Positions 1 through 64,000 of a stretch of 64,000 nucleotides of DNA are shown here, piece after piece; the first letter of the stretch is position 1; every line of letters begins with the position of its first letter. Made by a program: the position numbers and the translations under genes. The notes under the pieces are model-generated. The model did not search any database. It saw only the letters and a list, made by a program, of their open reading frames with translations, and was not told the origin of the DNA. The stretch is from contig JAJFJQ010000035.1 of assembly GCA_021773835.1 (NCBI GenBank), positions 109,781 through 173,780 on the forward strand, in the 5' to 3' direction. The DNA comes from Gammaproteobacteria bacterium (GTDB taxonomy: Bacteria; Pseudomonadota; Gammaproteobacteria; Ga0077536).

Positions 1-1030
1 TTTTCAATACATCACATTGCGGACAATCTTAGGTGTACTTACGGCTTTGTTTATTGCGCTACTTGTCGGGCCGATTGTGATACGCCGTTTGAGTCATCTA
101 CAGATCGGTCAGAACGTGCGCAGTGATGGGCCCGAGAGTCACCTCTCGAAAGCTGGGACGCCAACCATGGGTGGCCTATTAATATTGGTTTCGATCGCAG
201 CGAGCACGATTTTGTGGGGCGACCTCGGAAATCGATTTATTTGGGTCGTACTTGTAACGACCGGACTATTCGGCGCAATCGGTTGGGTTGACGATTATCT
301 AAAGCTTACCCAAGGTAATTCAAAAGGCTTATCCGCTCTGCGTAAATACAGTTGGCAGTCGGCTGTTGCGTTAATCGCAGCCCTGTTCCTATTCCTTACC
401 GCAAAGACACCGGTCGAAACGGAATTAATCGTGCCATTTTTCAAAAACGTCGCGATTGATCTCGGGTGGTTTTATGTCGTGTTCACCTATTTCGTTGTCG
501 TCGGCACAAGTAACGCAGTTAATCTTACTGATGGGCTAGACGGCCTGGCAATCCTGCCCGCAGTGCTAGTCGCCGGCGCATTAATTGTATTCGCGTATGT
601 AACCGGCAACGTCAATTTTTCCAACTATTTGGCGGTGCCATACGTGGCTGGTGTCGGTGAACTGTGTGTTTTCTGCGGCTCCATTGTAGGCGCGGGTCTC
701 GGATTTCTGTGGTTCAACACATATCCCGCGCAAGTCTTTATGGGTGATATCGGTGCGCTTGCGCTTGGTGCTGCGCTAGGAATAGTTGCGGTGATGGTGC
801 GCCAAGAACTGGCCCTTGTAATTATGGGCGGCGTTTTTGTTGTCGAGACCGTATCGGTGATACTCCAGGTGCTATCTTTCAAAATGACTGGTCGCCGCAT
901 CTTTCGTATGGCGCCATTGCATCACCATTTCGAATTAAAAGGGTGGCCCGAGCCGCGGGTTATCGTCCGATTTTGGATCATCACAGTGATCCTTGTGCTC
1001 GTGGCCCTGGCCACGCTCAAGATCCGCTGA
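1..1030 (+). CDS. mraY: Phospho-N-acetylmuramoyl-pentapeptide transferase MraY (5' end outside window)
   Basis: ORF 17..1030 is open in frame to the window edge. Translation aligns to E. coli MraY from about residue 19 (GPESHxSKx[20 protein letters not shown], VFMGDx[14 protein letters not shown]). The start codon is upstream of position 1. Confidence 0.93.
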
Positions 1031-1067
1031 GTTGATGTTACTAACGGTAGACAGTGCATGCGGTCGG

Positions 1068-2414
1068 ATGACTACTAAGTCCATCAACTCACCTTATATC
1101 GTATTTGGTCTCGGTAAGACTGGATTGTCGTGCGCGCGCTTTCTGGCACAAATTGGTGAAAATTTTACAGTCATCGATACGCATGAGAATCCATCGGAGT
1201 TGGAAAATCTGAAAAAACTGATGCCGGATGCGGCTGTATTCACCGGCATTAGCTCATATACGCCGACTGACGCTTGCGAATATTTAGTGCTTAGCCCTGG
1301 GGTCGCTCGGTCACATCCGATAGTAGCCGATGCTCTACGCAGGGGTATCGAGGTTATCGGTGACATTGAGCTGTTTGCGCGCCACACCAATGCCCCGGTA
1401 GTAGCGATAACTGGTTCGAATGGAAAAAGTACTGTCGTAACGATGGTCAGTGAGATTTTAAGTGGTGCCAACCTTAAGGTGCGTACGGGCGGAAACCTTG
1501 GTACCCCGGCGCTCGACCTATTGTCCCCAGGGCAGCCCGATTATTTCGTCCTCGAGCTGTCTAGTTTTCAACTGGAATCGACGCAATCGTTGGCAGCTTC
1601 GGTGGCTTGCATTTTAAATGTCTCAGCGGACCACATGGATCGATATAAGGATTTCTCGAGCTACGTCGAAGCCAAGCAACGTATCTACAACAATGCGAAG
1701 TGTGTCGTGCTCAATGCGGACGATGAGATTTTGCGCGACCTTCGACCAGCATGCGAGGCGTACTTCATTTCCGAGCGCCCAGAAGAGGCGGCCGACTATT
1801 GGATCGACACCCACGATGGCACGGCATGGCTTGTGGCCGGCGGAGAAAGGTTTATGCGGGTCCGCGATCTAGCTGCTCGTGGTATCCACAACGCAATGAA
1901 TGCCCTCGCTGCCGTTGCGATCACGGACCGCATGGCCATCCCGCGATCGGTACAAAAGCGCGTGCTGGCGTCATTTTCCGGTCTTCCACATCGTTGCCAA
2001 ACAGTTGCAAGCCGCCACGGCGTTGAATGGATCAATGACTCTAAAGGAACAAACGTCGGTGCCACGAGCGCCGCGATACGGGGGGTGTTTTCTGAACGTC
2101 AAGGCGTGCTGATTGCGGGAGGTCGCGGTAAGGACGCAGACTTTAGTGTGCTTGCGGGAGACGTCGACGGACGTGTGCACTCTGTCATATTGATCGGCGA
2201 AGACGCAAAGGCAATCGCGGCTTCACTCGAAGGTCATACTAATATTCATTTCGCGTTAACTATGACAGCCGCAGTCCAGCTCGCGGCGATACTAGCGCAA
2301 CCAGGTCATGCAGTTTTATTGTCGCCAGCCTGTGCAAGTTTCGACATGTTTGAGGGTTTTGAAGCGCGTGGATACGCGTTTGCCGAAGCAGTTAAGGAGC
2401 TCGAATCTGCATGA
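1068..2414 (+). CDS. murD: UDP-N-acetylmuramoylalanine--D-glutamate ligase MurD
   Basis: ORF 993..2414. The internal ATG at 1068 (MTTKSINSPYIVFGLGKTGLS...) lies 37 nt after the mraY stop. Mur ligase motifs are present (GSNGKST, DHMDRY). The 4-nt ATGA overlap with ftsW is typical of dcw clusters. Confidence 0.9.
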   Translation: MTTKSINSPYIVFGLGKTGLSCARFLAQIGENFTVIDTHENPSELENLKKLMPDAAVFTGISSYTPTDACEYLVLSPGVARSHPIVADALRRGIEVIGDIELFARHTNAPVVAITGSNGKSTVVTMVSEILSGANLKVRTGGNLGTPALDLLSPGQPDYFVLELSSFQLESTQSLAASVACILNVSADHMDRYKDFSSYVEAKQRIYNNAKCVVLNADDEILRDLRPACEAYFISERPEEAADYWIDTHDGTAWLVAGGERFMRVRDLAARGIHNAMNALAAVAITDRMAIPRSVQKRVLASFSGLPHRCQTVASRHGVEWINDSKGTNVGATSAAIRGVFSERQGVLIAGGRGKDADFSVLAGDVDGRVHSVILIGEDAKAIAASLEGHTNIHFALTMTAAVQLAAILAQPGHAVLLSPACASFDMFEGFEARGYAFAEAVKELESA

Positions 2415-3589
2415 GCCAAGCGATTTCACGCCACGTTTTCGAGCAGCGCCCACATGCCGAAGGCTACGGTTATGACCTGTGGCTTATCGGGGTTGCGGGT
2501 ATTCTCGTTGGCATGGGACTGGTGATGGTGGCTTCGTCCTCGATACCAATCGCACACAAAAACGGTTACGTCGACTTGTATTATTTCTGGCGCCAGTTGG
2601 CTGCTCTGCTACTCGGTGTTGGAATTGGCGCCATTGTCCTCCAAGTACCACTTGCGATGTTTGAGAAGATCAGCACTTTGTTGTTGTTCCTCGGTGTCGC
2701 ATCCCTGGCGATAATTTTGCTCCCGGGCGTTGGGCGTGAAGTTAATGGGAGTATTCGTTGGTTTCAAATTGGGCCGATATCGGTACAAGCTTCGGAGCCC
2801 GTAAAGCTTGCGATTATCGTGTACATCTCGTCATATTTGGTGCGTCATCAAGCACAGGTACAAAGCGAGTTTATAGGTTTTATAAAACCAGTTGGCGTAT
2901 TAACAATTATCGCGGGCTTGTTGCTGCTGGAACCAGATTTCGGAGCGGCCGTCGTCATATTTGCCACAACCTTAGGGATGCTTTTTCTCGGACGTGTACC
3001 ACTACTACGCTTTGCCGCTTGGGGTATGGTTGCATTGGCGATATTAACATCACTCGCGATGTTGGCGCCGTATCGATTGCAACGGCTCATGACATTCCTT
3101 GATCCATGGTCTGACCCCTACGATACCGGATTCCAATTGACCCAAGCGTTGATTGCATTTGGACGTGGAGAATGGTTTGGCGTTGGTCTTGGCAATAGCG
3201 TACAAAAATTATTCTATTTACCCGAGGTCCACACGGATTTTCTATTTGCCGTGATCGGCGAAGAGCTTGGAATGGTCGGAACGATTACCGTTATTGGTCT
3301 TTTCTTATTTCTAATCTGGCGGATATTTTTTATTGGTAGTTTGGCGCAACGAGCCGGACAACATTTTGCGGCGTATCTTTCGTATGGGATCGGGCTACTG
3401 ATCGGCATCGAAGCGTTTATTAATATTGGCGTCAATATGGGGCTGCTGCCAACGAAGGGGCTAACGCTCCCATTGATGAGCTACGGTAGTAACAGCATGC
3501 TTATCATCTGCATTATGTTGGCGATGGTTCTGCGGGTTGCCAAGGAATCACGCGCAGCATCAGGACGTGGACGACCGGCTTATGACTAA
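2411..3589 (+). CDS. ftsW: Peptidoglycan glycosyltransferase / lipid II flippase-family protein FtsW
   Basis: 392 aa polytopic membrane protein of the SEDS family. Its position between murD and murG is diagnostic. Confidence 0.88.
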   Translation: MSQAISRHVFEQRPHAEGYGYDLWLIGVAGILVGMGLVMVASSSIPIAHKNGYVDLYYFWRQLAALLLGVGIGAIVLQVPLAMFEKISTLLLFLGVASLAIILLPGVGREVNGSIRWFQIGPISVQASEPVKLAIIVYISSYLVRHQAQVQSEFIGFIKPVGVLTIIAGLLLLEPDFGAAVVIFATTLGMLFLGRVPLLRFAAWGMVALAILTSLAMLAPYRLQRLMTFLDPWSDPYDTGFQLTQALIAFGRGEWFGVGLGNSVQKLFYLPEVHTDFLFAVIGEELGMVGTITVIGLFLFLIWRIFFIGSLAQRAGQHFAAYLSYGIGLLIGIEAFINIGVNMGLLPTKGLTLPLMSYGSNSMLIICIMLAMVLRVAKESRAASGRGRPAYD

Positions 3590-4664
3590 TTTAGGACGTC
3601 CAATCCTCATCGTCGCTGGCGGCACCGGTGGCCACATCTACCCCGCGCTGGCGGTCGCAGACCACCTAAAGAACTACGATGTGAGTACCGTGTGGTTGGG
3701 TTCTGAAAGCGGTCTTGAAACGCGAATAGTCCCCGAAGCAGGAATTCGATTGTACAAAATTGCGGTTTCTGGTTTGCGCGGACGTGGGTTTTGGCGCTGG
3801 TTGCTCGCACCCGTCACATTGGGCATCGCATTGCTCCAGGCCTTGATAGCAGTGATGCGGATACAACCGATGCTAGTCCTCGGAATGGGCGGGTTTGCTA
3901 GTGGCCCTGGCGGTGTCGCGGCCTGGATATGCCGTAAGCCCCTGGTGATCCATGAGCAAAACGCGGTCCCAGGGTTAACGAATTCGATACTAAGCCACCT
4001 TGCCACGAAAGTCCTGCAGGGTTTCCCGGACGCATTTCCGACCGAGCGCCGAGCGGTTACGGTGGGTAATCCGATCCGCGAATCGATCGTGGCCATCGTC
4101 CCACCGGAGGTGCGAGAGAGGGAATTCGATGGAATTAGGATCCTTGTTATTGGAGGTAGTAGAGGTGCTCGCGCACTTAACGTTGGCGTACCTAAAGCGC
4201 TCGATCATCTAAGCGGTCCAGCTGTAGAAATTTGGCACCAGGCCGGGTCAGGTAATGATCTGATGACGCAGCAGGCTTATGCGTCGGCCAAGGCATCGAT
4301 ACGGGTGACGGAATTTATCGACGATATGGCCGCAGCCTATAGTTGGGCAGATATAGTAATTTGTCGCGCAGGCGCAATCACCGTGGGCGAGTTGGCGGCA
4401 GTCGGGGTGGCTTCAGTGCTTGTGCCTTTCCCGTATGCGGTTGACGACCATCAAACCGCTAATGCTCGGTATTTGGTTGACTCAAACGCCGCGATGATAG
4501 TCGCGGAGGGCCCAGAGTTTGAACAACGTCTGGCGGCGGCGGTGCAAAAATATTTGGATGGGGACCCAGATCCTTTGAGTGTTGCTAAGCAGGCGCGCGC
4601 ACTTGCGAAGCCAGATGCCGCAGCAAATGTCGTTTCTCAGTGCATGGGTTTACTGGATGTATGA
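3582..4664 (+). CDS. murG: UDP-GlcNAc:lipid I N-acetylglucosaminyltransferase MurG
   Basis: ORF 3537..4664. ATG at 3582 (MTNLGRPILIVAGGTGGHIYPALAVA...) overlaps the ftsW stop by 8 nt. The N-terminal GGTGGH motif is classic for MurG (GT28). Confidence 0.9.
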   Translation: MTNLGRPILIVAGGTGGHIYPALAVADHLKNYDVSTVWLGSESGLETRIVPEAGIRLYKIAVSGLRGRGFWRWLLAPVTLGIALLQALIAVMRIQPMLVLGMGGFASGPGGVAAWICRKPLVIHEQNAVPGLTNSILSHLATKVLQGFPDAFPTERRAVTVGNPIRESIVAIVPPEVREREFDGIRILVIGGSRGARALNVGVPKALDHLSGPAVEIWHQAGSGNDLMTQQAYASAKASIRVTEFIDDMAAAYSWADIVICRAGAITVGELAAVGVASVLVPFPYAVDDHQTANARYLVDSNAAMIVAEGPEFEQRLAAAVQKYLDGDPDPLSVAKQARALAKPDAAANVVSQCMGLLDV

Positions 4665-4680
4665 GTCCGATGACTTACCA

Positions 4681-6105
4681 ATGCGGCACGTTCGACGGAT
4701 CCATTTCGTTGGCATTGGTGGTGCCGGCATGAGCGGAATCGCGGAGGTTTTCAACAATTTGGGCTATACGGTTTCAGGCTCCGATCGAAGTGGAAACCGG
4801 ATGACGGCCCACTTGGCCTCTATCGGTGTTTCAATCTTCGATAATCACAACCGCACGAACATTTCAGGCGCAGATATCGTTGTCTACTCAAGTGCCATTC
4901 CTGCGGATAACGTAGAACTAATCGCCGCTCATGAGCAGTTGATCCCGACCGTACCGAGGGCCGAAATGCTGGCCGAGCTGATGCGATTTAAGCGAGGTAT
5001 CGCGGTTGCAGGAACCCACGGGAAGACGACGACGACGAGCTTAATCGCCAGCATCTTAGCCGAAGGCGGAATGGACCCGACGTTTGTGATCGGCGGTCTC
5101 GTGCACGCCGTAAACTCCCATGCACGTCTGGGCACCGGAGATTTCCTGGTCGCCGAGGCCGACGAGAGCGACGCTTCGTTTCTATTGCTAAATCCGTTGA
5201 TCGCGGCCCTCACGAATATTGATGCCGACCACATGGAAACCTACGATGGGGATTTCGGCAAGCTGCGTGCAACGTTCGTCGAATTCTTTAAGCGACTCCC
5301 ATTTTATGGTGTTGCGGTGGTTTGTCTCGACGATCCGATTGTGCAGTCGCTGCTCCCTGAACTACGTACCAGGGTAGTGACATACGGAACGCACGAACAA
5401 GCCGATGTTCGAGGTTTAGATTTTCAACAAGAAGGTGCGACGTCGAGCTTCAAGGTTGCACGGCGTAATTCGTCGGAAAGTTTAACCATCAACCTAAACA
5501 TGCCGGGCGAGCATAATATGCTCAATTCGCTTGCCGCAATTGCAATCGCCTTTGAATTGCGAATTTCGCAAGCAGCAATATCCAAGGCCTTATCTTCATT
5601 TCAAGGGATTGGGCGTCGTTGTCAATGGATGGGTGAAACGCGGATCGGCGAAGCCTTAGTCGCTGTGATCGACGACTACGGTCACCACCCCAGTGAATTG
5701 CGGGTGACACTCAAGGCGGTAAGAACCGGGTGGCCCGACCGCAGGTTATTGGTTGTCTTCCAACCCCATCGCTATTCGCGAACCCGAGAGTTGTTTGAAG
5801 ATTTCGTCGAGGTATTAAACACCGTCGATGCGCTGGTAGTGTTGGAAGTCTATCCCGCAGGAGAAGACCCTATTCCCGGCGCCGATGGCAGGGCACTGTG
5901 CGGGGCCGTTAGACAACGTGGCAAGGTCAATCCGGTATTTGTTCAGGATCCCGCATCGTTAAACGACGTCTTGAAAGACATCGCGCAAACCGGAGACGTA
6001 TTGCTGCTCCTCGGCGCCGGCAGTATTGGACGTGTGGCGGAAGGTATGACATTCGAAGAACAACGCGGCGAGCCTGATCGTCCGGATGAGAGTCAGGCGA
6101 ATTGA
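4681..6105 (+). CDS. murC: UDP-N-acetylmuramate--L-alanine ligase MurC
   Basis: ORF 4579..6105. Conserved N-terminus MRHVRRIHFVGIGGAGMSGIAEV begins at ATG 4681. An alternative ATG at 4657 overlaps the murG stop. The GTHGKTTTT P-loop is present. Confidence 0.88.
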   Translation: MRHVRRIHFVGIGGAGMSGIAEVFNNLGYTVSGSDRSGNRMTAHLASIGVSIFDNHNRTNISGADIVVYSSAIPADNVELIAAHEQLIPTVPRAEMLAELMRFKRGIAVAGTHGKTTTTSLIASILAEGGMDPTFVIGGLVHAVNSHARLGTGDFLVAEADESDASFLLLNPLIAALTNIDADHMETYDGDFGKLRATFVEFFKRLPFYGVAVVCLDDPIVQSLLPELRTRVVTYGTHEQADVRGLDFQQEGATSSFKVARRNSSESLTINLNMPGEHNMLNSLAAIAIAFELRISQAAISKALSSFQGIGRRCQWMGETRIGEALVAVIDDYGHHPSELRVTLKAVRTGWPDRRLLVVFQPHRYSRTRELFEDFVEVLNTVDALVVLEVYPAGEDPIPGADGRALCGAVRQRGKVNPVFVQDPASLNDVLKDIAQTGDVLLLLGAGSIGRVAEGMTFEEQRGEPDRPDESQAN

Positions 6106-7025
6106 TGTCTTCAGAATTCGACATGCTGAAGGTTCGGGGAAGGTTTTCCCTAGAGGAGCCTATGTCTAAGCACTGCTCCTGGCGTACTGGTGGAATGGCG
6201 GAGCGCTATTTCGAGCCAGCCGATATCGATGACTTAATTTCATATTTTGAGCAGGTGGGTGAGGTCGAAACGATAACCTGGGTCGGCCTCGGCAGTAACG
6301 TATTAGTTCGTGATGGTGGCATCGCAGGGACTGTGATTTCTACCGCGAGAACGCTCAATAACTTCAGCTGGCTCGACGCCACGCGCCTGACTGTAGAATG
6401 CGGTACCCCATGTGCGAAAGTTGCAAAGGAGGCAGCAAGAATGGAACTCGGTGGTGGCGGGTTTCTCGCTGGCATACCAGGCACGATCGGCGGCGCATTG
6501 GCAATGAATGCAGGTGCTTTCGGTTCCGAGATGTGGATGTTAGTGGAGAGCGTCGAACTGATCCGACGCGATGGCGAAGTCAGTCGCCACGATCAATCCC
6601 ATTTCTCGCGGTCCTACCGGCAGGTTGATATTCCGGCCGATCACTGGTTCGTTACTGCGGTACTGCATTTTGAACCCACTGGCGCCGGCGACGGCGCCAG
6701 TGAGATCCGAGATCTCCTAGCCCAGCGAAGCGCGTCTCAGCCGACCGGTCGAGCGAGTTGTGGATCGGTGTTTAAGAATCCGCCAGGCGATTTTGCTGGC
6801 CGCTTGATCGACGAGGCCGGCCTTAAGGGTAGGCGCGCGGGGGGCTGCTACGTATCCAACAAACACGCCAATTTTATTATTAACGATAAGGACGCAAGCG
6901 CGGCGGATATCGAAGCATTGATTGCGGAAGTCCAACTGTCCGTGGCAAAGAAATTTGGCGTAATGCTGGAACCTGAGGTACGAATTATTGGGTGTCCACT
7001 ACAGCACGGAACCGTCGCAGGTTGA
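6105..7025 (+). CDS. murB: UDP-N-acetylenolpyruvoylglucosamine reductase MurB
   Basis: ORF 6102..7025. The ATG at 6105 overlaps the murC TGA (TGATG). FAD-binding-type MurB of about 300 aa, in conserved position before ddl. Confidence 0.85.
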   Translation: MSSEFDMLKVRGRFSLEEPMSKHCSWRTGGMAERYFEPADIDDLISYFEQVGEVETITWVGLGSNVLVRDGGIAGTVISTARTLNNFSWLDATRLTVECGTPCAKVAKEAARMELGGGGFLAGIPGTIGGALAMNAGAFGSEMWMLVESVELIRRDGEVSRHDQSHFSRSYRQVDIPADHWFVTAVLHFEPTGAGDGASEIRDLLAQRSASQPTGRASCGSVFKNPPGDFAGRLIDEAGLKGRRAGGCYVSNKHANFIINDKDASAADIEALIAEVQLSVAKKFGVMLEPEVRIIGCPLQHGTVAG

Positions 7026-7028
7026 CAG

Positions 7029-7982
7029 ATGGAAATCGCACAGCAGCCTTCGAATAACGAAATTGTGGCGGCGGCCGGTAGGGTTGCAGTACTCATGGGA
7101 GGCCATTCCGCCGAACGCGACATATCAATAAAAAGCGGACGCGCAGTTACCGAAGCGCTTGTGCGATCTGGGATTGATGCCAGCGAATTGGTATGGGATG
7201 GCGACCTGATGTCACAACTCGCAGACTGTAGCCCGGATCGCGTATTTATCGCATTGCATGGGCGAGGCGGGGAGGATGGCAGCGTACAGGGTACTTTTGA
7301 AGTAATGAACATGCCGTATACCGGCAGCGGCGTTTTGGGATGTGCGTTGTCCATGGACAAAGTCCGATCGAAGCAGGTGTGGGAAAGCGCTGGCGTGCCT
7401 ACACCACCGTTTTCAGTCTGTCTGCGCGGCGGTGAGGCGGAAATGCTTGCACAGGACATTCGATTTCCGGTCATGGTGAAACCGGCCCGGGAGGGTTCGA
7501 GTTTTGGTGCTTCGCGAGTGGGCGAGCGATCCGAGCTTGCTTCGGCAATCGAAAACTCACTTCGCTATGACGACGTCGCGCTCATCGAGAAATGGGTCAC
7601 GGGGGCAGAGTATACGCTGGGCATAGTCGCTGGTGATCCGCTCCCCATCATAAAACTTGAAACGCCGCATGAGTTTTATGATTTCGAAGCCAAGTACATA
7701 GCCGAAACGACGCGTTATATATGCCCATGTGGGTTATCCGACCCACAAGTGGACAGATGTACGAATTTAGGTTTGCTTGCATTCGAATCACTGGGTGCCA
7801 GTGGCTGGGGCAGAGTTGATTTCATGCTCGACGAACAAGGCGAGCCTTGGTTTATCGAGCTAAACACGGTGCCGGGAATGACCGATCACTCACTCGTACC
7901 AATGGCCGCTGAAGCGGTTGGCATGAGCTTTGACAAGTTGGTCCTAAAGATTCTTGGCACGAGCTTCCGTGGGGCGAGATGA
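7029..7982 (+). CDS. ddl: D-alanine--D-alanine ligase Ddl
   Basis: 317 aa ATP-grasp protein with Ddl signature blocks (IALHGRGGEDGSVQG, EKWVTGAEYT, FIELNTVPGMT). ATGA overlap with ftsQ. Confidence 0.9.
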   Translation: MEIAQQPSNNEIVAAAGRVAVLMGGHSAERDISIKSGRAVTEALVRSGIDASELVWDGDLMSQLADCSPDRVFIALHGRGGEDGSVQGTFEVMNMPYTGSGVLGCALSMDKVRSKQVWESAGVPTPPFSVCLRGGEAEMLAQDIRFPVMVKPAREGSSFGASRVGERSELASAIENSLRYDDVALIEKWVTGAEYTLGIVAGDPLPIIKLETPHEFYDFEAKYIAETTRYICPCGLSDPQVDRCTNLGLLAFESLGASGWGRVDFMLDEQGEPWFIELNTVPGMTDHSLVPMAAEAVGMSFDKLVLKILGTSFRGAR

Positions 7983-8752
7983 TGCGGTCACATCGGGAAA
8001 CAGCGCAAGCGCATCGAGTTCGAGAGGTCGAAGATTCACAACATCGACACCCATTATTATTGCTCGTCGGGACCTTGGCGTTTCTGATGTTCTTATACGG
8101 TGGCTTTTTGGCCCAGCAATTATTTGATCCGGAGGCGTTTCCGATCCGCAAGATAGCCGTCGATGGAGAGTTTCATCACCTAAGTGCGGCGCATATGCAA
8201 ACCATCGTTTCGAAGGCCGTACACGGCGGGTTCTTCGATGTCGACGTAGCTTCAGTGCGTGCCCATCTACTAGATGAACCGTGGGTTTCTGAAGCGACGG
8301 TGCGTCGGGTGTGGCCCGACACGATCCGTGTCAGCATTCGCGAGCAGGTTGCAGTCGCGCGATGGGGGGAATATGCACTGTTGAATCCAATCGCAGACAT
8401 TTTTGTACCCGAATCGCGCGCAACCCCCCCGGGCTTGGTTGCGCTCGACGGGCCGATCGGCACCGAAGGCGAGATATTGCAGCGCTACTACGCTATGCAG
8501 AAGGTTCTAGACGACATTGGATTACAGGTTCAGCGGATCCGTTTATCTGAGCGGCGGGCATGGATAGTCGATATTGAAAACGGAGCGACCTTGGTGATCG
8601 GGCGACATGCGGTCGACGAACGTCTTGGGCGTTTTAGCCGCGCTTTCGAGCACGTGTTGAAGGGTAATTGGAATCGGGTTGCCCTAGTTGATCTTAGGTA
8701 TACGAACGGATTTGCGATCCGTGAAAAATCGGAAGATATCGACAATGGCTAG
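7979..8752 (+). CDS. ftsQ: Cell division protein FtsQ
   Basis: 257 aa with a single N-terminal TM then a POTRA-like periplasmic domain. Conserved position between ddl and ftsA. Confidence 0.85.
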   Translation: MMRSHRETAQAHRVREVEDSQHRHPLLLLVGTLAFLMFLYGGFLAQQLFDPEAFPIRKIAVDGEFHHLSAAHMQTIVSKAVHGGFFDVDVASVRAHLLDEPWVSEATVRRVWPDTIRVSIREQVAVARWGEYALLNPIADIFVPESRATPPGLVALDGPIGTEGEILQRYYAMQKVLDDIGLQVQRIRLSERRAWIVDIENGATLVIGRHAVDERLGRFSRAFEHVLKGNWNRVALVDLRYTNGFAIREKSEDIDNG

Positions 8753-8785
8753 GCGATATAAGACGCGTCATCGGAGTTCTACCGA

Positions 8786-10018
8786 ATGGTAAGAAAGCCA
8801 GATAAAAATTTAATAGTTGGCCTCGATATCGGCACCTCGAAGGTTGTAGCGATAGTCGGAGAGGTTTCGCTAGAGGGCGAACTAGAGATTGTCGGTATTG
8901 GTTCGCATGCATCGCGAGGCTTAAAGAAGGGCGTAGTTGTCAATATCGAATCGACGGTGCAATCGATCCAACGCGCAGTAGAAGAAGCCGAATTGATGGC
9001 TGGATGCGAGATACATTCGGTCTATGCAGGAATTGCCGGCAGCCATATACGTAGTCTTAATTCACACGGGATCGTCGCCATCCGTGATGGTGAAGTAAAT
9101 TCAACTGATGTCGAGCGAGTGATTGACGCGGCCCGGGCAGTCGCTATTCCAGCGGATCAAAAGATTCTTCACATTTTGCCGCAAGAGTTCATCATTGATG
9201 GACAAGAGGGGATCCGAGAGCCGATCGGAATGTCCGGAGTTCGGCTAGAGGCGCGCGTACACATGGTCACAGGGGCCGTCAGTGCAGCGCAGAACATCGT
9301 CAAATGTGTGCGTCGATGTGGACTCGAAGTGGACGACGTGATCCTACAACAGCTTGCTTCGTCTCATTCGGTCCTAACCGAAGATGAAAAAGATCTTGGT
9401 GTTTGTTTATGTGACATCGGCGGCGGTACGACGGACATAGCAATTTTTGTCAACGGGGCAATTCATCATTCGGCCGTTATTCCGATCGCCGGCGACCAGG
9501 TAACGAATGACATCGCAGTAGCATTACGCACACCAACACATCACGCCGAGGACATCAAGATTAAATACGCGTGTGCACTAACTCAGCTAGCTAATCCCGA
9601 AGAAACAATTGAAGTTCCGAGCGTTGGTGACCGCCAGCCCCGCCGGCTTGTACGACAAACATTGGCTGAAGTAGTGGAGCCGAGGTACGAAGAGTTATTT
9701 AGCCTAGTGCACGCTGAATTGAAGCGTAGTGGATTCGAGGAGATGGTCGCTGCAGGTGTCGTTTTAACTGGTGGTGGGTCAAAAATGGAAGGGGCGATCG
9801 ATTTGGCCGAAGAAGTGTTTCATATGCCCGTTCGTTTAGGCACGCCTCAGTATATTGCGGGACTGGTGGATGTTGTTAGGAATCCGATCTACGCGACCGG
9901 AGTCGGTCTACTGCTATTTGGCAATCACGCCGGTGATTCGCTAGCAGCGCACAACAGGTTTGAGAACACAGGAAGTATGTGGGAGCGAATGAAAAATTGG
10001 TTTCATGGGAATTTCTGA
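8786..10018 (+). CDS. ftsA: Cell division protein FtsA
   Basis: 410 aa actin-like ATPase (LIVGLDIGTSKV..., DIGGGTTD). Located upstream of ftsZ. Confidence 0.93.
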   Translation: MVRKPDKNLIVGLDIGTSKVVAIVGEVSLEGELEIVGIGSHASRGLKKGVVVNIESTVQSIQRAVEEAELMAGCEIHSVYAGIAGSHIRSLNSHGIVAIRDGEVNSTDVERVIDAARAVAIPADQKILHILPQEFIIDGQEGIREPIGMSGVRLEARVHMVTGAVSAAQNIVKCVRRCGLEVDDVILQQLASSHSVLTEDEKDLGVCLCDIGGGTTDIAIFVNGAIHHSAVIPIAGDQVTNDIAVALRTPTHHAEDIKIKYACALTQLANPEETIEVPSVGDRQPRRLVRQTLAEVVEPRYEELFSLVHAELKRSGFEEMVAAGVVLTGGGSKMEGAIDLAEEVFHMPVRLGTPQYIAGLVDVVRNPIYATGVGLLLFGNHAGDSLAAHNRFENTGSMWERMKNWFHGNF

Positions 10019-10182
10019 GGTCGAGCGTAATGTCAACGTACTCGAACTTTAACGATAAAGAGATAATGCCGAGATTAAGCACTAATATGCTCACTCTGGG
10101 CGTCGAAAATGCTGGATTAATTCACAATTACCATAATGGAATACGCGGAAATTGCGTAGTACGCTAATGCGGAGGGGCTAAC

Positions 10183-11325
10183 ATGTTTGAACTTGTCGAT
10201 GCCTACAGCCAAAGCGCTGTAATAAAAGTGATCGGGGTTGGCGGCGGTGGCGGCAACGCCGTACAACATATGCTGGGGGCGGCAATAGAGGGGGTCGATT
10301 TCGTTTGTGCGAATACCGACTCCCAGGCCTTAAAGAATTCCTCCGCGAAAACGGCACTACAACTAGGTAGTGATATCACCAAGGGTTTAGGGGCCGGCGC
10401 AAATCCAGAAATCGGTCGTCAGTCGGCACTTGAAGACCGAGATCGAATTAGCGATGTTCTTGAAGGGTCGGATATGGTCTTCATCACCGCGGGTATGGGT
10501 GGCGGAACCGGTACCGGGGGTGCGCCAGTCGTTGCCCAAATCGCCAAGGAAATGGGGATATTGACGGTTGCAGTTGTCACAAAGCCATTTCCGTTTGAGG
10601 GTCGCAAGCGAAGTGAAATTGCGAACGACGGGATCAAAGAATTGAGTCAATTCGTAGATTCATTGATAACGATTCCGAACGAAAAATTGTTAAGCGTTCT
10701 GGGTCGTGACATCAGTTTGTTAGACGCGTTTAAAGCAGCAAACGATGTTCTTCTCGGCGCGGTCCAGGGAATCGCGGAACTCATTACCTGTCCGGGATTA
10801 ATTAATGTCGATTTTGCCGATGTTCGAACCGTGATGTCGGAAATGGGTATGGCGATGATGGGGTCGGGCAGCGGTCGTGGTTCCGACCGCGCAAGGCAGG
10901 CGGCAGAAGCCGCGATCTCGAGTCCCCTGCTCGAAGACATCAATTTGTCTGGCGCAAAGGGTATCTTGGTGAATATTACGTCCGGCCTAGATTTGACAAT
11001 GGGTGAATTTGAAGAAGTCGGTAATACGGTTAAAGGGTTCGCGTCGGATAATGCGACGGTCGTTGTCGGAACAGTCATCGATCAAAACATGGACGATCAG
11101 GTTAGAGTAACGGTCGTTGCCACCGGCATCGGCTGCGATACCCGTGTTCGGGAGGACAGCCCCTTACTCGCCTCGAAACCGCCAGAACCGGAACTCGATT
11201 ATAAGGTCCTCGAGCGTCCAACAGTCATCAGAAACCAACCGGAGTCAGCGGAAGTGGCCGATGAAAAAATGGCCGACCCTGACTATCTCGATATTCCGGC
11301 GTTTCTTCGCAGGCAGGCGGATTGA
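10183..11325 (+). CDS. ftsZ: Cell division GTPase FtsZ
   Basis: 380 aa with the tubulin signature GGGTGTG ([16 protein letters not shown]), the [13 protein letters not shown]-terminus and a C-terminal DIPAFLRRQ tail. Confidence 0.96.
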
Positions 11326-11499
11326 TTAAAACGGCCGTGCGTCCCAATTTATAGGAAAAATAGTTCGACTGGTCGTCGAATTAGTGCCCTAGTCCTGCCG
11401 ACTTTGCCGACAAGCCTTCGTGCGTGTGTTTCACGCTAAGCCATTGTTTGTGGTAGTATCGCCACCAAATTCGCCTTGCTCAGGGGGAAGCGGGGAACC

Positions 11500-12411
11500 A
11501 TGATAAAACAGCGTACGCTGAAAAACGTCATCCGTGCCACGGGGGTTGGGCTTCACACCGGCAAAAAGGTGTTCTTGACGCTTCGACCTGCCCCGCCGGA
11601 TACCGGAATTGTGTTTCGTCGAACCGATTTGGATCCGCCAGTGGAGATCCCTGCACGAGCAGAATTCGTCGGTGACACGAGCCTATCTACGAGTCTGTCT
11701 CGAGACGGGAATCGGATAGCAACCGTCGAGCACCTATTGTCAGCATTCGCCGGCTTGGGCATCGATAATGCATGCGTTGACGTAAGTTCATCCGAAGTTC
11801 CAATAATGGACGGCAGTGCCGGACCGTTCGTGTTTCTTATTCAATCGGCCGGTTTTGAGGAACAGGCAGCGGCAAAACGCTTTATCCGAATCAAGCGGGC
11901 GCTCGAAGTTGAGGACGGGGACAAGCATGCGCGCTTCGAACCGTTCGACGGATTCAAGGTGTCGTTTGCGATCGAGTTCGACCATCCGTTTTTTCAACAA
12001 AGTAGCAAACACGCTGAAATCGATTTTTCTACGACCTCTTTTGTGAAAGAGGTCTCTCGCGCACGCACGTTCGGATTTATGCGCGATGTAGAACTACTGC
12101 GAGAGAGAAACCTTGCACTCGGTGGCAGTTTAGATAACGCGGTTGTCGTGGATGATTATCGCGTCCTCAATGAGGACGGGTTGCGTTACGAAGACGAATT
12201 CGTCAAACACAAAATACTTGATGCAATTGGGGATTTGTATTTGCTGGGTAACAGTCTGATCGGGTCGTTTCACGGACACAAGTCAGGTCACGAGTTAAAT
12301 AATCGACTACTTCGAGAGTTACTGGCGAACAAAGCTGCCTGGGAATTGGTGTCATTCGAAAGCGAGGAACTTGCCCCGATTTCGTTTATGCAACCAATGC
12401 CGGCGCATTAG
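11500..12411 (+). CDS. lpxC: UDP-3-O-acyl-N-acetylglucosamine deacetylase LpxC
   Basis: ORF 11476..12411. ATG at 11500 gives [24 protein letters not shown]..., nearly identical to the E. coli LpxC N-terminus. Conserved HKxLDAIGDL block. Confidence 0.94.
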
Positions 12412-12457
12412 GGTAGGGGCGACTGTCGTAGGGCCCGGAGCTATCCAATGCGCGACT

Positions 12458-12901
12458 CTACCCACCGCGTCTCTTCGCCAATCGTAGCAATGCATCCTTC
12501 AAGGCGGGATCATCGACAGACAAGGCCCGGCGTTGTAACTCTGAGGCTGCCGGGGCGCTTATAGGTAGGGCCTTGCGGGGTAGGGGTTGCTGCTGTGCAG
12601 AAGACGATTTCGTTACCTTTACACGGATCGTCCGGATCTCGGAGAAATCCGAGATTTTCGCCATTTGCCTATGTAAATCGGGTACTTGGTAGCGCATCTT
12701 CGCGGCCCAAGCGGACGAATCCGCGGTTAATACGACCGTATCGCCGCGGATGACAGCTAGCTGTATGTGGCTGCGTAGCGGCTCTGCAAGGAGGCTTTTG
12801 ACGCGCATTGAGGCACTATGGTGCCCCGCAGCGTGACGGAATAGTTTCCGTAGAGTTGGGTTATGGGTGACAATGGCATTCAGTTTCGTGGGGGACGACA
12901 T
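12458..12901 (-). CDS. DUF721-family protein (DciA-like), opposite strand between lpxC and secA
   Basis: 147 aa basic protein in the position where gammaproteobacteria carry a DUF721/DciA-type gene, between lpxC and the M23-peptidase/secA pair. The family call is from memory of that synteny, not from a strong motif. Confidence 0.5.
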   Translation of the reverse strand: MSSPTKLNAIVTHNPTLRKLFRHAAGHHSASMRVKSLLAEPLRSHIQLAVIRGDTVVLTADSSAWAAKMRYQVPDLHRQMAKISDFSEIRTIRVKVTKSSSAQQQPLPRKALPISAPAASELQRRALSVDDPALKDALLRLAKRRGG

Positions 12902-12969
12902 CTAAGCTGCTCTAAACCATTGGGGTTGATCTTAACCCTAAGGGTACGCGTGCGGTATCACTAAAGACG

Positions 12970-13908
12970 ATGGAACTCGTATTAATTTCAAAATCGAGGG
13001 GCGCGTTGGGCCGGGTCCGGATACGCTATACCGTCATTGGTGTTGCTTTAATCGCAATCACAGCTGGGGCTTGTGCCGTTACGTACTGGGGATTCCGGTA
13101 TGGCCAGCAATCGATGGTCAACGCGATGACCACGGATCCAGAATTCGCCACATCGCTCCTTCAAGCGGAAGTCATCTCGCAACGTAAGCTAATCACGGAT
13201 ATTCGCCGCGACGCACAATCGAACTTAAGCACGCTCGCGATCCGCGCGGGCGCATTGCAGGCCCATGTAACGCGCTTGGACGCGTTGGCCGAGCGGCTCG
13301 TGTCGGTTGCGGATCTCGACCCAGCGGAATTCGGATTGTCCGGCGCGCCTGCTGTCGGCGGCCCCGCTCCTGATAATCTAATTACGCCCAAGTGGGATTT
13401 GTTACTCGCGAATCTCGAACTCTTGGATACTGACCTAGCCTTGCGCGAGGATCGACTCGATGCATTGGAGGCGCTGATCTTTGATCGCCAATTGCACGAA
13501 GAAATGCATCCCGATGGGCAACCTATCGACGATGGCTGGATATCTTCTGGGTTCGGTTACCGCACCCATCCGGTAACTGGCCTTCAAGAGTTCCACAGCG
13601 GGGTCGATTTTGCCGGCAAGGCCGGGCTTGACGTACGCTCGGTCGGCGCCGGTATCGTAACCTGGTCAGGAAAGCGTTGGGGTTATGGCAACATGGTGGA
13701 AATAAACCACGGCAATGGATATGTCACCCGCTATGCTCACAACAAAAAGAACCTGGTCGATATTGGAGATCGTGCGAATAAAGATCAGGTCATAGCGCTA
13801 CTTGGTTCTACTGGACGTTCCACCGGTCCTCATGTCCACTTCGAAGTTTTGCACAACGGAAAAGTCGTTAATCCCAGGAAATTCATCAGCCAAGCTGCTT
13901 CACGCTGA
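12970..13908 (+). CDS. M23-family metallopeptidase (EnvC/NlpD-like) with N-terminal TM and coiled-coil
   Basis: C-terminal M23 motifs HSGVDFAG...GNMVEINHGNGYVTRYAHN...GSTGRSTGPHVHFEV. The N-terminal region is helical and Leu/Ala-rich. Confidence 0.85.
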   Translation: MELVLISKSRGALGRVRIRYTVIGVALIAITAGACAVTYWGFRYGQQSMVNAMTTDPEFATSLLQAEVISQRKLITDIRRDAQSNLSTLAIRAGALQAHVTRLDALAERLVSVADLDPAEFGLSGAPAVGGPAPDNLITPKWDLLLANLELLDTDLALREDRLDALEALIFDRQLHEEMHPDGQPIDDGWISSGFGYRTHPVTGLQEFHSGVDFAGKAGLDVRSVGAGIVTWSGKRWGYGNMVEINHGNGYVTRYAHNKKNLVDIGDRANKDQVIALLGSTGRSTGPHVHFEVLHNGKVVNPRKFISQAASR

Positions 13909-14142
13909 CATTACCGCCATTGATTCCCGGCCTCTGCGCCCCAATTTGATACAATGGTGCCAATCCCGACCCCGATATGGGTGGCCCCCAACGCACTCAA
14001 TCCGGTGGACGAATTTACCCAACTATCCATCGCGCTACCGGTTGTAATATGCCGCCAATGAAAACAGTTAAACGAATCTACCGAATCTGGTATTGGCCCC
14101 CGGCGGGCGCAGACCTATAGCCAGGTTCAAGTTGAGACCTTT

Positions 14143-16890
14143 ATGAGCGCCAATCCACTCAAATTACCACAGCGGCTAGTTCGTTCCGTATTCGGAACAC
14201 GCAACGATCGTTTTCTAAAAAGGTTGGGAAAAGCGGTTAACGCGATCAACGCGTTTGAAGCGGAGTTCGAGGCGTTTTCAGACGAGCGTCTGGCACTAAA
14301 AACTCAGGAGTTTAGAACTCGTTTAAACGCAGGTGAGACTCTTGATGATCTCTTGCCCGAGGCGTTTGCGGTGGTTCGAGAAGCGGGTAAGCGAACCTTG
14401 GACATGCGTCATTTCGACGTCCAAATGCTGGGCGGAATGGTGCTGCATCAAGGAAAGATTGCCGAGATGAGGACCGGCGAAGGCAAAACGCTTGTTGCAA
14501 CGCTCGCGGCCTACTTAAACGCCCTACCGGGGCGTGGCGTTCACGTGATAACGGTAAACGATTATTTAGCAAAACGTGACGCTGAATGGATGGGCAAGCT
14601 GTATAAATTTCTCGACCTTACAGTGGGCGTAGTACTGTCCGGATTAGACCCATCGGAGCGCAAGGCGGCCTATGCAGCGGACATAACCTATGGCACAAAT
14701 AACGAATTCGGGTTCGACTATCTGCGCGACAATATGGCTTTTACGCAGGAGCAGCGGGTTCAACGAGAGCTCGTCTACGCGGTCGTTGATGAAGTGGATT
14801 CGATTCTGATCGACGAAGCCCGTACGCCCCTCATAATTTCGGGTCCGACAGATGACCGTAGCGATTTATACGTCAAAATCAATAAAGTCGTCCCGAAATT
14901 GACGCGACAGATCAACCAAGGAAATGAAGACGAGGGAGAAACGGAAGGGGATGGGGATTATTCGGTTGACGAAAAATCGCGTCAGGTTTCTCTAACTGAG
15001 GCGGGCCACGAGAAAGTTGAGAGATTATTAACCGAGATCGGGCTCCTAGCCGACGGCGATAGCTTATACAGCGCGGGGAACATCTCTCTAATGCATCATG
15101 TCAGCGCTGCATTGAAAGCCCATGCGCTGTTTCAGCGCGATGTCGATTATGTCGTATCCGATGGGGAAATCCTGATTGTCGATGAGTTTACCGGGAGAAC
15201 GATGCCCGGCCGGCGCTGGTCTGAAGGCTTGCATCAGGCAGTTGAGGCAAAGGAGTTGGTTTCGATACAGCAAGAAACGCAAACCTTAGCGTCGATCACG
15301 TATCAAAATTACTTTCGCTTGTACGAAAAACTTTCAGGAATGACCGGCACCGCGGATACAGAGGCCTACGAGTTTCAACAAATCTACGGTCTCGAAGTGG
15401 TGGTGGTTCCTACCCACATGAATATGGTGCGTGAAGATCTCGGTGATGTAATATTTCTCACTGCAAAAGAAAAATACGTCGCAATTATCGACGACATTCG
15501 AGAGTGTATCGAATCAGGCCAACCGGTTTTGGTCGGAACGGCGTCGATTGAAAGTTCGGAGTATCTATCGAACTTACTCGATAAGGAGAAAATAAAGCAC
15601 CAGGTCTTGAACGCTAAGTTCCACGAGGGAGAAGCACAGATCATCGCCCAGGCCGGACGTCCGGGAACGGTGACCGTCGCCACCAACATGGCCGGTCGCG
15701 GGACTGATATCGTGCTTGGCGGCGGCCTCGAAGCAGAACTCTCGGCGATTGACGGTGCCGATCCTGAGACAATTTCCCAGATGAAGGCGGATTGGCAAAA
15801 CCGGCACGACGCGGTTGTGGCGTCAGGCGGACTCCATATCATCGGTACCGAACGGCACGAATCGAGGCGCATCGACAACCAGCTTCGAGGTCGGGCGGGC
15901 CGACAAGGAGACGCCGGTTCGAGTCGATTTTACCTGTCGCTCGAAGATAACCTTATGCGCATATTCGCATCCGAGCGAGTAGCCACGTTGATGCAGAAGT
16001 TGGGCATGGAGGAGGGTGAGGCGATTGAACATCCATGGGTATCAAAGGCGATTGAGAATGCGCAAAGAAAAGTAGAAGGTCGCAACTTCGACATTCGCAA
16101 ACAATTGTTGGAGTTCGACGACGTCGCTAACGATCAACGTAAGCACGTGTATGAACAGCGACGAGAGTTGATGGAAGCGGATGACGTCTCGGAGAATATC
16201 AAAGGGATCCGCCACGACGTCGTCAACGAATTTGTCGATACGTATATTCCGCCACAAAGCTTCGATGAGAAATGGGACGTTGACGGTCTCGCGTACGCTC
16301 TTAAGCAGGAATACGGTCAAACTTTTGAAGTTGCCTCATGGCTGGAAAGTGACGACAACTTAGACGAGGAAGGCTTGCGCGTACGAATTTTGGGCGCGAT
16401 TGAAGAGGCGTATAGCGAGAAGGAAGAACTAGTCGGCGCGGAAGTTCTGCGACAGTTTGAAAAGGCCATCATGTTGCAAATTCTGGATTCCCATTGGAAG
16501 GAGCACCTAGCGTCAATGGACTATCTACGGCAAGGCATTCATCTTCGTGGATTCGCCCAGAAGAACCCGAAGCAGGAGTATAAGCGCGAGGCGTTTGAAA
16601 TGTTTGCCCGGATGCTCCAGCAGATTATGAGCGAAGTCATCGGCGTTTTATCGAAAGTTGAAATTCGGGCTCGCGATGACGTCGAAGCAGTCGAAGAGCA
16701 ACGTCCAGATCCGGCAGCAATGCAATATCAACACCAATCGCCGCAGAACGCACTTGCCGCCGACGATCCAAAACCTGCGGCGCCGCAAAAGTCTCCCTAT
16801 GTCAGAAAAGAAAAGAAAGTAGGTCGTAACGATCCCTGTCCATGTGGATCCGGTAAGAAATATAAGCAGTGTCACGGGAAGCTCAACTAA
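14143..16890 (+). CDS. secA: Preprotein translocase ATPase SecA
   Basis: 915 aa, colinear with E. coli SecA ([49 protein letters not shown]-terminal zinc finger [19 protein letters not shown]). Confidence 0.97.
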
Positions 16891-16905
16891 AGTAGGTCAC
16901 CAAGC

Positions 16906-18123
16906 GTGAAATTCGAATTTGTCGAATTTGACAAGCCACTAATTATCGAAGGCGTACGCATGTCTGCCGCCAGTGCCGGCATCCGGAGCCGATCACGAAA
17001 CGATGTGGCCCTTGTCGAACTTAGTCCTACGGTGCAGACCGTCGCGGTGTTCACCCAGAATAAGTTCTGTGCAGCGCCAGTAATTATTGCGCGTGAAAAT
17101 ATTGCTTCGGCGAGTCCGCAATTCTTAGTTTTCAATTCCGGAAATGCAAATGCTGGGACCGGTACCGTGGGTATCGCGGACGCTCGAAACGTTATTGGTG
17201 AACTCGCAAAGCTTAAAGGCTGCTCGCCTGAGCAAGTTTTGCCGTTTTCTACGGGCGTCATTGGCGAACGGTTGGATTACGAGAAGATCGTCAAGGTGTT
17301 GCCAGAATTGATTGAGTCGCTAGCGCCTGACAAATGGGACGAAGCGGCGAAAGCAATTATGACGACTGATTTAGTCGCCAAGTATTTTTCCCTTGAGCTG
17401 AATATTGATGGTGAGCGTTACCATGTCTCGGGTATCGCGAAGGGATCGGGGATGATCCATCCGAATATGGCGACGATGCTCGCTTTCATAGCGACCGACG
17501 CGAATATCAACCAAACGCATCTACAGTCGATACTGGAAGATTGCGTGAATCGCTCGTTTAACCGAATTTCCGTCGACGGTGATACTTCAACCAACGATGC
17601 CTGCGTATTAAGCGCAACAGGAATTGCAGCAAACGGGGCACAACTTACACCTTCGCACCCTCATTGGCCCCCTGTCGTCCAGGCTATTAGCAAAGTATTC
17701 GAGTCGCTCGCAAAAGCGATTGTGAAGGACGGCGAGGGCGCGACGAAATTCGTTGAAATTGTCGTCGAAAGTGCGTGCGAGGAAGATAGCCTTGCGATTG
17801 CGACAACCGTCGCGCAATCACCACTGGTGAAAACAGCATTATTTGCGAGTGATCCCAATTGGGGCAGAATACTTGCGGCGATTGGACGGGCACCCGTTAC
17901 CGAAATGAGCGTACACGACGTATCGTTTTGGCTTAACGACTATCAAATCGTTAAAAATGGGGAACCGTTGGAAACCTACGAGGAAGCGCGAGCGGCTGAG
18001 ATAATGGCACAGGCAGAGATTAGATTGCGGATTTCAGTCGGTCGGGGTGAAGCGGCCGCCCGCCTGTGGACTTGTGATTTATCTTACGACTATGTCCGCA
18101 TCAACGCGGAATACCGCTCGTAG
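16906..18123 (+). CDS. argJ: Bifunctional glutamate N-acetyltransferase / amino-acid acetyltransferase ArgJ
   Basis: 405 aa with a GTG start. Colinear with Pseudomonas ArgJ (ATMLAFIATDA autoprocessing site, TDLSYDYVRINAEYRS C-terminus). Confidence 0.9.
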   Translation: MKFEFVEFDKPLIIEGVRMSAASAGIRSRSRNDVALVELSPTVQTVAVFTQNKFCAAPVIIARENIASASPQFLVFNSGNANAGTGTVGIADARNVIGELAKLKGCSPEQVLPFSTGVIGERLDYEKIVKVLPELIESLAPDKWDEAAKAIMTTDLVAKYFSLELNIDGERYHVSGIAKGSGMIHPNMATMLAFIATDANINQTHLQSILEDCVNRSFNRISVDGDTSTNDACVLSATGIAANGAQLTPSHPHWPPVVQAISKVFESLAKAIVKDGEGATKFVEIVVESACEEDSLAIATTVAQSPLVKTALFASDPNWGRILAAIGRAPVTEMSVHDVSFWLNDYQIVKNGEPLETYEEARAAEIMAQAEIRLRISVGRGEAAARLWTCDLSYDYVRINAEYRS

Positions 18124-18160
18124 GGCAATTAACTAACGCCACATTCTAGGATCTTAATTT

Positions 18161-19147
18161 GTGGCGCGGAATAATGCGATACAAGTTGTTGCCGGTTTAA
18201 TCCGGCGTCGAGACGGCAAAATACTGATCTGCTTGCGGCCAAAGCATCTTGATCAAGGGGGTCTATGGGAGTTCCCCGGCGGTAAACGCGAAGATGGCGA
18301 GGGCCGCTTCGACGCTCTCCGCCGAGAATTGCACGAAGAGTTAGGTATCGAGATCAGATCTGCCGTACCGTTGCTGCGATTGACTCATCGCTACCCAACT
18401 AAATCAATCGATCTTGATGTGTGGGAGGTTACCGCTTGGCAAGGTTCTGCATTCGGACGTGAAGGACAGAAAGTCGAGTGGGTTGCGCCGTCGCAGCTAG
18501 ACCACTATGCATTCCCCTCAGCCAACAAAGCGATTATTACGGCTGCAAGGTTGCCGCGGGTTGTAGTCACCCTGCCTGACTTGGCACGATCGCTAGCAGC
18601 ACTCGACGCATGGCTAAATGCCGGCGCGCGCTGCTTTCTTCTTTCTAGTCAACACCTTAAAAAGAATCTAGATGATCCCAATTTGACTCAAGTTGGGCAG
18701 CACATAAGTCGATCCGACGCTACGCTCGTAGTAGATCTGCCACCGGAGACCGCTACCGAGTTCGTATCTGGGGAAAGACTTGAATGTTTAAGGCGTCAAA
18801 TCGATTGCGACCTGTTAGTCGCATACGCGTGCCATACCCCGGCTCAACTAGAGCGTGCCCAGAAGGCTGGTGCAGACATGTTGCTGGTTGGTCCAATTCT
18901 GTCGACTGATTTCGAAGCGGGCGAGGGCGCGATTGGGTGGAGCGAAACGCTGAGGCTCGTGGCGAAGACCGTGATCCCGACGTTCGCGTTCGGCCAATTG
19001 GAGCCGGAAGATTCGGCCCATGCAATTCTGTCAGGGTGTCAAGGGGTCGTACTGCCGGCCAACGCTTGGTCCACTGATCCGATCTCAGTGCTGAAGACAG
19101 CGGCAGACGCCATGTCCAGGACGGAAGTAGCGGACGATTGCGGTTAA
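18161..19147 (+). CDS. mutT: Nudix hydrolase (MutT-like) fused to a TenI/ThiE-like C-terminal domain
   Basis: N-terminal Nudix box (GGKREDGEGRFDALRRELHEELGIEI). C-terminal ACHTPAQLERAQKAGADMLLVGPILST resembles the thiamine-phosphate synthase/TenI fold. This is the same architecture as Pseudomonas PA4400. GTG start. Confidence 0.8.
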   Translation: MARNNAIQVVAGLIRRRDGKILICLRPKHLDQGGLWEFPGGKREDGEGRFDALRRELHEELGIEIRSAVPLLRLTHRYPTKSIDLDVWEVTAWQGSAFGREGQKVEWVAPSQLDHYAFPSANKAIITAARLPRVVVTLPDLARSLAALDAWLNAGARCFLLSSQHLKKNLDDPNLTQVGQHISRSDATLVVDLPPETATEFVSGERLECLRRQIDCDLLVAYACHTPAQLERAQKAGADMLLVGPILSTDFEAGEGAIGWSETLRLVAKTVIPTFAFGQLEPEDSAHAILSGCQGVVLPANAWSTDPISVLKTAADAMSRTEVADDCG

Positions 19148-19959
19148 ATTCCGCAACACTGTAGCTCGAAGGAGAGTGATTCGCGCGCCTGCGTCGGCCG
19201 CCCTATCGTTTCCGGTTGTCGAAAGAATCGTATGACGAATCGATGTTTGCCACCGCTGATTTCTGGAAATACCCCGAGATTGTCGGCAACAGAGAGGCGG
19301 ATTAGTTGGCATTGCAGCGCGGGATCGAGTTGCTGCTGGAAAAGACCGTCCTCGACCATGACGGCACGTGGTGCTGAGCTTTGGCGCAACAGTTTTAATA
19401 CTTGTCCGACAGCCTGGTCGACGACCAAAAGGTCAGCGATCCAATGCTCGAACTGGTCTGTACGAGCATCTGGAGATTTCGACAGCCAGTGATGAAAGGC
19501 AGGAAGGTCAAAATTGCACGTACCTCCTGGAATTGAAATTCGCTGCTTTACCTGATTTATCAGCTCGTCTTTGCGAATATTTGCACCCGGGTGGCAGTTG
19601 CTCGACTTTAATTGGCCCACCAGTGGGCGAACCGTAGCAAGGACGTCCTCGAGCGTCTCTTGGTCTACTTCCGGATTGTTCTTTAGTCCAGAAATTTTAG
19701 ACAAATGCCGCTCAAGCTCCTTGATCAACTCCCCTTTTATATCCGTTCGGGTAAGCAGATCGCTTACTTCTAACATGCCGATGATTGCAGCTCGCGCATG
19801 CCACTGTGTGTCGCCCTTGCGGCCATCTTGAATGGCGGCAAACAAATGCTCGAGGCGCAGGCAGCTCCGCATCCGTTCATTTAGCGGTTGCTCGTAATCC
19901 GTGAAAGTTTCGACCTCCGGAAATAGCGTGCTTTGCTGTCCGATTTCGGTACCTTGCAT
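19144..19959 (-). CDS. zapD: Cell division protein ZapD (YacF)
   Basis: 271 aa, alignable to E. coli ZapD along its length (PLNERMR, RISIPGGTCNFDLP, ISGGKHRFVIRF, FELQCC). The 3' end overlaps the convergent nudix gene by 4 nt. Confidence 0.85.
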   Translation of the reverse strand: MQGTEIGQQSTLFPEVETFTDYEQPLNERMRSCLRLEHLFAAIQDGRKGDTQWHARAAIIGMLEVSDLLTRTDIKGELIKELERHLSKISGLKNNPEVDQETLEDVLATVRPLVGQLKSSNCHPGANIRKDELINQVKQRISIPGGTCNFDLPAFHHWLSKSPDARTDQFEHWIADLLVVDQAVGQVLKLLRQSSAPRAVMVEDGLFQQQLDPALQCQLIRLSVADNLGVFPEISGGKHRFVIRFFRQPETIGRPTQARESLSFELQCCGI

Positions 19960-19960
19960 C

Positions 19961-20581
19961 CTAAAGCTGCTCTTGTTTGGATCGCTCTGCCATAGCCAAA
20001 TATTTCGTGTGAAGTACCCGAACCGGCGTTTCTAGCGCCTCAATTTCACCGGCGTTTTCGATTATGTCATCCGCAACTCGCAATCGGTCATCGCGCGTCG
20101 CTTGACTTTGCATAATTGCTTCGACCTGTCCTCGTGTCAAATCATCTCGGTCCATTACGCGAAGAATTTGAATTTCTATAGGGCAGTCGACGACTAGGAT
20201 CCGATCCACATTTTGGTAGCCGCCTTTTTCGACTAGTAGCGGCACACAGAGGATACAGTAAGGTGAGTCCAGTTCTGCCAGCTGAATGTCAATACTTTCG
20301 CGGATCTTGGGATGGAGAATGCCTTCCAATGTAGCTCGCTTAGTGTCATCCGCGAAAATTACTTGCCGTAGTTTCGCTCTGTCGATGTCTCCGGAACTTA
20401 GAATCTCTTCGCCAAAGGATTCAACGACTGCGGCAAATCCACTAGAGCCGGGTGCGACCACCTCTCGCGCTACAATGTCGGCGTCGACTACTGGTACCGC
20501 GTAACGTTCAAATTCTCGGCAAACTGCTGACTTTCCAGATCCGATCCCGCCGGTCAACCCGACGACCAACTGACTGCTCAC
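19961..20581 (-). CDS. coaE: Dephospho-CoA kinase CoaE
   Basis: 206 aa with the VVGLTGGIGSGKS P-loop at the N-terminus. Start overlaps the pilD stop, as in the Pseudomonas pilD-coaE arrangement. Confidence 0.92.
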   Translation of the reverse strand: MSSQLVVGLTGGIGSGKSAVCREFERYAVPVVDADIVAREVVAPGSSGFAAVVESFGEEILSSGDIDRAKLRQVIFADDTKRATLEGILHPKIRESIDIQLAELDSPYCILCVPLLVEKGGYQNVDRILVVDCPIEIQILRVMDRDDLTRGQVEAIMQSQATRDDRLRVADDIIENAGEIEALETPVRVLHTKYLAMAERSKQEQL

Positions 20582-21447
20582 AACTGACTTGCGCCATTAA
20601 GGTACTGCGCCGTAATTTCGTCGCCCCACAGCAGCGCGATCCATCCCGCAATGGCAAGATATGGCCCAAATGGAATCGGTTTTGATTTGTCGTGTGACAA
20701 GAACAACATTAAGCCGATTCCGACGCAAGCACCAACTATGGAAGAGACGATAATCACGATGGGTAGAATTTGCCAGCCCAGCCAGGCTCCGAGTAGTGCG
20801 AGAAGTTTGAAGTCACCGTAGCCCATCCCATCTTTGCCGGTTGCAAATTTGAATCCCCAGAAAACTACCCACAGCGACACATATCCAAATACGGCGCCTA
20901 ATACCGCTTCCTCTAAGGTGACAAAGACATTGAAGTAGTTCACAACGATGCCCGCCCACAACATCGGCAACGTAATAGAGTCTGGCAATAATTGCGTATC
21001 GAAATCGATCATGGCAAGTGAGATCAGCGCCCATGACAGCGCAACAGCGCAAATGGCCGCTGGGCTGAAACCAAAGTGGCTTGCAACAACCACAGCGACG
21101 GCACCGCTGATAAGCTCAATTAACGGATAACGGATTGAAATGCGCGTGTGACATCCGCTGCATTTGCCGCGAAGCATCACATAACTCAGGATCGGGACGT
21201 TCTCAAGTGCTGAGATTTGATGATCGCAATTGGGACAACGCGAGCGCGGCGTCATCAGATTAAACGCCTCCGGTGGTGGCTCAGGGAGGCTTTGATCCAG
21301 CAGCATGGCACATTCGCTGCGCCATTCGCGCTCCATCATTAGCGGGAGTCGATGGATCACGACGTTCAAAAAACTTCCTACCATGAGCCCAACAATACCG
21401 GCGCTGACGATGAATAGCGTGGGGGAGGATTGGAGAAGTTCGATCAC
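20578..21447 (-). CDS. pilD: Type IV prepilin leader peptidase / N-methyltransferase PilD (A24 family)
   Basis: 289 aa polytopic protein with the cytoplasmic tetracysteine CPNCDHQ...CSGCHTRI and the conserved catalytic Asp region of A24 peptidases. Confidence 0.92.
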   Translation of the reverse strand: MIELLQSSPTLFIVSAGIVGLMVGSFLNVVIHRLPLMMEREWRSECAMLLDQSLPEPPPEAFNLMTPRSRCPNCDHQISALENVPILSYVMLRGKCSGCHTRISIRYPLIELISGAVAVVVASHFGFSPAAICAVALSWALISLAMIDFDTQLLPDSITLPMLWAGIVVNYFNVFVTLEEAVLGAVFGYVSLWVVFWGFKFATGKDGMGYGDFKLLALLGAWLGWQILPIVIIVSSIVGACVGIGLMLFLSHDKSKPIPFGPYLAIAGWIALLWGDEITAQYLNGASQL

Positions 21448-21685
21448 CTAATTCGTCCGTTCGCGATGTGACATTAATTGATGCGTTGGCTCGTCGCTGA
21501 TGCGTGGAACTCAGTTGCGGCACGTACACCGTTCGAAGATCAGTAGTGGGTAATGCAGTCCAGATTCAGTGGGTCTCTCCACCACCCATTGGATTTATGG
21601 TGCTCATTGGGGGTTCCTGGAGCCGGCGCCGGTACAATTTACTTTTGGTGCCGACTAACGCGGCCACTGAAAGAACGTTTATGGT

Positions 21686-22903
21686 CTAGACGACTTGCCC
21701 CATCTTGAATATCGGCAGATACATTGCGATGACAAGGCCGCCAATTATTACGCCTAAAACGGCCATGATAAGCGGTTCTAGGAGACTCGTGAGCGCATCT
21801 ACGGCGTCGTCAACCTCTTGTTCGTACCAATCGGCAACTTTACTAAGCATGGCGTCGAGTGCCCCCGATTCCTCACCAATAGCGACCATTTGAACGACCA
21901 TATTAGGGAACAAATTCGTGTCGCGCATACTCACCTGGAGTTGCGTACCGGTCGCTATTTCATCGCGCATTTGCATGGTCGCTTCGTAGAACACAATATT
22001 ACCGCACGCTCCCGCCACGGAAGTCATCGCTTCGACCAATGGCGTGCCGGCAGAAAACATGGTGGCTAGTGTTCGCGCGAATCGTGCGATAGCAGATTTT
22101 TCTAAGATATCACCAATAATCGGGAGTTTTAGCATCATTCGATCAAGGAAATGAGCGAACTTCAAGGACCGCCGTTTTAGCTGTATTAAGCCGACCACAG
22201 TTCCGATGATTCCGCCTATTAGCACATACCAATATGCCTGAAACCAGATCGACATGTTGATGACCATCATCGTTAATGCCGGTAGATCGGCACCGAAGCC
22301 TGAGAATAACTCTTGGAATTGCGGGATAACGAATATCATTAAGATACATGTGATCACAAACGCAACGACGATAACTGCGACCGGGTAGAAAAGGGCGCCC
22401 TTTATTTTCGATTTTAGCGCCTCGGTTTTCTCCATGTACGTTGCAAGTTTGTGCAGAATTTCTTCTAGAATTCCGGCGTGTTCGCCTGCCGTTACGAGGT
22501 TCACATAGAGTTCATCGAATTGCCTTGGGTGTTTGCCCAATGCCTCATTCAGTGCGGTACCCGATTCCACGTCGCCCTTAACCGCGAGGATCAGCTCCTG
22601 CATAGCCTTATTTTCATGCCCTCTGCCGACTATCTCGAACGATTGCACTAGCGGAACGCCGGACGACATCATGGTCGCGAGTTGGCGGGAAAAAATCGTG
22701 ATGTCTTTGGTAGAGATTGATCCACCGGATGAAAATAGCGACTTAGGTTTTTTCTTAACCTTGAGCGGGTTGACGCCCTGACGACGTAGCGTCGCCTTGA
22801 TCAACGCATCGCTTTTTCCAGACATTTCGCCTTTAACGCGCTTACCATGGCGGTCGACGCCTTCCCAAACGAACATATCTGATTTAATGGTTGCTTCGGC
22901 CAT
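21686..22903 (-). CDS. pilC: Type IV pilus assembly platform protein PilC (GspF family)
   Basis: 405 aa with duplicated GspF-type domains and three TM segments. Lies between pilB and pilD. Confidence 0.92.
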   Translation of the reverse strand: MAEATIKSDMFVWEGVDRHGKRVKGEMSGKSDALIKATLRRQGVNPLKVKKKPKSLFSSGGSISTKDITIFSRQLATMMSSGVPLVQSFEIVGRGHENKAMQELILAVKGDVESGTALNEALGKHPRQFDELYVNLVTAGEHAGILEEILHKLATYMEKTEALKSKIKGALFYPVAVIVVAFVITCILMIFVIPQFQELFSGFGADLPALTMMVINMSIWFQAYWYVLIGGIIGTVVGLIQLKRRSLKFAHFLDRMMLKLPIIGDILEKSAIARFARTLATMFSAGTPLVEAMTSVAGACGNIVFYEATMQMRDEIATGTQLQVSMRDTNLFPNMVVQMVAIGEESGALDAMLSKVADWYEQEVDDAVDALTSLLEPLIMAVLGVIIGGLVIAMYLPIFKMGQVV

Positions 22904-22906
22904 GCT

Positions 22907-24625
22907 CTACTCCACTGTCACGCGGTTGATTTCCGCGAGGCTCGTAATGCTTGCTTTCGCCTTTGCCAGCCCCGACGTGCGGATATCCCAGATGCCTTCG
23001 GATGCAGCCTGGTCTGCCAATTGGACCGCATTGGCACCCTCGATGATGAGGCGCTTCATCGCGTCTGAGATTGGCATCACTTGGTAGATACCGCAGCGCC
23101 CTTTGTAACCGCTAGGGCAATCGACTCCGCCATCTCCAGGTGCGAATAACTTAATACCCGCGTCGACCTCTTCTTGTGAAAATCCTTCGTCAAGTAACGC
23201 TTCTGGAGGGATCTCAAGGGGCACCTTGTAATCTGGGTGAAGCCGGCGCGCGAGTCGTTGGCCAGTGATCAAGTTAATGGTGGTCGCCACCGCAAATGGT
23301 TGGATGCCCATATCTTGCAGACGCGTCAGCGTCTGCGGCCCATCGTTCGTATGCAAGGTAGACATCACCATATGGCCGGTTTGCGCGGCCTTGACGCCGA
23401 TCGACGCGGTTTCAAGATCGCGGATCTCGCCAACCAAGATAATGTCCGGATCCTGCCTAAGGAATGCCTTCAATGCTTTGGGAAAGGTCATGCCGGTACG
23501 CTCATCGACCTGTACTTGGTTTACCCCTGGAAGATTAATTTCAACCGGATCCTCAGCTGTGGAAATATTGATGTCGACCTGGTTTAGGATATTGATGCCA
23601 GTATAAAGTGACACCGTTTTGCCACTACCTGTAGGCCCGGTAACGAGAAACATTCCGTAGGGTTTGTGGAGGTTCTGTAAGAACGCTTCCTTCTGAAAAT
23701 CTTCGTATCCGAGTTGATCGATTTGCAGCTTTGCAGCATCCGAATCGAGGATACGCATGACCGTTTTTTCACCGTACATTGTCGGACAGGTGCTAACGCG
23801 GAAGTCGATCGCCTTGGTTTTAGACAGTTTTAATTTTATCCGACCATCTTGCGGCACGCGTCGCTCGGAGACGTCGAGTCGCGACATGACCTTGATTCTC
23901 GCTGCAATCTTGCTCGACAGTGCCAGTGGCGGTTTTGCGATTTCTTCGAGCACACCGTCGATACGAAAGCGCACGCGATAGGACTTCTCGTACGGTTCGA
24001 AATGCAAATCGGAGGCACCTTTCTTGATCGCGTCAAGTAGTACCTTGTTGACAAACCGAACGACTGGGGCGTCGTCCACCTCCGAGTCGTCTTGTTGCTC
24101 CTGTTCATCTGCACCGAGTTCTAGATCGTCGAGGTTCTCAAAATCAGAATCCTCCATGTCGCCAAGACCACCGTCGGCTGCTTCCATTGCCCTATCGATA
24201 GCCTTGGCGAGCTTGTCTTCTTCGATCACTACCGCTTCGGTATTGGCCCCAATGTGGAACTTGATTTCGTCAAGTGCTTGGAGGTTAGTTGGGTCTGAGA
24301 CGCCAATGTAGACGCGATTCCCCCGCCTGAACAAAGGCAATGCGTGGTGCTTCTGGATCATGTCCGTGCTGACGAGCTTGAGCACCTCGTTATCCAGTTC
24401 CATCGACTCGATATCTAGGATCGGTACCCCAAATTCTTGTGACGCCGCCTGGGCAATGACCTTGGCAGTACTGATATTGTTGTCGACTAGATATTTTACG
24501 AAGGGGAGCTTGCTACTGACTGCTTCCTGGAAAGCGTCGTGGGCTGAGGCCTCGTCAAGCAAGCCGTCCGCTACTAGTTTTCGAGCAAGCCCGCTTAAGG
24601 GTACCCGGTTACTCGATACCGCCAT
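22907..24625 (-). CDS. pilB: Type IV pilus assembly (extension) ATPase PilB (GspE family)
   Basis: 572 aa with Walker A GPTGSGKT, Asp/His boxes, and the tetracysteine CPSGYKGRCGIYQ typical of PilB/GspE. N-terminal N1/N2 domains are present. Confidence 0.95.
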   Translation of the reverse strand: MAVSSNRVPLSGLARKLVADGLLDEASAHDAFQEAVSSKLPFVKYLVDNNISTAKVIAQAASQEFGVPILDIESMELDNEVLKLVSTDMIQKHHALPLFRRGNRVYIGVSDPTNLQALDEIKFHIGANTEAVVIEEDKLAKAIDRAMEAADGGLGDMEDSDFENLDDLELGADEQEQQDDSEVDDAPVVRFVNKVLLDAIKKGASDLHFEPYEKSYRVRFRIDGVLEEIAKPPLALSSKIAARIKVMSRLDVSERRVPQDGRIKLKLSKTKAIDFRVSTCPTMYGEKTVMRILDSDAAKLQIDQLGYEDFQKEAFLQNLHKPYGMFLVTGPTGSGKTVSLYTGINILNQVDINISTAEDPVEINLPGVNQVQVDERTGMTFPKALKAFLRQDPDIILVGEIRDLETASIGVKAAQTGHMVMSTLHTNDGPQTLTRLQDMGIQPFAVATTINLITGQRLARRLHPDYKVPLEIPPEALLDEGFSQEEVDAGIKLFAPGDGGVDCPSGYKGRCGIYQVMPISDAMKRLIIEGANAVQLADQAASEGIWDIRTSGLAKAKASITSLAEINRVTVE

Positions 24626-24884
24626 TGTTGAAGTGCCTTTATTTTATGGGACTATTCCAGCCAAAATGGTAGATGAAATGCCGGTAAATAGCTACTGTAG
24701 CGACAGATTTCCGTGCGGCCTTAGCGGAAATTTTCCCGCTTCTCCGGCACTGCCGGGGCGGTGGTTTGCGGTTAGGGAGGGACCGCCTAGCGAGGCATTC
24801 GCGACCTGCGCGACAACTCTGAGGGCCACATGCGCCAGCTACAGCACGAGTCGCGAGCGCAGCGGCTGGCCGCCGTGGTCCACA

Positions 24885-27479
24885 TCAAGCAGCGTCTGCG
24901 GTCTTGCCGGTAAAGGAATACTCTCCGCTATCGGTGACATCGACATGGATGACCTCGCCGGCACGGAAATTGCCCTCCAGGAGCCCTTGCGCGAGCGGCG
25001 TTTCGATCAGCGTTTGGATGGCGCGTTTGAGGGGGCGTGCGCCATAGACCGGGTCGAAACCGGTTTCCCCCAATCGGTCGAGGGCGCGCATAGACAACTC
25101 GAGATTCAAATCTTGCTCGATCAGGCGCTGGCGCAGAAATTCAATTTGCAGCTCCGCGATCGCTCGAATTTGCTCCTGCTTTAGCGAATGAAAAACAACC
25201 AATTCGTCGATCCGATTGATAAACTCGGGTCGAAAGCTGCTCCGGACAACCTCCATAACTGCCTCGCGCATCCGCTCGTAATCGCTGTCATCGGCCATAT
25301 CGTGAATCGAATCCGAGCCAAGGTTGGACGTCATCACGATGACAGTATTTCTGAAATCCACGGTACGCCCGTGACCGTCGGTCAGGCGGCCGTCATCGAG
25401 CACTTGCAACAAGATGTTGAACACCTCTGGGTGTGCTTTTTCTATTTCGTCCAGTAGCAATACTGCGTACGGCCGCCGTCTTACCGTTTCCGTCAGATAG
25501 CCCCCTTCCTCGTAACCGACGTAGCCAGGAGGCGCTCCGATGAGTCGTGCTACGGCGTGTTTCTCCATGTATTCAGACATGTCGATACGAACCAGTGCCT
25601 CTTCGGAGTCGAACAAGAATTCTGCGAGGGCTTTACTAAGCTCGGTTTTACCGACACCCGTCGGACCTAAGAAGAGAAATGATCCGTTAGGACGTTCTGG
25701 ATCTGCGAGGCCGGCGCGCGAACGTCTGATCGCATTGGCAACCGCAGTTACGGCTTCTTCCTGCCCAATTACCCGTGCGTGCAGCGCTTGTTCCATGCGC
25801 AGAAGTTTGTCGCGTTCACCTTCCAACATGCGCGAGACGGGAATGCCGGTCCACTTGGATACCACTTCTGCGATTTCTTCGTCGGTCACGCGGTTACGCA
25901 ATAGCCTCATTTCGCGACTCTCTGCCGCACTTGCAGACTCTAAGCGTTTCTCCAACTCCGGTATCACGCCGTATTGCAATTCGGACATTCGGGTTAAATC
26001 GCCCGCACGTTTTGCATTATCGAATTCCAGGCGAACGCGCTCCAGTTCCGACTGAATATGCTGTGTGCCTTGTAACGTGGCCTTTTCAGCACGCCAGATT
26101 TCATCTAAATCTGCGAATTCTTTTTCAACTGCCTCGAGTTGCGTATCAAGGTCGCCAAGCCGTTTTTTCGACGCTTCGTCGGATTCCTTGCGCAGGGCTT
26201 CACGTTCAATCTTCAGTTGGATCACGCGGCGTTCTAGACGATCCATTTCTTCTGGCTTGGAGTCTATTTCGATGCTTATACGGCTGGCCGCTTCGTCGAT
26301 GAGATCGATCGCCTTGTCCGGCAGTTGTCGGTCGGTAATGTAGCGGTACGATAATTTTGCGGCGGCAATGATGGCGGGATCGGTGATTTCGACGCCATGA
26401 TGAACGGCATAGCGCTCCTTCAGGCCGCGTAGGATCGCGACGGTATCCTCGATCGACGGCTCCTCCACCATCACTTTTTGAAAACGGCGTTCGAGTGCGG
26501 CGTCCTTTTCAACGTTTTGTCGGTATTCATCCAAGGTTGTAGCGCCGACACAGTGTAATTCACCGCGCGCTAGAGCAGGCTTTAACATGTTCCCTGCGTC
26601 CATAGCCCCCTCGGCCTTGCCGGCGCCAACCATGGTGTGCATTTCATCGATAAAAAGAACTATTTGACCTTCCTGCTTGGCTAAATCGTTGAGCACCGCT
26701 TTAAGTCGTTCTTCGAATTCGCCGCGATATTTAGCGCCGGCAATTAGCGCACCCAAGTCGAGAGACAAGACCCGTTTGTTCTTCAATCCGTCCGGTACCT
26801 CGCCGTTAACAATGCGTTGTGCGAGGCCCTCCACGATCGCAGTCTTACCCACCCCGGGTTCGCCAATGAGCACCGGGTTATTTTTAGTTCTGCGCTGCAG
26901 AACCTGTATCGTGCGGCGGATTTCTTCGTCGCGTCCAATCACCGGATCAAGCTTTCCTTGTTCTGCTCTAGCGGTAAGATCGATGGTGAATTTTTCGAGC
27001 GCTTGGCGATTCTCTTCCGCATTTGGGTCGTCAATCTTCTCGCCGCCCCGCACCGCCTCGATCGCCTCGGTTATACGGTCCTCCGTGAGTCCAACCGCCT
27101 TCATGATTCGGCCTAATTCGCCACCGTCTTGCAGTGCTGCGACGACAAATAATTCGCTTGATATGTAAGAGTCGTCGCGCTGTTGCGCAAGTTTGTCGGT
27201 TAGGTTTAGAACTCTTACGAGCTCATTCGATGGGTGGACGTCGCCACCTGCACCCTCAACCTTTGCCAGGCGATCCATGGTTTGCCCGAGCTTGGAGCGT
27301 AAGGCGTTGACATCACCTCCGGCATTGATCAGCAGATGGCGAACCGTTCCGCCTTCTGCGTCGAGCATTGCGCTTAGAACATGTACCGGTTCAATAAATT
27401 GATGATCCATGCCAAGCGCCAGGCTCTGGGCATCGGCCAATGCCTGCTGGAATTTGTTCGTCATTCTGTCCGCTCGCAT
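24885..27479 (-). CDS. clpB: Disaggregase chaperone ClpB
   Basis: ORF 24885..27482 has a GTG followed by an ATG at 27479 ([11 protein letters not shown]...). Colinear with E. coli ClpB, including both AAA+ modules ([16 protein letters not shown]) and the middle coiled-coil. Confidence 0.97.
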
Positions 27480-27516
27480 CACAATATCCTATTCACCAAT
27501 AGTCGGTTATGTAGAG

Positions 27517-27545
27517 TAGATGGGGGCTTTGGCGTTTGAATCAAG
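27517..27545 (-). promoter_or_regulatory. Sigma32 (heat-shock) type promoter upstream of clpB
   Basis: On the clpB-sense strand: CTTGATT, then 12 nt, then CCCCCATCTA, about 37 nt upstream of the clpB ATG. This is a close match to the sigma32 consensus CTTGAAA-N13-15-CCCCATNT. Confidence 0.65.
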
Positions 27546-27607
27546 CGATTCGACGTAATTTACTAAATTCCGATAAATGGGTTCCGGGCGGTGTGCGAAT
27601 TGGCAGG

Positions 27608-29032
27608 CTAGTAGACACCGATATCGAGGTACGAACGGGCGATCTTCTTGATTGCTACGGCGTAGGCGGCAGTGCGGAAATCCGAGATTTTATCGTTGCT
27701 ATGAAGCTCTTCGCTGATCTGCTGATAGCTAAGACGCATCGTGTCGTCTAATCCAGATCGCACCAAATCCAACTCGTCCGCGCCGCGCACTAACTCATCG
27801 CGCACGATGTCGGGTAGCTTACTTCCGGTCATCGATTCGAGTGCTTGTGCCATATGTTGGCCGCGCATTTCATCATATCGTCGCTCCATGCGCCCAAAGC
27901 GAATATGGGCCAAATTTCTTATCCATTCGAAATATGAAACGGTTACTCCGCCGGCGTTAACGAAAGCGTCTGGTAGTACCACGACGCCGCGTTGATTTAG
28001 GATATCGTCGCCCTCGAATGTGATGGGCCCGTTGGCCGCCTCACAGACAATGGCGGCCTTTATGTTGGCGGCATTCGCGGCGGTAATCTGACCTTCGAGT
28101 GCCGCCGGAATGAGAATGTCGCAGTCGAGTTCAAGCACGCTGAGTCCGTCTTCGAAATATTTCGACTCGCCGAACCCTGCGACGCCACCGGACTCGACTA
28201 GGTGTGTGTAGACCGCCTGAATATCGAGTCCCGATTCGTCGATTATCGCGCCGTCGCGTTCGATGACCGCGATGATTATTGCGCCATCTTCTTCCTGTAA
28301 AATCTTCGTTGCGTGATAGCCAACGTTGCCTAGCCCCTGTACAACGATACGTTTGCCTTCTAGATTCCCGGACAAACCAGCCGCATCAAGATCCTCTCGA
28401 TGCCGAAAAAATTCGCGCAGTGCGAACACTGTACCGCGCCCAGTCGCTTCAACGCGGCCTCGAATGCCGCCGTGCGCGACGGGCTTTCCAGTTACGCAAG
28501 CAGCGTGATTGATATCTTCAGGATTGAGCGTCCGGTAGGTGTCCATCATCCACGCCATTTCCCGCTCGCCGGTTCCCATGTCCGGTGCAGGCACGTTGGT
28601 CGCCGGGCTTAGGAAACCTTTGCGGACTAATTCACGAGTAAAGCGCCGCGTGATGAGCTGCATTTCCGATCGCTCATATTGTCGTGGGTCGATAAGCAAA
28701 CCGCCCTTGGAACCGCCAAACGGCACGTCCACGATCGCGCATTTGTATGTCATCAACGCGGCCAGGGCTTCAACCTCGTCTTGGTTCACAATCGGAGCGA
28801 AGCGGATACCGCCCTTGGAGGGTAGTCGATGGGCTGAGTGAACCGCCCGCCATCCGGTGAAGGTTTCTATCTTGCCGCGGATTTCGACCGGAAAACGTAC
28901 CTGCAGGACCGCGTCACAGCTTTTAATCGCGCCTGCAACGCCGCTATCAAGTCCGAGCGCATCGAATGCGCGCTCAGCCATATTTGCCACGCTTTCGCTA
29001 AATGACCACTGTTTAGTCGTCGACATCGTCAC
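27608..29032 (-). CDS. gdhA: Glutamate dehydrogenase (Glu/Leu/Phe/Val dehydrogenase family)
   Basis: 474 aa with the catalytic Lys region (GGSKGG), the Rossmann nucleotide-binding GLGNVG motif, and overall ELFV-dehydrogenase architecture. Confidence 0.85.
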   Translation of the reverse strand: MTMSTTKQWSFSESVANMAERAFDALGLDSGVAGAIKSCDAVLQVRFPVEIRGKIETFTGWRAVHSAHRLPSKGGIRFAPIVNQDEVEALAALMTYKCAIVDVPFGGSKGGLLIDPRQYERSEMQLITRRFTRELVRKGFLSPATNVPAPDMGTGEREMAWMMDTYRTLNPEDINHAACVTGKPVAHGGIRGRVEATGRGTVFALREFFRHREDLDAAGLSGNLEGKRIVVQGLGNVGYHATKILQEEDGAIIIAVIERDGAIIDESGLDIQAVYTHLVESGGVAGFGESKYFEDGLSVLELDCDILIPAALEGQITAANAANIKAAIVCEAANGPITFEGDDILNQRGVVVLPDAFVNAGGVTVSYFEWIRNLAHIRFGRMERRYDEMRGQHMAQALESMTGSKLPDIVRDELVRGADELDLVRSGLDDTMRLSYQQISEELHSNDKISDFRTAAYAVAIKKIARSYLDIGVY

Positions 29033-29181
29033 TCCCCCTAACTAGCGCCGGCAATTGGTCGTTGCCTGCGCTGTTTCCAATCTGCCCGTACAGATTACGG
29101 CCTTTTGAACTAGTTTATCGGTTAGAAAGCAATAAACTGTTGATTCCAATTGCGCGCGCACGTAATCCGTTGCGCTGTATT

Positions 29182-29916
29182 CTATGTGCCGGAATCAATC
29201 CATACGAGCGTTGCCATGCGCCCGGTGGCGCCATCCCGGCGATAAGAGTAGAACCGATCCGTCTCGTTAAACGTACAGCCGTCGTAGCTAGTCACATTTT
29301 CGACGCCGAGTAACCGAAGGCGACGCTCGGCGATCGCATACAGATCTGCGTGCCATTGTCCGTTGTGATAATGAAACGCACTATGGAATGCCTCATTGGC
29401 GAACAAGAATCGGCGTCGAAACGTGGGGTCGACCCGATACGCATCTCGACCGATCCCAGGGCCGATCCAAGCGATCAGGTGCGCGGCCGGTGTCGAGAAC
29501 TTTTTTATACTCGATTCCACTACGCCATGTAACAATCCTCTCCAGCCCGCGTGCACCGCGGCAACTTCGGTCGCGCGTTCGTCGCAGATCACAATCGGAA
29601 GGCAGTCGGCCGTTAATATTCCACAGACCTGGTCGGGTACACTGGTGTATACCGCATCCGCTTCGGTGTCGAACGAGGATTTTATGTCGGTAGCATTGAC
29701 TGTTCGCGTACCGTGGACTTGGCGTAACCAGCGCGGTAAATGCGGCAAGCTACCGATCGTGGAGTGGTGAATCCGCTCGGTAGCATCGCCGCCATCGGTA
29801 AGGCTTGAATCTAAACTTTGCGCGCCTAGCGGTCCGCTATTGGACCAACCGTCGCGGGTCGTCGTGAAAGCGCGAATGCCAAAGCTACTGTCCCAGCTCG
29901 GTGCTACAACGTCCAT
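29182..29916 (-). CDS. pgeF: Laccase-domain / purine nucleoside phosphorylase-type protein PgeF (YfiH, DUF152)
   Basis: 244 aa in conserved synteny (bamD > < rluD < yfiH < ... < clpB). His/Cys motif GWRGLLHG. Confidence 0.8.
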   Translation of the reverse strand: MDVVAPSWDSSFGIRAFTTTRDGWSNSGPLGAQSLDSSLTDGGDATERIHHSTIGSLPHLPRWLRQVHGTRTVNATDIKSSFDTEADAVYTSVPDQVCGILTADCLPIVICDERATEVAAVHAGWRGLLHGVVESSIKKFSTPAAHLIAWIGPGIGRDAYRVDPTFRRRFLFANEAFHSAFHYHNGQWHADLYAIAERRLRLLGVENVTSYDGCTFNETDRFYSYRRDGATGRMATLVWIDSGT

Positions 29917-29919
29917 TGA

Positions 29920-30882
29920 TCAACGGCCGGCGCCAGCAAGGTCCGCCGCGCAGGATTCAAGTAGCTGACTAAAATCGCGCGGTAGTGGACTTTCGAGGTC
30001 GATCATGTGGGATTTCGTCGGATGCTCGAATTGCAAGCGTCGCGCGTGCAGCGCCTGACGGCCAAAGTCCCGCATGCAATTTTCTAGACGTGAGCTTGGC
30101 CCGGGTGGCAACACTAAACGCCATCCGTATCGAGTGTCGCCGACGATTGGGTGTCCCAAGTGCGCCAGATGGACCCGGATTTGGTGTGTTCGGCCGGTTT
30201 CCAGCGTCACTTCAAGATGGGTGTGGGCACGAAATCGCGCTGCGATCCGGTAATGGGTTATCGCGCTTCGCCCATCTCCGCGCACCGTCATGCGTGTTCG
30301 ATGAGCTGGGTCGCGGCCAATTGGCTCGTTAACCGTGCCGCCGGCGACGAATCGCCCGTTGCAAAGCGCTGCGTAGACGCGTCTTATTTCGCGCGCCGCC
30401 ATGGCACGGACAAGTTGTTGGTATGCATGGCTCGTACGCGCAACGATAAGCAGCCCTGAGGTATTCTTATCGAGGCGGTGGACGAGCCCAGCGCGTGGTA
30501 GTGCCGCCAATTCCGGAAATCGGTAGAGCAAACCGTTTACAAGTGTTTGTCCCGAATTTCCGGCACCTGGATGCACAACGCAGCCTGCCGGTTTGTCGAC
30601 AACGAGGCAGGCTTCATCAGAGTGCACGATCTTAAAGTCAACAAGCTCCGGTATTAAATCTCGGCTACCTTCAAGCACGGCGGTTAAGCGAACGGTATCT
30701 CCGGGTTTAACCGCATCGCGTGGTCGGCATGGTTCGGAATTCAAGGTGACACGGCCGGCATCGATCCATCCCTTGAGCAAAGTGCGCGAGTAATCCGTGA
30801 ATAGCTTAGCGAGTGCTTGATCTAGACGCATACCGGCTTCTGCATCTGTGATCTCCGCATGGTGATGACGAACTTCGCTCAT
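29920..30882 (-). CDS. rluD: 23S rRNA pseudouridine synthase RluD
   Basis: ORF 29920..30930. ATG at 30882 gives MSEVRHHH...GMRLDQALAKLF, matching the RluD S4-domain N-terminus. Catalytic HRLDKNTSGLL motif. Upstream alternative start at 30930. Confidence 0.88.
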   Translation of the reverse strand: MSEVRHHHAEITDAEAGMRLDQALAKLFTDYSRTLLKGWIDAGRVTLNSEPCRPRDAVKPGDTVRLTAVLEGSRDLIPELVDFKIVHSDEACLVVDKPAGCVVHPGAGNSGQTLVNGLLYRFPELAALPRAGLVHRLDKNTSGLLIVARTSHAYQQLVRAMAAREIRRVYAALCNGRFVAGGTVNEPIGRDPAHRTRMTVRGDGRSAITHYRIAARFRAHTHLEVTLETGRTHQIRVHLAHLGHPIVGDTRYGWRLVLPPGPSSRLENCMRDFGRQALHARRLQFEHPTKSHMIDLESPLPRDFSQLLESCAADLAGAGR

Positions 30883-30967
30883 AAGTAGCGCTCTAAAGGC
30901 CCGGTTTATGCACCGACGATTGGTGCACACAAATACTTAGTCATACAATAGCTGGAACTCGTGCAAT

Positions 30968-31819
30968 TTGGATCCCATGAACAAAAACTCGCTTACCTTA
31001 ACGCTGACACAACCACGGCGATCTCGCCAATTGCGGCGCCTAGTAATAGTTCTGACCTTGATTGCCGCGCTTGCCATAACGGGCGGCTGCGGAATATTCG
31101 GTCAACAAGATGAGGACGAGCTGCCGGAAAACTGGCCCGAGGAGAAGCTCTATTTAGCAGCTAAGGACGCGCTTGCGTCCGGGCAGTGTGGCGGCGCAAT
31201 CGAGCACTACGAGCGTTTACAAACGCGCTACCCGTTTGGACCTTACGCTGCTCAAGCACAGCTTGAGTTGGCCTATTGCCATTATAAGAATGAAGATCCA
31301 GCCTCTGCGCTAGGTGCGGTCGATAGGTTCTTACAGTTAAACCCAACGCACGTGCACACTGACTACGCCTATTATCTGCGTGGTTTAACCAATTTTAATA
31401 TCGGACGCGGTCTCACGTCTCGCGTTATCGCACGCGACCCGTCGCAGCGGGATCCAGGAGCCGCGCTCACGGCATTCAAGGATTTTTCGACCTTGGTCCA
31501 GGAATTTCCCAAGAGTCGATATGTTGACGATGCTGCGCTTAGAATGCGCCACCTTCGGAACATACTGGCGCAACACGAAGTCAATGTAGCGAACTTCTAT
31601 ATGCGCCGTGGTGCGTTCGTCGCAGCCGCGAACCGCGCTCGCAATGTGGTTGAAAATTTCCAACAGACGCCTGCGATGCCGGAAGCGCTCGTGCTCCTGG
31701 CCAAATCGTATAAAGTTTTGGAAATGAACCAACTGTCTAACGACGCGTTGCGCGTACTCGAACTAAACTACCCTAATCACCCCGGCATCGAGGAAGTGAA
31801 TAAAACGGCGGTTCGATAA
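30968..31819 (+). CDS. bamD: Outer membrane protein assembly factor BamD (YfiO/ComL)
   Basis: 283 aa with a signal peptide ending ...ITGGCG (lipoprotein-like) and TPR-like repeats. Colinear with E. coli BamD (RYPFGPYAAQAQLELAYCHYKNED, LNPTHV..DYAYYLRGLTN). Confidence 0.88.
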   Translation: MDPMNKNSLTLTLTQPRRSRQLRRLVIVLTLIAALAITGGCGIFGQQDEDELPENWPEEKLYLAAKDALASGQCGGAIEHYERLQTRYPFGPYAAQAQLELAYCHYKNEDPASALGAVDRFLQLNPTHVHTDYAYYLRGLTNFNIGRGLTSRVIARDPSQRDPGAALTAFKDFSTLVQEFPKSRYVDDAALRMRHLRNILAQHEVNVANFYMRRGAFVAAANRARNVVENFQQTPAMPEALVLLAKSYKVLEMNQLSNDALRVLELNYPNHPGIEEVNKTAVR

Positions 31820-31821
31820 CG

Positions 31822-33477
31822 CTAATCGTTGTCGTTGCCCGGAACCGGGATTTGCTCATGATAGCGTGAGGTTATTGGGAAGCGCCGGTCGCGCCCAAAT
31901 GCACGTTTACTAATGCGTACGCCGGGTGCGGCCTGTCGTCGTTTAAATTCATTGCGGTCGACCATGCGGGCGACCCGCTGCACGGTTTTTAGAGCAAAAC
32001 CTTTCTTCGCGATCTGAGTAGGGGTCAAATCATTTTCAATGTAATCCTCGAGGATGGGATCGAGGATGTCATAGGCGGGCAGGTTGTCAGTGTCCATTTG
32101 ATCCGGTGCAAGTTCGGCGCTTGGAGGTCGCTCAATGACCCGTTCTGGAATGATCTCCGATCGTCGATTGCGCCATCTGGCAAGCTCGTAGGCAAGGGTT
32201 TTTGGTACGTCTTTGAGAGGCGCAAATCCGCCCGCCATGTCCCCGTACAAGGTTGCGTAGCCAACGGACATTTCGCTTTTATTCCCCGTAGCCAACACGA
32301 TGTGTCCAAACTTATTTGACACCGCCATTAGAATAAGACCGCGGCAGCGTGCCTGCATATTCTCTTCGGTTACATCACGTTCTGTGCCCTGAAAGATTTT
32401 TTCAAGTACAGAATTAAAGGCACTAAACGGTTGCTCGATCGTGATCACATCGCACGAACAACCCAGTCGACGAGCTTGCTCCAACGCGTCGTCAATACTC
32501 ATTTGCGCTGTGTAGCGTGACGGCATGGAGATCGCGCGAACGCGTTCCGGTCCAATTGCATCGACCGCGATCGCCAGGGTCAGGGCTGAGTCGATGCCGC
32601 CGGACAGTCCAATCACCGCGCCAGGAAAATTATTCTTGGTGACGTAATCACGAACCCCCAGGACTAGTGCTTCGTACACATTCTCCGCATCTTCCGTTAA
32701 TTTGTCATTTGGACCTTCGAATTTGAGCCCGGAGGCCGATTTCTGGATATCGACGATTGCGATCGCCTCGTCAAACTCCCGCACGTTAATGACAGCTTGA
32801 CCATCGGTGTCGACAACCAATGATCCGCCGTCGAATACGAGCTCATCTTGACCGCCGCATAAATTGACATACGCGATTGGTAGCCCGGAGGCGGAAGCCG
32901 CTGCCCGCAGCGCGGCCAATCGAGCCGCGCGCTTACCGATTCGATATGGCGACGCATTTATATTCAAAACCATCTCGGCGCCCGCGTTTCGCGCAGCTGC
33001 TGCGGTTTGTGGTTCCCAGATGTCCTCGCAGATATTGATCGATATCCGTATTGAGCCAACATCGACAATGCAGCTCTCGGTGCCTGGCGAGAAATAACGT
33101 TTCTCGTCAAACACGGCATAGTTGGGCAGCTGTTGCTTGCGATAGCAGGCGTTGACGGTGCCATCACAAAGAATCGAACAACTGTTGAAGATCTGCCCCG
33201 AGGATTGTTCTGGGTGCCCGATTGCGACAATGATCCCGGTCGCAGCCTGGGTAATCAGTTGCAGTGCATGCTCAACGCGTCGGTGGAGCCCTGGACGAAA
33301 TAATAAATCTTCCGGTGGGTAGCCGGTGATGGCGAGTTCTGGAAAGGCGATGAGGTCGAGGTGATCTTCGTCCCGAGCGCGAACTATCGTCTCCAGAATT
33401 TTCGCGGTGTTGCCATCGATGTCGCCGACGCAAAGGTTCAGTTGGGCGAGTCCGAGACGGACCCGCGCGCTACCCAC
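31822..33477 (-). CDS. nadE: Glutamine-dependent NAD+ synthetase NadE (CN-hydrolase + synthetase domains)
   Basis: 551 aa. N-terminal nitrilase-like domain with the catalytic Cys region. C-terminal PP-loop ATP pyrophosphatase motif (GLSGGIDSAL). GTG start. Confidence 0.88.
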   Translation of the reverse strand: MGSARVRLGLAQLNLCVGDIDGNTAKILETIVRARDEDHLDLIAFPELAITGYPPEDLLFRPGLHRRVEHALQLITQAATGIIVAIGHPEQSSGQIFNSCSILCDGTVNACYRKQQLPNYAVFDEKRYFSPGTESCIVDVGSIRISINICEDIWEPQTAAAARNAGAEMVLNINASPYRIGKRAARLAALRAAASASGLPIAYVNLCGGQDELVFDGGSLVVDTDGQAVINVREFDEAIAIVDIQKSASGLKFEGPNDKLTEDAENVYEALVLGVRDYVTKNNFPGAVIGLSGGIDSALTLAIAVDAIGPERVRAISMPSRYTAQMSIDDALEQARRLGCSCDVITIEQPFSAFNSVLEKIFQGTERDVTEENMQARCRGLILMAVSNKFGHIVLATGNKSEMSVGYATLYGDMAGGFAPLKDVPKTLAYELARWRNRRSEIIPERVIERPPSAELAPDQMDTDNLPAYDILDPILEDYIENDLTPTQIAKKGFALKTVQRVARMVDRNEFKRRQAAPGVRISKRAFGRDRRFPITSRYHEQIPVPGNDND

Positions 33478-33499
33478 TCGTTTCCACCTTCAAGCGTCT

Positions 33500-34369
33500 C
33501 TACAGCGCGGCCTGCATCGCCGAACCGAGTTCCGCCGGTGAGCGCACAGTGTGAACGCCAGCCGCCTCGAGAGCCGCAAATTTGTCATCGGCAGTACCTT
33601 TGCCGCCGGATATGATCGCGCCGGCATGGCCCATTCGCTTGCCTGGCGGGGCCGTCACCCCAGCAATGTAGCCGACAACGGGTTTGGTCACGTGTGCGGA
33701 AATAAACGCCGCGGCTTCCTCTTCGGCAGATCCGCCGATTTCACCCACCATTATTATGCCTTCAGTCGAATCGTCTGCCTGAAATAGCTGCAGACAGTCA
33801 ATGAAGTTCATTCCTTGGATCGGATCGCCGCCGATTCCGATACAAGTCGTCTGTCCAAGACCGGCCTGGGTCGTTTGGTGCACAGCCTCGTAGGTCAAGG
33901 TGCCGGAACGCGACACGATTCCGATCCGACCGGGTTGGTGAATCGCGCCGGGCATGATGCCCATCTTGCACTCCCCCGGGGTTATCACACCGGGGCAGTT
34001 TGGGCCGATCAGGTAGGTACCGGTCGAATTTAACAGGCTCGCTTTAACACGCACCATATCGAGAACGGGGATCCCTTCGGTAATGCAGGCAATGACTTCG
34101 ATGCCGGCCGCCGCAGCCTCAACGATCGCATCGGCGGCGAACGGCGGCGGCACGAATATCATACTGGCCGTAGCGCCGGTTGCGGCAACGGCCGCGTTGA
34201 CGGTATCGAAAATGGGCAGGTCTAGATGCTTGGAACCGCCACGTCCAGGGGTAATCCCACCGACAACCTTAGTCCCGTAGGCGATTGCCTGCTCCGCGTG
34301 GAAGGTGCCCTGTTTTCCGGTGAAACCCTGTACGATGACTCGCGTATTTTTATCGACCAAGACAGACAC
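33500..34369 (-). CDS. sucD: Succinyl-CoA synthetase alpha subunit SucD
   Basis: 289 aa, near-colinear with E. coli SucD ([16 protein letters not shown], phosphohistidine region MGHAGAI). GTG start abuts the sucC stop. Confidence 0.95.
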
Positions 34370-35535
34370 TATTTTTTTCCTCCGACTGAGGCGACGACTT
34401 TGGTGGCGGCATCGGCAAGATTCTCAGCGCTGGTTATCGCAAGACCGCTACTCGCGAGCAAACTTTTCCCTTCATCGACTTTGGTCCCTTCCAGTCGCAC
34501 TACAACCGGGACGTTTACGCCGACTTCCTGGACCGCCTCAATGATGCCTTCTGCGATGAGGTCGCAGCGGACAATGCCGCCGAATATATTGACGAGGATC
34601 GCCTCTACTTTCGGATCGGAGATGATTATTTTTAATGCTTCTGCAACGCGTTCGGCTGTCGCGCCGCCGCCTACGTCCAGAAAATTAGCCGGCTCACCAC
34701 CGCTCAGTTTGATAATGTCCATCGTCGCCATGGCGAGTCCGGCACCATTCACCATGCATGCAATATTGCCATCTAGGGTGACATAGTTAAGGTCAAACTC
34801 CTGTGCCTTGCGCTCCTTCTCGTCTTCTTGGCTTGGGTCGCGCCATTCGGCAATACTTTGCCGATACAATGCATTGTCGTCGACGTTAATTTTTCCGTCT
34901 AGTGCAGCGAGCGAACCGTCGCTGAGGATTGCCAAAGGATTGATCTCGACCAGACTTAGATCTTTGTCGATGAATAATCTATACAGCCCATGCAAGATGA
35001 CCCCGAGTTGTTTGCGTTGATCGGGGTCCAGTTCGAGCGCGAATCCCATGAGCCGGCATTGGTAATCCTGGAGACCTAAAACGGGGTTTATACTAATAGT
35101 GACAATTTTCTCGGGCGTTGTTGCCGCAACTTCTTCGATATCCATGCCGCCTGCTAATGAGGCCATGAACGCGACTTGGCGGCTGGCGCGATCAACTACC
35201 GCGCCGAGATATAGCTCATGTGCAATGTCGGCGGCGCAATCGATCAGCACGACATTGATCGGCTGCCCGTCAGGTGCGGATTGTTTGGTGATCAGTTGGG
35301 TGCCCAGAAGGTCGCGCGCTGCCGTTTCGACATCATCAAGACTTTTCGAAAACTTGACGCCACCGGCTTTCCCGCGCCCACCGGCATGAACCTGAGCTTT
35401 GACTAACCACGCATTACCACCGAGTGCTTTGGCGTTTTCAACGGCTTCATCGGGCGAGTGGGCCGGTTTGCCCGGTAAAATCGGGATCCCATAGTCTTGA
35501 AACAGCGCCTTCGCTTGGTATTCATGGAGATTCAT
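34369..35535 (-). CDS. sucC: Succinyl-CoA synthetase beta subunit SucC
   Basis: 388 aa with the [13 protein letters not shown]-terminus and ATP-grasp fold. Immediately upstream of sucD. Confidence 0.95.
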
Positions 35536-35834
35536 TGCTTCACCTAAATCCAGTCATGGAAAATTAAACAAAAAAATTCAGTAACGCGCGATCGGGTAGC
35601 CATTAAATAGCAGTATTTGTTGCCCTAAGCGTGCGTCGCGACGTCGCTGTTTTTCGGTATCCCCATGCTTACGACATGTCACCATCGGTCTATAATCGTG
35701 TATTCGGCATCTTCGCAAAACACGAATCAGTGGTCCATGTCGAGCGCACGAGGCGGCCCACCTCGCCGACACCAAATGGACGGCGCATTCGTGCGGTGAG
35801 ACTATAGCGAATAACCGCACCTGATTGAAAGGAA

Positions 35835-36077
35835 GTGGAAACATCCGATTCCGTTTATCGATGGCTTATACCGATGCATCTTCTACGTCTAGTTATCATC
35901 GCAGTAATTATATGGTTTGCGATCCGCATCGTCAGAAATGCTTTAACGGCAAAATCAGCCCGCCAGGTTGACGACTATCGAGGGAAAATGGTGACCTGTT
36001 CAGTTTGCGGGGTGTATCTTCCCGAAGATGACGCGAAAGCCATCGGGGAAGGTAAATATCAATGTGACCGGCATTAG
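35835..36077 (+). CDS. Small membrane protein with C-terminal Cys-x2-Cys...Cys-x2-His zinc-ribbon-like motif
   Basis: 80 aa with one hydrophobic TM (LLRLVIIAVIIWFAIRIV) then CSVCGVYLPEDDAKAIGEGKYQCDRH. GTG start 1 nt after AGGA (poor spacing). An alternative ATG at 35874 has no SD. Start is uncertain. Confidence 0.5.
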   Translation: METSDSVYRWLIPMHLLRLVIIAVIIWFAIRIVRNALTAKSARQVDDYRGKMVTCSVCGVYLPEDDAKAIGEGKYQCDRH

Positions 36078-36103
36078 GATTCGGCTCGGCGCCGGCCATC
36101 GTT

Positions 36104-37312
36104 ATGCGTACCTTACGTAAAAAACTAAGCTTTTATGTACTTGGCTCGTTGGTGACGGTCGCAGGATTTTTTGCAATTATCGAACTCTCCACGCGTATCG
36201 TCTCTGGAGTCCGCGGGGACGGATTCGCGCTTGCCCTGCACGAATTGGATGCGACGGATGCGGCGATCAATGATATCTACCAATTTCACCCCTTTACTGG
36301 ATTTACCTTCAAGCCCAATCAAGAATTCCCCGGTGGTCACCCGCGGCAGAAAGAGCTTGCGCTAATTCGAACGGATGCGCACGGGTTTCTCACAGGGCCG
36401 GAGCGCTTAACGCTTCAAAAAGGGGAGGATGAAATTCGTATTGCCATGATTGGAGCATCGACCACGGCGAACATTTGGTTGAACTTTGAGGAAAATTGGC
36501 CGGGGCGATTGGGCGAGAAGATCCGGCACGCATTACCCGCTAAGAATGTCACCGTTATAAATGCCGGTGTGCCGGGATTTAATTCCGCGCAAAGCATTGG
36601 CAACCTTGCGTTGCGTGTAATGCCGTTTAAACCAGATTTGGTTATCGTCTACCACGGCTATAACGATCTAAAGGTTGTACGCCCCGAATTCGAAGCGAAG
36701 CCAGACTATAGCAATGTACATACCCGGCCGTACGGGCAGTATGAGCGGCCCAACTGGATAATTCGTTTGTTAAATACCAGCATGTCATACGTACGCGCTA
36801 GGAACGCTTATCGCGAATACAAAAAAGCGACGACCAATATAGACGTGCTCACTAGCGAAATTCGACTAGACCGCATGCCGACGTCGGCGGAGGCGGTTTT
36901 CGAGCACAACATACGAATGTTGGTCGCGTGTGCCCGTGCCGGTGGCGCGCGGGTCGTTCTCTCTTCGTTCGCGACGCTGCACGATATCAGCCCAGGCAAG
37001 GGCACCGAGTCGCTGTCGACCATGCAGCACGAAGAACTATATTCATTGGCACGGTTCATGCCGGGGCTTAGTCTAGATGGCGTATTTGACGGAATTTCGC
37101 GCTATAACCTACGGTTACGGGAGATTTCCAAAGAACAAAACACTGGGTGGGTCGATAACGCGAATCTAATTGCCCATGAGGACGAAAACTTTGTCGATCG
37201 AGTTCATTTTTCTAAAGTTGGCGCGGAGCGGATGGCGGAGAACTTTTTCCCCGTTGTACTCGAGCTGCTGGTCGACGCTGACGCTTCGCACGAAAAACCA
37301 ACAGTCGACTAG
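36104..37312 (+). CDS. Membrane-anchored SGNH/GDSL-family hydrolase
   Basis: 402 aa with an N-terminal TM (LSFYVLGSLVTVAGFFAIIEL), block I GASTT (Ser nucleophile), block III GYND and block V DRVHF (Asp/His). The predicted catalytic domain faces the periplasm. Confidence 0.7.
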   Translation: MRTLRKKLSFYVLGSLVTVAGFFAIIELSTRIVSGVRGDGFALALHELDATDAAINDIYQFHPFTGFTFKPNQEFPGGHPRQKELALIRTDAHGFLTGPERLTLQKGEDEIRIAMIGASTTANIWLNFEENWPGRLGEKIRHALPAKNVTVINAGVPGFNSAQSIGNLALRVMPFKPDLVIVYHGYNDLKVVRPEFEAKPDYSNVHTRPYGQYERPNWIIRLLNTSMSYVRARNAYREYKKATTNIDVLTSEIRLDRMPTSAEAVFEHNIRMLVACARAGGARVVLSSFATLHDISPGKGTESLSTMQHEELYSLARFMPGLSLDGVFDGISRYNLRLREISKEQNTGWVDNANLIAHEDENFVDRVHFSKVGAERMAENFFPVVLELLVDADASHEKPTVD

Positions 37313-37414
37313 GCCTCAAAAAATGACCGGAATCAAACGATGCCCCGTAAAGATAAACTCACATCTCGTTGGCTAGTCTTGAATGAAAGCAATTCCTGGA
37401 CGCCGTAGCATTCA

Positions 37415-39049
37415 ATGAGTTCAACTGAGGTTACTCGTGACATCGGCGCGATAGACAACCGGGTCGCAACTGACCTGCGTGCGTGGCAGGCCCTGCGATA
37501 CTTTAGCTTATATCGCATCGTGATCTCCGGTCTTTTCGCACTGCTAGGTGTGTTCGCAAAATTGCCGGTGAATTTTACCCAGTTCAACGTTCGCCATTTT
37601 GCAATCATTGCATGCGCGTATTTATTACTCGCCGTTATCGCTCAGATTGCTGTAGAGCGTCGTTGGGCACCGATCCGCATTCAGGTTTACGCGCAGGTTT
37701 TGCTGGATATCGTAGTAATTACTGCCTTTATTCGTGCGAGCGGTGGCGTAGATGGTGGTTTCGGTATATTGCTCGTTGTGGCAGTCGCTGGCGGCTGCTT
37801 ATTCGTTCGACCGAGAGCTGCGATATTTTTTGCTGCGCTCGCGACTTTGGCCGTCCTTGGTGAAACGATCCTGGGGATCTGGTACTTGGACTATCCTAGT
37901 TCGAGCTACACCCCGTCGGGCTTGCTGGGTGCAGTCTTGTTTGTTACCGCAATGCTTTCGTCAGTTCTAGCAGAACAAGCGCGCCGCAGTGAGGCGTTGG
38001 CAGCCGAGCGTGCGGTCGATATTGAGAACCTCTCACGCTTAAACGAATACATCGTGCAGCGAATGCGCTCCGGAATAATTGTGTTAGATAATGCAGATAA
38101 CACCGTGTTGGTGAATGAGGCTGCGACGACAATGCTCACTGGTAGTGAAGCACCGCCAACGAATCAATCGGTCAAGATGCCGCCACAGTTGGACTTTGCT
38201 TACCGACGCTGGCTCGCTGACGAAGTTAATAACAAGGGCCCCTTGGATTTAGATACCAATGGCCTGGAGGTGATCGCTTCATTCACCCACCTTGGTGCCG
38301 GTGGTTCCGGCGAAACGCTCGTTTTCCTTGAGGATGCCGCCGAAATGCGCCAACGCGCACAGCAACTCAAGCTTGCATCCTTGGGCAGGTTAACCGGTAG
38401 TATTGCGCACGAAATCCGCAATCCCTTGGGTGCTATCAGTGCTGCGGGGCAGTTATTATCAGAATCGCCTAAGCTCACCGACCAGGATCTGCGCCTCACT
38501 CAGATTATCGCTGAGCACTCTCGGCGGATGAACCTGATAATTGAAAACGTCATGACCATTGGTAGGCGCAAGCTTGCGATTGCGGAGAGCTTTTCCTTAA
38601 AGCCCTGGTTTGATCAGTTCCTTACAGAACTACAAGAGCGCAAGCAGTTGGAACCTGGTGATACTCACTGTGAATGGCTGGACGACGATCTGGTCGTCCG
38701 TATGGACGCCAGCCAGTTGCATCAAGTGATGTGGAATCTATGCGAAAACGCGTTGCGCTACAGTCGCGGGCAACCATTTTTGTCGTTTAAATGCGGACGC
38801 ACGAGTGGATCGGCGAGACCGTATATTGATATCGTGGACAATGGTCCCGGGATGAGTGATAAGGTCGCCGAGCAAGTGTTCGAACCTTTCTATACGGGTG
38901 AGGCGACCGGCACTGGTCTCGGTCTGTATATTGCGCGCGAGCTGTGTGAGTCAAATCAGGCATCGCTAACGTTGACGGAACATGGCGATCGCGGATGCTG
39001 CTTTCGGATAAATTTCGCACATCCCGATCGACAACAATTGACGGAATAA
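37415..39049 (+). CDS. pilS: Type IV pilus sensor histidine kinase PilS
   Basis: 544 aa with about 6 N-terminal TM helices and a HisKA H-box (GSIAHEIRNPLGAI). The HATPase_c C-terminus is highly similar to Pseudomonas PilS (YTGEATGTGLGLYIARELCESNQA...CFRINFAHP). Confidence 0.9.
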   Translation: MSSTEVTRDIGAIDNRVATDLRAWQALRYFSLYRIVISGLFALLGVFAKLPVNFTQFNVRHFAIIACAYLLLAVIAQIAVERRWAPIRIQVYAQVLLDIVVITAFIRASGGVDGGFGILLVVAVAGGCLFVRPRAAIFFAALATLAVLGETILGIWYLDYPSSSYTPSGLLGAVLFVTAMLSSVLAEQARRSEALAAERAVDIENLSRLNEYIVQRMRSGIIVLDNADNTVLVNEAATTMLTGSEAPPTNQSVKMPPQLDFAYRRWLADEVNNKGPLDLDTNGLEVIASFTHLGAGGSGETLVFLEDAAEMRQRAQQLKLASLGRLTGSIAHEIRNPLGAISAAGQLLSESPKLTDQDLRLTQIIAEHSRRMNLIIENVMTIGRRKLAIAESFSLKPWFDQFLTELQERKQLEPGDTHCEWLDDDLVVRMDASQLHQVMWNLCENALRYSRGQPFLSFKCGRTSGSARPYIDIVDNGPGMSDKVAEQVFEPFYTGEATGTGLGLYIARELCESNQASLTLTEHGDRGCCFRINFAHPDRQQLTE

Positions 39050-39050
39050 T

Positions 39051-40397
39051 ATGGCATCCCATCACGCATTAGTTGTAGACGACGAGCCGGACATCCTAGA
39101 ACTACTAGCGATCACCTTAGCTCGAATGGATATTGACTGTACGTCGGCTGCAGACGTCGCGGAGGCTAAGCAGCATCTGAAAGATCGAGAGTTCGACATA
39201 TGCCTCACCGACATGAAGCTGCCGGACGGTAACGGACTTGAATTAGTCACCTACATCCAGCAAAGGTACGCCAACTTACCAGTTGCCGTCATCACAGCGC
39301 ACGGCAACATGGAATTGGCGATTCAGGCGCTCAAATCTGGTGCATTCGATTTCGTGAACAAACCGCTTGATATTAATGACCTGCGAAATCTGGTGTCCCA
39401 GGCAATTAAGGTCGGCGCGCGCAATGACGAAGGCACCGCATCGAGCAAAGCGCTAATCGGGAATTCGGCTGGTATCGAGCAGCTCCGTGGGACCATAACG
39501 AAACTCGCGCGTTCACAAGCACCGATTTACATTAGCGGTGAATCGGGTACCGGGAAAGAATTAGTCGCACGCTTGATCCACGATCAGGGACCGCGCTCGG
39601 GACATGAGTTCGTTCCGGTAAATTGTGGGGCGATACCGCATGAATTGATTGAAAGCGAGCTCTTTGGCCACACAAAAGGCAGTTTTACAGGCGCCTCCGC
39701 CGACAAGCCGGGCCTCTTTCAGACCGCTCATCTTGGGACTCTATTTTTAGACGAAGTCGCGGAATTACCATTACAGATGCAAGTAAAACTCTTACGGGCG
39801 ATACAAGAGAAAAGTATTCGCCCGGTGGGTTCAACGCAAGAAACGGCAGTGGATTGTCGGATATTGTCGGCAACCCACAAAAATCTTGCGCAATTGGTTG
39901 AGGACGGAACGTTCCGACAAGACCTTTATTACCGCATCAACGTTATCGAGCTTAAGGTGCCGGCGTTACGTGAGCGCTCAAGCGACATTAAGTTGTTAGT
40001 TGATCATTTTCTCGCTATTCACGCCGATCGACTCGGCATAGTCGTCCCAAATTTGTCAGATTCCGCGCATGCGGCTCTCGTTAACTACCGGTTCCCGGGC
40101 AATGTACGAGAGCTGGAAAATATCCTAGAACGCGCAATTACCTTGTGTGAAAGTAGCAACGTTGAGATCGAGGATCTCAATCTACCCGTAGATGCTCCGA
40201 CGGGGTTAAACGATTCAGACAACCGGCCGAACGATGCAGGAGAACTGCAGAGCTATTTGGATGATGTCGAGCGAGAACGGATCTTGCAGGCATTGGAGCA
40301 AACCCGGTGGAATAAGACCCAGGCAGCAAAACTGCTAGGGATCAGCTTTCGTGCCCTGCGCTATCGGCTAGAAAAGCTCGACCTAGAAAAAGACTGA
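39051..40397 (+). CDS. pilR: Sigma54-dependent response regulator PilR (NtrC family)
   Basis: 448 aa. Receiver domain (DDEPD...D at the phospho-acceptor position), AAA+ sigma54-interaction domain (GESGTGKE, GAFTGA-like GSFTGA), C-terminal HTH. Confidence 0.92.
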   Translation: MASHHALVVDDEPDILELLAITLARMDIDCTSAADVAEAKQHLKDREFDICLTDMKLPDGNGLELVTYIQQRYANLPVAVITAHGNMELAIQALKSGAFDFVNKPLDINDLRNLVSQAIKVGARNDEGTASSKALIGNSAGIEQLRGTITKLARSQAPIYISGESGTGKELVARLIHDQGPRSGHEFVPVNCGAIPHELIESELFGHTKGSFTGASADKPGLFQTAHLGTLFLDEVAELPLQMQVKLLRAIQEKSIRPVGSTQETAVDCRILSATHKNLAQLVEDGTFRQDLYYRINVIELKVPALRERSSDIKLLVDHFLAIHADRLGIVVPNLSDSAHAALVNYRFPGNVRELENILERAITLCESSNVEIEDLNLPVDAPTGLNDSDNRPNDAGELQSYLDDVERERILQALEQTRWNKTQAAKLLGISFRALRYRLEKLDLEKD

Positions 40398-40455
40398 GTG
40401 GGTCAACCAGGCCACCGCAAGAGGATTATCGGCGACCGAGTGCATAGGAGTGAGG

Positions 40456-40483
40456 TGACGCTCAACGTCACTTTTTGACGCTC
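40456..40483 (+). promoter_or_regulatory. Candidate enhancer (UAS): palindrome TGACG-N5-CGTCA and direct repeat TGACGCTC x2
   Basis: TGACGCTC occurs at 40456-40464 and 40476-40483, about two helical turns apart. The first copy is part of a TGACG-N5-CGTCA inverted repeat (40456-40470). It sits about 110-135 bp upstream of the sigma54 promoter, the expected distance for bEBP sites. Confidence 0.4.
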
Positions 40484-40590
40484 GTTGGTTATAGCAAATG
40501 GGTAACACCGCCATAATGCCATCTGTGATGCGCCACCCGATCGCCCTAAGACCCGCATCCTGACTGGGTTATCTATCAATTCGGCGGAAT

Positions 40591-40606
40591 TGGCACGGAA
40601 TATGCA
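40591..40606 (+). promoter_or_regulatory. Sigma54 (RpoN) -24/-12 promoter for pilA
   Basis: TGGCACggaatATGCA has GG and GC elements with canonical 10-nt spacing (consensus TGGCAC-N5-TTGCW). It lies 116 bp upstream of the pilA ATG and downstream of pilR. Confidence 0.75.
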
Positions 40607-40721
40607 CTTGCCTTAGCAACACGCTGGCGGGCCCGCTCGAAAGCGTCCGGAAACCGCTAACGGCAAAGAATTTTTGGTAAAGCCCTAGCACAAACAAAGT
40701 AAAGTTCAGGAGAAAAATGTA

Positions 40722-41150
40722 ATGAAGAAGGTTCAACAAGGTTTCACACTAATCGAGCTGATGATCGTGGTCGCGATCATCGGTATCTTGGCCGCGGTCG
40801 CGATTCCTGCTTACCAGGACTACACGATCCGTGCGAAAGTGACGGAAGGCTTAGGTCTCGCATCGGCAGGTAAGACCGCGGTATCAGAGTTCTTCGCAAC
40901 AAATGGTCGTCTACCGGGCAACAACACCTCAGCTGGTATGGCCCAACCAGGTAGTATTTCTGGTAACGACGTCCAAAGCGTTACAGTCAACGCGAACGGC
41001 ATTATGCATATCTTGTTTTCAGGTTCGCTTCCGTTGGGAACCAAGACGATCTTCCTTACGCCGGAGACAACTGGCGGTCGTGTGAAATGGGACTGCGCGA
41101 CTAACGGTACATTGGACAATCGGTATCGCCCATCCTCTTGCCGTAACTAA
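40722..41150 (+). CDS. pilA: Type IVa major pilin PilA
   Basis: 142 aa. Class III leader [34 protein letters not shown] (Gly-1, Phe+1, Glu+5). C-terminal disulfide loop [24 protein letters not shown] 9 nt upstream. Confidence 0.95.
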
Positions 41151-41175
41151 TTGTTACTACCCTAGTAGCATCAAG

Positions 41176-41209
41176 AACGCCCAGTCTTAGGACTGGGCGT
41201 TTTCATTTC
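41176..41209 (+). terminator. Rho-independent terminator after pilA
   Basis: Perfect 11-bp stem AACGCCCAGTC / GACTGGGCGTT with a TTAG loop, followed by TTTCATTTC. Located 26 nt after the pilA stop. Confidence 0.85.
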
Positions 41210-41297
41210 TGCGTGAACAATATGTCTCCATTCACCACTCGTTCGCAGCCATAACTAATATCCTGTCAGCGCCGCGCAAAAGTAATGGCCGACACTC

Positions 41298-51128: not shown

Positions 51129-52001
51129 ATGACTACGGATACGACTGGGAATGCGTCTGTCCCTACCGTTAGTATCGGACTGCCGCTGTATAACGGGCAA
51201 AATTTCATTAAAGAAGCATTGGACTCGTTGCTGTCTCAATCATTTGAAGACTTTGAAATTATTGTCTCCGACAACGGCTCGACGGATTCATCCGTCGCTA
51301 TTGTTGAAAGCTACATTGCGAATGACCCGAGGATATCCCTGTATCAGCAGCAATGTAATATTGGCCCGGCGAAAAATTTCGAATTTGTATTAAACAAAGC
51401 GAATGGTGCCTTTTTTATGTGGGCAGCTCATGATGATGTATGGGATGTCAATTGGCTGCGGGTATTGTTGGATAGTCTAAGGGACGATGATATTGGTATC
51501 CGCGGGCTTATAAAGCTACAGCGTGGAGATGCGGTCATAGCGGAAAAGAAGGCCCCCGATTTAAGAAGACATCAGTTTATAAGCTGTTTTATGCGTAATG
51601 AAACAGACTATCGCAGTCATTATGCGTTTTGTCTTTTCCATCGCGAGAAACTATGTCGAGCAGACTTGAGCACCTTGTATATCGATTATTATCCTGATGC
51701 TTTATTCGTTTACGAATTGGTGAAGTATGGCAACCTTAGAACGACAGCAGACACCTATCAGAGATATCGTGTTCACGATCAGAATCTCGGCGCGGCATAT
51801 TCGAAGAAATGGAAGGGATTGCAAAAGATGCTCTACCGAGTTCACCCGTTGAGGTACTATCGTTATTATCTGCGATACACAGACGGTATCTTCAGAAATC
51901 TGATTATAATTTCCTTGATCCCGATAAAGCATATCTACGCTCAGGCTAGTTTCTGGTGTCGTGGTGCTCGCCAAATATTTTTCGGAAGAGAAATAATTTG
52001 A
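51129..52001 (+). CDS. Glycosyltransferase family 2
   Basis: 290 aa with an N-terminal GT-A fold (VSIGLPLYNGQNFIKEALDSLLSQSFEDFEIIVSDNGSTD) and a DxD-like region (AAHDDVWD). Confidence 0.75.
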   Translation: MTTDTTGNASVPTVSIGLPLYNGQNFIKEALDSLLSQSFEDFEIIVSDNGSTDSSVAIVESYIANDPRISLYQQQCNIGPAKNFEFVLNKANGAFFMWAAHDDVWDVNWLRVLLDSLRDDDIGIRGLIKLQRGDAVIAEKKAPDLRRHQFISCFMRNETDYRSHYAFCLFHREKLCRADLSTLYIDYYPDALFVYELVKYGNLRTTADTYQRYRVHDQNLGAAYSKKWKGLQKMLYRVHPLRYYRYYLRYTDGIFRNLIIISLIPIKHIYAQASFWCRGARQIFFGREII

Positions 52002-52207
52002 AAAGCCGCATTTTAAACGGCTCGAAATGTAATAGCCCGACGGCTCGGGTTGCACAACGTAGGGTTGACTGGAGTACGAAGTTTTTGAGAAACATTCGTA
52101 GACCGTGGCGCGCGTTGCTAATTGATAAAACGAGGACGAAAAAGCTACGCATACAGTGGATTTCTGGCATGAAGGTATGCTGCGCTCATGACGAGCCGAA
52201 AAAATAA

Positions 52208-53344
52208 ATGAAGGCGCCAATGATTAATATACTCACGGTCTTCGGCACTCGTCCGGAGACGATCAAGATGGCACCGCTAATTGCTGAGCTGGAAAGGCGT
52301 CCAAATTTCATTAAAAACCGCAACTGTCTCACCGGTCAGCATAAAGACATGGTTGCGCCACTTATCGATCTTTTTGGTATTCGAGTCGATCATAACCTCG
52401 ACTTAATGAGAGATAACCAGACGCTCGAACATATCACGGTCGCGGTACTACAAGAGATCTCCCATATCCTACGTGAGGAAGAATTCGATCTGCTATTGGT
52501 GCAGGGAGATACAACGACCTCTATGGCTGCTGCATTGGCGGCCTTTTATTCAGGGGTGAAAATTGGTCATGTGGAAGCGGGGTTACGCACATTTGATAAA
52601 TTTCATCCGTACCCGGAAGAGTCGAACAGAAAGATTATCGACTCGGTGTCGGACCTATTCTTTGCGCACACAGATGCGGCGAAACGGAATCTGGTCAAGG
52701 AAGGAATTGCAGAAGACCACGTTGCGGTTACCGGAAACACGGTGATCGACGCACTACTTGATATCTCAAATCGTCCTTTTAGTTTTTCCGGAACGGCGCT
52801 GGAATCCCTGCCATTCGACTCCAAACGAATAATTCTGGTCACTGCCCATCGTCGCGAAAGTTTCGGCGAGCCGTTTGAGTCCATGTGTCTTGGGTTGCGA
52901 CGACTTGCAGAGAAATATCGAGAGGAAATCGTTCTTGTATATCCGGTGCACCGAAACCCAAATGTCCGGAAGGTCGTGAATAGCATTTTGTCGGGCATTG
53001 ATAACGTGAATCTTATTGAACCATTGGATTACATGCCACTTGTTCACTTGATGAAGAATTCTTACATGGTGCTGACCGATTCAGGCGGACTGCAAGAAGA
53101 GGCTCCTAGCCTCGGTAAACCGGTTCTCGTACTGCGTAAGCTTACAGAGCGTCAGGAAGGAGTTGAGGCCGGAACAGTTAAAATAGTTGGAATGGATGCT
53201 GATGATATTGTCGCAGAGGCGTCTTTGCTACTCGATGATAAATCGACGTATAAGGCGATGACCGCAAAAATCAATCCGTACGGGGATGGAACAGCGAGCG
53301 TTCAGATTGTGAGTCGCATCCTCGATCAGTTCGGCCTGGACTAA
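52208..53344 (+). CDS. wecB: UDP-N-acetylglucosamine 2-epimerase (non-hydrolysing, WecB/MnaA-like)
   Basis: 378 aa (ILTVFGTRPETIKMAPLI, QGDTTTSMAAALAAFYSGVKIGHVEAGLRTFDKFHPYPEE, LTDSGGLQEEAPSLGKPVLVLR). Confidence 0.88.
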   Translation: MKAPMINILTVFGTRPETIKMAPLIAELERRPNFIKNRNCLTGQHKDMVAPLIDLFGIRVDHNLDLMRDNQTLEHITVAVLQEISHILREEEFDLLLVQGDTTTSMAAALAAFYSGVKIGHVEAGLRTFDKFHPYPEESNRKIIDSVSDLFFAHTDAAKRNLVKEGIAEDHVAVTGNTVIDALLDISNRPFSFSGTALESLPFDSKRIILVTAHRRESFGEPFESMCLGLRRLAEKYREEIVLVYPVHRNPNVRKVVNSILSGIDNVNLIEPLDYMPLVHLMKNSYMVLTDSGGLQEEAPSLGKPVLVLRKLTERQEGVEAGTVKIVGMDADDIVAEASLLLDDKSTYKAMTAKINPYGDGTASVQIVSRILDQFGLD

Positions 53345-53354
53345 GGAAGCAAAT

Positions 53355-54293
53355 ATGGGCATTGCTAAGCTTAAATCGCTGGTCAATTCTGTGCCGATGC
53401 TAAACGCCATAGCTCGATTCGTACATATGATCTATTCCATCAGCGTAAATAAATGCTTAAAAACCCTTACGTTTTCCCCTCCAGGTCACTTCTATTCACC
53501 GTTACCGAATTTGAAACATGTCGCGGAGAACGCCGGAAGTATATTTCACAAAGCGACGACACTCCCTGCTATCGAACTAAGATCAGTTCAGCAGCTGGAA
53601 TTATTAGAGAACTTTCGGCAATACGGTGCAGGTGATGCGCTTCACGAGCGGCAGTCTCCTTCGGTGAGATACTATTCAGATAACCCCTACTTTGGAGATG
53701 GAGATGCAGTAATCCTTTTCAGTTTATTGCGCCATTTCAAACCGAAACAGCTTATCGAAGTCGGCTCCGGATTTTCTTCCGCGCTAATTCTCGACATCAA
53801 TGACGAGTTCTTTGGTAACGAGATCGATTTGACGTTTATTGAACCGTTTAGTGAACGTCTACTCGGGTTATTGTCAGGCAACGATAAAGACAAGTGCCGC
53901 CTGATTGAAGAACCAGTTCAACAGGTTTCGATTGAGATTTTCAATGCGCTAGATAGTAACGACGTGCTATTCATCGATTCGTCGCACATCGTGAAGGTTG
54001 GAAGCGACGTAACGCACATTATTTTAAACATCCTACCCGCCTTGAAGCCCGGCGTTATCGTCCATTTTCATGATATCTTGTGGCCGTTCGAGTACCCAGA
54101 AGATTGGCTTATGCAAGGTATTTCATGGAATGAGGCCTACTTCCTACGTGCGTTCCTGGAATATAACCAAGCGTTCGAGATTCTTTACTTTAATTCGTAC
54201 ATCGCGGAATGCTTTCCAGATCAACTCACCAATTGTTTTTCTAAACCGCTGAAAAATACTGGCGGGAGCATTTGGTTACGCAAAATTTCATGA
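53355..54293 (+). CDS. Class I SAM-dependent methyltransferase-like protein (Methyltransf_24-like)
   Basis: 312 aa with a glycine-rich SAM motif (LIEVGSGFSS) and DxxFIDxxH-type blocks (VLFIDSSH, HFHDI), as in sugar O-methyltransferases of this fold. Assigned by motif only. Confidence 0.5.
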   Translation: MGIAKLKSLVNSVPMLNAIARFVHMIYSISVNKCLKTLTFSPPGHFYSPLPNLKHVAENAGSIFHKATTLPAIELRSVQQLELLENFRQYGAGDALHERQSPSVRYYSDNPYFGDGDAVILFSLLRHFKPKQLIEVGSGFSSALILDINDEFFGNEIDLTFIEPFSERLLGLLSGNDKDKCRLIEEPVQQVSIEIFNALDSNDVLFIDSSHIVKVGSDVTHIILNILPALKPGVIVHFHDILWPFEYPEDWLMQGISWNEAYFLRAFLEYNQAFEILYFNSYIAECFPDQLTNCFSKPLKNTGGSIWLRKIS

Positions 54294-54404
54294 TGCCTGA
54301 GTTCGAATTCGCGATATCGCCAAGGTCGTTATTAATCCAGCCAATTTGTATACGCCCTATCGAAGCCGGGTTGTCGAATCATTATTTTTTCACGAGCTGC
54401 ACAA

Positions 54405-55901
54405 CTAAAATCGTATTTCTGAGAGCTTATTTCTACCCAAGGGGGTGCTTAGCATCGCTATAAAGCCTGCGATAATGGCGGCGATGAAAATTACGAGGAA
54501 ATTTTGAATTTGTTCCGCGTAATCTGGCTGACCAACGTACCATCTAATTGCAAGGCATGGGACAACAACAGAAACGACCGGCAAAATAAACGCATGTAAA
54601 TACCATCGCATCTTTTCCTGTGACAAAAATTTCCGATGCATCAGTGGAACGCCGACGAGTATGTATATTGTGTTTAGTAGTACCCAAACGTACGCAGCAC
54701 CAATCATCCCAAAACTTGTCACACCCCAATACATTAGTGGGATCAGGATGACGACGAGTGCGGAATTCAACATGATTGTTAATCGAGTATGGCCGTAGGA
54801 AAGCTGTAAAACATACGGCAGTCCCATTAACCCATTTAGTACGGTACCTATTGCATATACTGTCAGAACGCTCGCACTAGCTATCGCGGTTGTTTCGTCT
54901 TGCGTCCACAGCATCAATAGCTCGGCTGCGTAAATTGAAATGATCGCTCCGGATGATACGAGAATGATGGCTAGTAGCTGGGCTAACTTGTGGTAGGTTT
55001 GCGCTAACAGCTCTATCTCGTTTTTCGCAATTAATTCCGTCATTTTCGGATACGCTCCGTTTATCGTCGGGGCGCTGAGAGAAGTCAGTGCGCCGCAAAC
55101 GGAAGTCGCAAGCGTATAGAACCCTAAATATTGCAACGGGAGCAAAAGGGAAATAAATACCTTATCTGCCTGCACTAATACCGTTGCTAAAATATTTACG
55201 CTGAACACGCCAAACGCGAAATTCCATACGCGTTTTAATATCTGAATATCAAAATAGATCCGTTCGTTTGATTTCGGGATCAACAGGTAGGTTTTATATC
55301 TGACTACAATTAATTCGGCGACCGCGGTAACCGCTTGAAATGCGAAGAATGCTTCGATCGTGGGTGACACAAGAATGATAAATGGAATGACCCCAAGGCC
55401 ACGTACGGTTGCGAAAAACACGATGCACTTATTGAGCCACACCTGTTCTTGTAGGCCCATGATCGCGCCCCGATACAAGGTCATAAACCATCGGGTGGCG
55501 ATAATAAACCCCATGATTACGATCGCTGTTTCTACTGATGATATGGATAGCTTCTCCACTTTTAGCCATGAGCCGGCAAGTGGGGCTGCGAACACGAGTG
55601 TTCCGCAAATGATAATTCCAACGATGACGATGTAGATCGATTCGAGCGTGCGAAGCAGGCGCCGTACTGACACGTTGTCGTAATCGCCAGCTCTATACTT
55701 CGCCATTTCTCTATTGATGGTAGGGGTCATGCCCATGTCCAACAATGCTATCCATGCTTGCATGGTGACGTACACGCCAATTAGGCCATAGGCTTCGATT
55801 CCGAGATATCTAATATAGACGGGTACAAACGCGATACCCATCAATATTGTCCATGTGCCTCCTATGTAATTTGCGATGACATTTTGTTTGAGGGTGGGCA
55901 T
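54405..55901 (-). CDS. wzx: Oligosaccharide flippase Wzx (MOP/PST family)
   Basis: 498 aa with about 12-14 TM helices. The N-terminus (NVIANYIGGTWTILMGIAFVPVYIRYLGIEAYGLIGV) is typical of Wzx/RfbX. Confidence 0.8.
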   Translation of the reverse strand: MPTLKQNVIANYIGGTWTILMGIAFVPVYIRYLGIEAYGLIGVYVTMQAWIALLDMGMTPTINREMAKYRAGDYDNVSVRRLLRTLESIYIVIVGIIICGTLVFAAPLAGSWLKVEKLSISSVETAIVIMGFIIATRWFMTLYRGAIMGLQEQVWLNKCIVFFATVRGLGVIPFIILVSPTIEAFFAFQAVTAVAELIVVRYKTYLLIPKSNERIYFDIQILKRVWNFAFGVFSVNILATVLVQADKVFISLLLPLQYLGFYTLATSVCGALTSLSAPTINGAYPKMTELIAKNEIELLAQTYHKLAQLLAIILVSSGAIISIYAAELLMLWTQDETTAIASASVLTVYAIGTVLNGLMGLPYVLQLSYGHTRLTIMLNSALVVILIPLMYWGVTSFGMIGAAYVWVLLNTIYILVGVPLMHRKFLSQEKMRWYLHAFILPVVSVVVPCLAIRWYVGQPDYAEQIQNFLVIFIAAIIAGFIAMLSTPLGRNKLSEIRF

Positions 55902-55908
55902 CTAAATG

Positions 55909-56715
55909 TTAAACGCGCTTGAGATACCCGGACGGCGCGGTTGTCAGCAGCAGCTTGTCTTCAATGTGGTTTGCTATTTGGAGTTTCAGAATGTTCCCGT
56001 CACTCGCTAAGGTTGCGCCGTCATCTAAGGTTTTTAGGTATTGAATTACGGCTGTCTTCGCATTGTTTCCGACTCCCCATGGGCGATCGTCGAAAAATGA
56101 ATCCGACAGATCCTCGATCAACGTGTCGAAAACGATGCAATAACTCCCTGAGCTGACGAGGGGTGCGTAAGCCTCCAACTCCCCGAGTACGTGGTCGTGC
56201 GTGTGATTCGAATCGAGCATTACGAGGACAGTGTTGAACGGTTTCGACAGTTCCTGAACCTTCGCCACAGTGTCAGGGCTAATCGAAGAACCCTCAATCA
56301 GGTCAATTCGACTAAACATGGGGTGTCTTTCTATCTCGCGTCGATTATGAGACCGAATATCGATGTCTATCGCGAGCACTTTACGTTTAGGCTGATTAGG
56401 ATCCAAGGATTCGCCCGCCGCAACCGCGTCACTGTAGTCTAGGAGCGCTAGCATCGAGGCCGTAAAAATGACTGAGCCCCCATGTGCAATACCGGTTTCG
56501 ATTACCAGATCAGGTTTGACCGTCCAAATTAATTCTTGGACAGCCACAATATCCTGAGGGTACTGAATTATGGGGCGCCCTAACCAATCAAAATTGTATG
56601 AGTACCGCGCGGTAACTGATTCATCGAGAAATGCCGCCGCGGCTGCTTGCAGGCTCGCACTCGATCGATAGGTCGAAATTGACGCGTTGCGTTCGTCGTT
56701 AAAATTTTCAGCCAT
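55909..56715 (-). CDS. CmcI/cephalosporin-hydroxylase-family methyltransferase (sugar O-methyltransferase type)
   Basis: 268 aa with the conserved core VIETGIAHGGSVIF and an acidic pocket LVMLDSNHTHDHV, as in CmcI / rhamnosyl O-methyltransferases. Confidence 0.65.
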   Translation of the reverse strand: MAENFNDERNASISTYRSSASLQAAAAAFLDESVTARYSYNFDWLGRPIIQYPQDIVAVQELIWTVKPDLVIETGIAHGGSVIFTASMLALLDYSDAVAAGESLDPNQPKRKVLAIDIDIRSHNRREIERHPMFSRIDLIEGSSISPDTVAKVQELSKPFNTVLVMLDSNHTHDHVLGELEAYAPLVSSGSYCIVFDTLIEDLSDSFFDDRPWGVGNNAKTAVIQYLKTLDDGATLASDGNILKLQIANHIEDKLLLTTAPSGYLKRV

Positions 56716-57245
56716 GCTGTTTCCTCGAAATTTAAATTAGCGGTCCTGCGTAGATAGCCGTTGTACTACCGCAGTAATTACGCACGTCGGCTCGGTACCA
56801 CAGAAGGCGATTACTGCCTTACATTGAGACATCTAATACTGAGAAGACTATACTTAATCAGTACTTTATAGGCGAAATCTAAGATTTTACAAGCGCAATA
56901 AACTGATGTTTCTCACAATGGGATCGGATCTGCGCTTTGTATGCTTGAAATAAGCGACGGGTCGCGCAGGTCCCGGGCATAGCTACTGCAAGCCTGGCTT
57001 CGGCTGCGGTATAAGTTCGATGCGGTTTCGGTTTTCTGCAGTGAGACGCGAATCTATGATTGTTTTCCGTAGCCCACTCGAGTGGAGATCGGAAACATCA
57101 CATTAATTCTTGCTAGTGAAGTCGTGTGTGGTAATTGAAGGAAGACCCGAAGCGGAAGTGTAACGATGAATATTCAAAAACTGCGGCCCCACAGACACCC
57201 AAGGGGCAGAAACGAGTACCGACATGCGGCAGTTATTTCTGAGGT

Positions 57246-58364
57246 GTGGAGCCAATGAAAGAGCGAATACATTACACCAAACCTTCCGTAACTGACCGTG
57301 AAGTGGACTTTGCAAGTGACGCGGCAAGAAATGGTTGGGGGGAAAAGTGTTATGAGTACATTGGTCGCTTTGAGGAAATGTTCAAGCAATACACGGGGGC
57401 AAAATACGCTATATCGACCTCCAGTTGCACTGGCGCATTGCATCTGGGAATGGCGGCTTTGGGGATCGGGCCTGGCGATGAGGTAATCCTTGCTGACACC
57501 AATTGGATAGCTACGGCCGCACCCATTACATATCTTGGCGCCAAACCAGTCCTTGTTGATATTCTGCCTGATAGTTGGTGCATCGATCCTGACAAGATTG
57601 AAGCCGCTATTACACCGAATACTAAAGGGATAATAGCGGTCCACCTGTATGGCAATCTGTGTGAGATGGATCGCCTACTCGATATCGGTGAAAAGTATGG
57701 ACTGCCGATAATTGAAGATTCGGCTGAAGCCCTCGGTTCATTCTGGAATCAGAAACATACCGGCACTATGGGTAGGTTCGGTACTTTTTCTTTTCATGGC
57801 ACCAAGGCCATTACAACCGGCGAAGGTGGCATGTTCATTACTAACGACGAAGATCTCTACGACACTGTTTCGGTTTTAAGCAATCACGGACGCTCGAGTT
57901 CCCAAACGAAACAATTTTGGCCCGATATGATCGGATTTAAATACAAACTATCCAACATACAGGCTGCAATCGGATGTGCTCAGATGGAGCGGATTGAAGA
58001 ATTAATTACTCGTAAACGAGAGATTTTTGCCTATTACCATCAGCACTTAGGTGGAATCGATGGTATCCATATGAACCCCGAGCAAGAAGGGAATAAAAAT
58101 AGTTATTGGATGCCAACTGTGGTATTCGATAAGGCGCTGGGCATTTCCCGGGAAGCGGCGATGGATGCCTTCAGTAAGGAAAACATTGATGCGAGGGTAT
58201 TTTTTTGGCCATTGAGTGCGCTAGATATGTTCGAAGACGTTCTGCAGAACACTAACGCCTGGGATATACCGGCGCGCGCGATCAACCTTCCGAGCTATCA
58301 TGATCTTTCGATTGCCCAGCTGGACAGGGTATCCAGTGTCATACAAGACGGATTATTAAGATGA
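57246..58364 (+). CDS. DegT/DnrJ/EryC1/StrS-family PLP-dependent sugar aminotransferase
   Basis: 372 aa with a GTG start (alternative ATG at 57255). The PLP-lysine region FSFHGTKAITTGEGG is diagnostic. Confidence 0.85.
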   Translation: MEPMKERIHYTKPSVTDREVDFASDAARNGWGEKCYEYIGRFEEMFKQYTGAKYAISTSSCTGALHLGMAALGIGPGDEVILADTNWIATAAPITYLGAKPVLVDILPDSWCIDPDKIEAAITPNTKGIIAVHLYGNLCEMDRLLDIGEKYGLPIIEDSAEALGSFWNQKHTGTMGRFGTFSFHGTKAITTGEGGMFITNDEDLYDTVSVLSNHGRSSSQTKQFWPDMIGFKYKLSNIQAAIGCAQMERIEELITRKREIFAYYHQHLGGIDGIHMNPEQEGNKNSYWMPTVVFDKALGISREAAMDAFSKENIDARVFFWPLSALDMFEDVLQNTNAWDIPARAINLPSYHDLSIAQLDRVSSVIQDGLLR

Positions 58365-59002
58365 AACCCGTAGTCGTATGGGGGGGCACCGGACAACTCG
58401 TTGTTATTGACGAATTTATTAAAGATTTAGGATATGAAATAAAGGCAGTTATCGATAACGACTCGTCTGTTAAAGCGCAGATCGAAGGTGCGCAGACTTA
58501 TCATCAGGAGGAAGGGCTAAATCGATTTCTGTCAAGTTACCAAGGCGAGGCCTTGGGGTTTATCGTGGCTATCGGTGGTGATAAAGGGAAGGACCGTTTT
58601 GAAATATCCACTCTGCTCCAAAGTTATAATTTGTACCCCGTCAAGATCGTACACCCCCGGGCGTATATAGCTCGAAGTGCTAAAGTTGGCGAGGGATGCC
58701 AAGTCATGGCCAACGCAACCCTTGGAGCAAGAGCCGTTCTAGGTCGTTATTCACTGCTGAACACCGGCTGCGTGGTCGACCATGAATGTCAATTAGGTAT
58801 CGGTGTCCATATTGGGCCTGGCGCGTCTCTCGCTGGTTCGGTCGAAGTGGGTGATTACTCGTTTATCGGAACGGGTGCGGTTGTACTGCCGAAACTCCAT
58901 ATCGGACGGAACAGTATTGTCGGTGCCGGCAGCGTTGTGACCAGAAACGTCCCACACAATACGGTTTGCTATGGAAACCCGGCTCGAGTGAGGCAAAAAT
59001 GA
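58361..59002 (+). CDS. Sugar N-acetyltransferase, NeuD/PglD-type (left-handed beta-helix)
   Basis: 213 aa. The N-terminal Rossmann-like part (VVVWGGTGQLVVIDEF) is followed by hexapeptide repeats. Overlaps the aminotransferase stop (ATGA). Confidence 0.75.
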   Translation: MKPVVVWGGTGQLVVIDEFIKDLGYEIKAVIDNDSSVKAQIEGAQTYHQEEGLNRFLSSYQGEALGFIVAIGGDKGKDRFEISTLLQSYNLYPVKIVHPRAYIARSAKVGEGCQVMANATLGARAVLGRYSLLNTGCVVDHECQLGIGVHIGPGASLAGSVEVGDYSFIGTGAVVLPKLHIGRNSIVGAGSVVTRNVPHNTVCYGNPARVRQK

Positions 59003-59310
59003 TCATATTGAACGATTGAGATTGCGCGCTACTAACAACGCACGCGTGGCACGTTATTTTGGGCATATTAAATTCATGAAACAGCGCTTCGAACTCGTCA
59101 ACCTGCCCGCGCCAGGGAGGTGAAGTTGCAATCGACCGTCGGAAGTTCTCATGACAAGCGATGATGAGATCTTACCGCTGTTGAGTAAGGCCACATCGAC
59201 CTTATGATCGTGCTCCAATGCACCTTGGTCATGCTTCGGAGACATTGATAGAATGTGCGCTGCTGGATTCTCTTGCTCTTTCCTGTCGTCGAATTATCAA
59301 GGTACTAAAT

Positions 59311-60099
59311 ATGTCGAAGCGTGAAATTTCGAAGGGTCCCAAGAGCGAGCGTAAGGGAAGCGTTTATCCCCACGACGAAGACATATCCGATCGGCTTGAT
59401 GTCATAGTCAAGGAATTCGAAAGGCCAATACAAGATGTCCTGGAATCTTTTCCCGTTTACGCGAGACGGATACATCTGACGAGATTCCTCGCGCATTACG
59501 AACTCTATAAGCAAGTTGCGGACTTACCCGGATCCATATTCGAGTGTGGTGTTTACCGCGGTAGTGGACTATTTACCTGGGCTAAGTTGTTGGAAATATT
59601 CCATCCAGGAGATCGTCTGCGAAAAGTGATTGGATTTGATAACTTCGAAGGTTTTGTTTCTTTCCACTCGAAGGACGGAGCAGAGCAGCAGGACCGTGCA
59701 AAAACGATCGGGGGGTGGAACGCGGGCGACTATTATCCGGAACTTTTAAAGCACATTGATATATTCCACGAGGATAGCTTTCTACCTCGCGCTACGAGAA
59801 TTGAGCTCGTCGCCGGCGATCTTGCACAAAGCGCATCCAAGTATGTATCCGAAAATCCCGGAACTCGAATATCGTTGTTACATCTTGATGTTGATCTGTA
59901 CGAACCAACTATAGCGGCTCTTAAGGCATTTTATCCGCTAGTCGTCGAAGGCGGACTTATCGTACTTGACGAATACGGTATTAAGGACTGGCCAGGGGCA
60001 AGTCAGGCCGTCGAAGAATACTTTTCGGATCAAATGCCCCGAATACAAAAGCTCCCGTACTGTTCGTCTCCTGGAGGCTACATCGTGAAGGGCAGTTAA
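59311..60099 (+). CDS. TylF/MycF-family (macrocin-type) O-methyltransferase
   Basis: ORF 59218..60099. ATG at 59311 (MSKREIS...). Motifs IFECGVYRGSG, GFDNFEGF and LHLDVDLYEPT match the TylF family. Confidence 0.7.
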   Translation: MSKREISKGPKSERKGSVYPHDEDISDRLDVIVKEFERPIQDVLESFPVYARRIHLTRFLAHYELYKQVADLPGSIFECGVYRGSGLFTWAKLLEIFHPGDRLRKVIGFDNFEGFVSFHSKDGAEQQDRAKTIGGWNAGDYYPELLKHIDIFHEDSFLPRATRIELVAGDLAQSASKYVSENPGTRISLLHLDVDLYEPTIAALKAFYPLVVEGGLIVLDEYGIKDWPGASQAVEEYFSDQMPRIQKLPYCSSPGGYIVKGS

Positions 60100-60267
60100 A
60101 CACCAACGAAAAAAGTCAATCGTCTTGCGTAGGTTGAAATAGCAAGAAAACTATAGCAAAGCCGGCGTTAGATGCCATGCGCTGGGGGCCGGCTGCCCTG
60201 GCACCCGGCATTCGTCTTCGTCCCAGTTTCTAATGCAACACTAGCCCTATCACAAGGTGTCGCTGCG

Positions 60268-61593
60268 TTAGCGCTTAGCAGTCGTGGCGTTCTTGGCGCT
60301 TCTTGGTAGTTTAAGAAAACACAACATCACATGAACGTCTGGATAGTAGATATTGGGTTCTCGAAAGAAATCGATGTGACATCCAATTTCGGCGTTATTC
60401 CAGTGAGCGTCACCCTGAAGAATGCGCTTAAGCAGACGCGGATCCATTTCGCACCGCAGGTAAGGAGGCGTGTAGGTCGGGCTATCCCCTACCAATCGCC
60501 CTTCGGGCTTTGAAAAGGAAAATTCATAGGTGTCCTGTTGAAATGAGAGATAGATGTTGTAGTCCAACGTCCAGTTATTCTTTGTTTGAATGTCCCACAA
60601 TTGCGAACGCGCGAGCGGGAGGTTTGTCCGCAAAAATGTGGTGCACTCGCTCATGGGATCCGATTCGAAGGGGTACGGTATATCCAATAGGTTTTGTTCG
60701 ACGTATTCGTTTTGACCCGCCCAATCGGGTTGTACATACGCTCCGTTCGTGATCGATTTAGATTCGAAATCGAACACTTGACCTTCGCTCATGACCAGCG
60801 TCTTTTGCTTAGGTAGCTTGTTGGCGACGTACTCGGCGGCGCGATCCCAACTACAGGTTCCCAAACATTGATTCTTTTTCGCCTGACCACCTGCGAGAAC
60901 GAACGAACCAGCAAATGGCATCAGAAATTCCGGTGCTAATATCTCAGTCAATTCGGTGAGATATTCGAGGTTTCGATTTCGAATGCGGTCGGCTTCCTTC
61001 AGGCGATCGATTTCTGAAAAGTTCATGAAGCAGGTCGGAAACGGACTGGCCGCGTTATATTTCACGAGCGCCAATGTGAATCCTCCGTGCCGGTCTCGCA
61101 GACGACGGGCGCCATCCAGTGACGGGTTATTGTCATTCCCGTTGAAAAGAGAGCGCTTTCCCGCTTCAACAACCACTGAGCTATCGATGATATTGCCGAT
61201 CTCCGCCCGATGGAAAATGTCAGGCGCAAAAGGACCATACATGGTCAGTTCTAGTGGGCCGACTTTTTTCGTTTCTGAATCTTTAATCGGTACCAAGTTA
61301 GTGAAGCCGAGTGTATTTAGGAGTCTATGGAGAAAGTTTGCGCCGTGATCCAATACGATAATTGGAACATCTTTAGGGAAGGGGATTAGACTTGCAGGAT
61401 CGTAGTGATCTGGGTGAAGGTGGCTGATGTAAATTGCATCGACGCCAACCAAGTCCTCGGGTTTTGTCTTAATAGGAGGGTAGTGATACCACGACCCTTC
61501 AAACGCGCCGTCGGTGAGCCACGGGTCGGTTAGAATTCTATACCTGTCATACTCGATGATCGAGCAAGCGTTGTCGATGAACTGAAATTTCAA
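60268..61593 (-). CDS. MBL-fold (metallo-beta-lactamase superfamily) protein with uncharacterised C-terminal domain
   Basis: 441 aa. The N-terminal about 180 aa carry the HxHxDH motif (ISHLHPDHYD). The C-terminal about 250 aa have no motif I recognise. Confidence 0.55.
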   Translation of the reverse strand: MKFQFIDNACSIIEYDRYRILTDPWLTDGAFEGSWYHYPPIKTKPEDLVGVDAIYISHLHPDHYDPASLIPFPKDVPIIVLDHGANFLHRLLNTLGFTNLVPIKDSETKKVGPLELTMYGPFAPDIFHRAEIGNIIDSSVVVEAGKRSLFNGNDNNPSLDGARRLRDRHGGFTLALVKYNAASPFPTCFMNFSEIDRLKEADRIRNRNLEYLTELTEILAPEFLMPFAGSFVLAGGQAKKNQCLGTCSWDRAAEYVANKLPKQKTLVMSEGQVFDFESKSITNGAYVQPDWAGQNEYVEQNLLDIPYPFESDPMSECTTFLRTNLPLARSQLWDIQTKNNWTLDYNIYLSFQQDTYEFSFSKPEGRLVGDSPTYTPPYLRCEMDPRLLKRILQGDAHWNNAEIGCHIDFFREPNIYYPDVHVMLCFLKLPRSAKNATTAKR

Positions 61594-61675
61594 GCCCCCT
61601 CCCTCAACCAGTTTACAAGGTCCGCCCGGTCGTATCGTAGCCTACACCCGCGAGTAACAGAATTTCCATTAATGA

Positions 61676-62929
61676 CTAGAACACGCGGATTTCAGGGATC
61701 GCGGTTACAAATTTCGAATCCCACTCACGAATATAAGCGCAGCGTTGTTGGATTTCGTCAACGATATTCCATGGAAAAACTAGTAGATAATCTGGCTTCA
61801 ATTCCTCAATGACGGACGGCGGGGAAATAAAGATGTGATTGCCAGGTAAATACATGCCTTGTTTTGATGGCGCAGCGTCACAAATCGTTGATATCAAATC
61901 GGCCTTTACGCCAGCGAAGTTGAGTAATGTATTTCCTTTTGCCGCGGCGCCGTATCCTACGATGGTTTTGTTGGCCCGTTTTGCGTCCAACAGGAACTGT
62001 AGAAACTCAAATTTTATCGTGTCCACTCGTGATTGAAACCCAGTATAGGCGTCGATTGATTGAAGTCCACAACGCCGTTCTGTTTCGATAATTCGCCCAA
62101 TAGCAGGGGTTTCCACATGTGAAGCATCGGGTAAACAGCCGTAGATGCGTAAACTGCCGCCATGGGTGGCTAGTTCATCGACGTCGAATATCCGTAATCC
62201 GGCATTGGCAAAAATCAATTGAACGCTTGTTAAGCTGAGGTAAGAAAAATGCTCGTGATAAACGGTGTCAAATTGCATCCCGTCTATGAGCTTTAGCAAG
62301 TGTGGAAACTCTAATGTCACCACCCCATTTTCATTGAGGGTGGTTGCGATACCTTTGGCGAAATCTAATATGTCTGGTACATGCGCGAATACGTTGTTGC
62401 CGATCAACAGATCCGCGCCGCCTCGTGATTGAGCAAGTCCGCGCGCGAATTCCTCGCCAAAGAACTCTGTAATCGTTTCGACACCGAGCTTTCGCGCAGC
62501 TGCGGCCGTCGATTCAGTTGGCTCGATGCCGAGGCACGGTATACCTAGGTCGATAAAATTCCTTAGCAAGTATCCGTCGTTACTCGCAACCTCGATAACG
62601 TGATTGGACGAACTCAACTGAAGACGATCTACGATCATTCGGGAATAATCTCCAGCGTGTTTTAGCCAGCCAGACGATACCGACGAAAAGTACGCGTAAT
62701 CCGCGCTAAAGAGCTCGTTCGCCCGTGCGAAATCCTGAGTCTGAACTAACCAGCAGCCCTCGCATACATACAGCCTTAAAGGATAGTACAGTTCCGGTTC
62801 GTCGAGGGCCTGTACAGACAGATATGCGTTCGACGGTGGTGCGAACCCGAGATCTAGAAATTTTACAGTCAGTTGTTTTGAGCAATGCCGACATTGCGGT
62901 TGCAGTCCTTGTATGGACTCCGCCGTCAT
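61676..62929 (-). CDS. NDP-hexose C-methyltransferase-type enzyme (TylC3/NovU-like; zinc-binding N-terminus + class I MTase + C-terminal domain)
   Basis: 417 aa. Two N-terminal Cys pairs (CRHC..., CEGC...) then a class I fold (VIEVASNDG). This is the architecture of the sugar C-3 methyltransferases of deoxysugar pathways. Confidence 0.65.
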   Translation of the reverse strand: MTAESIQGLQPQCRHCSKQLTVKFLDLGFAPPSNAYLSVQALDEPELYYPLRLYVCEGCWLVQTQDFARANELFSADYAYFSSVSSGWLKHAGDYSRMIVDRLQLSSSNHVIEVASNDGYLLRNFIDLGIPCLGIEPTESTAAAARKLGVETITEFFGEEFARGLAQSRGGADLLIGNNVFAHVPDILDFAKGIATTLNENGVVTLEFPHLLKLIDGMQFDTVYHEHFSYLSLTSVQLIFANAGLRIFDVDELATHGGSLRIYGCLPDASHVETPAIGRIIETERRCGLQSIDAYTGFQSRVDTIKFEFLQFLLDAKRANKTIVGYGAAAKGNTLLNFAGVKADLISTICDAAPSKQGMYLPGNHIFISPPSVIEELKPDYLLVFPWNIVDEIQQRCAYIREWDSKFVTAIPEIRVF

Positions 62930-63477
62930 AAGGAAATTCCAGCAAAGTCCGCTTTGATTAGTGGATGAGATCGGTCGCGCTCAGACACGTTGGAAATTTC
63001 GATTGGCCATTCTATCGCTACACTCGGATCGTTATAGCGTACGCCACCTTCCGCGCCGGGATCGTAGTGGGCGGAATGTAAATATAGTAGTTCAGAATTA
63101 GGTTCTAAGGATTGAAATCCGTGGGCAAACCCTTGCGGAATTATCAATGCTAAATTGTCATCGGCCGATAATCGCTCCCCGTGCCAACGTAGCATACTGT
63201 TCGAATTAGAGCGAAGGTCTAGGGCAACGTCGAACACCGCGCCTCTAATACATCTTACAATTTTAATTTCTGAAGACGGGGGGTATTGGAAATGCAAGCC
63301 CCGAATGCTGCCAGGCGTTGTTGTCATCGAATGGTTAATTTGAACAATCGTCTTCCCATCTAGAACTTCCTGAAGCTCGCGGTCGCAAAATAGTCTATAG
63401 AAGCTACCCCGTTCATCAGAGATATAGTCCATTTCAAGTATTTGTAAATCCTGAATCGATGTAGTCTGAAAGTCCAT
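62926..63477 (-). CDS. RmlC-like cupin, NDP-4-keto-6-deoxyhexose 3,5-epimerase family
   Basis: 183 aa with an IRGLHFQ signature and overall dTDP-4-dehydrorhamnose-3,5-epimerase family blocks. Confidence 0.75.
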   Translation of the reverse strand: MDFQTTSIQDLQILEMDYISDERGSFYRLFCDRELQEVLDGKTIVQINHSMTTTPGSIRGLHFQYPPSSEIKIVRCIRGAVFDVALDLRSNSNSMLRWHGERLSADDNLALIIPQGFAHGFQSLEPNSELLYLHSAHYDPGAEGGVRYNDPSVAIEWPIEISNVSERDRSHPLIKADFAGISL

Positions 63478-64000
63478 TCAACCAGCGTACTCTCGTATTT
63501 GATCGCGACACAACAATTGCGCATTACTTCCACCGCGCTCATTCCCGTACCAGTCGCTGACTTTTTGAATTGTTTCGTCAATGTGCCATTTGGGATTCCA
63601 GCCGAGAAGCTTTTTTGCGTCGCTGCTATCGAGTTTCAGAATTGTAGCTTCGTGTACCCCAGGCTCAGGATTAACCGTCAATGTGCTTGATGTGCCGGAC
63701 AGATCCACTATGCGCTCGGCAACCCATTCTACAGTCCTAACGTCACGCTCATCTGGCCCGAAATTCCAGCTCCTATCGAATCCTTTTTTTCCCTGCCCCA
63801 AGTGCTCTGCCAACAATAGATACCCGGCAAGTGACTCAAGTACGTGTTGCCATGGACGTACTGAACTTGGGTTTCGAAGAACGATGTCTTCGCCTCGTTC
63901 AATCGCTCTCATCAAATCGGGAAGTAGACGGTTAGGAGACCAGTCACCCCCTCCAACCACGTTGCCTGCACGTGCAGTCGCTATTAGTGTATTTTTTCTC
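63478..64000 (-). CDS. CDP-glucose 4,6-dehydratase-like SDR (C-terminal part; 5' end beyond window)
   Basis: The C-terminal 160 aa include SVRPWQHVLESLAGYLLL, characteristic of CDP-glucose 4,6-dehydratase (DdhB/RfbG). No stop separates the reading frame from the window edge. Confidence 0.65.
   Translation of the reverse strand, partial: RKNTLIATARAGNVVGGGDWSPNRLLPDLMRAIERGEDIVLRNPSSVRPWQHVLESLAGYLLLAEHLGQGKKGFDRSWNFGPDERDVRTVEWVAERIVDLSGTSSTLTVNPEPGVHEATILKLDSSDAKKLLGWNPKWHIDETIQKVSDWYGNERGGSNAQLLCRDQIREYAG

Follow-up and report, generated by a model that had tools for sequence, protein, structure and literature searches.

A sugar locus in which four of ten consecutive genes encode SAM-dependent methyltransferases raises the question of what these enzymes modify, whether the neighboring nucleotide-sugar genes make one sugar or two, and where the product is placed. 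We analyzed the locus within a window of 64,000 nucleotides, the whole stretch of DNA under study; the visible locus stops at position 64000, the window end, inside a dehydratase gene, and statements on absent genes cover this visible part. The best joint explanation, which we hold with slightly better than even confidence, is a single CDP-glucose-based sugar pathway accompanied by assembly and export genes, with a type IV pilin as the favored acceptor. Since none of the ~27 annotated genes in the first 40 kb of the window encodes a SAM methyltransferase, the clustering in the sugar locus goes beyond chance. The four enzymes are as follows:

53355..54293, plus strand: class I SAM methyltransferase of the Methyltransf_24 family, with a fold like that of cation-dependent O-methyltransferases (PF13578, motifs, AF2/Foldseek)
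55909..56715, minus strand: CmcI-family methyltransferase, member of the conserved sugar cassette (PF04989, profile, motifs, neighborhood)
59311..60099, plus strand, reading frame open from 59218: TylF-family, CalS11-like O-methyltransferase (PF05711, CalS11 match)
61676..62929, minus strand: NDP-hexose C-methyltransferase of the TylC3/TcaB9/MtmC type (three Pfam domains, MtmC match)

All four reading frames lie where the initial annotation had placed them, are of the types it gave and score above the Pfam gathering threshold; SAM motif I and metal or catalytic residues were found in each. The description of these families as unrelated holds insofar as they are distinct and pairwise sequence comparison of the four revealed no similarity, but it is too strong, as each is a class I SAM enzyme and the broad model PF13578 scores above threshold with three of them.

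The C-methyltransferase has the TylC3/TcaB9 architecture (PF08421, 79 bits; PF13489, 51 bits; PF08484, 186 bits), i.e., the four-cysteine zinc, class I SAM and Methyltransf_14 C-terminal domains of TylC3/EryBIII, TcaB9, KijD1 and MtmC, the NDP-hexose 3-C-methyltransferases of actinomycete antibiotic deoxysugars. It aligns over its full length with MtmC, KijD1 and TcaB9 at 1e-73 to 1e-63 (3.8e-73 for MtmC), with C13/C16/C56/C59 present and the catalytic stretch Y224-H-E-H227 conserved. Unlike in TylC3-type pathways, its partner is a CDP-glucose rather than a dTDP-type dehydratase, it is encoded among surface-glycan genes of a proteobacterium, and the visible locus has no 2,3- or 3-dehydratase genes; therefore, the substrate would retain its 2- and 3-hydroxyls. 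The TylF-like protein (PF05711, 55 bits for the frame 59218-60099) has one close match, the TDP-rhamnose 3'-O-methyltransferase CalS11 (1.8e-35), with motif I as well as the metal ligands D-x-D and D-E aligned, while MycF and NovP of the same family match at ~1e-5 to 1e-6. Its start at 59311 is preferable to 59218, with AAGG upstream and a length that agrees with CalS11. The CmcI-like protein (PF04989 RMNT_CmcI, 283 bits) belongs to the family of the cephamycin 7-O-methyltransferase CmcI and the mycobacterial rhamnosyl O-methyltransferase, and scores far under the NCBIfam equivalog of the latter (75 versus 400 bits). Combined with five relatives in a profile, it matches CmcI at 4e-9; E73...G79-G80-S81, D168-S-N-H171 and D197 are invariant, and the patterns E-x-G-x-x-x-G-G-S and D-x-x-H align with the CmcI structure. 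Unlike CmcI, it is encoded in a fixed CDP-sugar cassette with the C-methyltransferase and an aminotransferase, and its counterparts (45-60% identity) adjoin the C-methyltransferase in other loci.

The Methyltransf_24 protein covers the whole of PF13578 (39 bits, cut-off 26.3). Its AF2 model (pLDDT 84) matched class I O-methyltransferases that depend on Mg, as well as CmcI, at a Foldseek probability of 1.0, and E135/G137/S138/G139, D208/S209/S210/H211 and H239/D240 are invariant; the modeled fold is that of a Mg-dependent O-methyltransferase. At the sequence level, this protein found no match in NCBIfam or the PDB. One or more of the four methyltransferases could act on a non-sugar target (the pilin, a small molecule or the lipid carrier, for example) and sit here by co-regulation only; the Methyltransf_24 protein has no characterized close relative, and a spermidine-synthase-like membrane protein is encoded nearby. 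We consider this highly improbable: in two comparison loci, L020 and L021, the same glycosyltransferases, WecB genes and Wzx are again accompanied by the Methyltransf_24, TylF-like and CmcI-like genes, and for three of the four enzymes the nearest characterized relatives either modify sugars or fall within the rhamnosyl O-methyltransferase/CmcI family.

The nucleotide-sugar genes occupy the right half of the locus:

57246..58364, plus strand: DegT-family C4 aminotransferase, perosamine-synthase-like (PF01041, 403 bits)
58361..59002, plus strand: NeuD/PglB/VioB-family N-acetyltransferase, PerB-like (TIGR03570, 180 bits, cut-off 160.8)
60268..61593, minus strand: MBL-fold protein of 441 aa with H58-x-H-x-D-H63 (PF12706 and PF13483)
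62926..63477, minus strand: RmlC-type NDP-4-keto-6-deoxyhexose epimerase (TIGR01221, 158 bits)
63478..64000, minus strand: CDP-glucose 4,6-dehydratase, C-terminal part only, cut at the window end (TIGR02622)

The dehydratase scored 169 bits over 160 aa with TIGR02622 versus 23 bits with the dTDP-type model, and the epimerase matched RmlC 1dzr at 4e-37 and NovW at 2e-26; its gene and the start of the C-methyltransferase gene overlap by 4 bp. The pairing of a CDP-sugar dehydratase with an RmlC-like epimerase is thus real on both model scores, and, with the family assignments correct, the earlier prediction of a methylated, C-branched 6-deoxyhexose derivative is sound. The accompanying proposal of a second acetamido sugar did not hold up. 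The closest PDB matches of the aminotransferase and acetyltransferase are GDP-perosamine synthase (4e-77) and the perosamine N-acetyltransferase PerB (3e-34), the Caulobacter crescentus pair that yields a 4-acetamido-4,6-dideoxyhexose. For perosamine synthase and PerB alike, the site of action is C4 of an NDP-4-keto-6-deoxyhexose. Two separate sugars, a methylated C-branched 6-deoxyhexose made by the dehydratase, RmlC, the C-methyltransferase and a reductase, and an acetamido sugar made by the aminotransferase and acetyltransferase, would fit the division into a plus-strand operon (aminotransferase-acetyltransferase-TylF-like) and a separate minus-strand operon (dehydratase-rmlC-C-methyltransferase-MBL). 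The best NCBIfam scores of the aminotransferase, with the LegC and PseC models, both under cut-off, point the same way, and a reductase could lie past 64000. This explanation is nevertheless unlikely, given the Per- and PerB-like character of the two enzymes, a visible locus with neither a second sugar dehydratase nor a 4-ketoreductase, the lack of any PglF-, PseB- or LegB-type UDP-HexNAc dehydratase in the window, and the gene arrangements found elsewhere.

Counterparts of the aminotransferase and acetyltransferase lie beside the C-methyltransferase, dehydratase and CmcI-like genes, frequently with rmlC, in MAGs of Eremiobacterota, in a single NCBI assembly and on contigs from metagenomes. 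Aminotransferase counterparts directly adjoin the C-methyltransferase in L024 (65% identity, with rmlC) and in L025 (62%), where the dehydratase, rmlC, a PhyH-type dioxygenase, a methyltransferase, WbqC and the CmcI-like gene are also present. L016/17 combine MBL, NTP-transferase, dehydratase, C-methyltransferase, acetyltransferase, CmcI, aminotransferase and GT2 genes, and L018 has the C-methyltransferase, an NTP-transferase, acetyltransferase-MBL-CmcI, an aminotransferase (44% identity) and the dehydratase. The Eremiobacterota loci (L002-L006) are arranged as CmcI, aminotransferase-C-methyltransferase, rmlC and dehydratase, with GT2 and NTP-transferase genes. Dehydratase, C-methyltransferase, aminotransferase and CmcI-like genes, with or without acetyltransferase, MBL and RmlC, therefore recur as a set in four or more genomic backgrounds that are unrelated to one another; as counter-evidence, the aminotransferases of the Eremiobacterota and L016 are only ~30% identical to that of the window. 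Judged by sequence comparison, the right-half genes are one conserved, uncharacterized, putative CDP-sugar cassette. The Per/PerB-like enzymes, the aminotransferase adjoining the C-methyltransferase and the recurrence of the cassette together make one sugar the better reading, and the probable product of the cluster is a single amino-deoxy sugar, unusual and carrying several methyl groups.

We infer the following order of steps. CDP-glucose would be converted to CDP-4-keto-6-deoxyglucose by the dehydratase and epimerized into the L-series by the RmlC-type enzyme, after which the TcaB9/TylC3-type enzyme would add a C-methyl branch beside the 4-keto group, most likely at C3, with C5, as with NovU, the alternative. 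The perosamine-synthase-like enzyme would then aminate C4 and the PerB-like enzyme N-acetylate the amine, giving CDP-4-acetamido-4,6-dideoxy-C-methyl-L-hexose, whose remaining hydroxyls may be O-methylated by the CmcI-like and CalS11/TylF-like enzymes. As a point against this scheme, the visible part encodes no cytidylyltransferase, reductase or priming phosphoglycosyltransferase. The MBL-fold gene, a member of the pathway operon that the initial annotation did not list, accompanies the acetyltransferase and CmcI-like genes in L016 and L018; its product matches SaxA and CmlA in the PDB weakly. Based on the JGI name of its homologs, "UDP-MurNAc hydroxylase", and on its gene neighborhood, it is possibly an oxygenase, which would insert an oxygen that then receives a methyl group.

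The predicted product is thus a kansosamine-like 4-acetamido-4,6-dideoxy-C-methyl, O-methylated L-hexose. In contrast to Per/PerB, the pathway would use a CDP carrier and an epimerized, C-methylated scaffold, with no GDP-mannose dehydratase. N-acylkansosamine, a sugar of Mycobacterium kansasii lipooligosaccharides, is named in PMC4403928. Its structure is 4,6-dideoxy-2-O-methyl-3-C-methyl-4-acylamino-L-manno-hexose. It is the closest described sugar, likened by chemistry alone, with the 6-deoxy group, L-series, C-methyl branch, 4-acylamino group and O-methylation in common. It differs in its actinobacterial host, glycolipid carrier and 2-methoxypropionyl N-acyl group. The initial annotation regarded the glycan as unusual in a proteobacterial surface structure. 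Sugars with a C-methyl branch are indeed rare, but they are known in proteobacterial LPS, as virenose in Coxiella (PMC3539893) and 3-C-methylrhamnose in Burkholderia andropogonis and Azorhizobium caulinodans (PMC7203242), and L020/L021 contain an assembly block that is homologous to this one and likewise has four methyltransferases. Virenose and 3-C-methylrhamnose are likewise branched 6-deoxyhexoses of Gram-negative surface glycans involving a TylC3-type C-methyltransferase; in contrast to the predicted sugar, they are neutral, without a 4-amino group, of proposed dTDP- or GDP-based origin, and multi-methyltransferase tailoring has not been described for them.

Assembly and export are represented in the left half of the locus:

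48365..49453, minus strand: divergent WecB-like (Epimerase_2) protein (PF02350, 159 bits; TIGR00236, 178 bits, under the cut-off of 210)
50012..51106, plus strand: GT4-family glycosyltransferase (PF13692 and PF00534)
51129..52001, plus strand: GT2-family glycosyltransferase (PF00535, 90 bits)
52208..53344, plus strand: UDP-GlcNAc 2-epimerase WecB (TIGR00236, 448 bits, cut-off 210)
54405..55901, minus strand: Wzx-type (MOP) flippase with ~12 TM segments (PF01943, 58.8 bits)

In L020, the divergent WecB-like protein, GT4 and GT2 have counterparts at 65, 50 and 52% identity, respectively. The two WecB-type epimerases, GT4, GT2, the Methyltransf_24 enzyme and Wzx would build a short ManNAc/GlcNAc-containing oligosaccharide on a lipid carrier, which Wzx would then flip across the membrane. 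The GT2 protein has no TM segments and is in this respect unlike GtrB or ArnC.

Upstream of these genes lies a pilin region, a context that had gone unremarked in the initial annotation:

40722..41150, plus strand: type IVa major pilin PilA, candidate glycan acceptor (PF00114 Pilin, 81 bits; N_methyl, 40 bits)
41298..43283, plus strand: TfpW-like membrane protein 1, 661 aa, with ~11-12 TM helices, a C-terminal TPR domain and D40-D41 after TM1 (hydropathy)
43285..45252, plus strand: TfpW-like membrane protein 2, 655 aa, paralog 46% identical to protein 1 (BLASTP)
45359..48301, plus strand: fused polytopic membrane/spermidine-synthase-like protein, 980 aa (NF037959, 79.5 bits, cut-off 40; PF01564, 67 bits)

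The gene pilA sits 3' of pilS/pilR, and PilA is 91.5% identical to the pilin of L011. GC content in the window drops from ~0.52-0.56 to 0.455-0.49 after pilA, and this low-GC block is a glycan-biosynthesis island. The acceptor of the glycan is favored, though unproven, to be the type IV pilin rather than lipopolysaccharide, because pilA and the genes for two TfpW-like, putative GT-C/TPR proteins directly precede the island, an arrangement found again, with other glycan genes, in three further lineages. With a lower probability, the locus is an ordinary O-antigen or exopolysaccharide cluster beside pilin genes, and the TfpW-like proteins use polyprenyl-phosphate monosaccharides made elsewhere, as does P. 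aeruginosa TfpW, whose donor genes are not linked to pilA. Such monosaccharides are the classical donors of GT-C enzymes, Wzx, GT4, GT2 and WecB are typical of O-unit loci, and the homologous block of L020/21 adjoins, on its visible side, a dxs-like gene instead of pilA. However, the visible 16 kb lacks genes for Wzy, Wzz, WaaL and for an ABC transporter; pilA and TfpW-like gene(s) are followed by different, non-homologous Wzx-containing glycan loci in L013/14 and in Janthinobacterium (L015), the L013 block consisting of only five genes bordered by housekeeping genes; and glycosyltransferase remnants occupy this place in L011/12. Pilin as the acceptor thus remains the favored reading.

The two TPR membrane proteins are putative GT-C/TfpW-like glycosyltransferases, likened to TfpW through its published description (a protein of 646 aa that has 11 TM helices, carries a DDX motif as well as a TPR domain and is encoded directly 3' of pilA). 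The gene for protein 1 starts 148 bp past pilA, and its product (AF2 model, pLDDT 88.6) has D40 and D41 invariant among 25 homologs. A structural search with its membrane domain found Pmt4 as the best match, a weak one (E 8e-3, TM 0.35-0.44), and comparison with ArnT gave no signal. TfpW of P. aeruginosa group IV strains (Pa5196, PA7) has ~650 aa, a C-terminal periplasmic TPR and, in its first periplasmic loop, a DD motif that is essential; these features have counterparts here, while of its proline motif only Y-X6-P is kept. The TfpW system has one such gene and unlinked D-arabinofuranose genes, whereas here two paralogs, without tfpX, are followed by a Wzx-containing oligosaccharide locus. 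The pair is kept as a pair in L011 and L013, and the 980-aa protein corresponds to two pieces of 393 and 584 aa in L011.

The initial annotation placed four SAM-methyltransferases in one sugar locus. Family assignment by HMM was run for all four; the open reading frames are present as described, each scores above its Pfam gathering threshold, and the calls were upheld.

Methyltransferase genes and their Pfam matches
53355-54293: Methyltransf_24 protein; PF13578, 39 bits (cut-off 26.3)
55909-56715: CmcI-like protein; PF04989 (RMNT_CmcI), 283 bits
59218/59311-60099, plus strand: TylF-like protein; PF05711 (TylF), 55.4 bits (cut-off 23)
61676-62929, minus strand: C-methyltransferase; PF08421, 78.9 bits (cut-off 31.3), PF13489, 50.9 bits, and PF08484, 186 bits

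Over its whole length the C-methyltransferase can be aligned with MtmC, KijD1 and TcaB9 (1e-73 to 1e-63), and its best match among species representatives is ~50% identical. The cysteines of its four-Cys zinc domain (PF08421; C13, C16, C56 and C59) align to those of MtmC, its class I SAM domain carries motif I as E113-V-A-S-N-D-G119, and its C-terminal domain is of the Methyltransf_14 family. Y224-H-E226-H227 aligns to the Y-H-E-H of MtmC, the catalytic Tyr/Glu/His cluster (Y222, E224 and H225 in TcaB9). For the TylF-like protein the best relative is CalS11 (1.8e-35), a TDP-rhamnose 3'-O-methyltransferase, to which motif I (E109-x-G-x-x-x-G) and the acidic metal ligands (D224-x-D226 and D251-E252) align. 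This frame is open from 59218, but has no ribosome-binding site at that position; a non-coding gap of ~300 bp (59002-59311) separates the acetyltransferase gene from the likely start at 59311. As a single query against the PDB the CmcI-like protein returned no match, and a profile made of it and five relatives matches the CmcI structure 2bm8 (4e-9). An identity with the mycobacterial rhamnosyl O-methyltransferase was rejected, as the protein reaches 75 bits on the equivalog NF045824 against a cut-off of 400 and is a different enzyme of the same superfamily. The Methyltransf_24 call, considered the likeliest error of the initial annotation, holds: E-x-G-S-G, D-S-S-H and H-D are invariant, with E135, G137, S138 and G139 unchanged in 22 sequences, and for the AF2 model (pLDDT 84) the structural matches are CmcI and Mg-dependent class I O-methyltransferases.

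The description of the four as unrelated was overstated. They do belong to distinct families, and neither all-against-all BLASTP nor an hhalign comparison of the Methyltransf_24 profile with each of the others revealed significant similarity; however, every one is a class I enzyme, and PF13578 matches three above its threshold. Their shared fold is visible only in structure and in the PF13578 matches. An origin as recent paralogues was dropped, given the lack of significant pairwise similarity.

The window comes from the chromosome of an uncultured proteobacterium, and the 90% cluster of its PilB includes a MAG protein with the label Gammaproteobacteria. Its first 40 kb carry housekeeping genes (mraY to ftsA, secA, argJ, mutT, zapD, coaE, pilD, pilC, pilB, clpB, gdh, rluD, bamD, nadE, sucDC, a GDSL lipase gene, pilS and pilR), and the major pilin gene follows. 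From ~46 kb to the window end (64000) GC content falls from 0.51-0.56 to 0.455-0.49, and all genes encode glycan biosynthesis or membrane proteins; the interval of the four methyltransferases, 53355-62929, lies within this part. The drop would fit a glycan island acquired by horizontal exchange. Promoter and terminator scans of the window gave results at or below shuffle expectation, and Rfam gave 0 matches in it. Exact-protein matches to window proteins were limited to two short Logan contigs (L001 and L010), and an exact 41-mer scan of metagenome contigs gave no match.

Other features between the pilin gene and the window end
40722-41150, plus strand: pilA, major pilin gene
41298-43283, plus strand: TfpW-like protein 1, 661 aa
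43285-45252, plus strand: TfpW-like protein 2, 655 aa
45359-48301: membrane/spermidine-synthase-like fusion (NF037959), 980 aa with a polytopic membrane part, located after the TfpW-like pair and before the sugar genes
48365-49453: second WecB-like gene (Epimerase_2)
52208-53344: true wecB
60268-61593, minus strand: MBL-fold protein, 441 aa

The sugar genes are arranged in two operons. On the minus strand are the CDP-glucose 4,6-dehydratase (truncated at 64000), an RmlC-type epimerase, the C-methyltransferase and the MBL-fold protein; on the plus strand are the aminotransferase, the acetyltransferase and the CalS11-like methyltransferase, and wzx and the CmcI-like gene are divergent from this operon. 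On TIGR02622 the dehydratase fragment reaches 169 bits, compared with 23 bits on the dTDP model; the glucose-1-phosphate cytidylyltransferase expected of an RfbF/RfbG-type CDP-hexose pathway would lie outside the window. The CDP-glucose dehydratase is the only visible source of a 4-keto-6-deoxyhexose substrate. Best matches are GDP-perosamine synthase for the aminotransferase (4e-77) and the perosamine N-acetyltransferase PerB for the acetyltransferase (3e-34); this pair is predicted to aminate and acetylate C4 of the 4-keto-6-deoxyhexose. The initial annotation had assigned them to a second, acetamido sugar, a proposal at odds with their Per/PerB-like character and with the co-occurrence of their counterparts with the C-methyltransferase cassette. 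The better reading is that the cassette is predicted to make one sugar, since its genes co-occur across loci of other genomes, a comparative line of evidence that we consider decisive.

Cassette genes in other genomes
Five Eremiobacterota MAG loci, in order: CmcI, aminotransferase-C-methyltransferase, rmlC and dehydratase, plus GT2 fusion and NTP-transferase
Metagenome contigs L016/L017, in order: MBL, methyltransferase, NTP-transferase, dehydratase, C-methyltransferase, acetyltransferase, CmcI, aminotransferase, GT2
L018 (assembly GCA_030429585.1): acetyltransferase-MBL-CmcI consecutive; C-methyltransferase, 44%-identical aminotransferase and dehydratase close by
Further cassette loci L024 and L025: directly after rmlC and C-methyltransferase, an aminotransferase with 65% (L024) or 62% (L025) identity to that of the window

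In L025, CmcI lies slightly further downstream of the aminotransferase. C-methyltransferase relatives of at least ~40% identity that had enough flanking DNA and a CmcI-like neighbour all have a DegT aminotransferase nearby, and NTP-transferase genes accompany the cassette in L006 (one of the Eremiobacterota loci), L016, L018 and L025.

The predicted product is CDP-4-acetamido-4,6-dideoxy-C-methyl-hexose, bearing at least one further methyl from the CmcI-like enzyme and expected here to be of the L-series because of RmlC. C3 is the likely branch site, as all solved relatives of the C-methyltransferase are 3-C-methyltransferases; the RmlC/NovW-like gene immediately upstream of the C-methyltransferase gene makes C5 methylation, as by NovW/NovU, a further possibility. 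In structure the predicted sugar resembles N-acylkansosamine; an analogy to CDP-vinelose forms no part of the evidence. N-acylkansosamine of Mycobacterium kansasii is the nearest described sugar (named in PMC4403928), and sugars with a C-methyl branch are found in the LPS of proteobacteria (PMC3539893, PMC7203242). The enzyme families are all known, and no description of this CDP-sugar cassette or its product was found in the searchable literature.

The MBL-fold protein has the metal motif H-x-H-x-D-H, and the best 150 representatives of its family are stand-alone proteins of ~420-450 aa with no N-terminal extension. Many homologues are labelled "UDP-MurNAc hydroxylase" by JGI. No Rieske domain was seen, and CmlA, a weak PDB match (E ~0.06), is its only oxygenase-like solved relative. 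The gene accompanies the acetyltransferase and CmcI-like genes in L016 and L018, its slot in L025 is occupied by a PhyH-type dioxygenase beside a methyltransferase, and in a Caulobacteraceae MAG a homologue stands beside a methyltransferase within a locus of flagellin, NeuB, DegT, FlaF and FlbT genes. The protein may be a hydroxylase of the NamH/CMAH type, which we offer as a lead only; it would hydroxylate, and the hydroxylation product would then be O-methylated. More generally, the MBL family co-occurs with sugar N-acetyltransferases and methyltransferases (L016, L018 and L019).

The Methyltransf_24 gene sits after wecB in an operon of the order GT4-GT2-wecB-methyltransferase. Upstream of this operon, the second WecB-like gene scores 178 bits against the wecB equivalog cut-off of 210; its divergent product is 30% identical to that of the true wecB and 65% to its counterpart in L020/L021, a metagenomic locus with the same block (further identities to the window: Methyltransf_24 64%, wecB 46%, GT4 50%, GT2 52%, TylF-type 34%, Wzx 40% and CmcI 60%). 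That locus further contains a fourth, different methyltransferase and a dehydratase. Because L020/L021 carries the same block, the four-methyltransferase glycan is a conserved design and no accident of this genome. The assembly genes would build a short ManNAc- or GlcNAc-containing oligosaccharide on a lipid carrier, with O-methylation on the cytoplasmic side, and Wzx would flip it.

Such genes might also form an O-antigen or EPS cluster, and the block in L020 does adjoin a dxs-like gene and not pilA; we consider this possible though somewhat unlikely, since Wzx is present while Wzy, Wzz, WaaL, an ABC transporter and a priming transferase were not found in the visible 45-64 kb of the locus, which is cut at 64000. 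The gene order next to pilA points elsewhere. The two TfpW-like proteins are paralogues (46% identical) encoded directly 3' of pilA (gap 148 bp), with ~11-12 TM helices (hydropathy, AF2 model) and a C-terminal TPR domain (Pfam matches at residues 568-622). A DD motif stands just after the first helix (D40-D41-Y in protein 1, D36-D37-Y in protein 2), with D40 and D41 unchanged across 25 homologues. TfpW of P. aeruginosa group IV strains is a pilin arabinosyltransferase/oligosaccharyltransferase (646 aa) whose gene directly follows pilA; it has 11 TM helices, a large periplasmic TPR domain at the C-terminus and, in the first periplasmic loop, a DDX motif that is essential (bioRxiv 10.1101/2020.04.19.049825). 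Compared by this published description, the window pair is alike in length, TM count, TPR domain, DD motif and gene position; of the TfpW proline-rich motif Y-X6-P-F-X7-P, Y291-X6-P298 alone is invariant, and neither the F nor the second P is present. In Foldseek the TfpW-like model gave a weak GT-C match to Pmt4 (E 8e-3, TM 0.35-0.44), hhalign against E. coli ArnT was negative, and a PDB profile search returned TPR proteins only. A Pfam scan of the 25 homologues found only TPR families and weak DUF6056 and DUF6057 matches, and some homologues are named "protein O-mannosyl-transferase" by JGI.

TfpW-like homologues of 66%, 50% and 36% identity lie directly after a pilin gene; the loci are those of the closest relative (L011/L012), L013/L014 and Janthinobacterium sp. 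17J80-10 (L015). In the latter two loci the TfpW-like gene(s) are followed by differing glycosyltransferase sets, each with Wzx. Because this arrangement of pilA, TfpW-like gene and glycan locus recurs, we propose pilin O-glycosylation as the probable target of the sugar locus.

Beyond the conserved genes, L011/L012 (17175-21803; pilin 91.5% identical) has pieces of glycosyltransferase genes and an IS66 element in place of the glycan locus. The site looks like a hotspot of glycan-gene turnover. The TfpW-like pair is kept as a pair in L011 and L013, and the pairing suggests two distinct activities or acceptor sites. The NF037959 protein, a fifth AdoMet-fold protein at the locus edge, is split in L011 (393 + 584 aa) and absent from L013 and L015.

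In a wider reading, which taken as a whole we hold to be unlikely, the cassette is an undescribed CDP-sugar pathway whose product is hydroxylated by a metallo-oxygenase, methylated by the CmcI-like enzyme and delivered to the type IV pilin by the two TfpW-like enzymes. The pathway product, predicted to be a CDP-activated 3-C-methyl-4-acylamino-4,6-dideoxyhexose, would be hydroxylated at an acyl or ring position and then O-methylated by a hydroxylase/methyltransferase couple, with CmcJ/CmcI as the proposed analogue. The MBL slot may hold a PhyH-type oxygenase instead, RmlC would be optional, and the sugar would be carried to the pilin on a Wzx-flipped oligosaccharide. If so, the TfpW family would be general en-bloc pilin oligosaccharyltransferases. 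Should the sugar prediction hold, the locus would define the gene set behind a branched and methylated amino sugar resembling kansosamine, for which we know of no biosynthetic route; the cassette is spread over distant phyla, and therefore one biochemical study would annotate many genomes. The combination of pilA, TfpW-like gene and variable glycan locus would, if it has this role, extend TfpW-type glycosylation beyond Pseudomonas as a widespread trait with interchangeable glycans, with bearing on phage resistance and the surface recognition of pili. Were the glycan an O-antigen, this would be an unusual but unsurprising serotype cluster only.

In L025 (12393-15626) the aminotransferase and CmcI are separated by a PhyH-type dioxygenase, a Methyltransf_23 protein and a WbqC-like protein. 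A sulfotransferase and an APS kinase belong to the cassette in L018 (7965-12657), pointing to a sulfated form of this sugar.

Follow-up and report, generated by a model that had tools for sequence, protein, structure and literature searches.

The gene at 60268..61593 (minus strand) of the 64,000-nucleotide stretch of DNA analyzed here, referred to below as the window, encodes a 441-residue protein that we found by sequence comparison to be a full-length homolog of the catalytic part of the deuterostome enzyme CMP-N-acetylneuraminate hydroxylase, CMAH (the MBL metal domain together with the C-terminal domain) and a bacterial relative of the animal Neu5Gc-making enzyme minus its iron-sulfur domain. 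The family to which the protein belongs is large, Rieske-less, and conserved in its own right, and its genes lie in surface-glycan gene clusters. CMAH is an accepted MBL-fold oxygenase that hydroxylates the acetyl methyl of CMP-Neu5Ac (review PMC4819959); because it acts on that substrate, MBL enzymes are not foreign to nucleotide-sugar chemistry, contrary to an earlier model-made reading of the window (the sequence-only reading), which had held that MBL-fold enzymes are not standard in NDP-sugar pathways. We judge the chances to be evenly balanced that the 441-residue protein is an O2-dependent iron hydroxylase that converts an N-acetyl to an N-glycolyl group on a cytidine-nucleotide sugar, with the new hydroxyl capped by the adjacent methyltransferase.

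The gene, its domains and its relation to CMAH

The reading frame starts at a TTG codon, with the Shine-Dalgarno sequence GGGAGGGGG a few bases 5' of it, and in alignment the N-terminus of the product coincides with those of 38 homologs. We regard 60268..61593 as a real gene and not a chance ORF because an identical protein is already on record and database searches returned full-length homologs (best E 8e-162). An MBL-fold ORF within a group of deoxysugar genes, as the sequence-only reading had it, is confirmed by the 441-residue translation, the Pfam MBL matches, and the homologs, and the assignment as a Rieske-less CMAH-like protein with an MBL and an SCP2-like C-terminal domain draws in addition on hhalign and AF2. 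Scans for promoters and terminators around the gene gave scores no better than those of shuffled sequence, and a phage search returned just short matches to the N-terminal MBL region, in two Staphylococcus phage records.

The MBL-fold catalytic domain extends from residue 1 to approximately residue 232 (60898..61593, minus strand), as delimited by Foldseek matches and superfamily-invariant residues, and ends with the PFAG strand. Pfam and NCBIfam recognized generic MBL models alone in the 441-residue protein: Pfam matched Lactamase_B_2 at residues 19–182 (E 1.3e-8) and Lactamase_B_3 at residues 3–77, and found no domain beyond residue 182 and no match to the Rieske model PF00355. The AF2 model of the whole protein (pLDDT 94.6) has the MBL fold, and a Foldseek search of the PDB with this model placed FrsH, CmlA, NAPE-PLD, UlaG, and SaxA on top, with ~300 columns aligned that covered the MBL half only.

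The HxHxDH metal-binding motif (H58, H60, D62, and H63; 61405..61422, minus strand), which can be read directly in the sequence, is indeed intact within ISHLHPDHYD (residues 56–65), as had been noted, and is invariant in 39 family members, in CMAH, and in the bacterial Rieske-type relatives. The superfamily-invariant residues of the domain are D23, P24, W25, W35, S57, H58, H60, D62, H63, D137, D154, A182, P226, A228, and G229. Six of these (H58, H60, D62, H63, D137, and D154) align to CMAH H195, H197, D199, H200, D270, and D287, respectively, and, together with residues of a C-terminal motif described below, are invariant across the query family, CMAH, and the proteins that combine a Rieske and an MBL domain (Rieske+MBL proteins). 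Between residues 64 and 396 there is no invariant His among the 39 sequences, so that the protein lacks the His ligands that zinc MBL hydrolases canonically have at motifs 3 and 5. Asp137 would stand at the motif-3 position and D154 at a motif-4-like position, an equivalence drawn from sequence and secondary structure and not from superposition. Invariants specific to the Rieske-less family are the NDN motif at residues 153–155 (N153 and N155), E402, and H406; CMAH differs at these residues, and the substrate or chemistry may therefore differ as well.

The C-terminal region (residues 236–441; 60268..60888, minus strand) appears from AF2, Foldseek, and colinearity with CMAH to consist of a helical linker and an SCP2-like alpha/beta domain. 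The sequence-only reading had described an unrecognized domain of ~250 residues here; with the MBL fold reaching approximately residue 232 it is shorter, ~205 residues, and it is recognizable as the C-terminal region of CMAH-type hydroxylases by BLASTP and hhalign. The SCP2-like fold became visible only after residues 236–441 were modeled separately (AF2 pLDDT 91.6). The top Foldseek matches of this model were then nearly all of SCP2 fold (E 6e-4 to 1e-2) and include the SCP2-like domain of MBL alkylsulfatases; comparison with SCP2, UbiJ-SCP2, and the C-terminal domains of SdsA1, SdsAP, YjcS, and Pisa1 gave E values of 6e-4 to 7e-2, so that the modeled resemblance is a marginal one at the level of the fold. 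The region contains a conserved motif, HWNNAEIGCHIDFFREPNIY (residues 397–416; 60346..60405, minus strand), evident in both the family and the superfamily alignments. Within the Rieske-less family W398, N399, E402, G404, H406, and R411 are invariant, and across the superfamily including CMAH, where the motif reads LWDDLYIGFQTRLQRDPDIY, W398, G404, and P413 are invariant and I403, R411, and Y416 are conserved in at least 90%. At the family-specific positions E402 and H406 CMAH carries Y and Q.

The homology to CMAH extends over both regions. Alignment by hhalign was colinear from query residues 1–418 to CMAH residues 135–552 (98.6%, E 8e-16, 389 columns), and BLASTP against CMAH (P0125) matched query residues 1–232 to CMAH residues 137–363 (E 2e-12) with a second colinear segment at query residues 370–417 and CMAH residues 504–551. 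The query, like each of the 38 relatives aligned with it, starts with the first strand of the MBL fold, at a point that corresponds to CMAH residue 135. Full-length BLASTP matches were also obtained to bacterial Rieske+MBL proteins (P0356, E 2.5e-25; P0339, E 3.6e-22), beginning directly after the Rieske domains of these proteins, which Pfam confirmed. The mycobacterial UDP-MurNAc hydroxylase NamH presumably belongs to this Rieske+MBL group, as JGI naming also suggests. At E<=1e-3 the superfamily as a whole numbered 2315 representatives.

Gene neighborhoods in the window and around homologs

Upstream of the MBL gene and on the same (minus) strand are genes for a TylC3-type sugar C-methyltransferase (61676..62929; Pfam Methyltransf_13 3e-22, Methyltransf_23, and Methyltransf_14 4e-55), an RmlC-like cupin of the 3,5-epimerase family (62926..63477; PF00908 2.7e-54, TIGR01221 158 bits), and the C-terminal part of a CDP-glucose 4,6-dehydratase that is cut by the window end (63478..63960; TIGR02622 E 1.8e-49 over profile positions 192–351, the dTDP-glucose dehydratase model giving just 4.7e-5). 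The co-orientation and tight spacing that the sequence-only reading had pointed out are borne out by spacings of 0 bp between the dehydratase and RmlC-like genes, a 4-bp overlap between the RmlC-like and C-methyltransferase genes, and 82 bp between the C-methyltransferase and MBL genes, and the last two genes form a putative operon. On the plus strand lie genes for a DegT/DnrJ/EryC1-type sugar aminotransferase (57246..58364; PF01041 1.7e-120), a NeuD/PglD-type hexapeptide N-acetyltransferase (58361..59002; TIGR03570 180 bits), and a TylF-like O-methyltransferase (59218..60099; PF05711 TylF 7e-15), the last of which is convergent with the MBL gene, with 168 bp between the two stop codons. A CmcI/rhamnosyl O-methyltransferase-like protein is encoded in the same glycan island (55909..56715, minus strand; PF04989 1.7e-84). 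In the part of the window from 41 to 64 kb none of the scanned ORFs is an NRPS gene, and a regex motif scan found no Rieske or 4Fe-4S ferredoxin ORFs between 44 and 64 kb.

The Rieske-less family comprised 718 clusters in the homolog search, from Pelagibacteraceae, haloarchaea, Chlamydiota, and others, and its named host lineages are mostly aerobic (e.g., Pelagibacteraceae, Halobacteria, Caulobacteraceae, Flavobacteriia, and Nitrosopumilaceae). NCBI names its members "MBL fold metallo-hydrolase," and many are called "UDP-MurNAc hydroxylase" by JGI automatic annotation; literature searches found no paper on the family and no characterized member. We looked up the neighborhoods of the nine closest homologs, each of which is at least 46% identical to the query. 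The cassette of the window recurs with five of the nine (P0002, P0003, P0007, P0009, and P0014) and consists of genes for a nucleotidyltransferase, a dehydratase, a C-methyltransferase (Methyltransf_13/14), DegT, a hexapeptide acetyltransferase, and a CmcI-like methyltransferase, with DegT present in every one of these cassettes and RMNT_CmcI in those of P0002, P0003, P0009, and P0014. With this recurrence, the suggestion in the sequence-only reading of a tailoring step in a nucleotide-sugar pathway is very probably right. Three further homologs lie in nonulosonic-acid clusters with NeuB, CTP_transf_3, and an aminotransferase, joined by a GNAT acetyltransferase in two of the three, and one has just sulfotransferase-like and acetyltransferase genes alongside. 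In each of these two recurrent contexts, as with CMAH, the sugar is carried on a cytidine nucleotide (CDP-hexose or CMP-nonulosonate).

Among species-representative loci searched by tblastn, a C-methyltransferase was located near the MBL homolog in one of 80, at a distance of 3.3 kb and on the opposite strand, and NeuB, DegT, PseB-like, and cytidylyltransferase genes were present more often. For the closest clade this apparent lack of linkage is misleading because the sole very close locus, L002, is truncated where its contig ends; the other loci are 27–47% identical to the query, and the protein-level look-ups reversed the no-linkage conclusion for that clade. Linkage to the C-methyltransferase, which the sequence-only reading had put forward as a check, therefore holds for the closest relatives and does not extend to the wider family. 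The commonest immediate neighbors of MBL homologs are methyltransferase genes, and TylF-like genes are found 69–155 bp from the MBL homolog in five loci (L028, L034, L049, L052, and L080). A homolog of the NeuD-type acetyltransferase gene of the window immediately precedes the MBL gene in L085 and L086, where the end and start coordinates share one base, and, by tblastn, is ~24 bp upstream in L003, which is on the same contig as P0014/L086. By crude clustering about half of the 79 species-representative loci had no labeled sugar marker within 6 kb; two such loci, from haloarchaea (whose members are 30% identical to the query), proved to be glycan islands once annotated. Within the same distance, 77 of the 79 loci had no Rieske or 4Fe-4S ferredoxin ORF in the regex motif scan.

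Proposed hydroxylation and rival explanations

In the mechanism that we propose, the window genes would convert CDP-glucose, through the 4,6-dehydratase, the RmlC-like protein, the C-methyltransferase, the DegT aminotransferase, and the NeuD-type N-acetyltransferase in turn, to a CDP-linked N-acetylamino, C-methyl-branched 6-deoxyhexose. The HxHxDH residues, Asp137, and Asp154 would bind iron, and O2, with electrons supplied by a general reductant of the cell (the neighboring genes encode none), would drive hydroxylation of an unactivated methyl group of this cytidine-nucleotide sugar. If CMAH is taken as the model, hydroxylation would most likely fall on the methyl of the N-acetyl group, which would become N-glycolyl, and the adjacent TylF-like O-methyltransferase would then cap the new hydroxyl, a role that a sulfotransferase may take over in some relatives. 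The SCP2-like domain, with its W..IG..R.P..Y motif, probably closes over the substrate pocket or helps to form it. A possible chemical precedent is the vinelose derivative of Azotobacter vinelandii, CDP-6-deoxy-3-C-methyl-2-O-methyl-4-O-(O-methylglycolyl)-aldohexose, and the N-acylkansosamine of Mycobacterium kansasii is a second; our literature searches on vinelose, O-methylglycolyl, and kansosamine found nothing usable. The proposal draws on the homology to CMAH, the invariant metal-site and C-terminal residues, the presence of FrsH and CmlA among the nearest solved folds, the recurring cassette with its acetyltransferase and methyltransferase neighbors, and the mostly aerobic hosts. It is weakened by the absence of the Rieske domain that feeds electrons to CMAH, with none nearby in nearly all loci, by the SaxA match of the MBL half, by the family-specific invariants, and by the loci without a labeled sugar marker.

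The sequence-only reading had offered a hydrolase or cyclase acting on the sugar nucleotide, to which an oxygenase is preferable because of the full-length homology to CMAH. Several observations would nevertheless fit a metal-dependent hydrolase (a phosphodiesterase, esterase, thioesterase, or sulfatase-like enzyme) that acts on sugar nucleotides, acyl donors, or lipid-linked intermediates: the NCBI name and the generic MBL hydrolase families that alone were found by Pfam and NCBIfam point in this direction, by sequence the MBL half matches the hydrolase SaxA best of all PDB entries (1e-13), NAPE-PLD and UlaG rank at the top of the fold matches with others, the SCP2 fold also occurs in the MBL alkylsulfatases SdsA1, SdsAP, YjcS, and Pisa1, and there is no redox partner encoded nearby. 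However, the matches to hydrolases stop at the N-terminal half, whereas the homology to the CMAH superfamily is far stronger and runs the whole length; the protein shows neither sequence similarity to the SdsA1 family nor an Alkyl_sulf domain in Pfam; the motif-3 and motif-5 His of the zinc hydrolases are not conserved, with Asp137 probably at the motif-3 position; and no hydrolytic step is evidently lacking from the CDP-hexose cassette or from the CMP-nonulosonate one. We consider hydrolysis unlikely. That the gene is a passenger in the glycan island, encoding a non-catalytic protein that binds or acts as a scaffold, or else an enzyme that serves some other pathway, would fit the heterogeneous neighborhoods of the wider family, but is very improbable given metal-ligand residues that vary in none of the 39 family members nor elsewhere in the superfamily, a cassette conserved in distant lineages, and a glycan context that recurs in bacteria and archaea.

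A further alternative is a CMAH-type oxygenase with another target on the CDP-sugar, either the C-methyl branch (giving a C-hydroxymethyl sugar), the 6-methyl, or a ring C-H. The C-methyl branch comes into question because the MBL gene lies nearest to the C-methyltransferase gene in the window, directly after it on the same strand at 82 bp; that gene also co-occurs with five of the nine closest homologs, and E402, H406, and the NDN motif are unlike CMAH, suggesting a different substrate pocket. Set against this, most family members have no C-methyltransferase nearby, the L085 locus holds just sulfotransferase-like, acetyltransferase, and MBL genes, and what both recurrent contexts share is an aminotransferase and, in most clusters, an acyl- or acetyltransferase. 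Moreover, the two characterized relatives, CMAH and NamH, both hydroxylate N-acetyl groups. We therefore regard another target as rather improbable, and favor hydroxylation of the N-acetyl group.

Whether this N-acetyl hydroxylation can be generalized is a more tentative matter: it is possible, though on balance we would not expect it, that the Rieske-less family as a whole consists of widespread stand-alone MBL iron hydroxylases that convert N-acetyl to N-glycolyl groups, later O-methylated or O-sulfated, on cytidine-nucleotide sugars with a non-dedicated electron donor. The catalytic module of animal CMAH would then have its minimal, prokaryotic version in this family. The scope of such a generalization takes in CDP-hexoses and CMP-legionaminic and CMP-pseudaminic acids, and SAR11, haloarchaea, Chlamydiota, candidate-phyla bacteria, and many other aerobes.

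If true, N-glycolyl-type acyls (hydroxyacetyl, methoxyacetyl, or sulfo-oxyacetyl) would be predicted on the surface sugars of very abundant environmental microbes, with Pelagibacteraceae and haloarchaea among the hosts. To our knowledge, such acyl groups are considered rare in prokaryotes. N-glycolyl nonulosonic acids were stated not to have been described in bacteria in a paper on Tannerella (PMC5378307). The family would also provide bacterial proteins that are small, soluble, and made of a single module, and that could serve as models of the CMAH catalytic domain; no structure of CMAH had been reported according to a 2016 review (PMC4819959), and none was found in our PDB searches (sequence, profile, and Foldseek). 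It would raise the mechanistic question of how a module without a Rieske domain gets its electrons, and the uninformative name given by NCBI would be corrected for several hundred protein clusters.

Comparison with known MBL-fold systems

Like the di-zinc MBL hydrolases (UlaG, SaxA, NAPE-PLD, and the glyoxalase II type), the 441-residue protein has HxHxDH and a motif-4-like Asp (D154), but their full ligand set of motif-3 His, motif-4 Asp/Cys, and motif-5 His is incomplete in it. The SdsA1-type (class III) alkylsulfatases resemble it at the structural level, in that an SCP2-like domain comes after the MBL domain, at the C-terminus; this SCP2-like domain matches that of the query marginally in fold (E ~2e-3, query-normalized TM ~0.35), which amounts to resemblance, not membership. 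The central dimerization domain of these sulfatases is absent from the query. No SdsA1-family chains appeared in phmmer or profile searches of the PDB with the query, and membership in this sulfatase type was rejected for want of a sequence signal in the Pfam and PDB searches.

CmlA and FrsH, the diiron MBL beta-hydroxylases of NRPS pathways, are the top Foldseek matches of the MBL half (E ~1e-12 to 1e-11), with proteins of this type at ranks 1 and 3–6, and sequence-profile searches also matched them to query residues 2–125, including HxHxDH (8e-7 and 3.5e-6). These two enzymes demonstrate that O2 activation and hydroxylation with iron are possible on an MBL fold to which no Rieske domain is fused. 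They differ in possessing an N-terminal domain of their own of ~250 residues, so that the match starts at CmlA residues 255–273 and FrsH residue 253 vs. query residues 1–4, in lacking an SCP2-like C-terminal domain, and in acting on carrier-protein-tethered amino acids, there being no NRPS genes in the scanned part of the window; their sequence similarity to the query covers ~120 residues.

The bacterial Rieske+MBL proteins match the query colinearly over its full length past their Rieske domain, but are 520–600 residues long with PF00355, whereas members of the query family are 415–480 residues long without a Rieske domain, and the genomic context of the query is not peptidoglycan precursor synthesis. 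CMAH differs from the query in its N-terminal, electron-delivering Rieske [2Fe-2S] domain (CxH...CxxH), which the query lacks, and the two proteins are ~19–25% identical, with two short insertions in the query. The query is a prokaryotic protein from a family found in CDP-hexose or nonulosonate clusters, and its likely substrate, judged from gene context, is a CDP-linked 6-deoxy amino hexose, vs. CMP-Neu5Ac for CMAH. A cytidine-nucleotide sugar that carries an N-acetyl group, the substrate type of CMAH, may also be that of the query, to judge from the CDP-glucose dehydratase, DegT, and NeuD-type acetyltransferase genes of the window and from the like cassettes or NeuB/CTP_transf_3 clusters around homologs. 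Common to both proteins are the MBL domain with HxHxDH and two conserved Asp (CMAH D270 and D287) and the colinear C-terminal domain with its W-x4-I-G ... R-x-P-x2-Y motif.

A CMAH-related protein without a Rieske domain

The MBL-fold gene lies at 60268–61593 on the minus strand and encodes 441 residues from a TTG start codon preceded by GGGAGGGGG; the resulting N-terminus matches the start of 38 aligned homologues. The sequence-only reading had described this ORF, an intact metal motif (ISHLHPDHYD, residues 56–65) and neighboring sugar genes, all of which were confirmed by ORF analysis, Pfam/NCBIfam searches and same-strand spacing. The only Pfam matches were Lactamase_B_2 at residues 19–182 (E = 1.3e-8) and Lactamase_B_3 at 3–77, with none past residue 182, and an NCBIfam search of the protein gave no useful match.

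In a database search, 718 protein clusters matched at E ≤ 1e-3, the best 120 of which are almost all full-length (415–480 aa) with 39–55% identity. The named homologues at NCBI are called "MBL fold metallo-hydrolase," and the automatic annotation of JGI calls many of them "UDP-MurNAc hydroxylase," a name that directed us to the group comprising CMP-N-acetylneuraminate hydroxylase (CMAH) and the mycobacterial UDP-MurNAc hydroxylase NamH. A CMAH sequence served as search bait only; the comparisons were made with the genuine, named CMAH proteins that it pulled out, the best of which had 97% identity to the bait. BLASTP aligned residues 1–232 of the window protein with residues 137–363 of sperm-whale CMAH (P0125; E = 2e-12), and a second, colinear segment paired 370–417 with 504–551. 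When the profile of 39 family members was compared with that of 19 vertebrate CMAHs, the probability was 98.6% (E = 8e-16) over 389 aligned columns, spanning 1–418 of the query and 135–552 of CMAH. Searching 1.84 billion representatives with a CMAH profile identified 2315 relatives (193 at E ≤ 1e-30), mostly of 520–600 aa. The window protein aligned with P0356 (query 1–419 with 144–557, E = 2.5e-25) and P0339 (1–437 with 126–553, E = 3.6e-22), and its full-length alignment to the long CMAH relatives begins directly after their N-terminal part, which is a Rieske domain in all six tested by Pfam.

In a joint alignment, D23, P24, W25, W35, S57, H58, H60, D62, H63, D137, D154, A182, P226, A228, G229, W398, G404, and P413 are invariant in all three groups compared, and I403, R411, and Y416 are conserved at ≥90%. 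Based on the colinear BLASTP and profile matches and these shared residues, the C-terminal part of the protein, previously considered unrecognised, is the C-terminal region of CMAH-type hydroxylases. The latter have a Rieske domain, however, and the window protein does not. Rieske-less proteins (P0290, P0376, P0377, and P0385; 408–430 aa) also occur in a branch scoring much closer to animal CMAH (P0290 matches the CMAH profile at E = 4e-85), so either the domain was lost or is absent more than once or some of these sequences are fragments.

Predicted architecture and metal site

An AlphaFold2 model of the window protein, built with the family alignment, was confident, with a pLDDT of 94.6 and a pTM of 0.92. 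When the whole model was compared with the PDB, partners were found for the first ~300 residues only, the best being the diiron MBL monooxygenases FrsH (8a90) and CmlA (4jo0), followed by NAPE-PLD, UlaG, and SaxA; the family sequence profile matched PDB sequences of SaxA (1e-13), FrsH (8e-7), and CmlA (3.5e-6). A separate model of residues 236–441 (pLDDT 91.6) matched nearly exclusively SCP2-fold structures, namely SCP2, UbiJ-SCP2 and the C-terminal domains of SdsA1, SdsAP, YjcS, and Pisa1, with E-values that are marginal (6e-4 to ~1e-2), although the hits agree closely with one another. These matches predict that the chain folds as an MBL domain up to residue ~232, followed by a helical linker and then by an SCP2-like domain. 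A C-terminal SCP2-like domain is also found in the MBL-fold alkylsulfatases SdsA1, SdsAP, YjcS, and Pisa1, to which no sequence relationship was detectable by Pfam, PDB sequence and profile searches.

The HxHxDH motif, Asp137 and Asp154 are invariant in the family. The family alignment has no other invariant histidine from residue 64 to 396, and consequently the histidines that canonical di-zinc MBL hydrolases have in motifs 3 and 5 are not conserved here. Judging from secondary structure, Asp137 would occupy the motif-3 position and Asp154 the bridging motif-4 position. Iron-dependent MBL oxygenases such as CmlA have a carboxylate-enriched metal site of this kind. Residues invariant in this family specifically are N153, N155, and, within the C-terminal motif HWNNAEIGCH, E402 and H406; CMAH-type proteins instead have W-[DE]-D-L-x-I-G-F-Q at the position of that motif.

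Operon, glycan island and context across the family

Upstream on the same strand as the MBL gene are genes for a C-methyltransferase (Methyltransf_13/23/14; 61676–62929), an RmlC-family protein (62926–63477) and the C-terminal part of a CDP-glucose 4,6-dehydratase (63478–63960), which scored E = 1.8e-49 with the CDP-glucose model TIGR02622 vs. 4.7e-5 with the dTDP-glucose model. The dehydratase and RmlC genes are 0 bp apart, the RmlC and C-methyltransferase genes overlap by 4 bp, and 82 bp separate the C-methyltransferase from the MBL gene. Downstream and convergent (57246–60099) are a DegT aminotransferase, a NeuD/PglD-type hexapeptide N-acetyltransferase and a TylF-like O-methyltransferase, and to the left of this block are a CmcI-like methyltransferase, a Wzx-type flippase, a further Methyltransf_24 protein, two Epimerase_2 proteins and two glycosyltransferases. 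This glycan island (~46–64 kb) has a G+C of 0.455–0.49, compared to mostly 0.51–0.56 elsewhere in the window, a difference suggestive of a surface-polysaccharide locus that was acquired horizontally or evolves fast, beside conserved dcw genes, secA, pilB, and clpB; elsewhere the window carries ordinary chromosomal genes (murD, murC, ftsA, ftsZ, secA, pilB, clpB).

Three Methyltransf_24-superfamily enzymes in the island [unnamed, 53355–54293 (+); CmcI/rhamnosyl-O-methyltransferase-like, 55909–56715 (-); TylF-like, 59218–60099 (+)], together with the C-methyltransferase, imply that its sugar is heavily methylated. One of the two Epimerase_2 (UDP-GlcNAc 2-epimerase family) genes [48365–49453 (-) and 52208–53344 (+)] scored strongly (2.7e-110) and the other was divergent (1.8e-46); the latter could encode a hydrolysing enzyme of the NeuC/LegG type. 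No NeuB-type synthase was found among the island ORFs scanned. Just upstream of the island are two adjacent large ORFs with no Pfam match at E ≤ 1e-4 [41298–43283 (+), 661 aa; 43285–45252 (+), 655 aa] and one of 980 aa [45359–48301 (+)], in which only residues 528–676, a spermine/spermidine synthase domain, could be recognised.

In a survey limited to one genome per species, 80 loci were obtained, with hosts including Pelagibacteraceae (11), Halobacteria (19), Caulobacteraceae, Chlamydiota, Bacteroidota, Planctomycetota, candidate-phyla bacteria, and Nitrosopumilaceae. By tblastn with the window neighbors, a TylC3-type C-methyltransferase was near only one of these (L003, on the same contig as P0014 and locus L086; 3.3 kb away, opposite strand). 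The linkage to this enzyme raised by the sequence-only reading is not a general feature of the wider family but holds for five of the nine closest relatives looked up. Clustering of neighboring ORFs within 6 kb identified NeuB-type nonulosonate synthases (17 loci), DegT aminotransferases (16), PseB/CapD-type dehydratases (15), a class-I SAM methyltransferase (10, directly adjoining the MBL homologue in 8), PseG-like proteins (7), TylF-like methyltransferases (7), CTP_transf_3 cytidylyltransferases (4), and a cytidylyltransferase-like cluster without Pfam support (7). In five loci, tblastn put a TylF-like gene at a distance of 69–155 bp from the MBL homologue. A nucleotide-sugar marker occurs in at least 32 of the 79 loci and one of the two methyltransferase types in at least 16, both lower bounds. 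Two haloarchaeal plasmid homologues (30% identity) both lie in islands with glycosyltransferase genes; one of the islands also encodes GNAT, DegT, and acyltransferase proteins, and the other GlmU. In a tblastn search of a plasmid collection, 98 records matched, 75 of them from Escherichia, which is not represented among the 12 best-ranked; only haloarchaeal megaplasmids, seven in number, cover ≥80% of the query.

The closest relatives (46–55% identity) were looked up singly. P0002, P0003, P0007, P0009, and P0014 all have an NTP-transferase, 4,6-dehydratase, Methyltransf_13/14 C-methyltransferase, DegT, hexapeptide acetyltransferase and MBL gene; four of the five also have a CmcI-like methyltransferase, and two an RmlC-like gene. 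The cassette is that of the window, differently arranged. P0012 is accompanied only by a sulfotransferase-like gene and an acetyltransferase, and P0015, P0016, and P0020 are in clusters with NeuB, CTP_transf_3 and an aminotransferase (GNAT acetyltransferase in two of three). Both contexts combine a cytidine-nucleotide sugar, either CDP-hexose or CMP-nonulosonate, with an aminotransferase and, mostly, an N-acyl/acetyltransferase. The nonulosonic-acid cluster on the P0015 contig (JGI 3300059473) has two MBL paralogues (3473–4756 and 8268–9614; 427 and 448 aa), one overlapping DegT and CTP_transf_3 cytidylyltransferase genes and the other the end of NeuB, and they may modify two different N-acyl positions.

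The end of the acetyltransferase gene is the start of the MBL gene in L085 and L086, and a gene for a hydroxyl-capping type of enzyme often adjoins the MBL gene. The adjoining gene is of the Methyltransf_23 type in L082, L084, and L088. In L083 (7592–11043 and 11862–12389), L086 (6965–11657), and L085 (6870–10332), the gene before the MBL gene is Sulfotransfer_3-like; in L083 and L086 an APS kinase gene also accompanies it, a few genes downstream. These genes suggest that in such loci the proposed hydroxyl is sulfated, not methylated.

Proposed function and comparison with known enzymes

The best-supported reading is that the window protein represents the catalytic module of CMAH in stand-alone form. 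Beyond the homology, conserved site residues, fold and contexts, which are observed, we infer that an iron centre on H58, H60, D62, H63, D137, and D154 would activate O2 and place a hydroxyl on an unactivated methyl group of a sugar linked to a cytidine nucleotide. In the window the likely substrate would be a CDP-linked N-acetylamino, C-methyl-branched 6-deoxyhexose and the likely product its N-glycolyl form, whose new hydroxyl the neighboring TylF-like enzyme may O-methylate. The mostly aerobic host lineages are weakly consistent with an O2-dependent enzyme.

The main weakness of this reading is the electron supply, as both the Rieske domain and nearby Rieske or ferredoxin genes are absent. 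CMAH receives electrons via its own Rieske domain and cytochrome b5 (PMC4819959). Scanning ORFs for motifs detected neither a Rieske nor a 4Fe-4S ferredoxin gene up to 6 kb away in 77 of 79 loci, nor any at 44–64 kb in the window. One of the two exceptions is L008, in which a 121-aa ORF [8064–8429 (-)] located 1.6 kb from the MBL homologue carries a Rieske-type CxH...CxxH motif and could be a stand-alone Rieske ferredoxin partner. CmlA and FrsH are MBL-fold iron hydroxylases without a fused Rieske domain, as the descriptions of their PDB entries support. A metal hydrolase, in line with the NCBI name, is unlikely; that name is probably wrong on chemistry. It is also rather improbable that the chemistry is as proposed and the target is the C-methyl branch or another C–H, a variant favored by the C-methyltransferase in five of the nine closest relatives looked up and disfavored by the rarity of that enzyme near other family members. 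That the protein is a passenger or non-catalytic is very improbable.

The Rieske domain is a defining feature of CMAH and NamH, and since the window protein lacks it, the protein should not be filed as an orthologue of either and the JGI name over-annotates the substrate; on the best-supported reading of our analysis it would nevertheless work like them. CMAH has been treated as an MBL-fold oxygenase, with no CMAH structure reported as of 2016 (PMC4819959), and N-glycolyl nonulosonic acids had, according to PMC5378307, not been described in bacteria. Our literature search found no paper characterising any member of the Rieske-less family. The fold and probable chemistry of this family were already known, whereas its composition (MBL plus SCP2-like without Rieske), its breadth and its probable substrates, CDP-hexose and CMP-Leg/Pse derivatives, had not been described before. 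It is a large, directly testable family in very abundant organisms.
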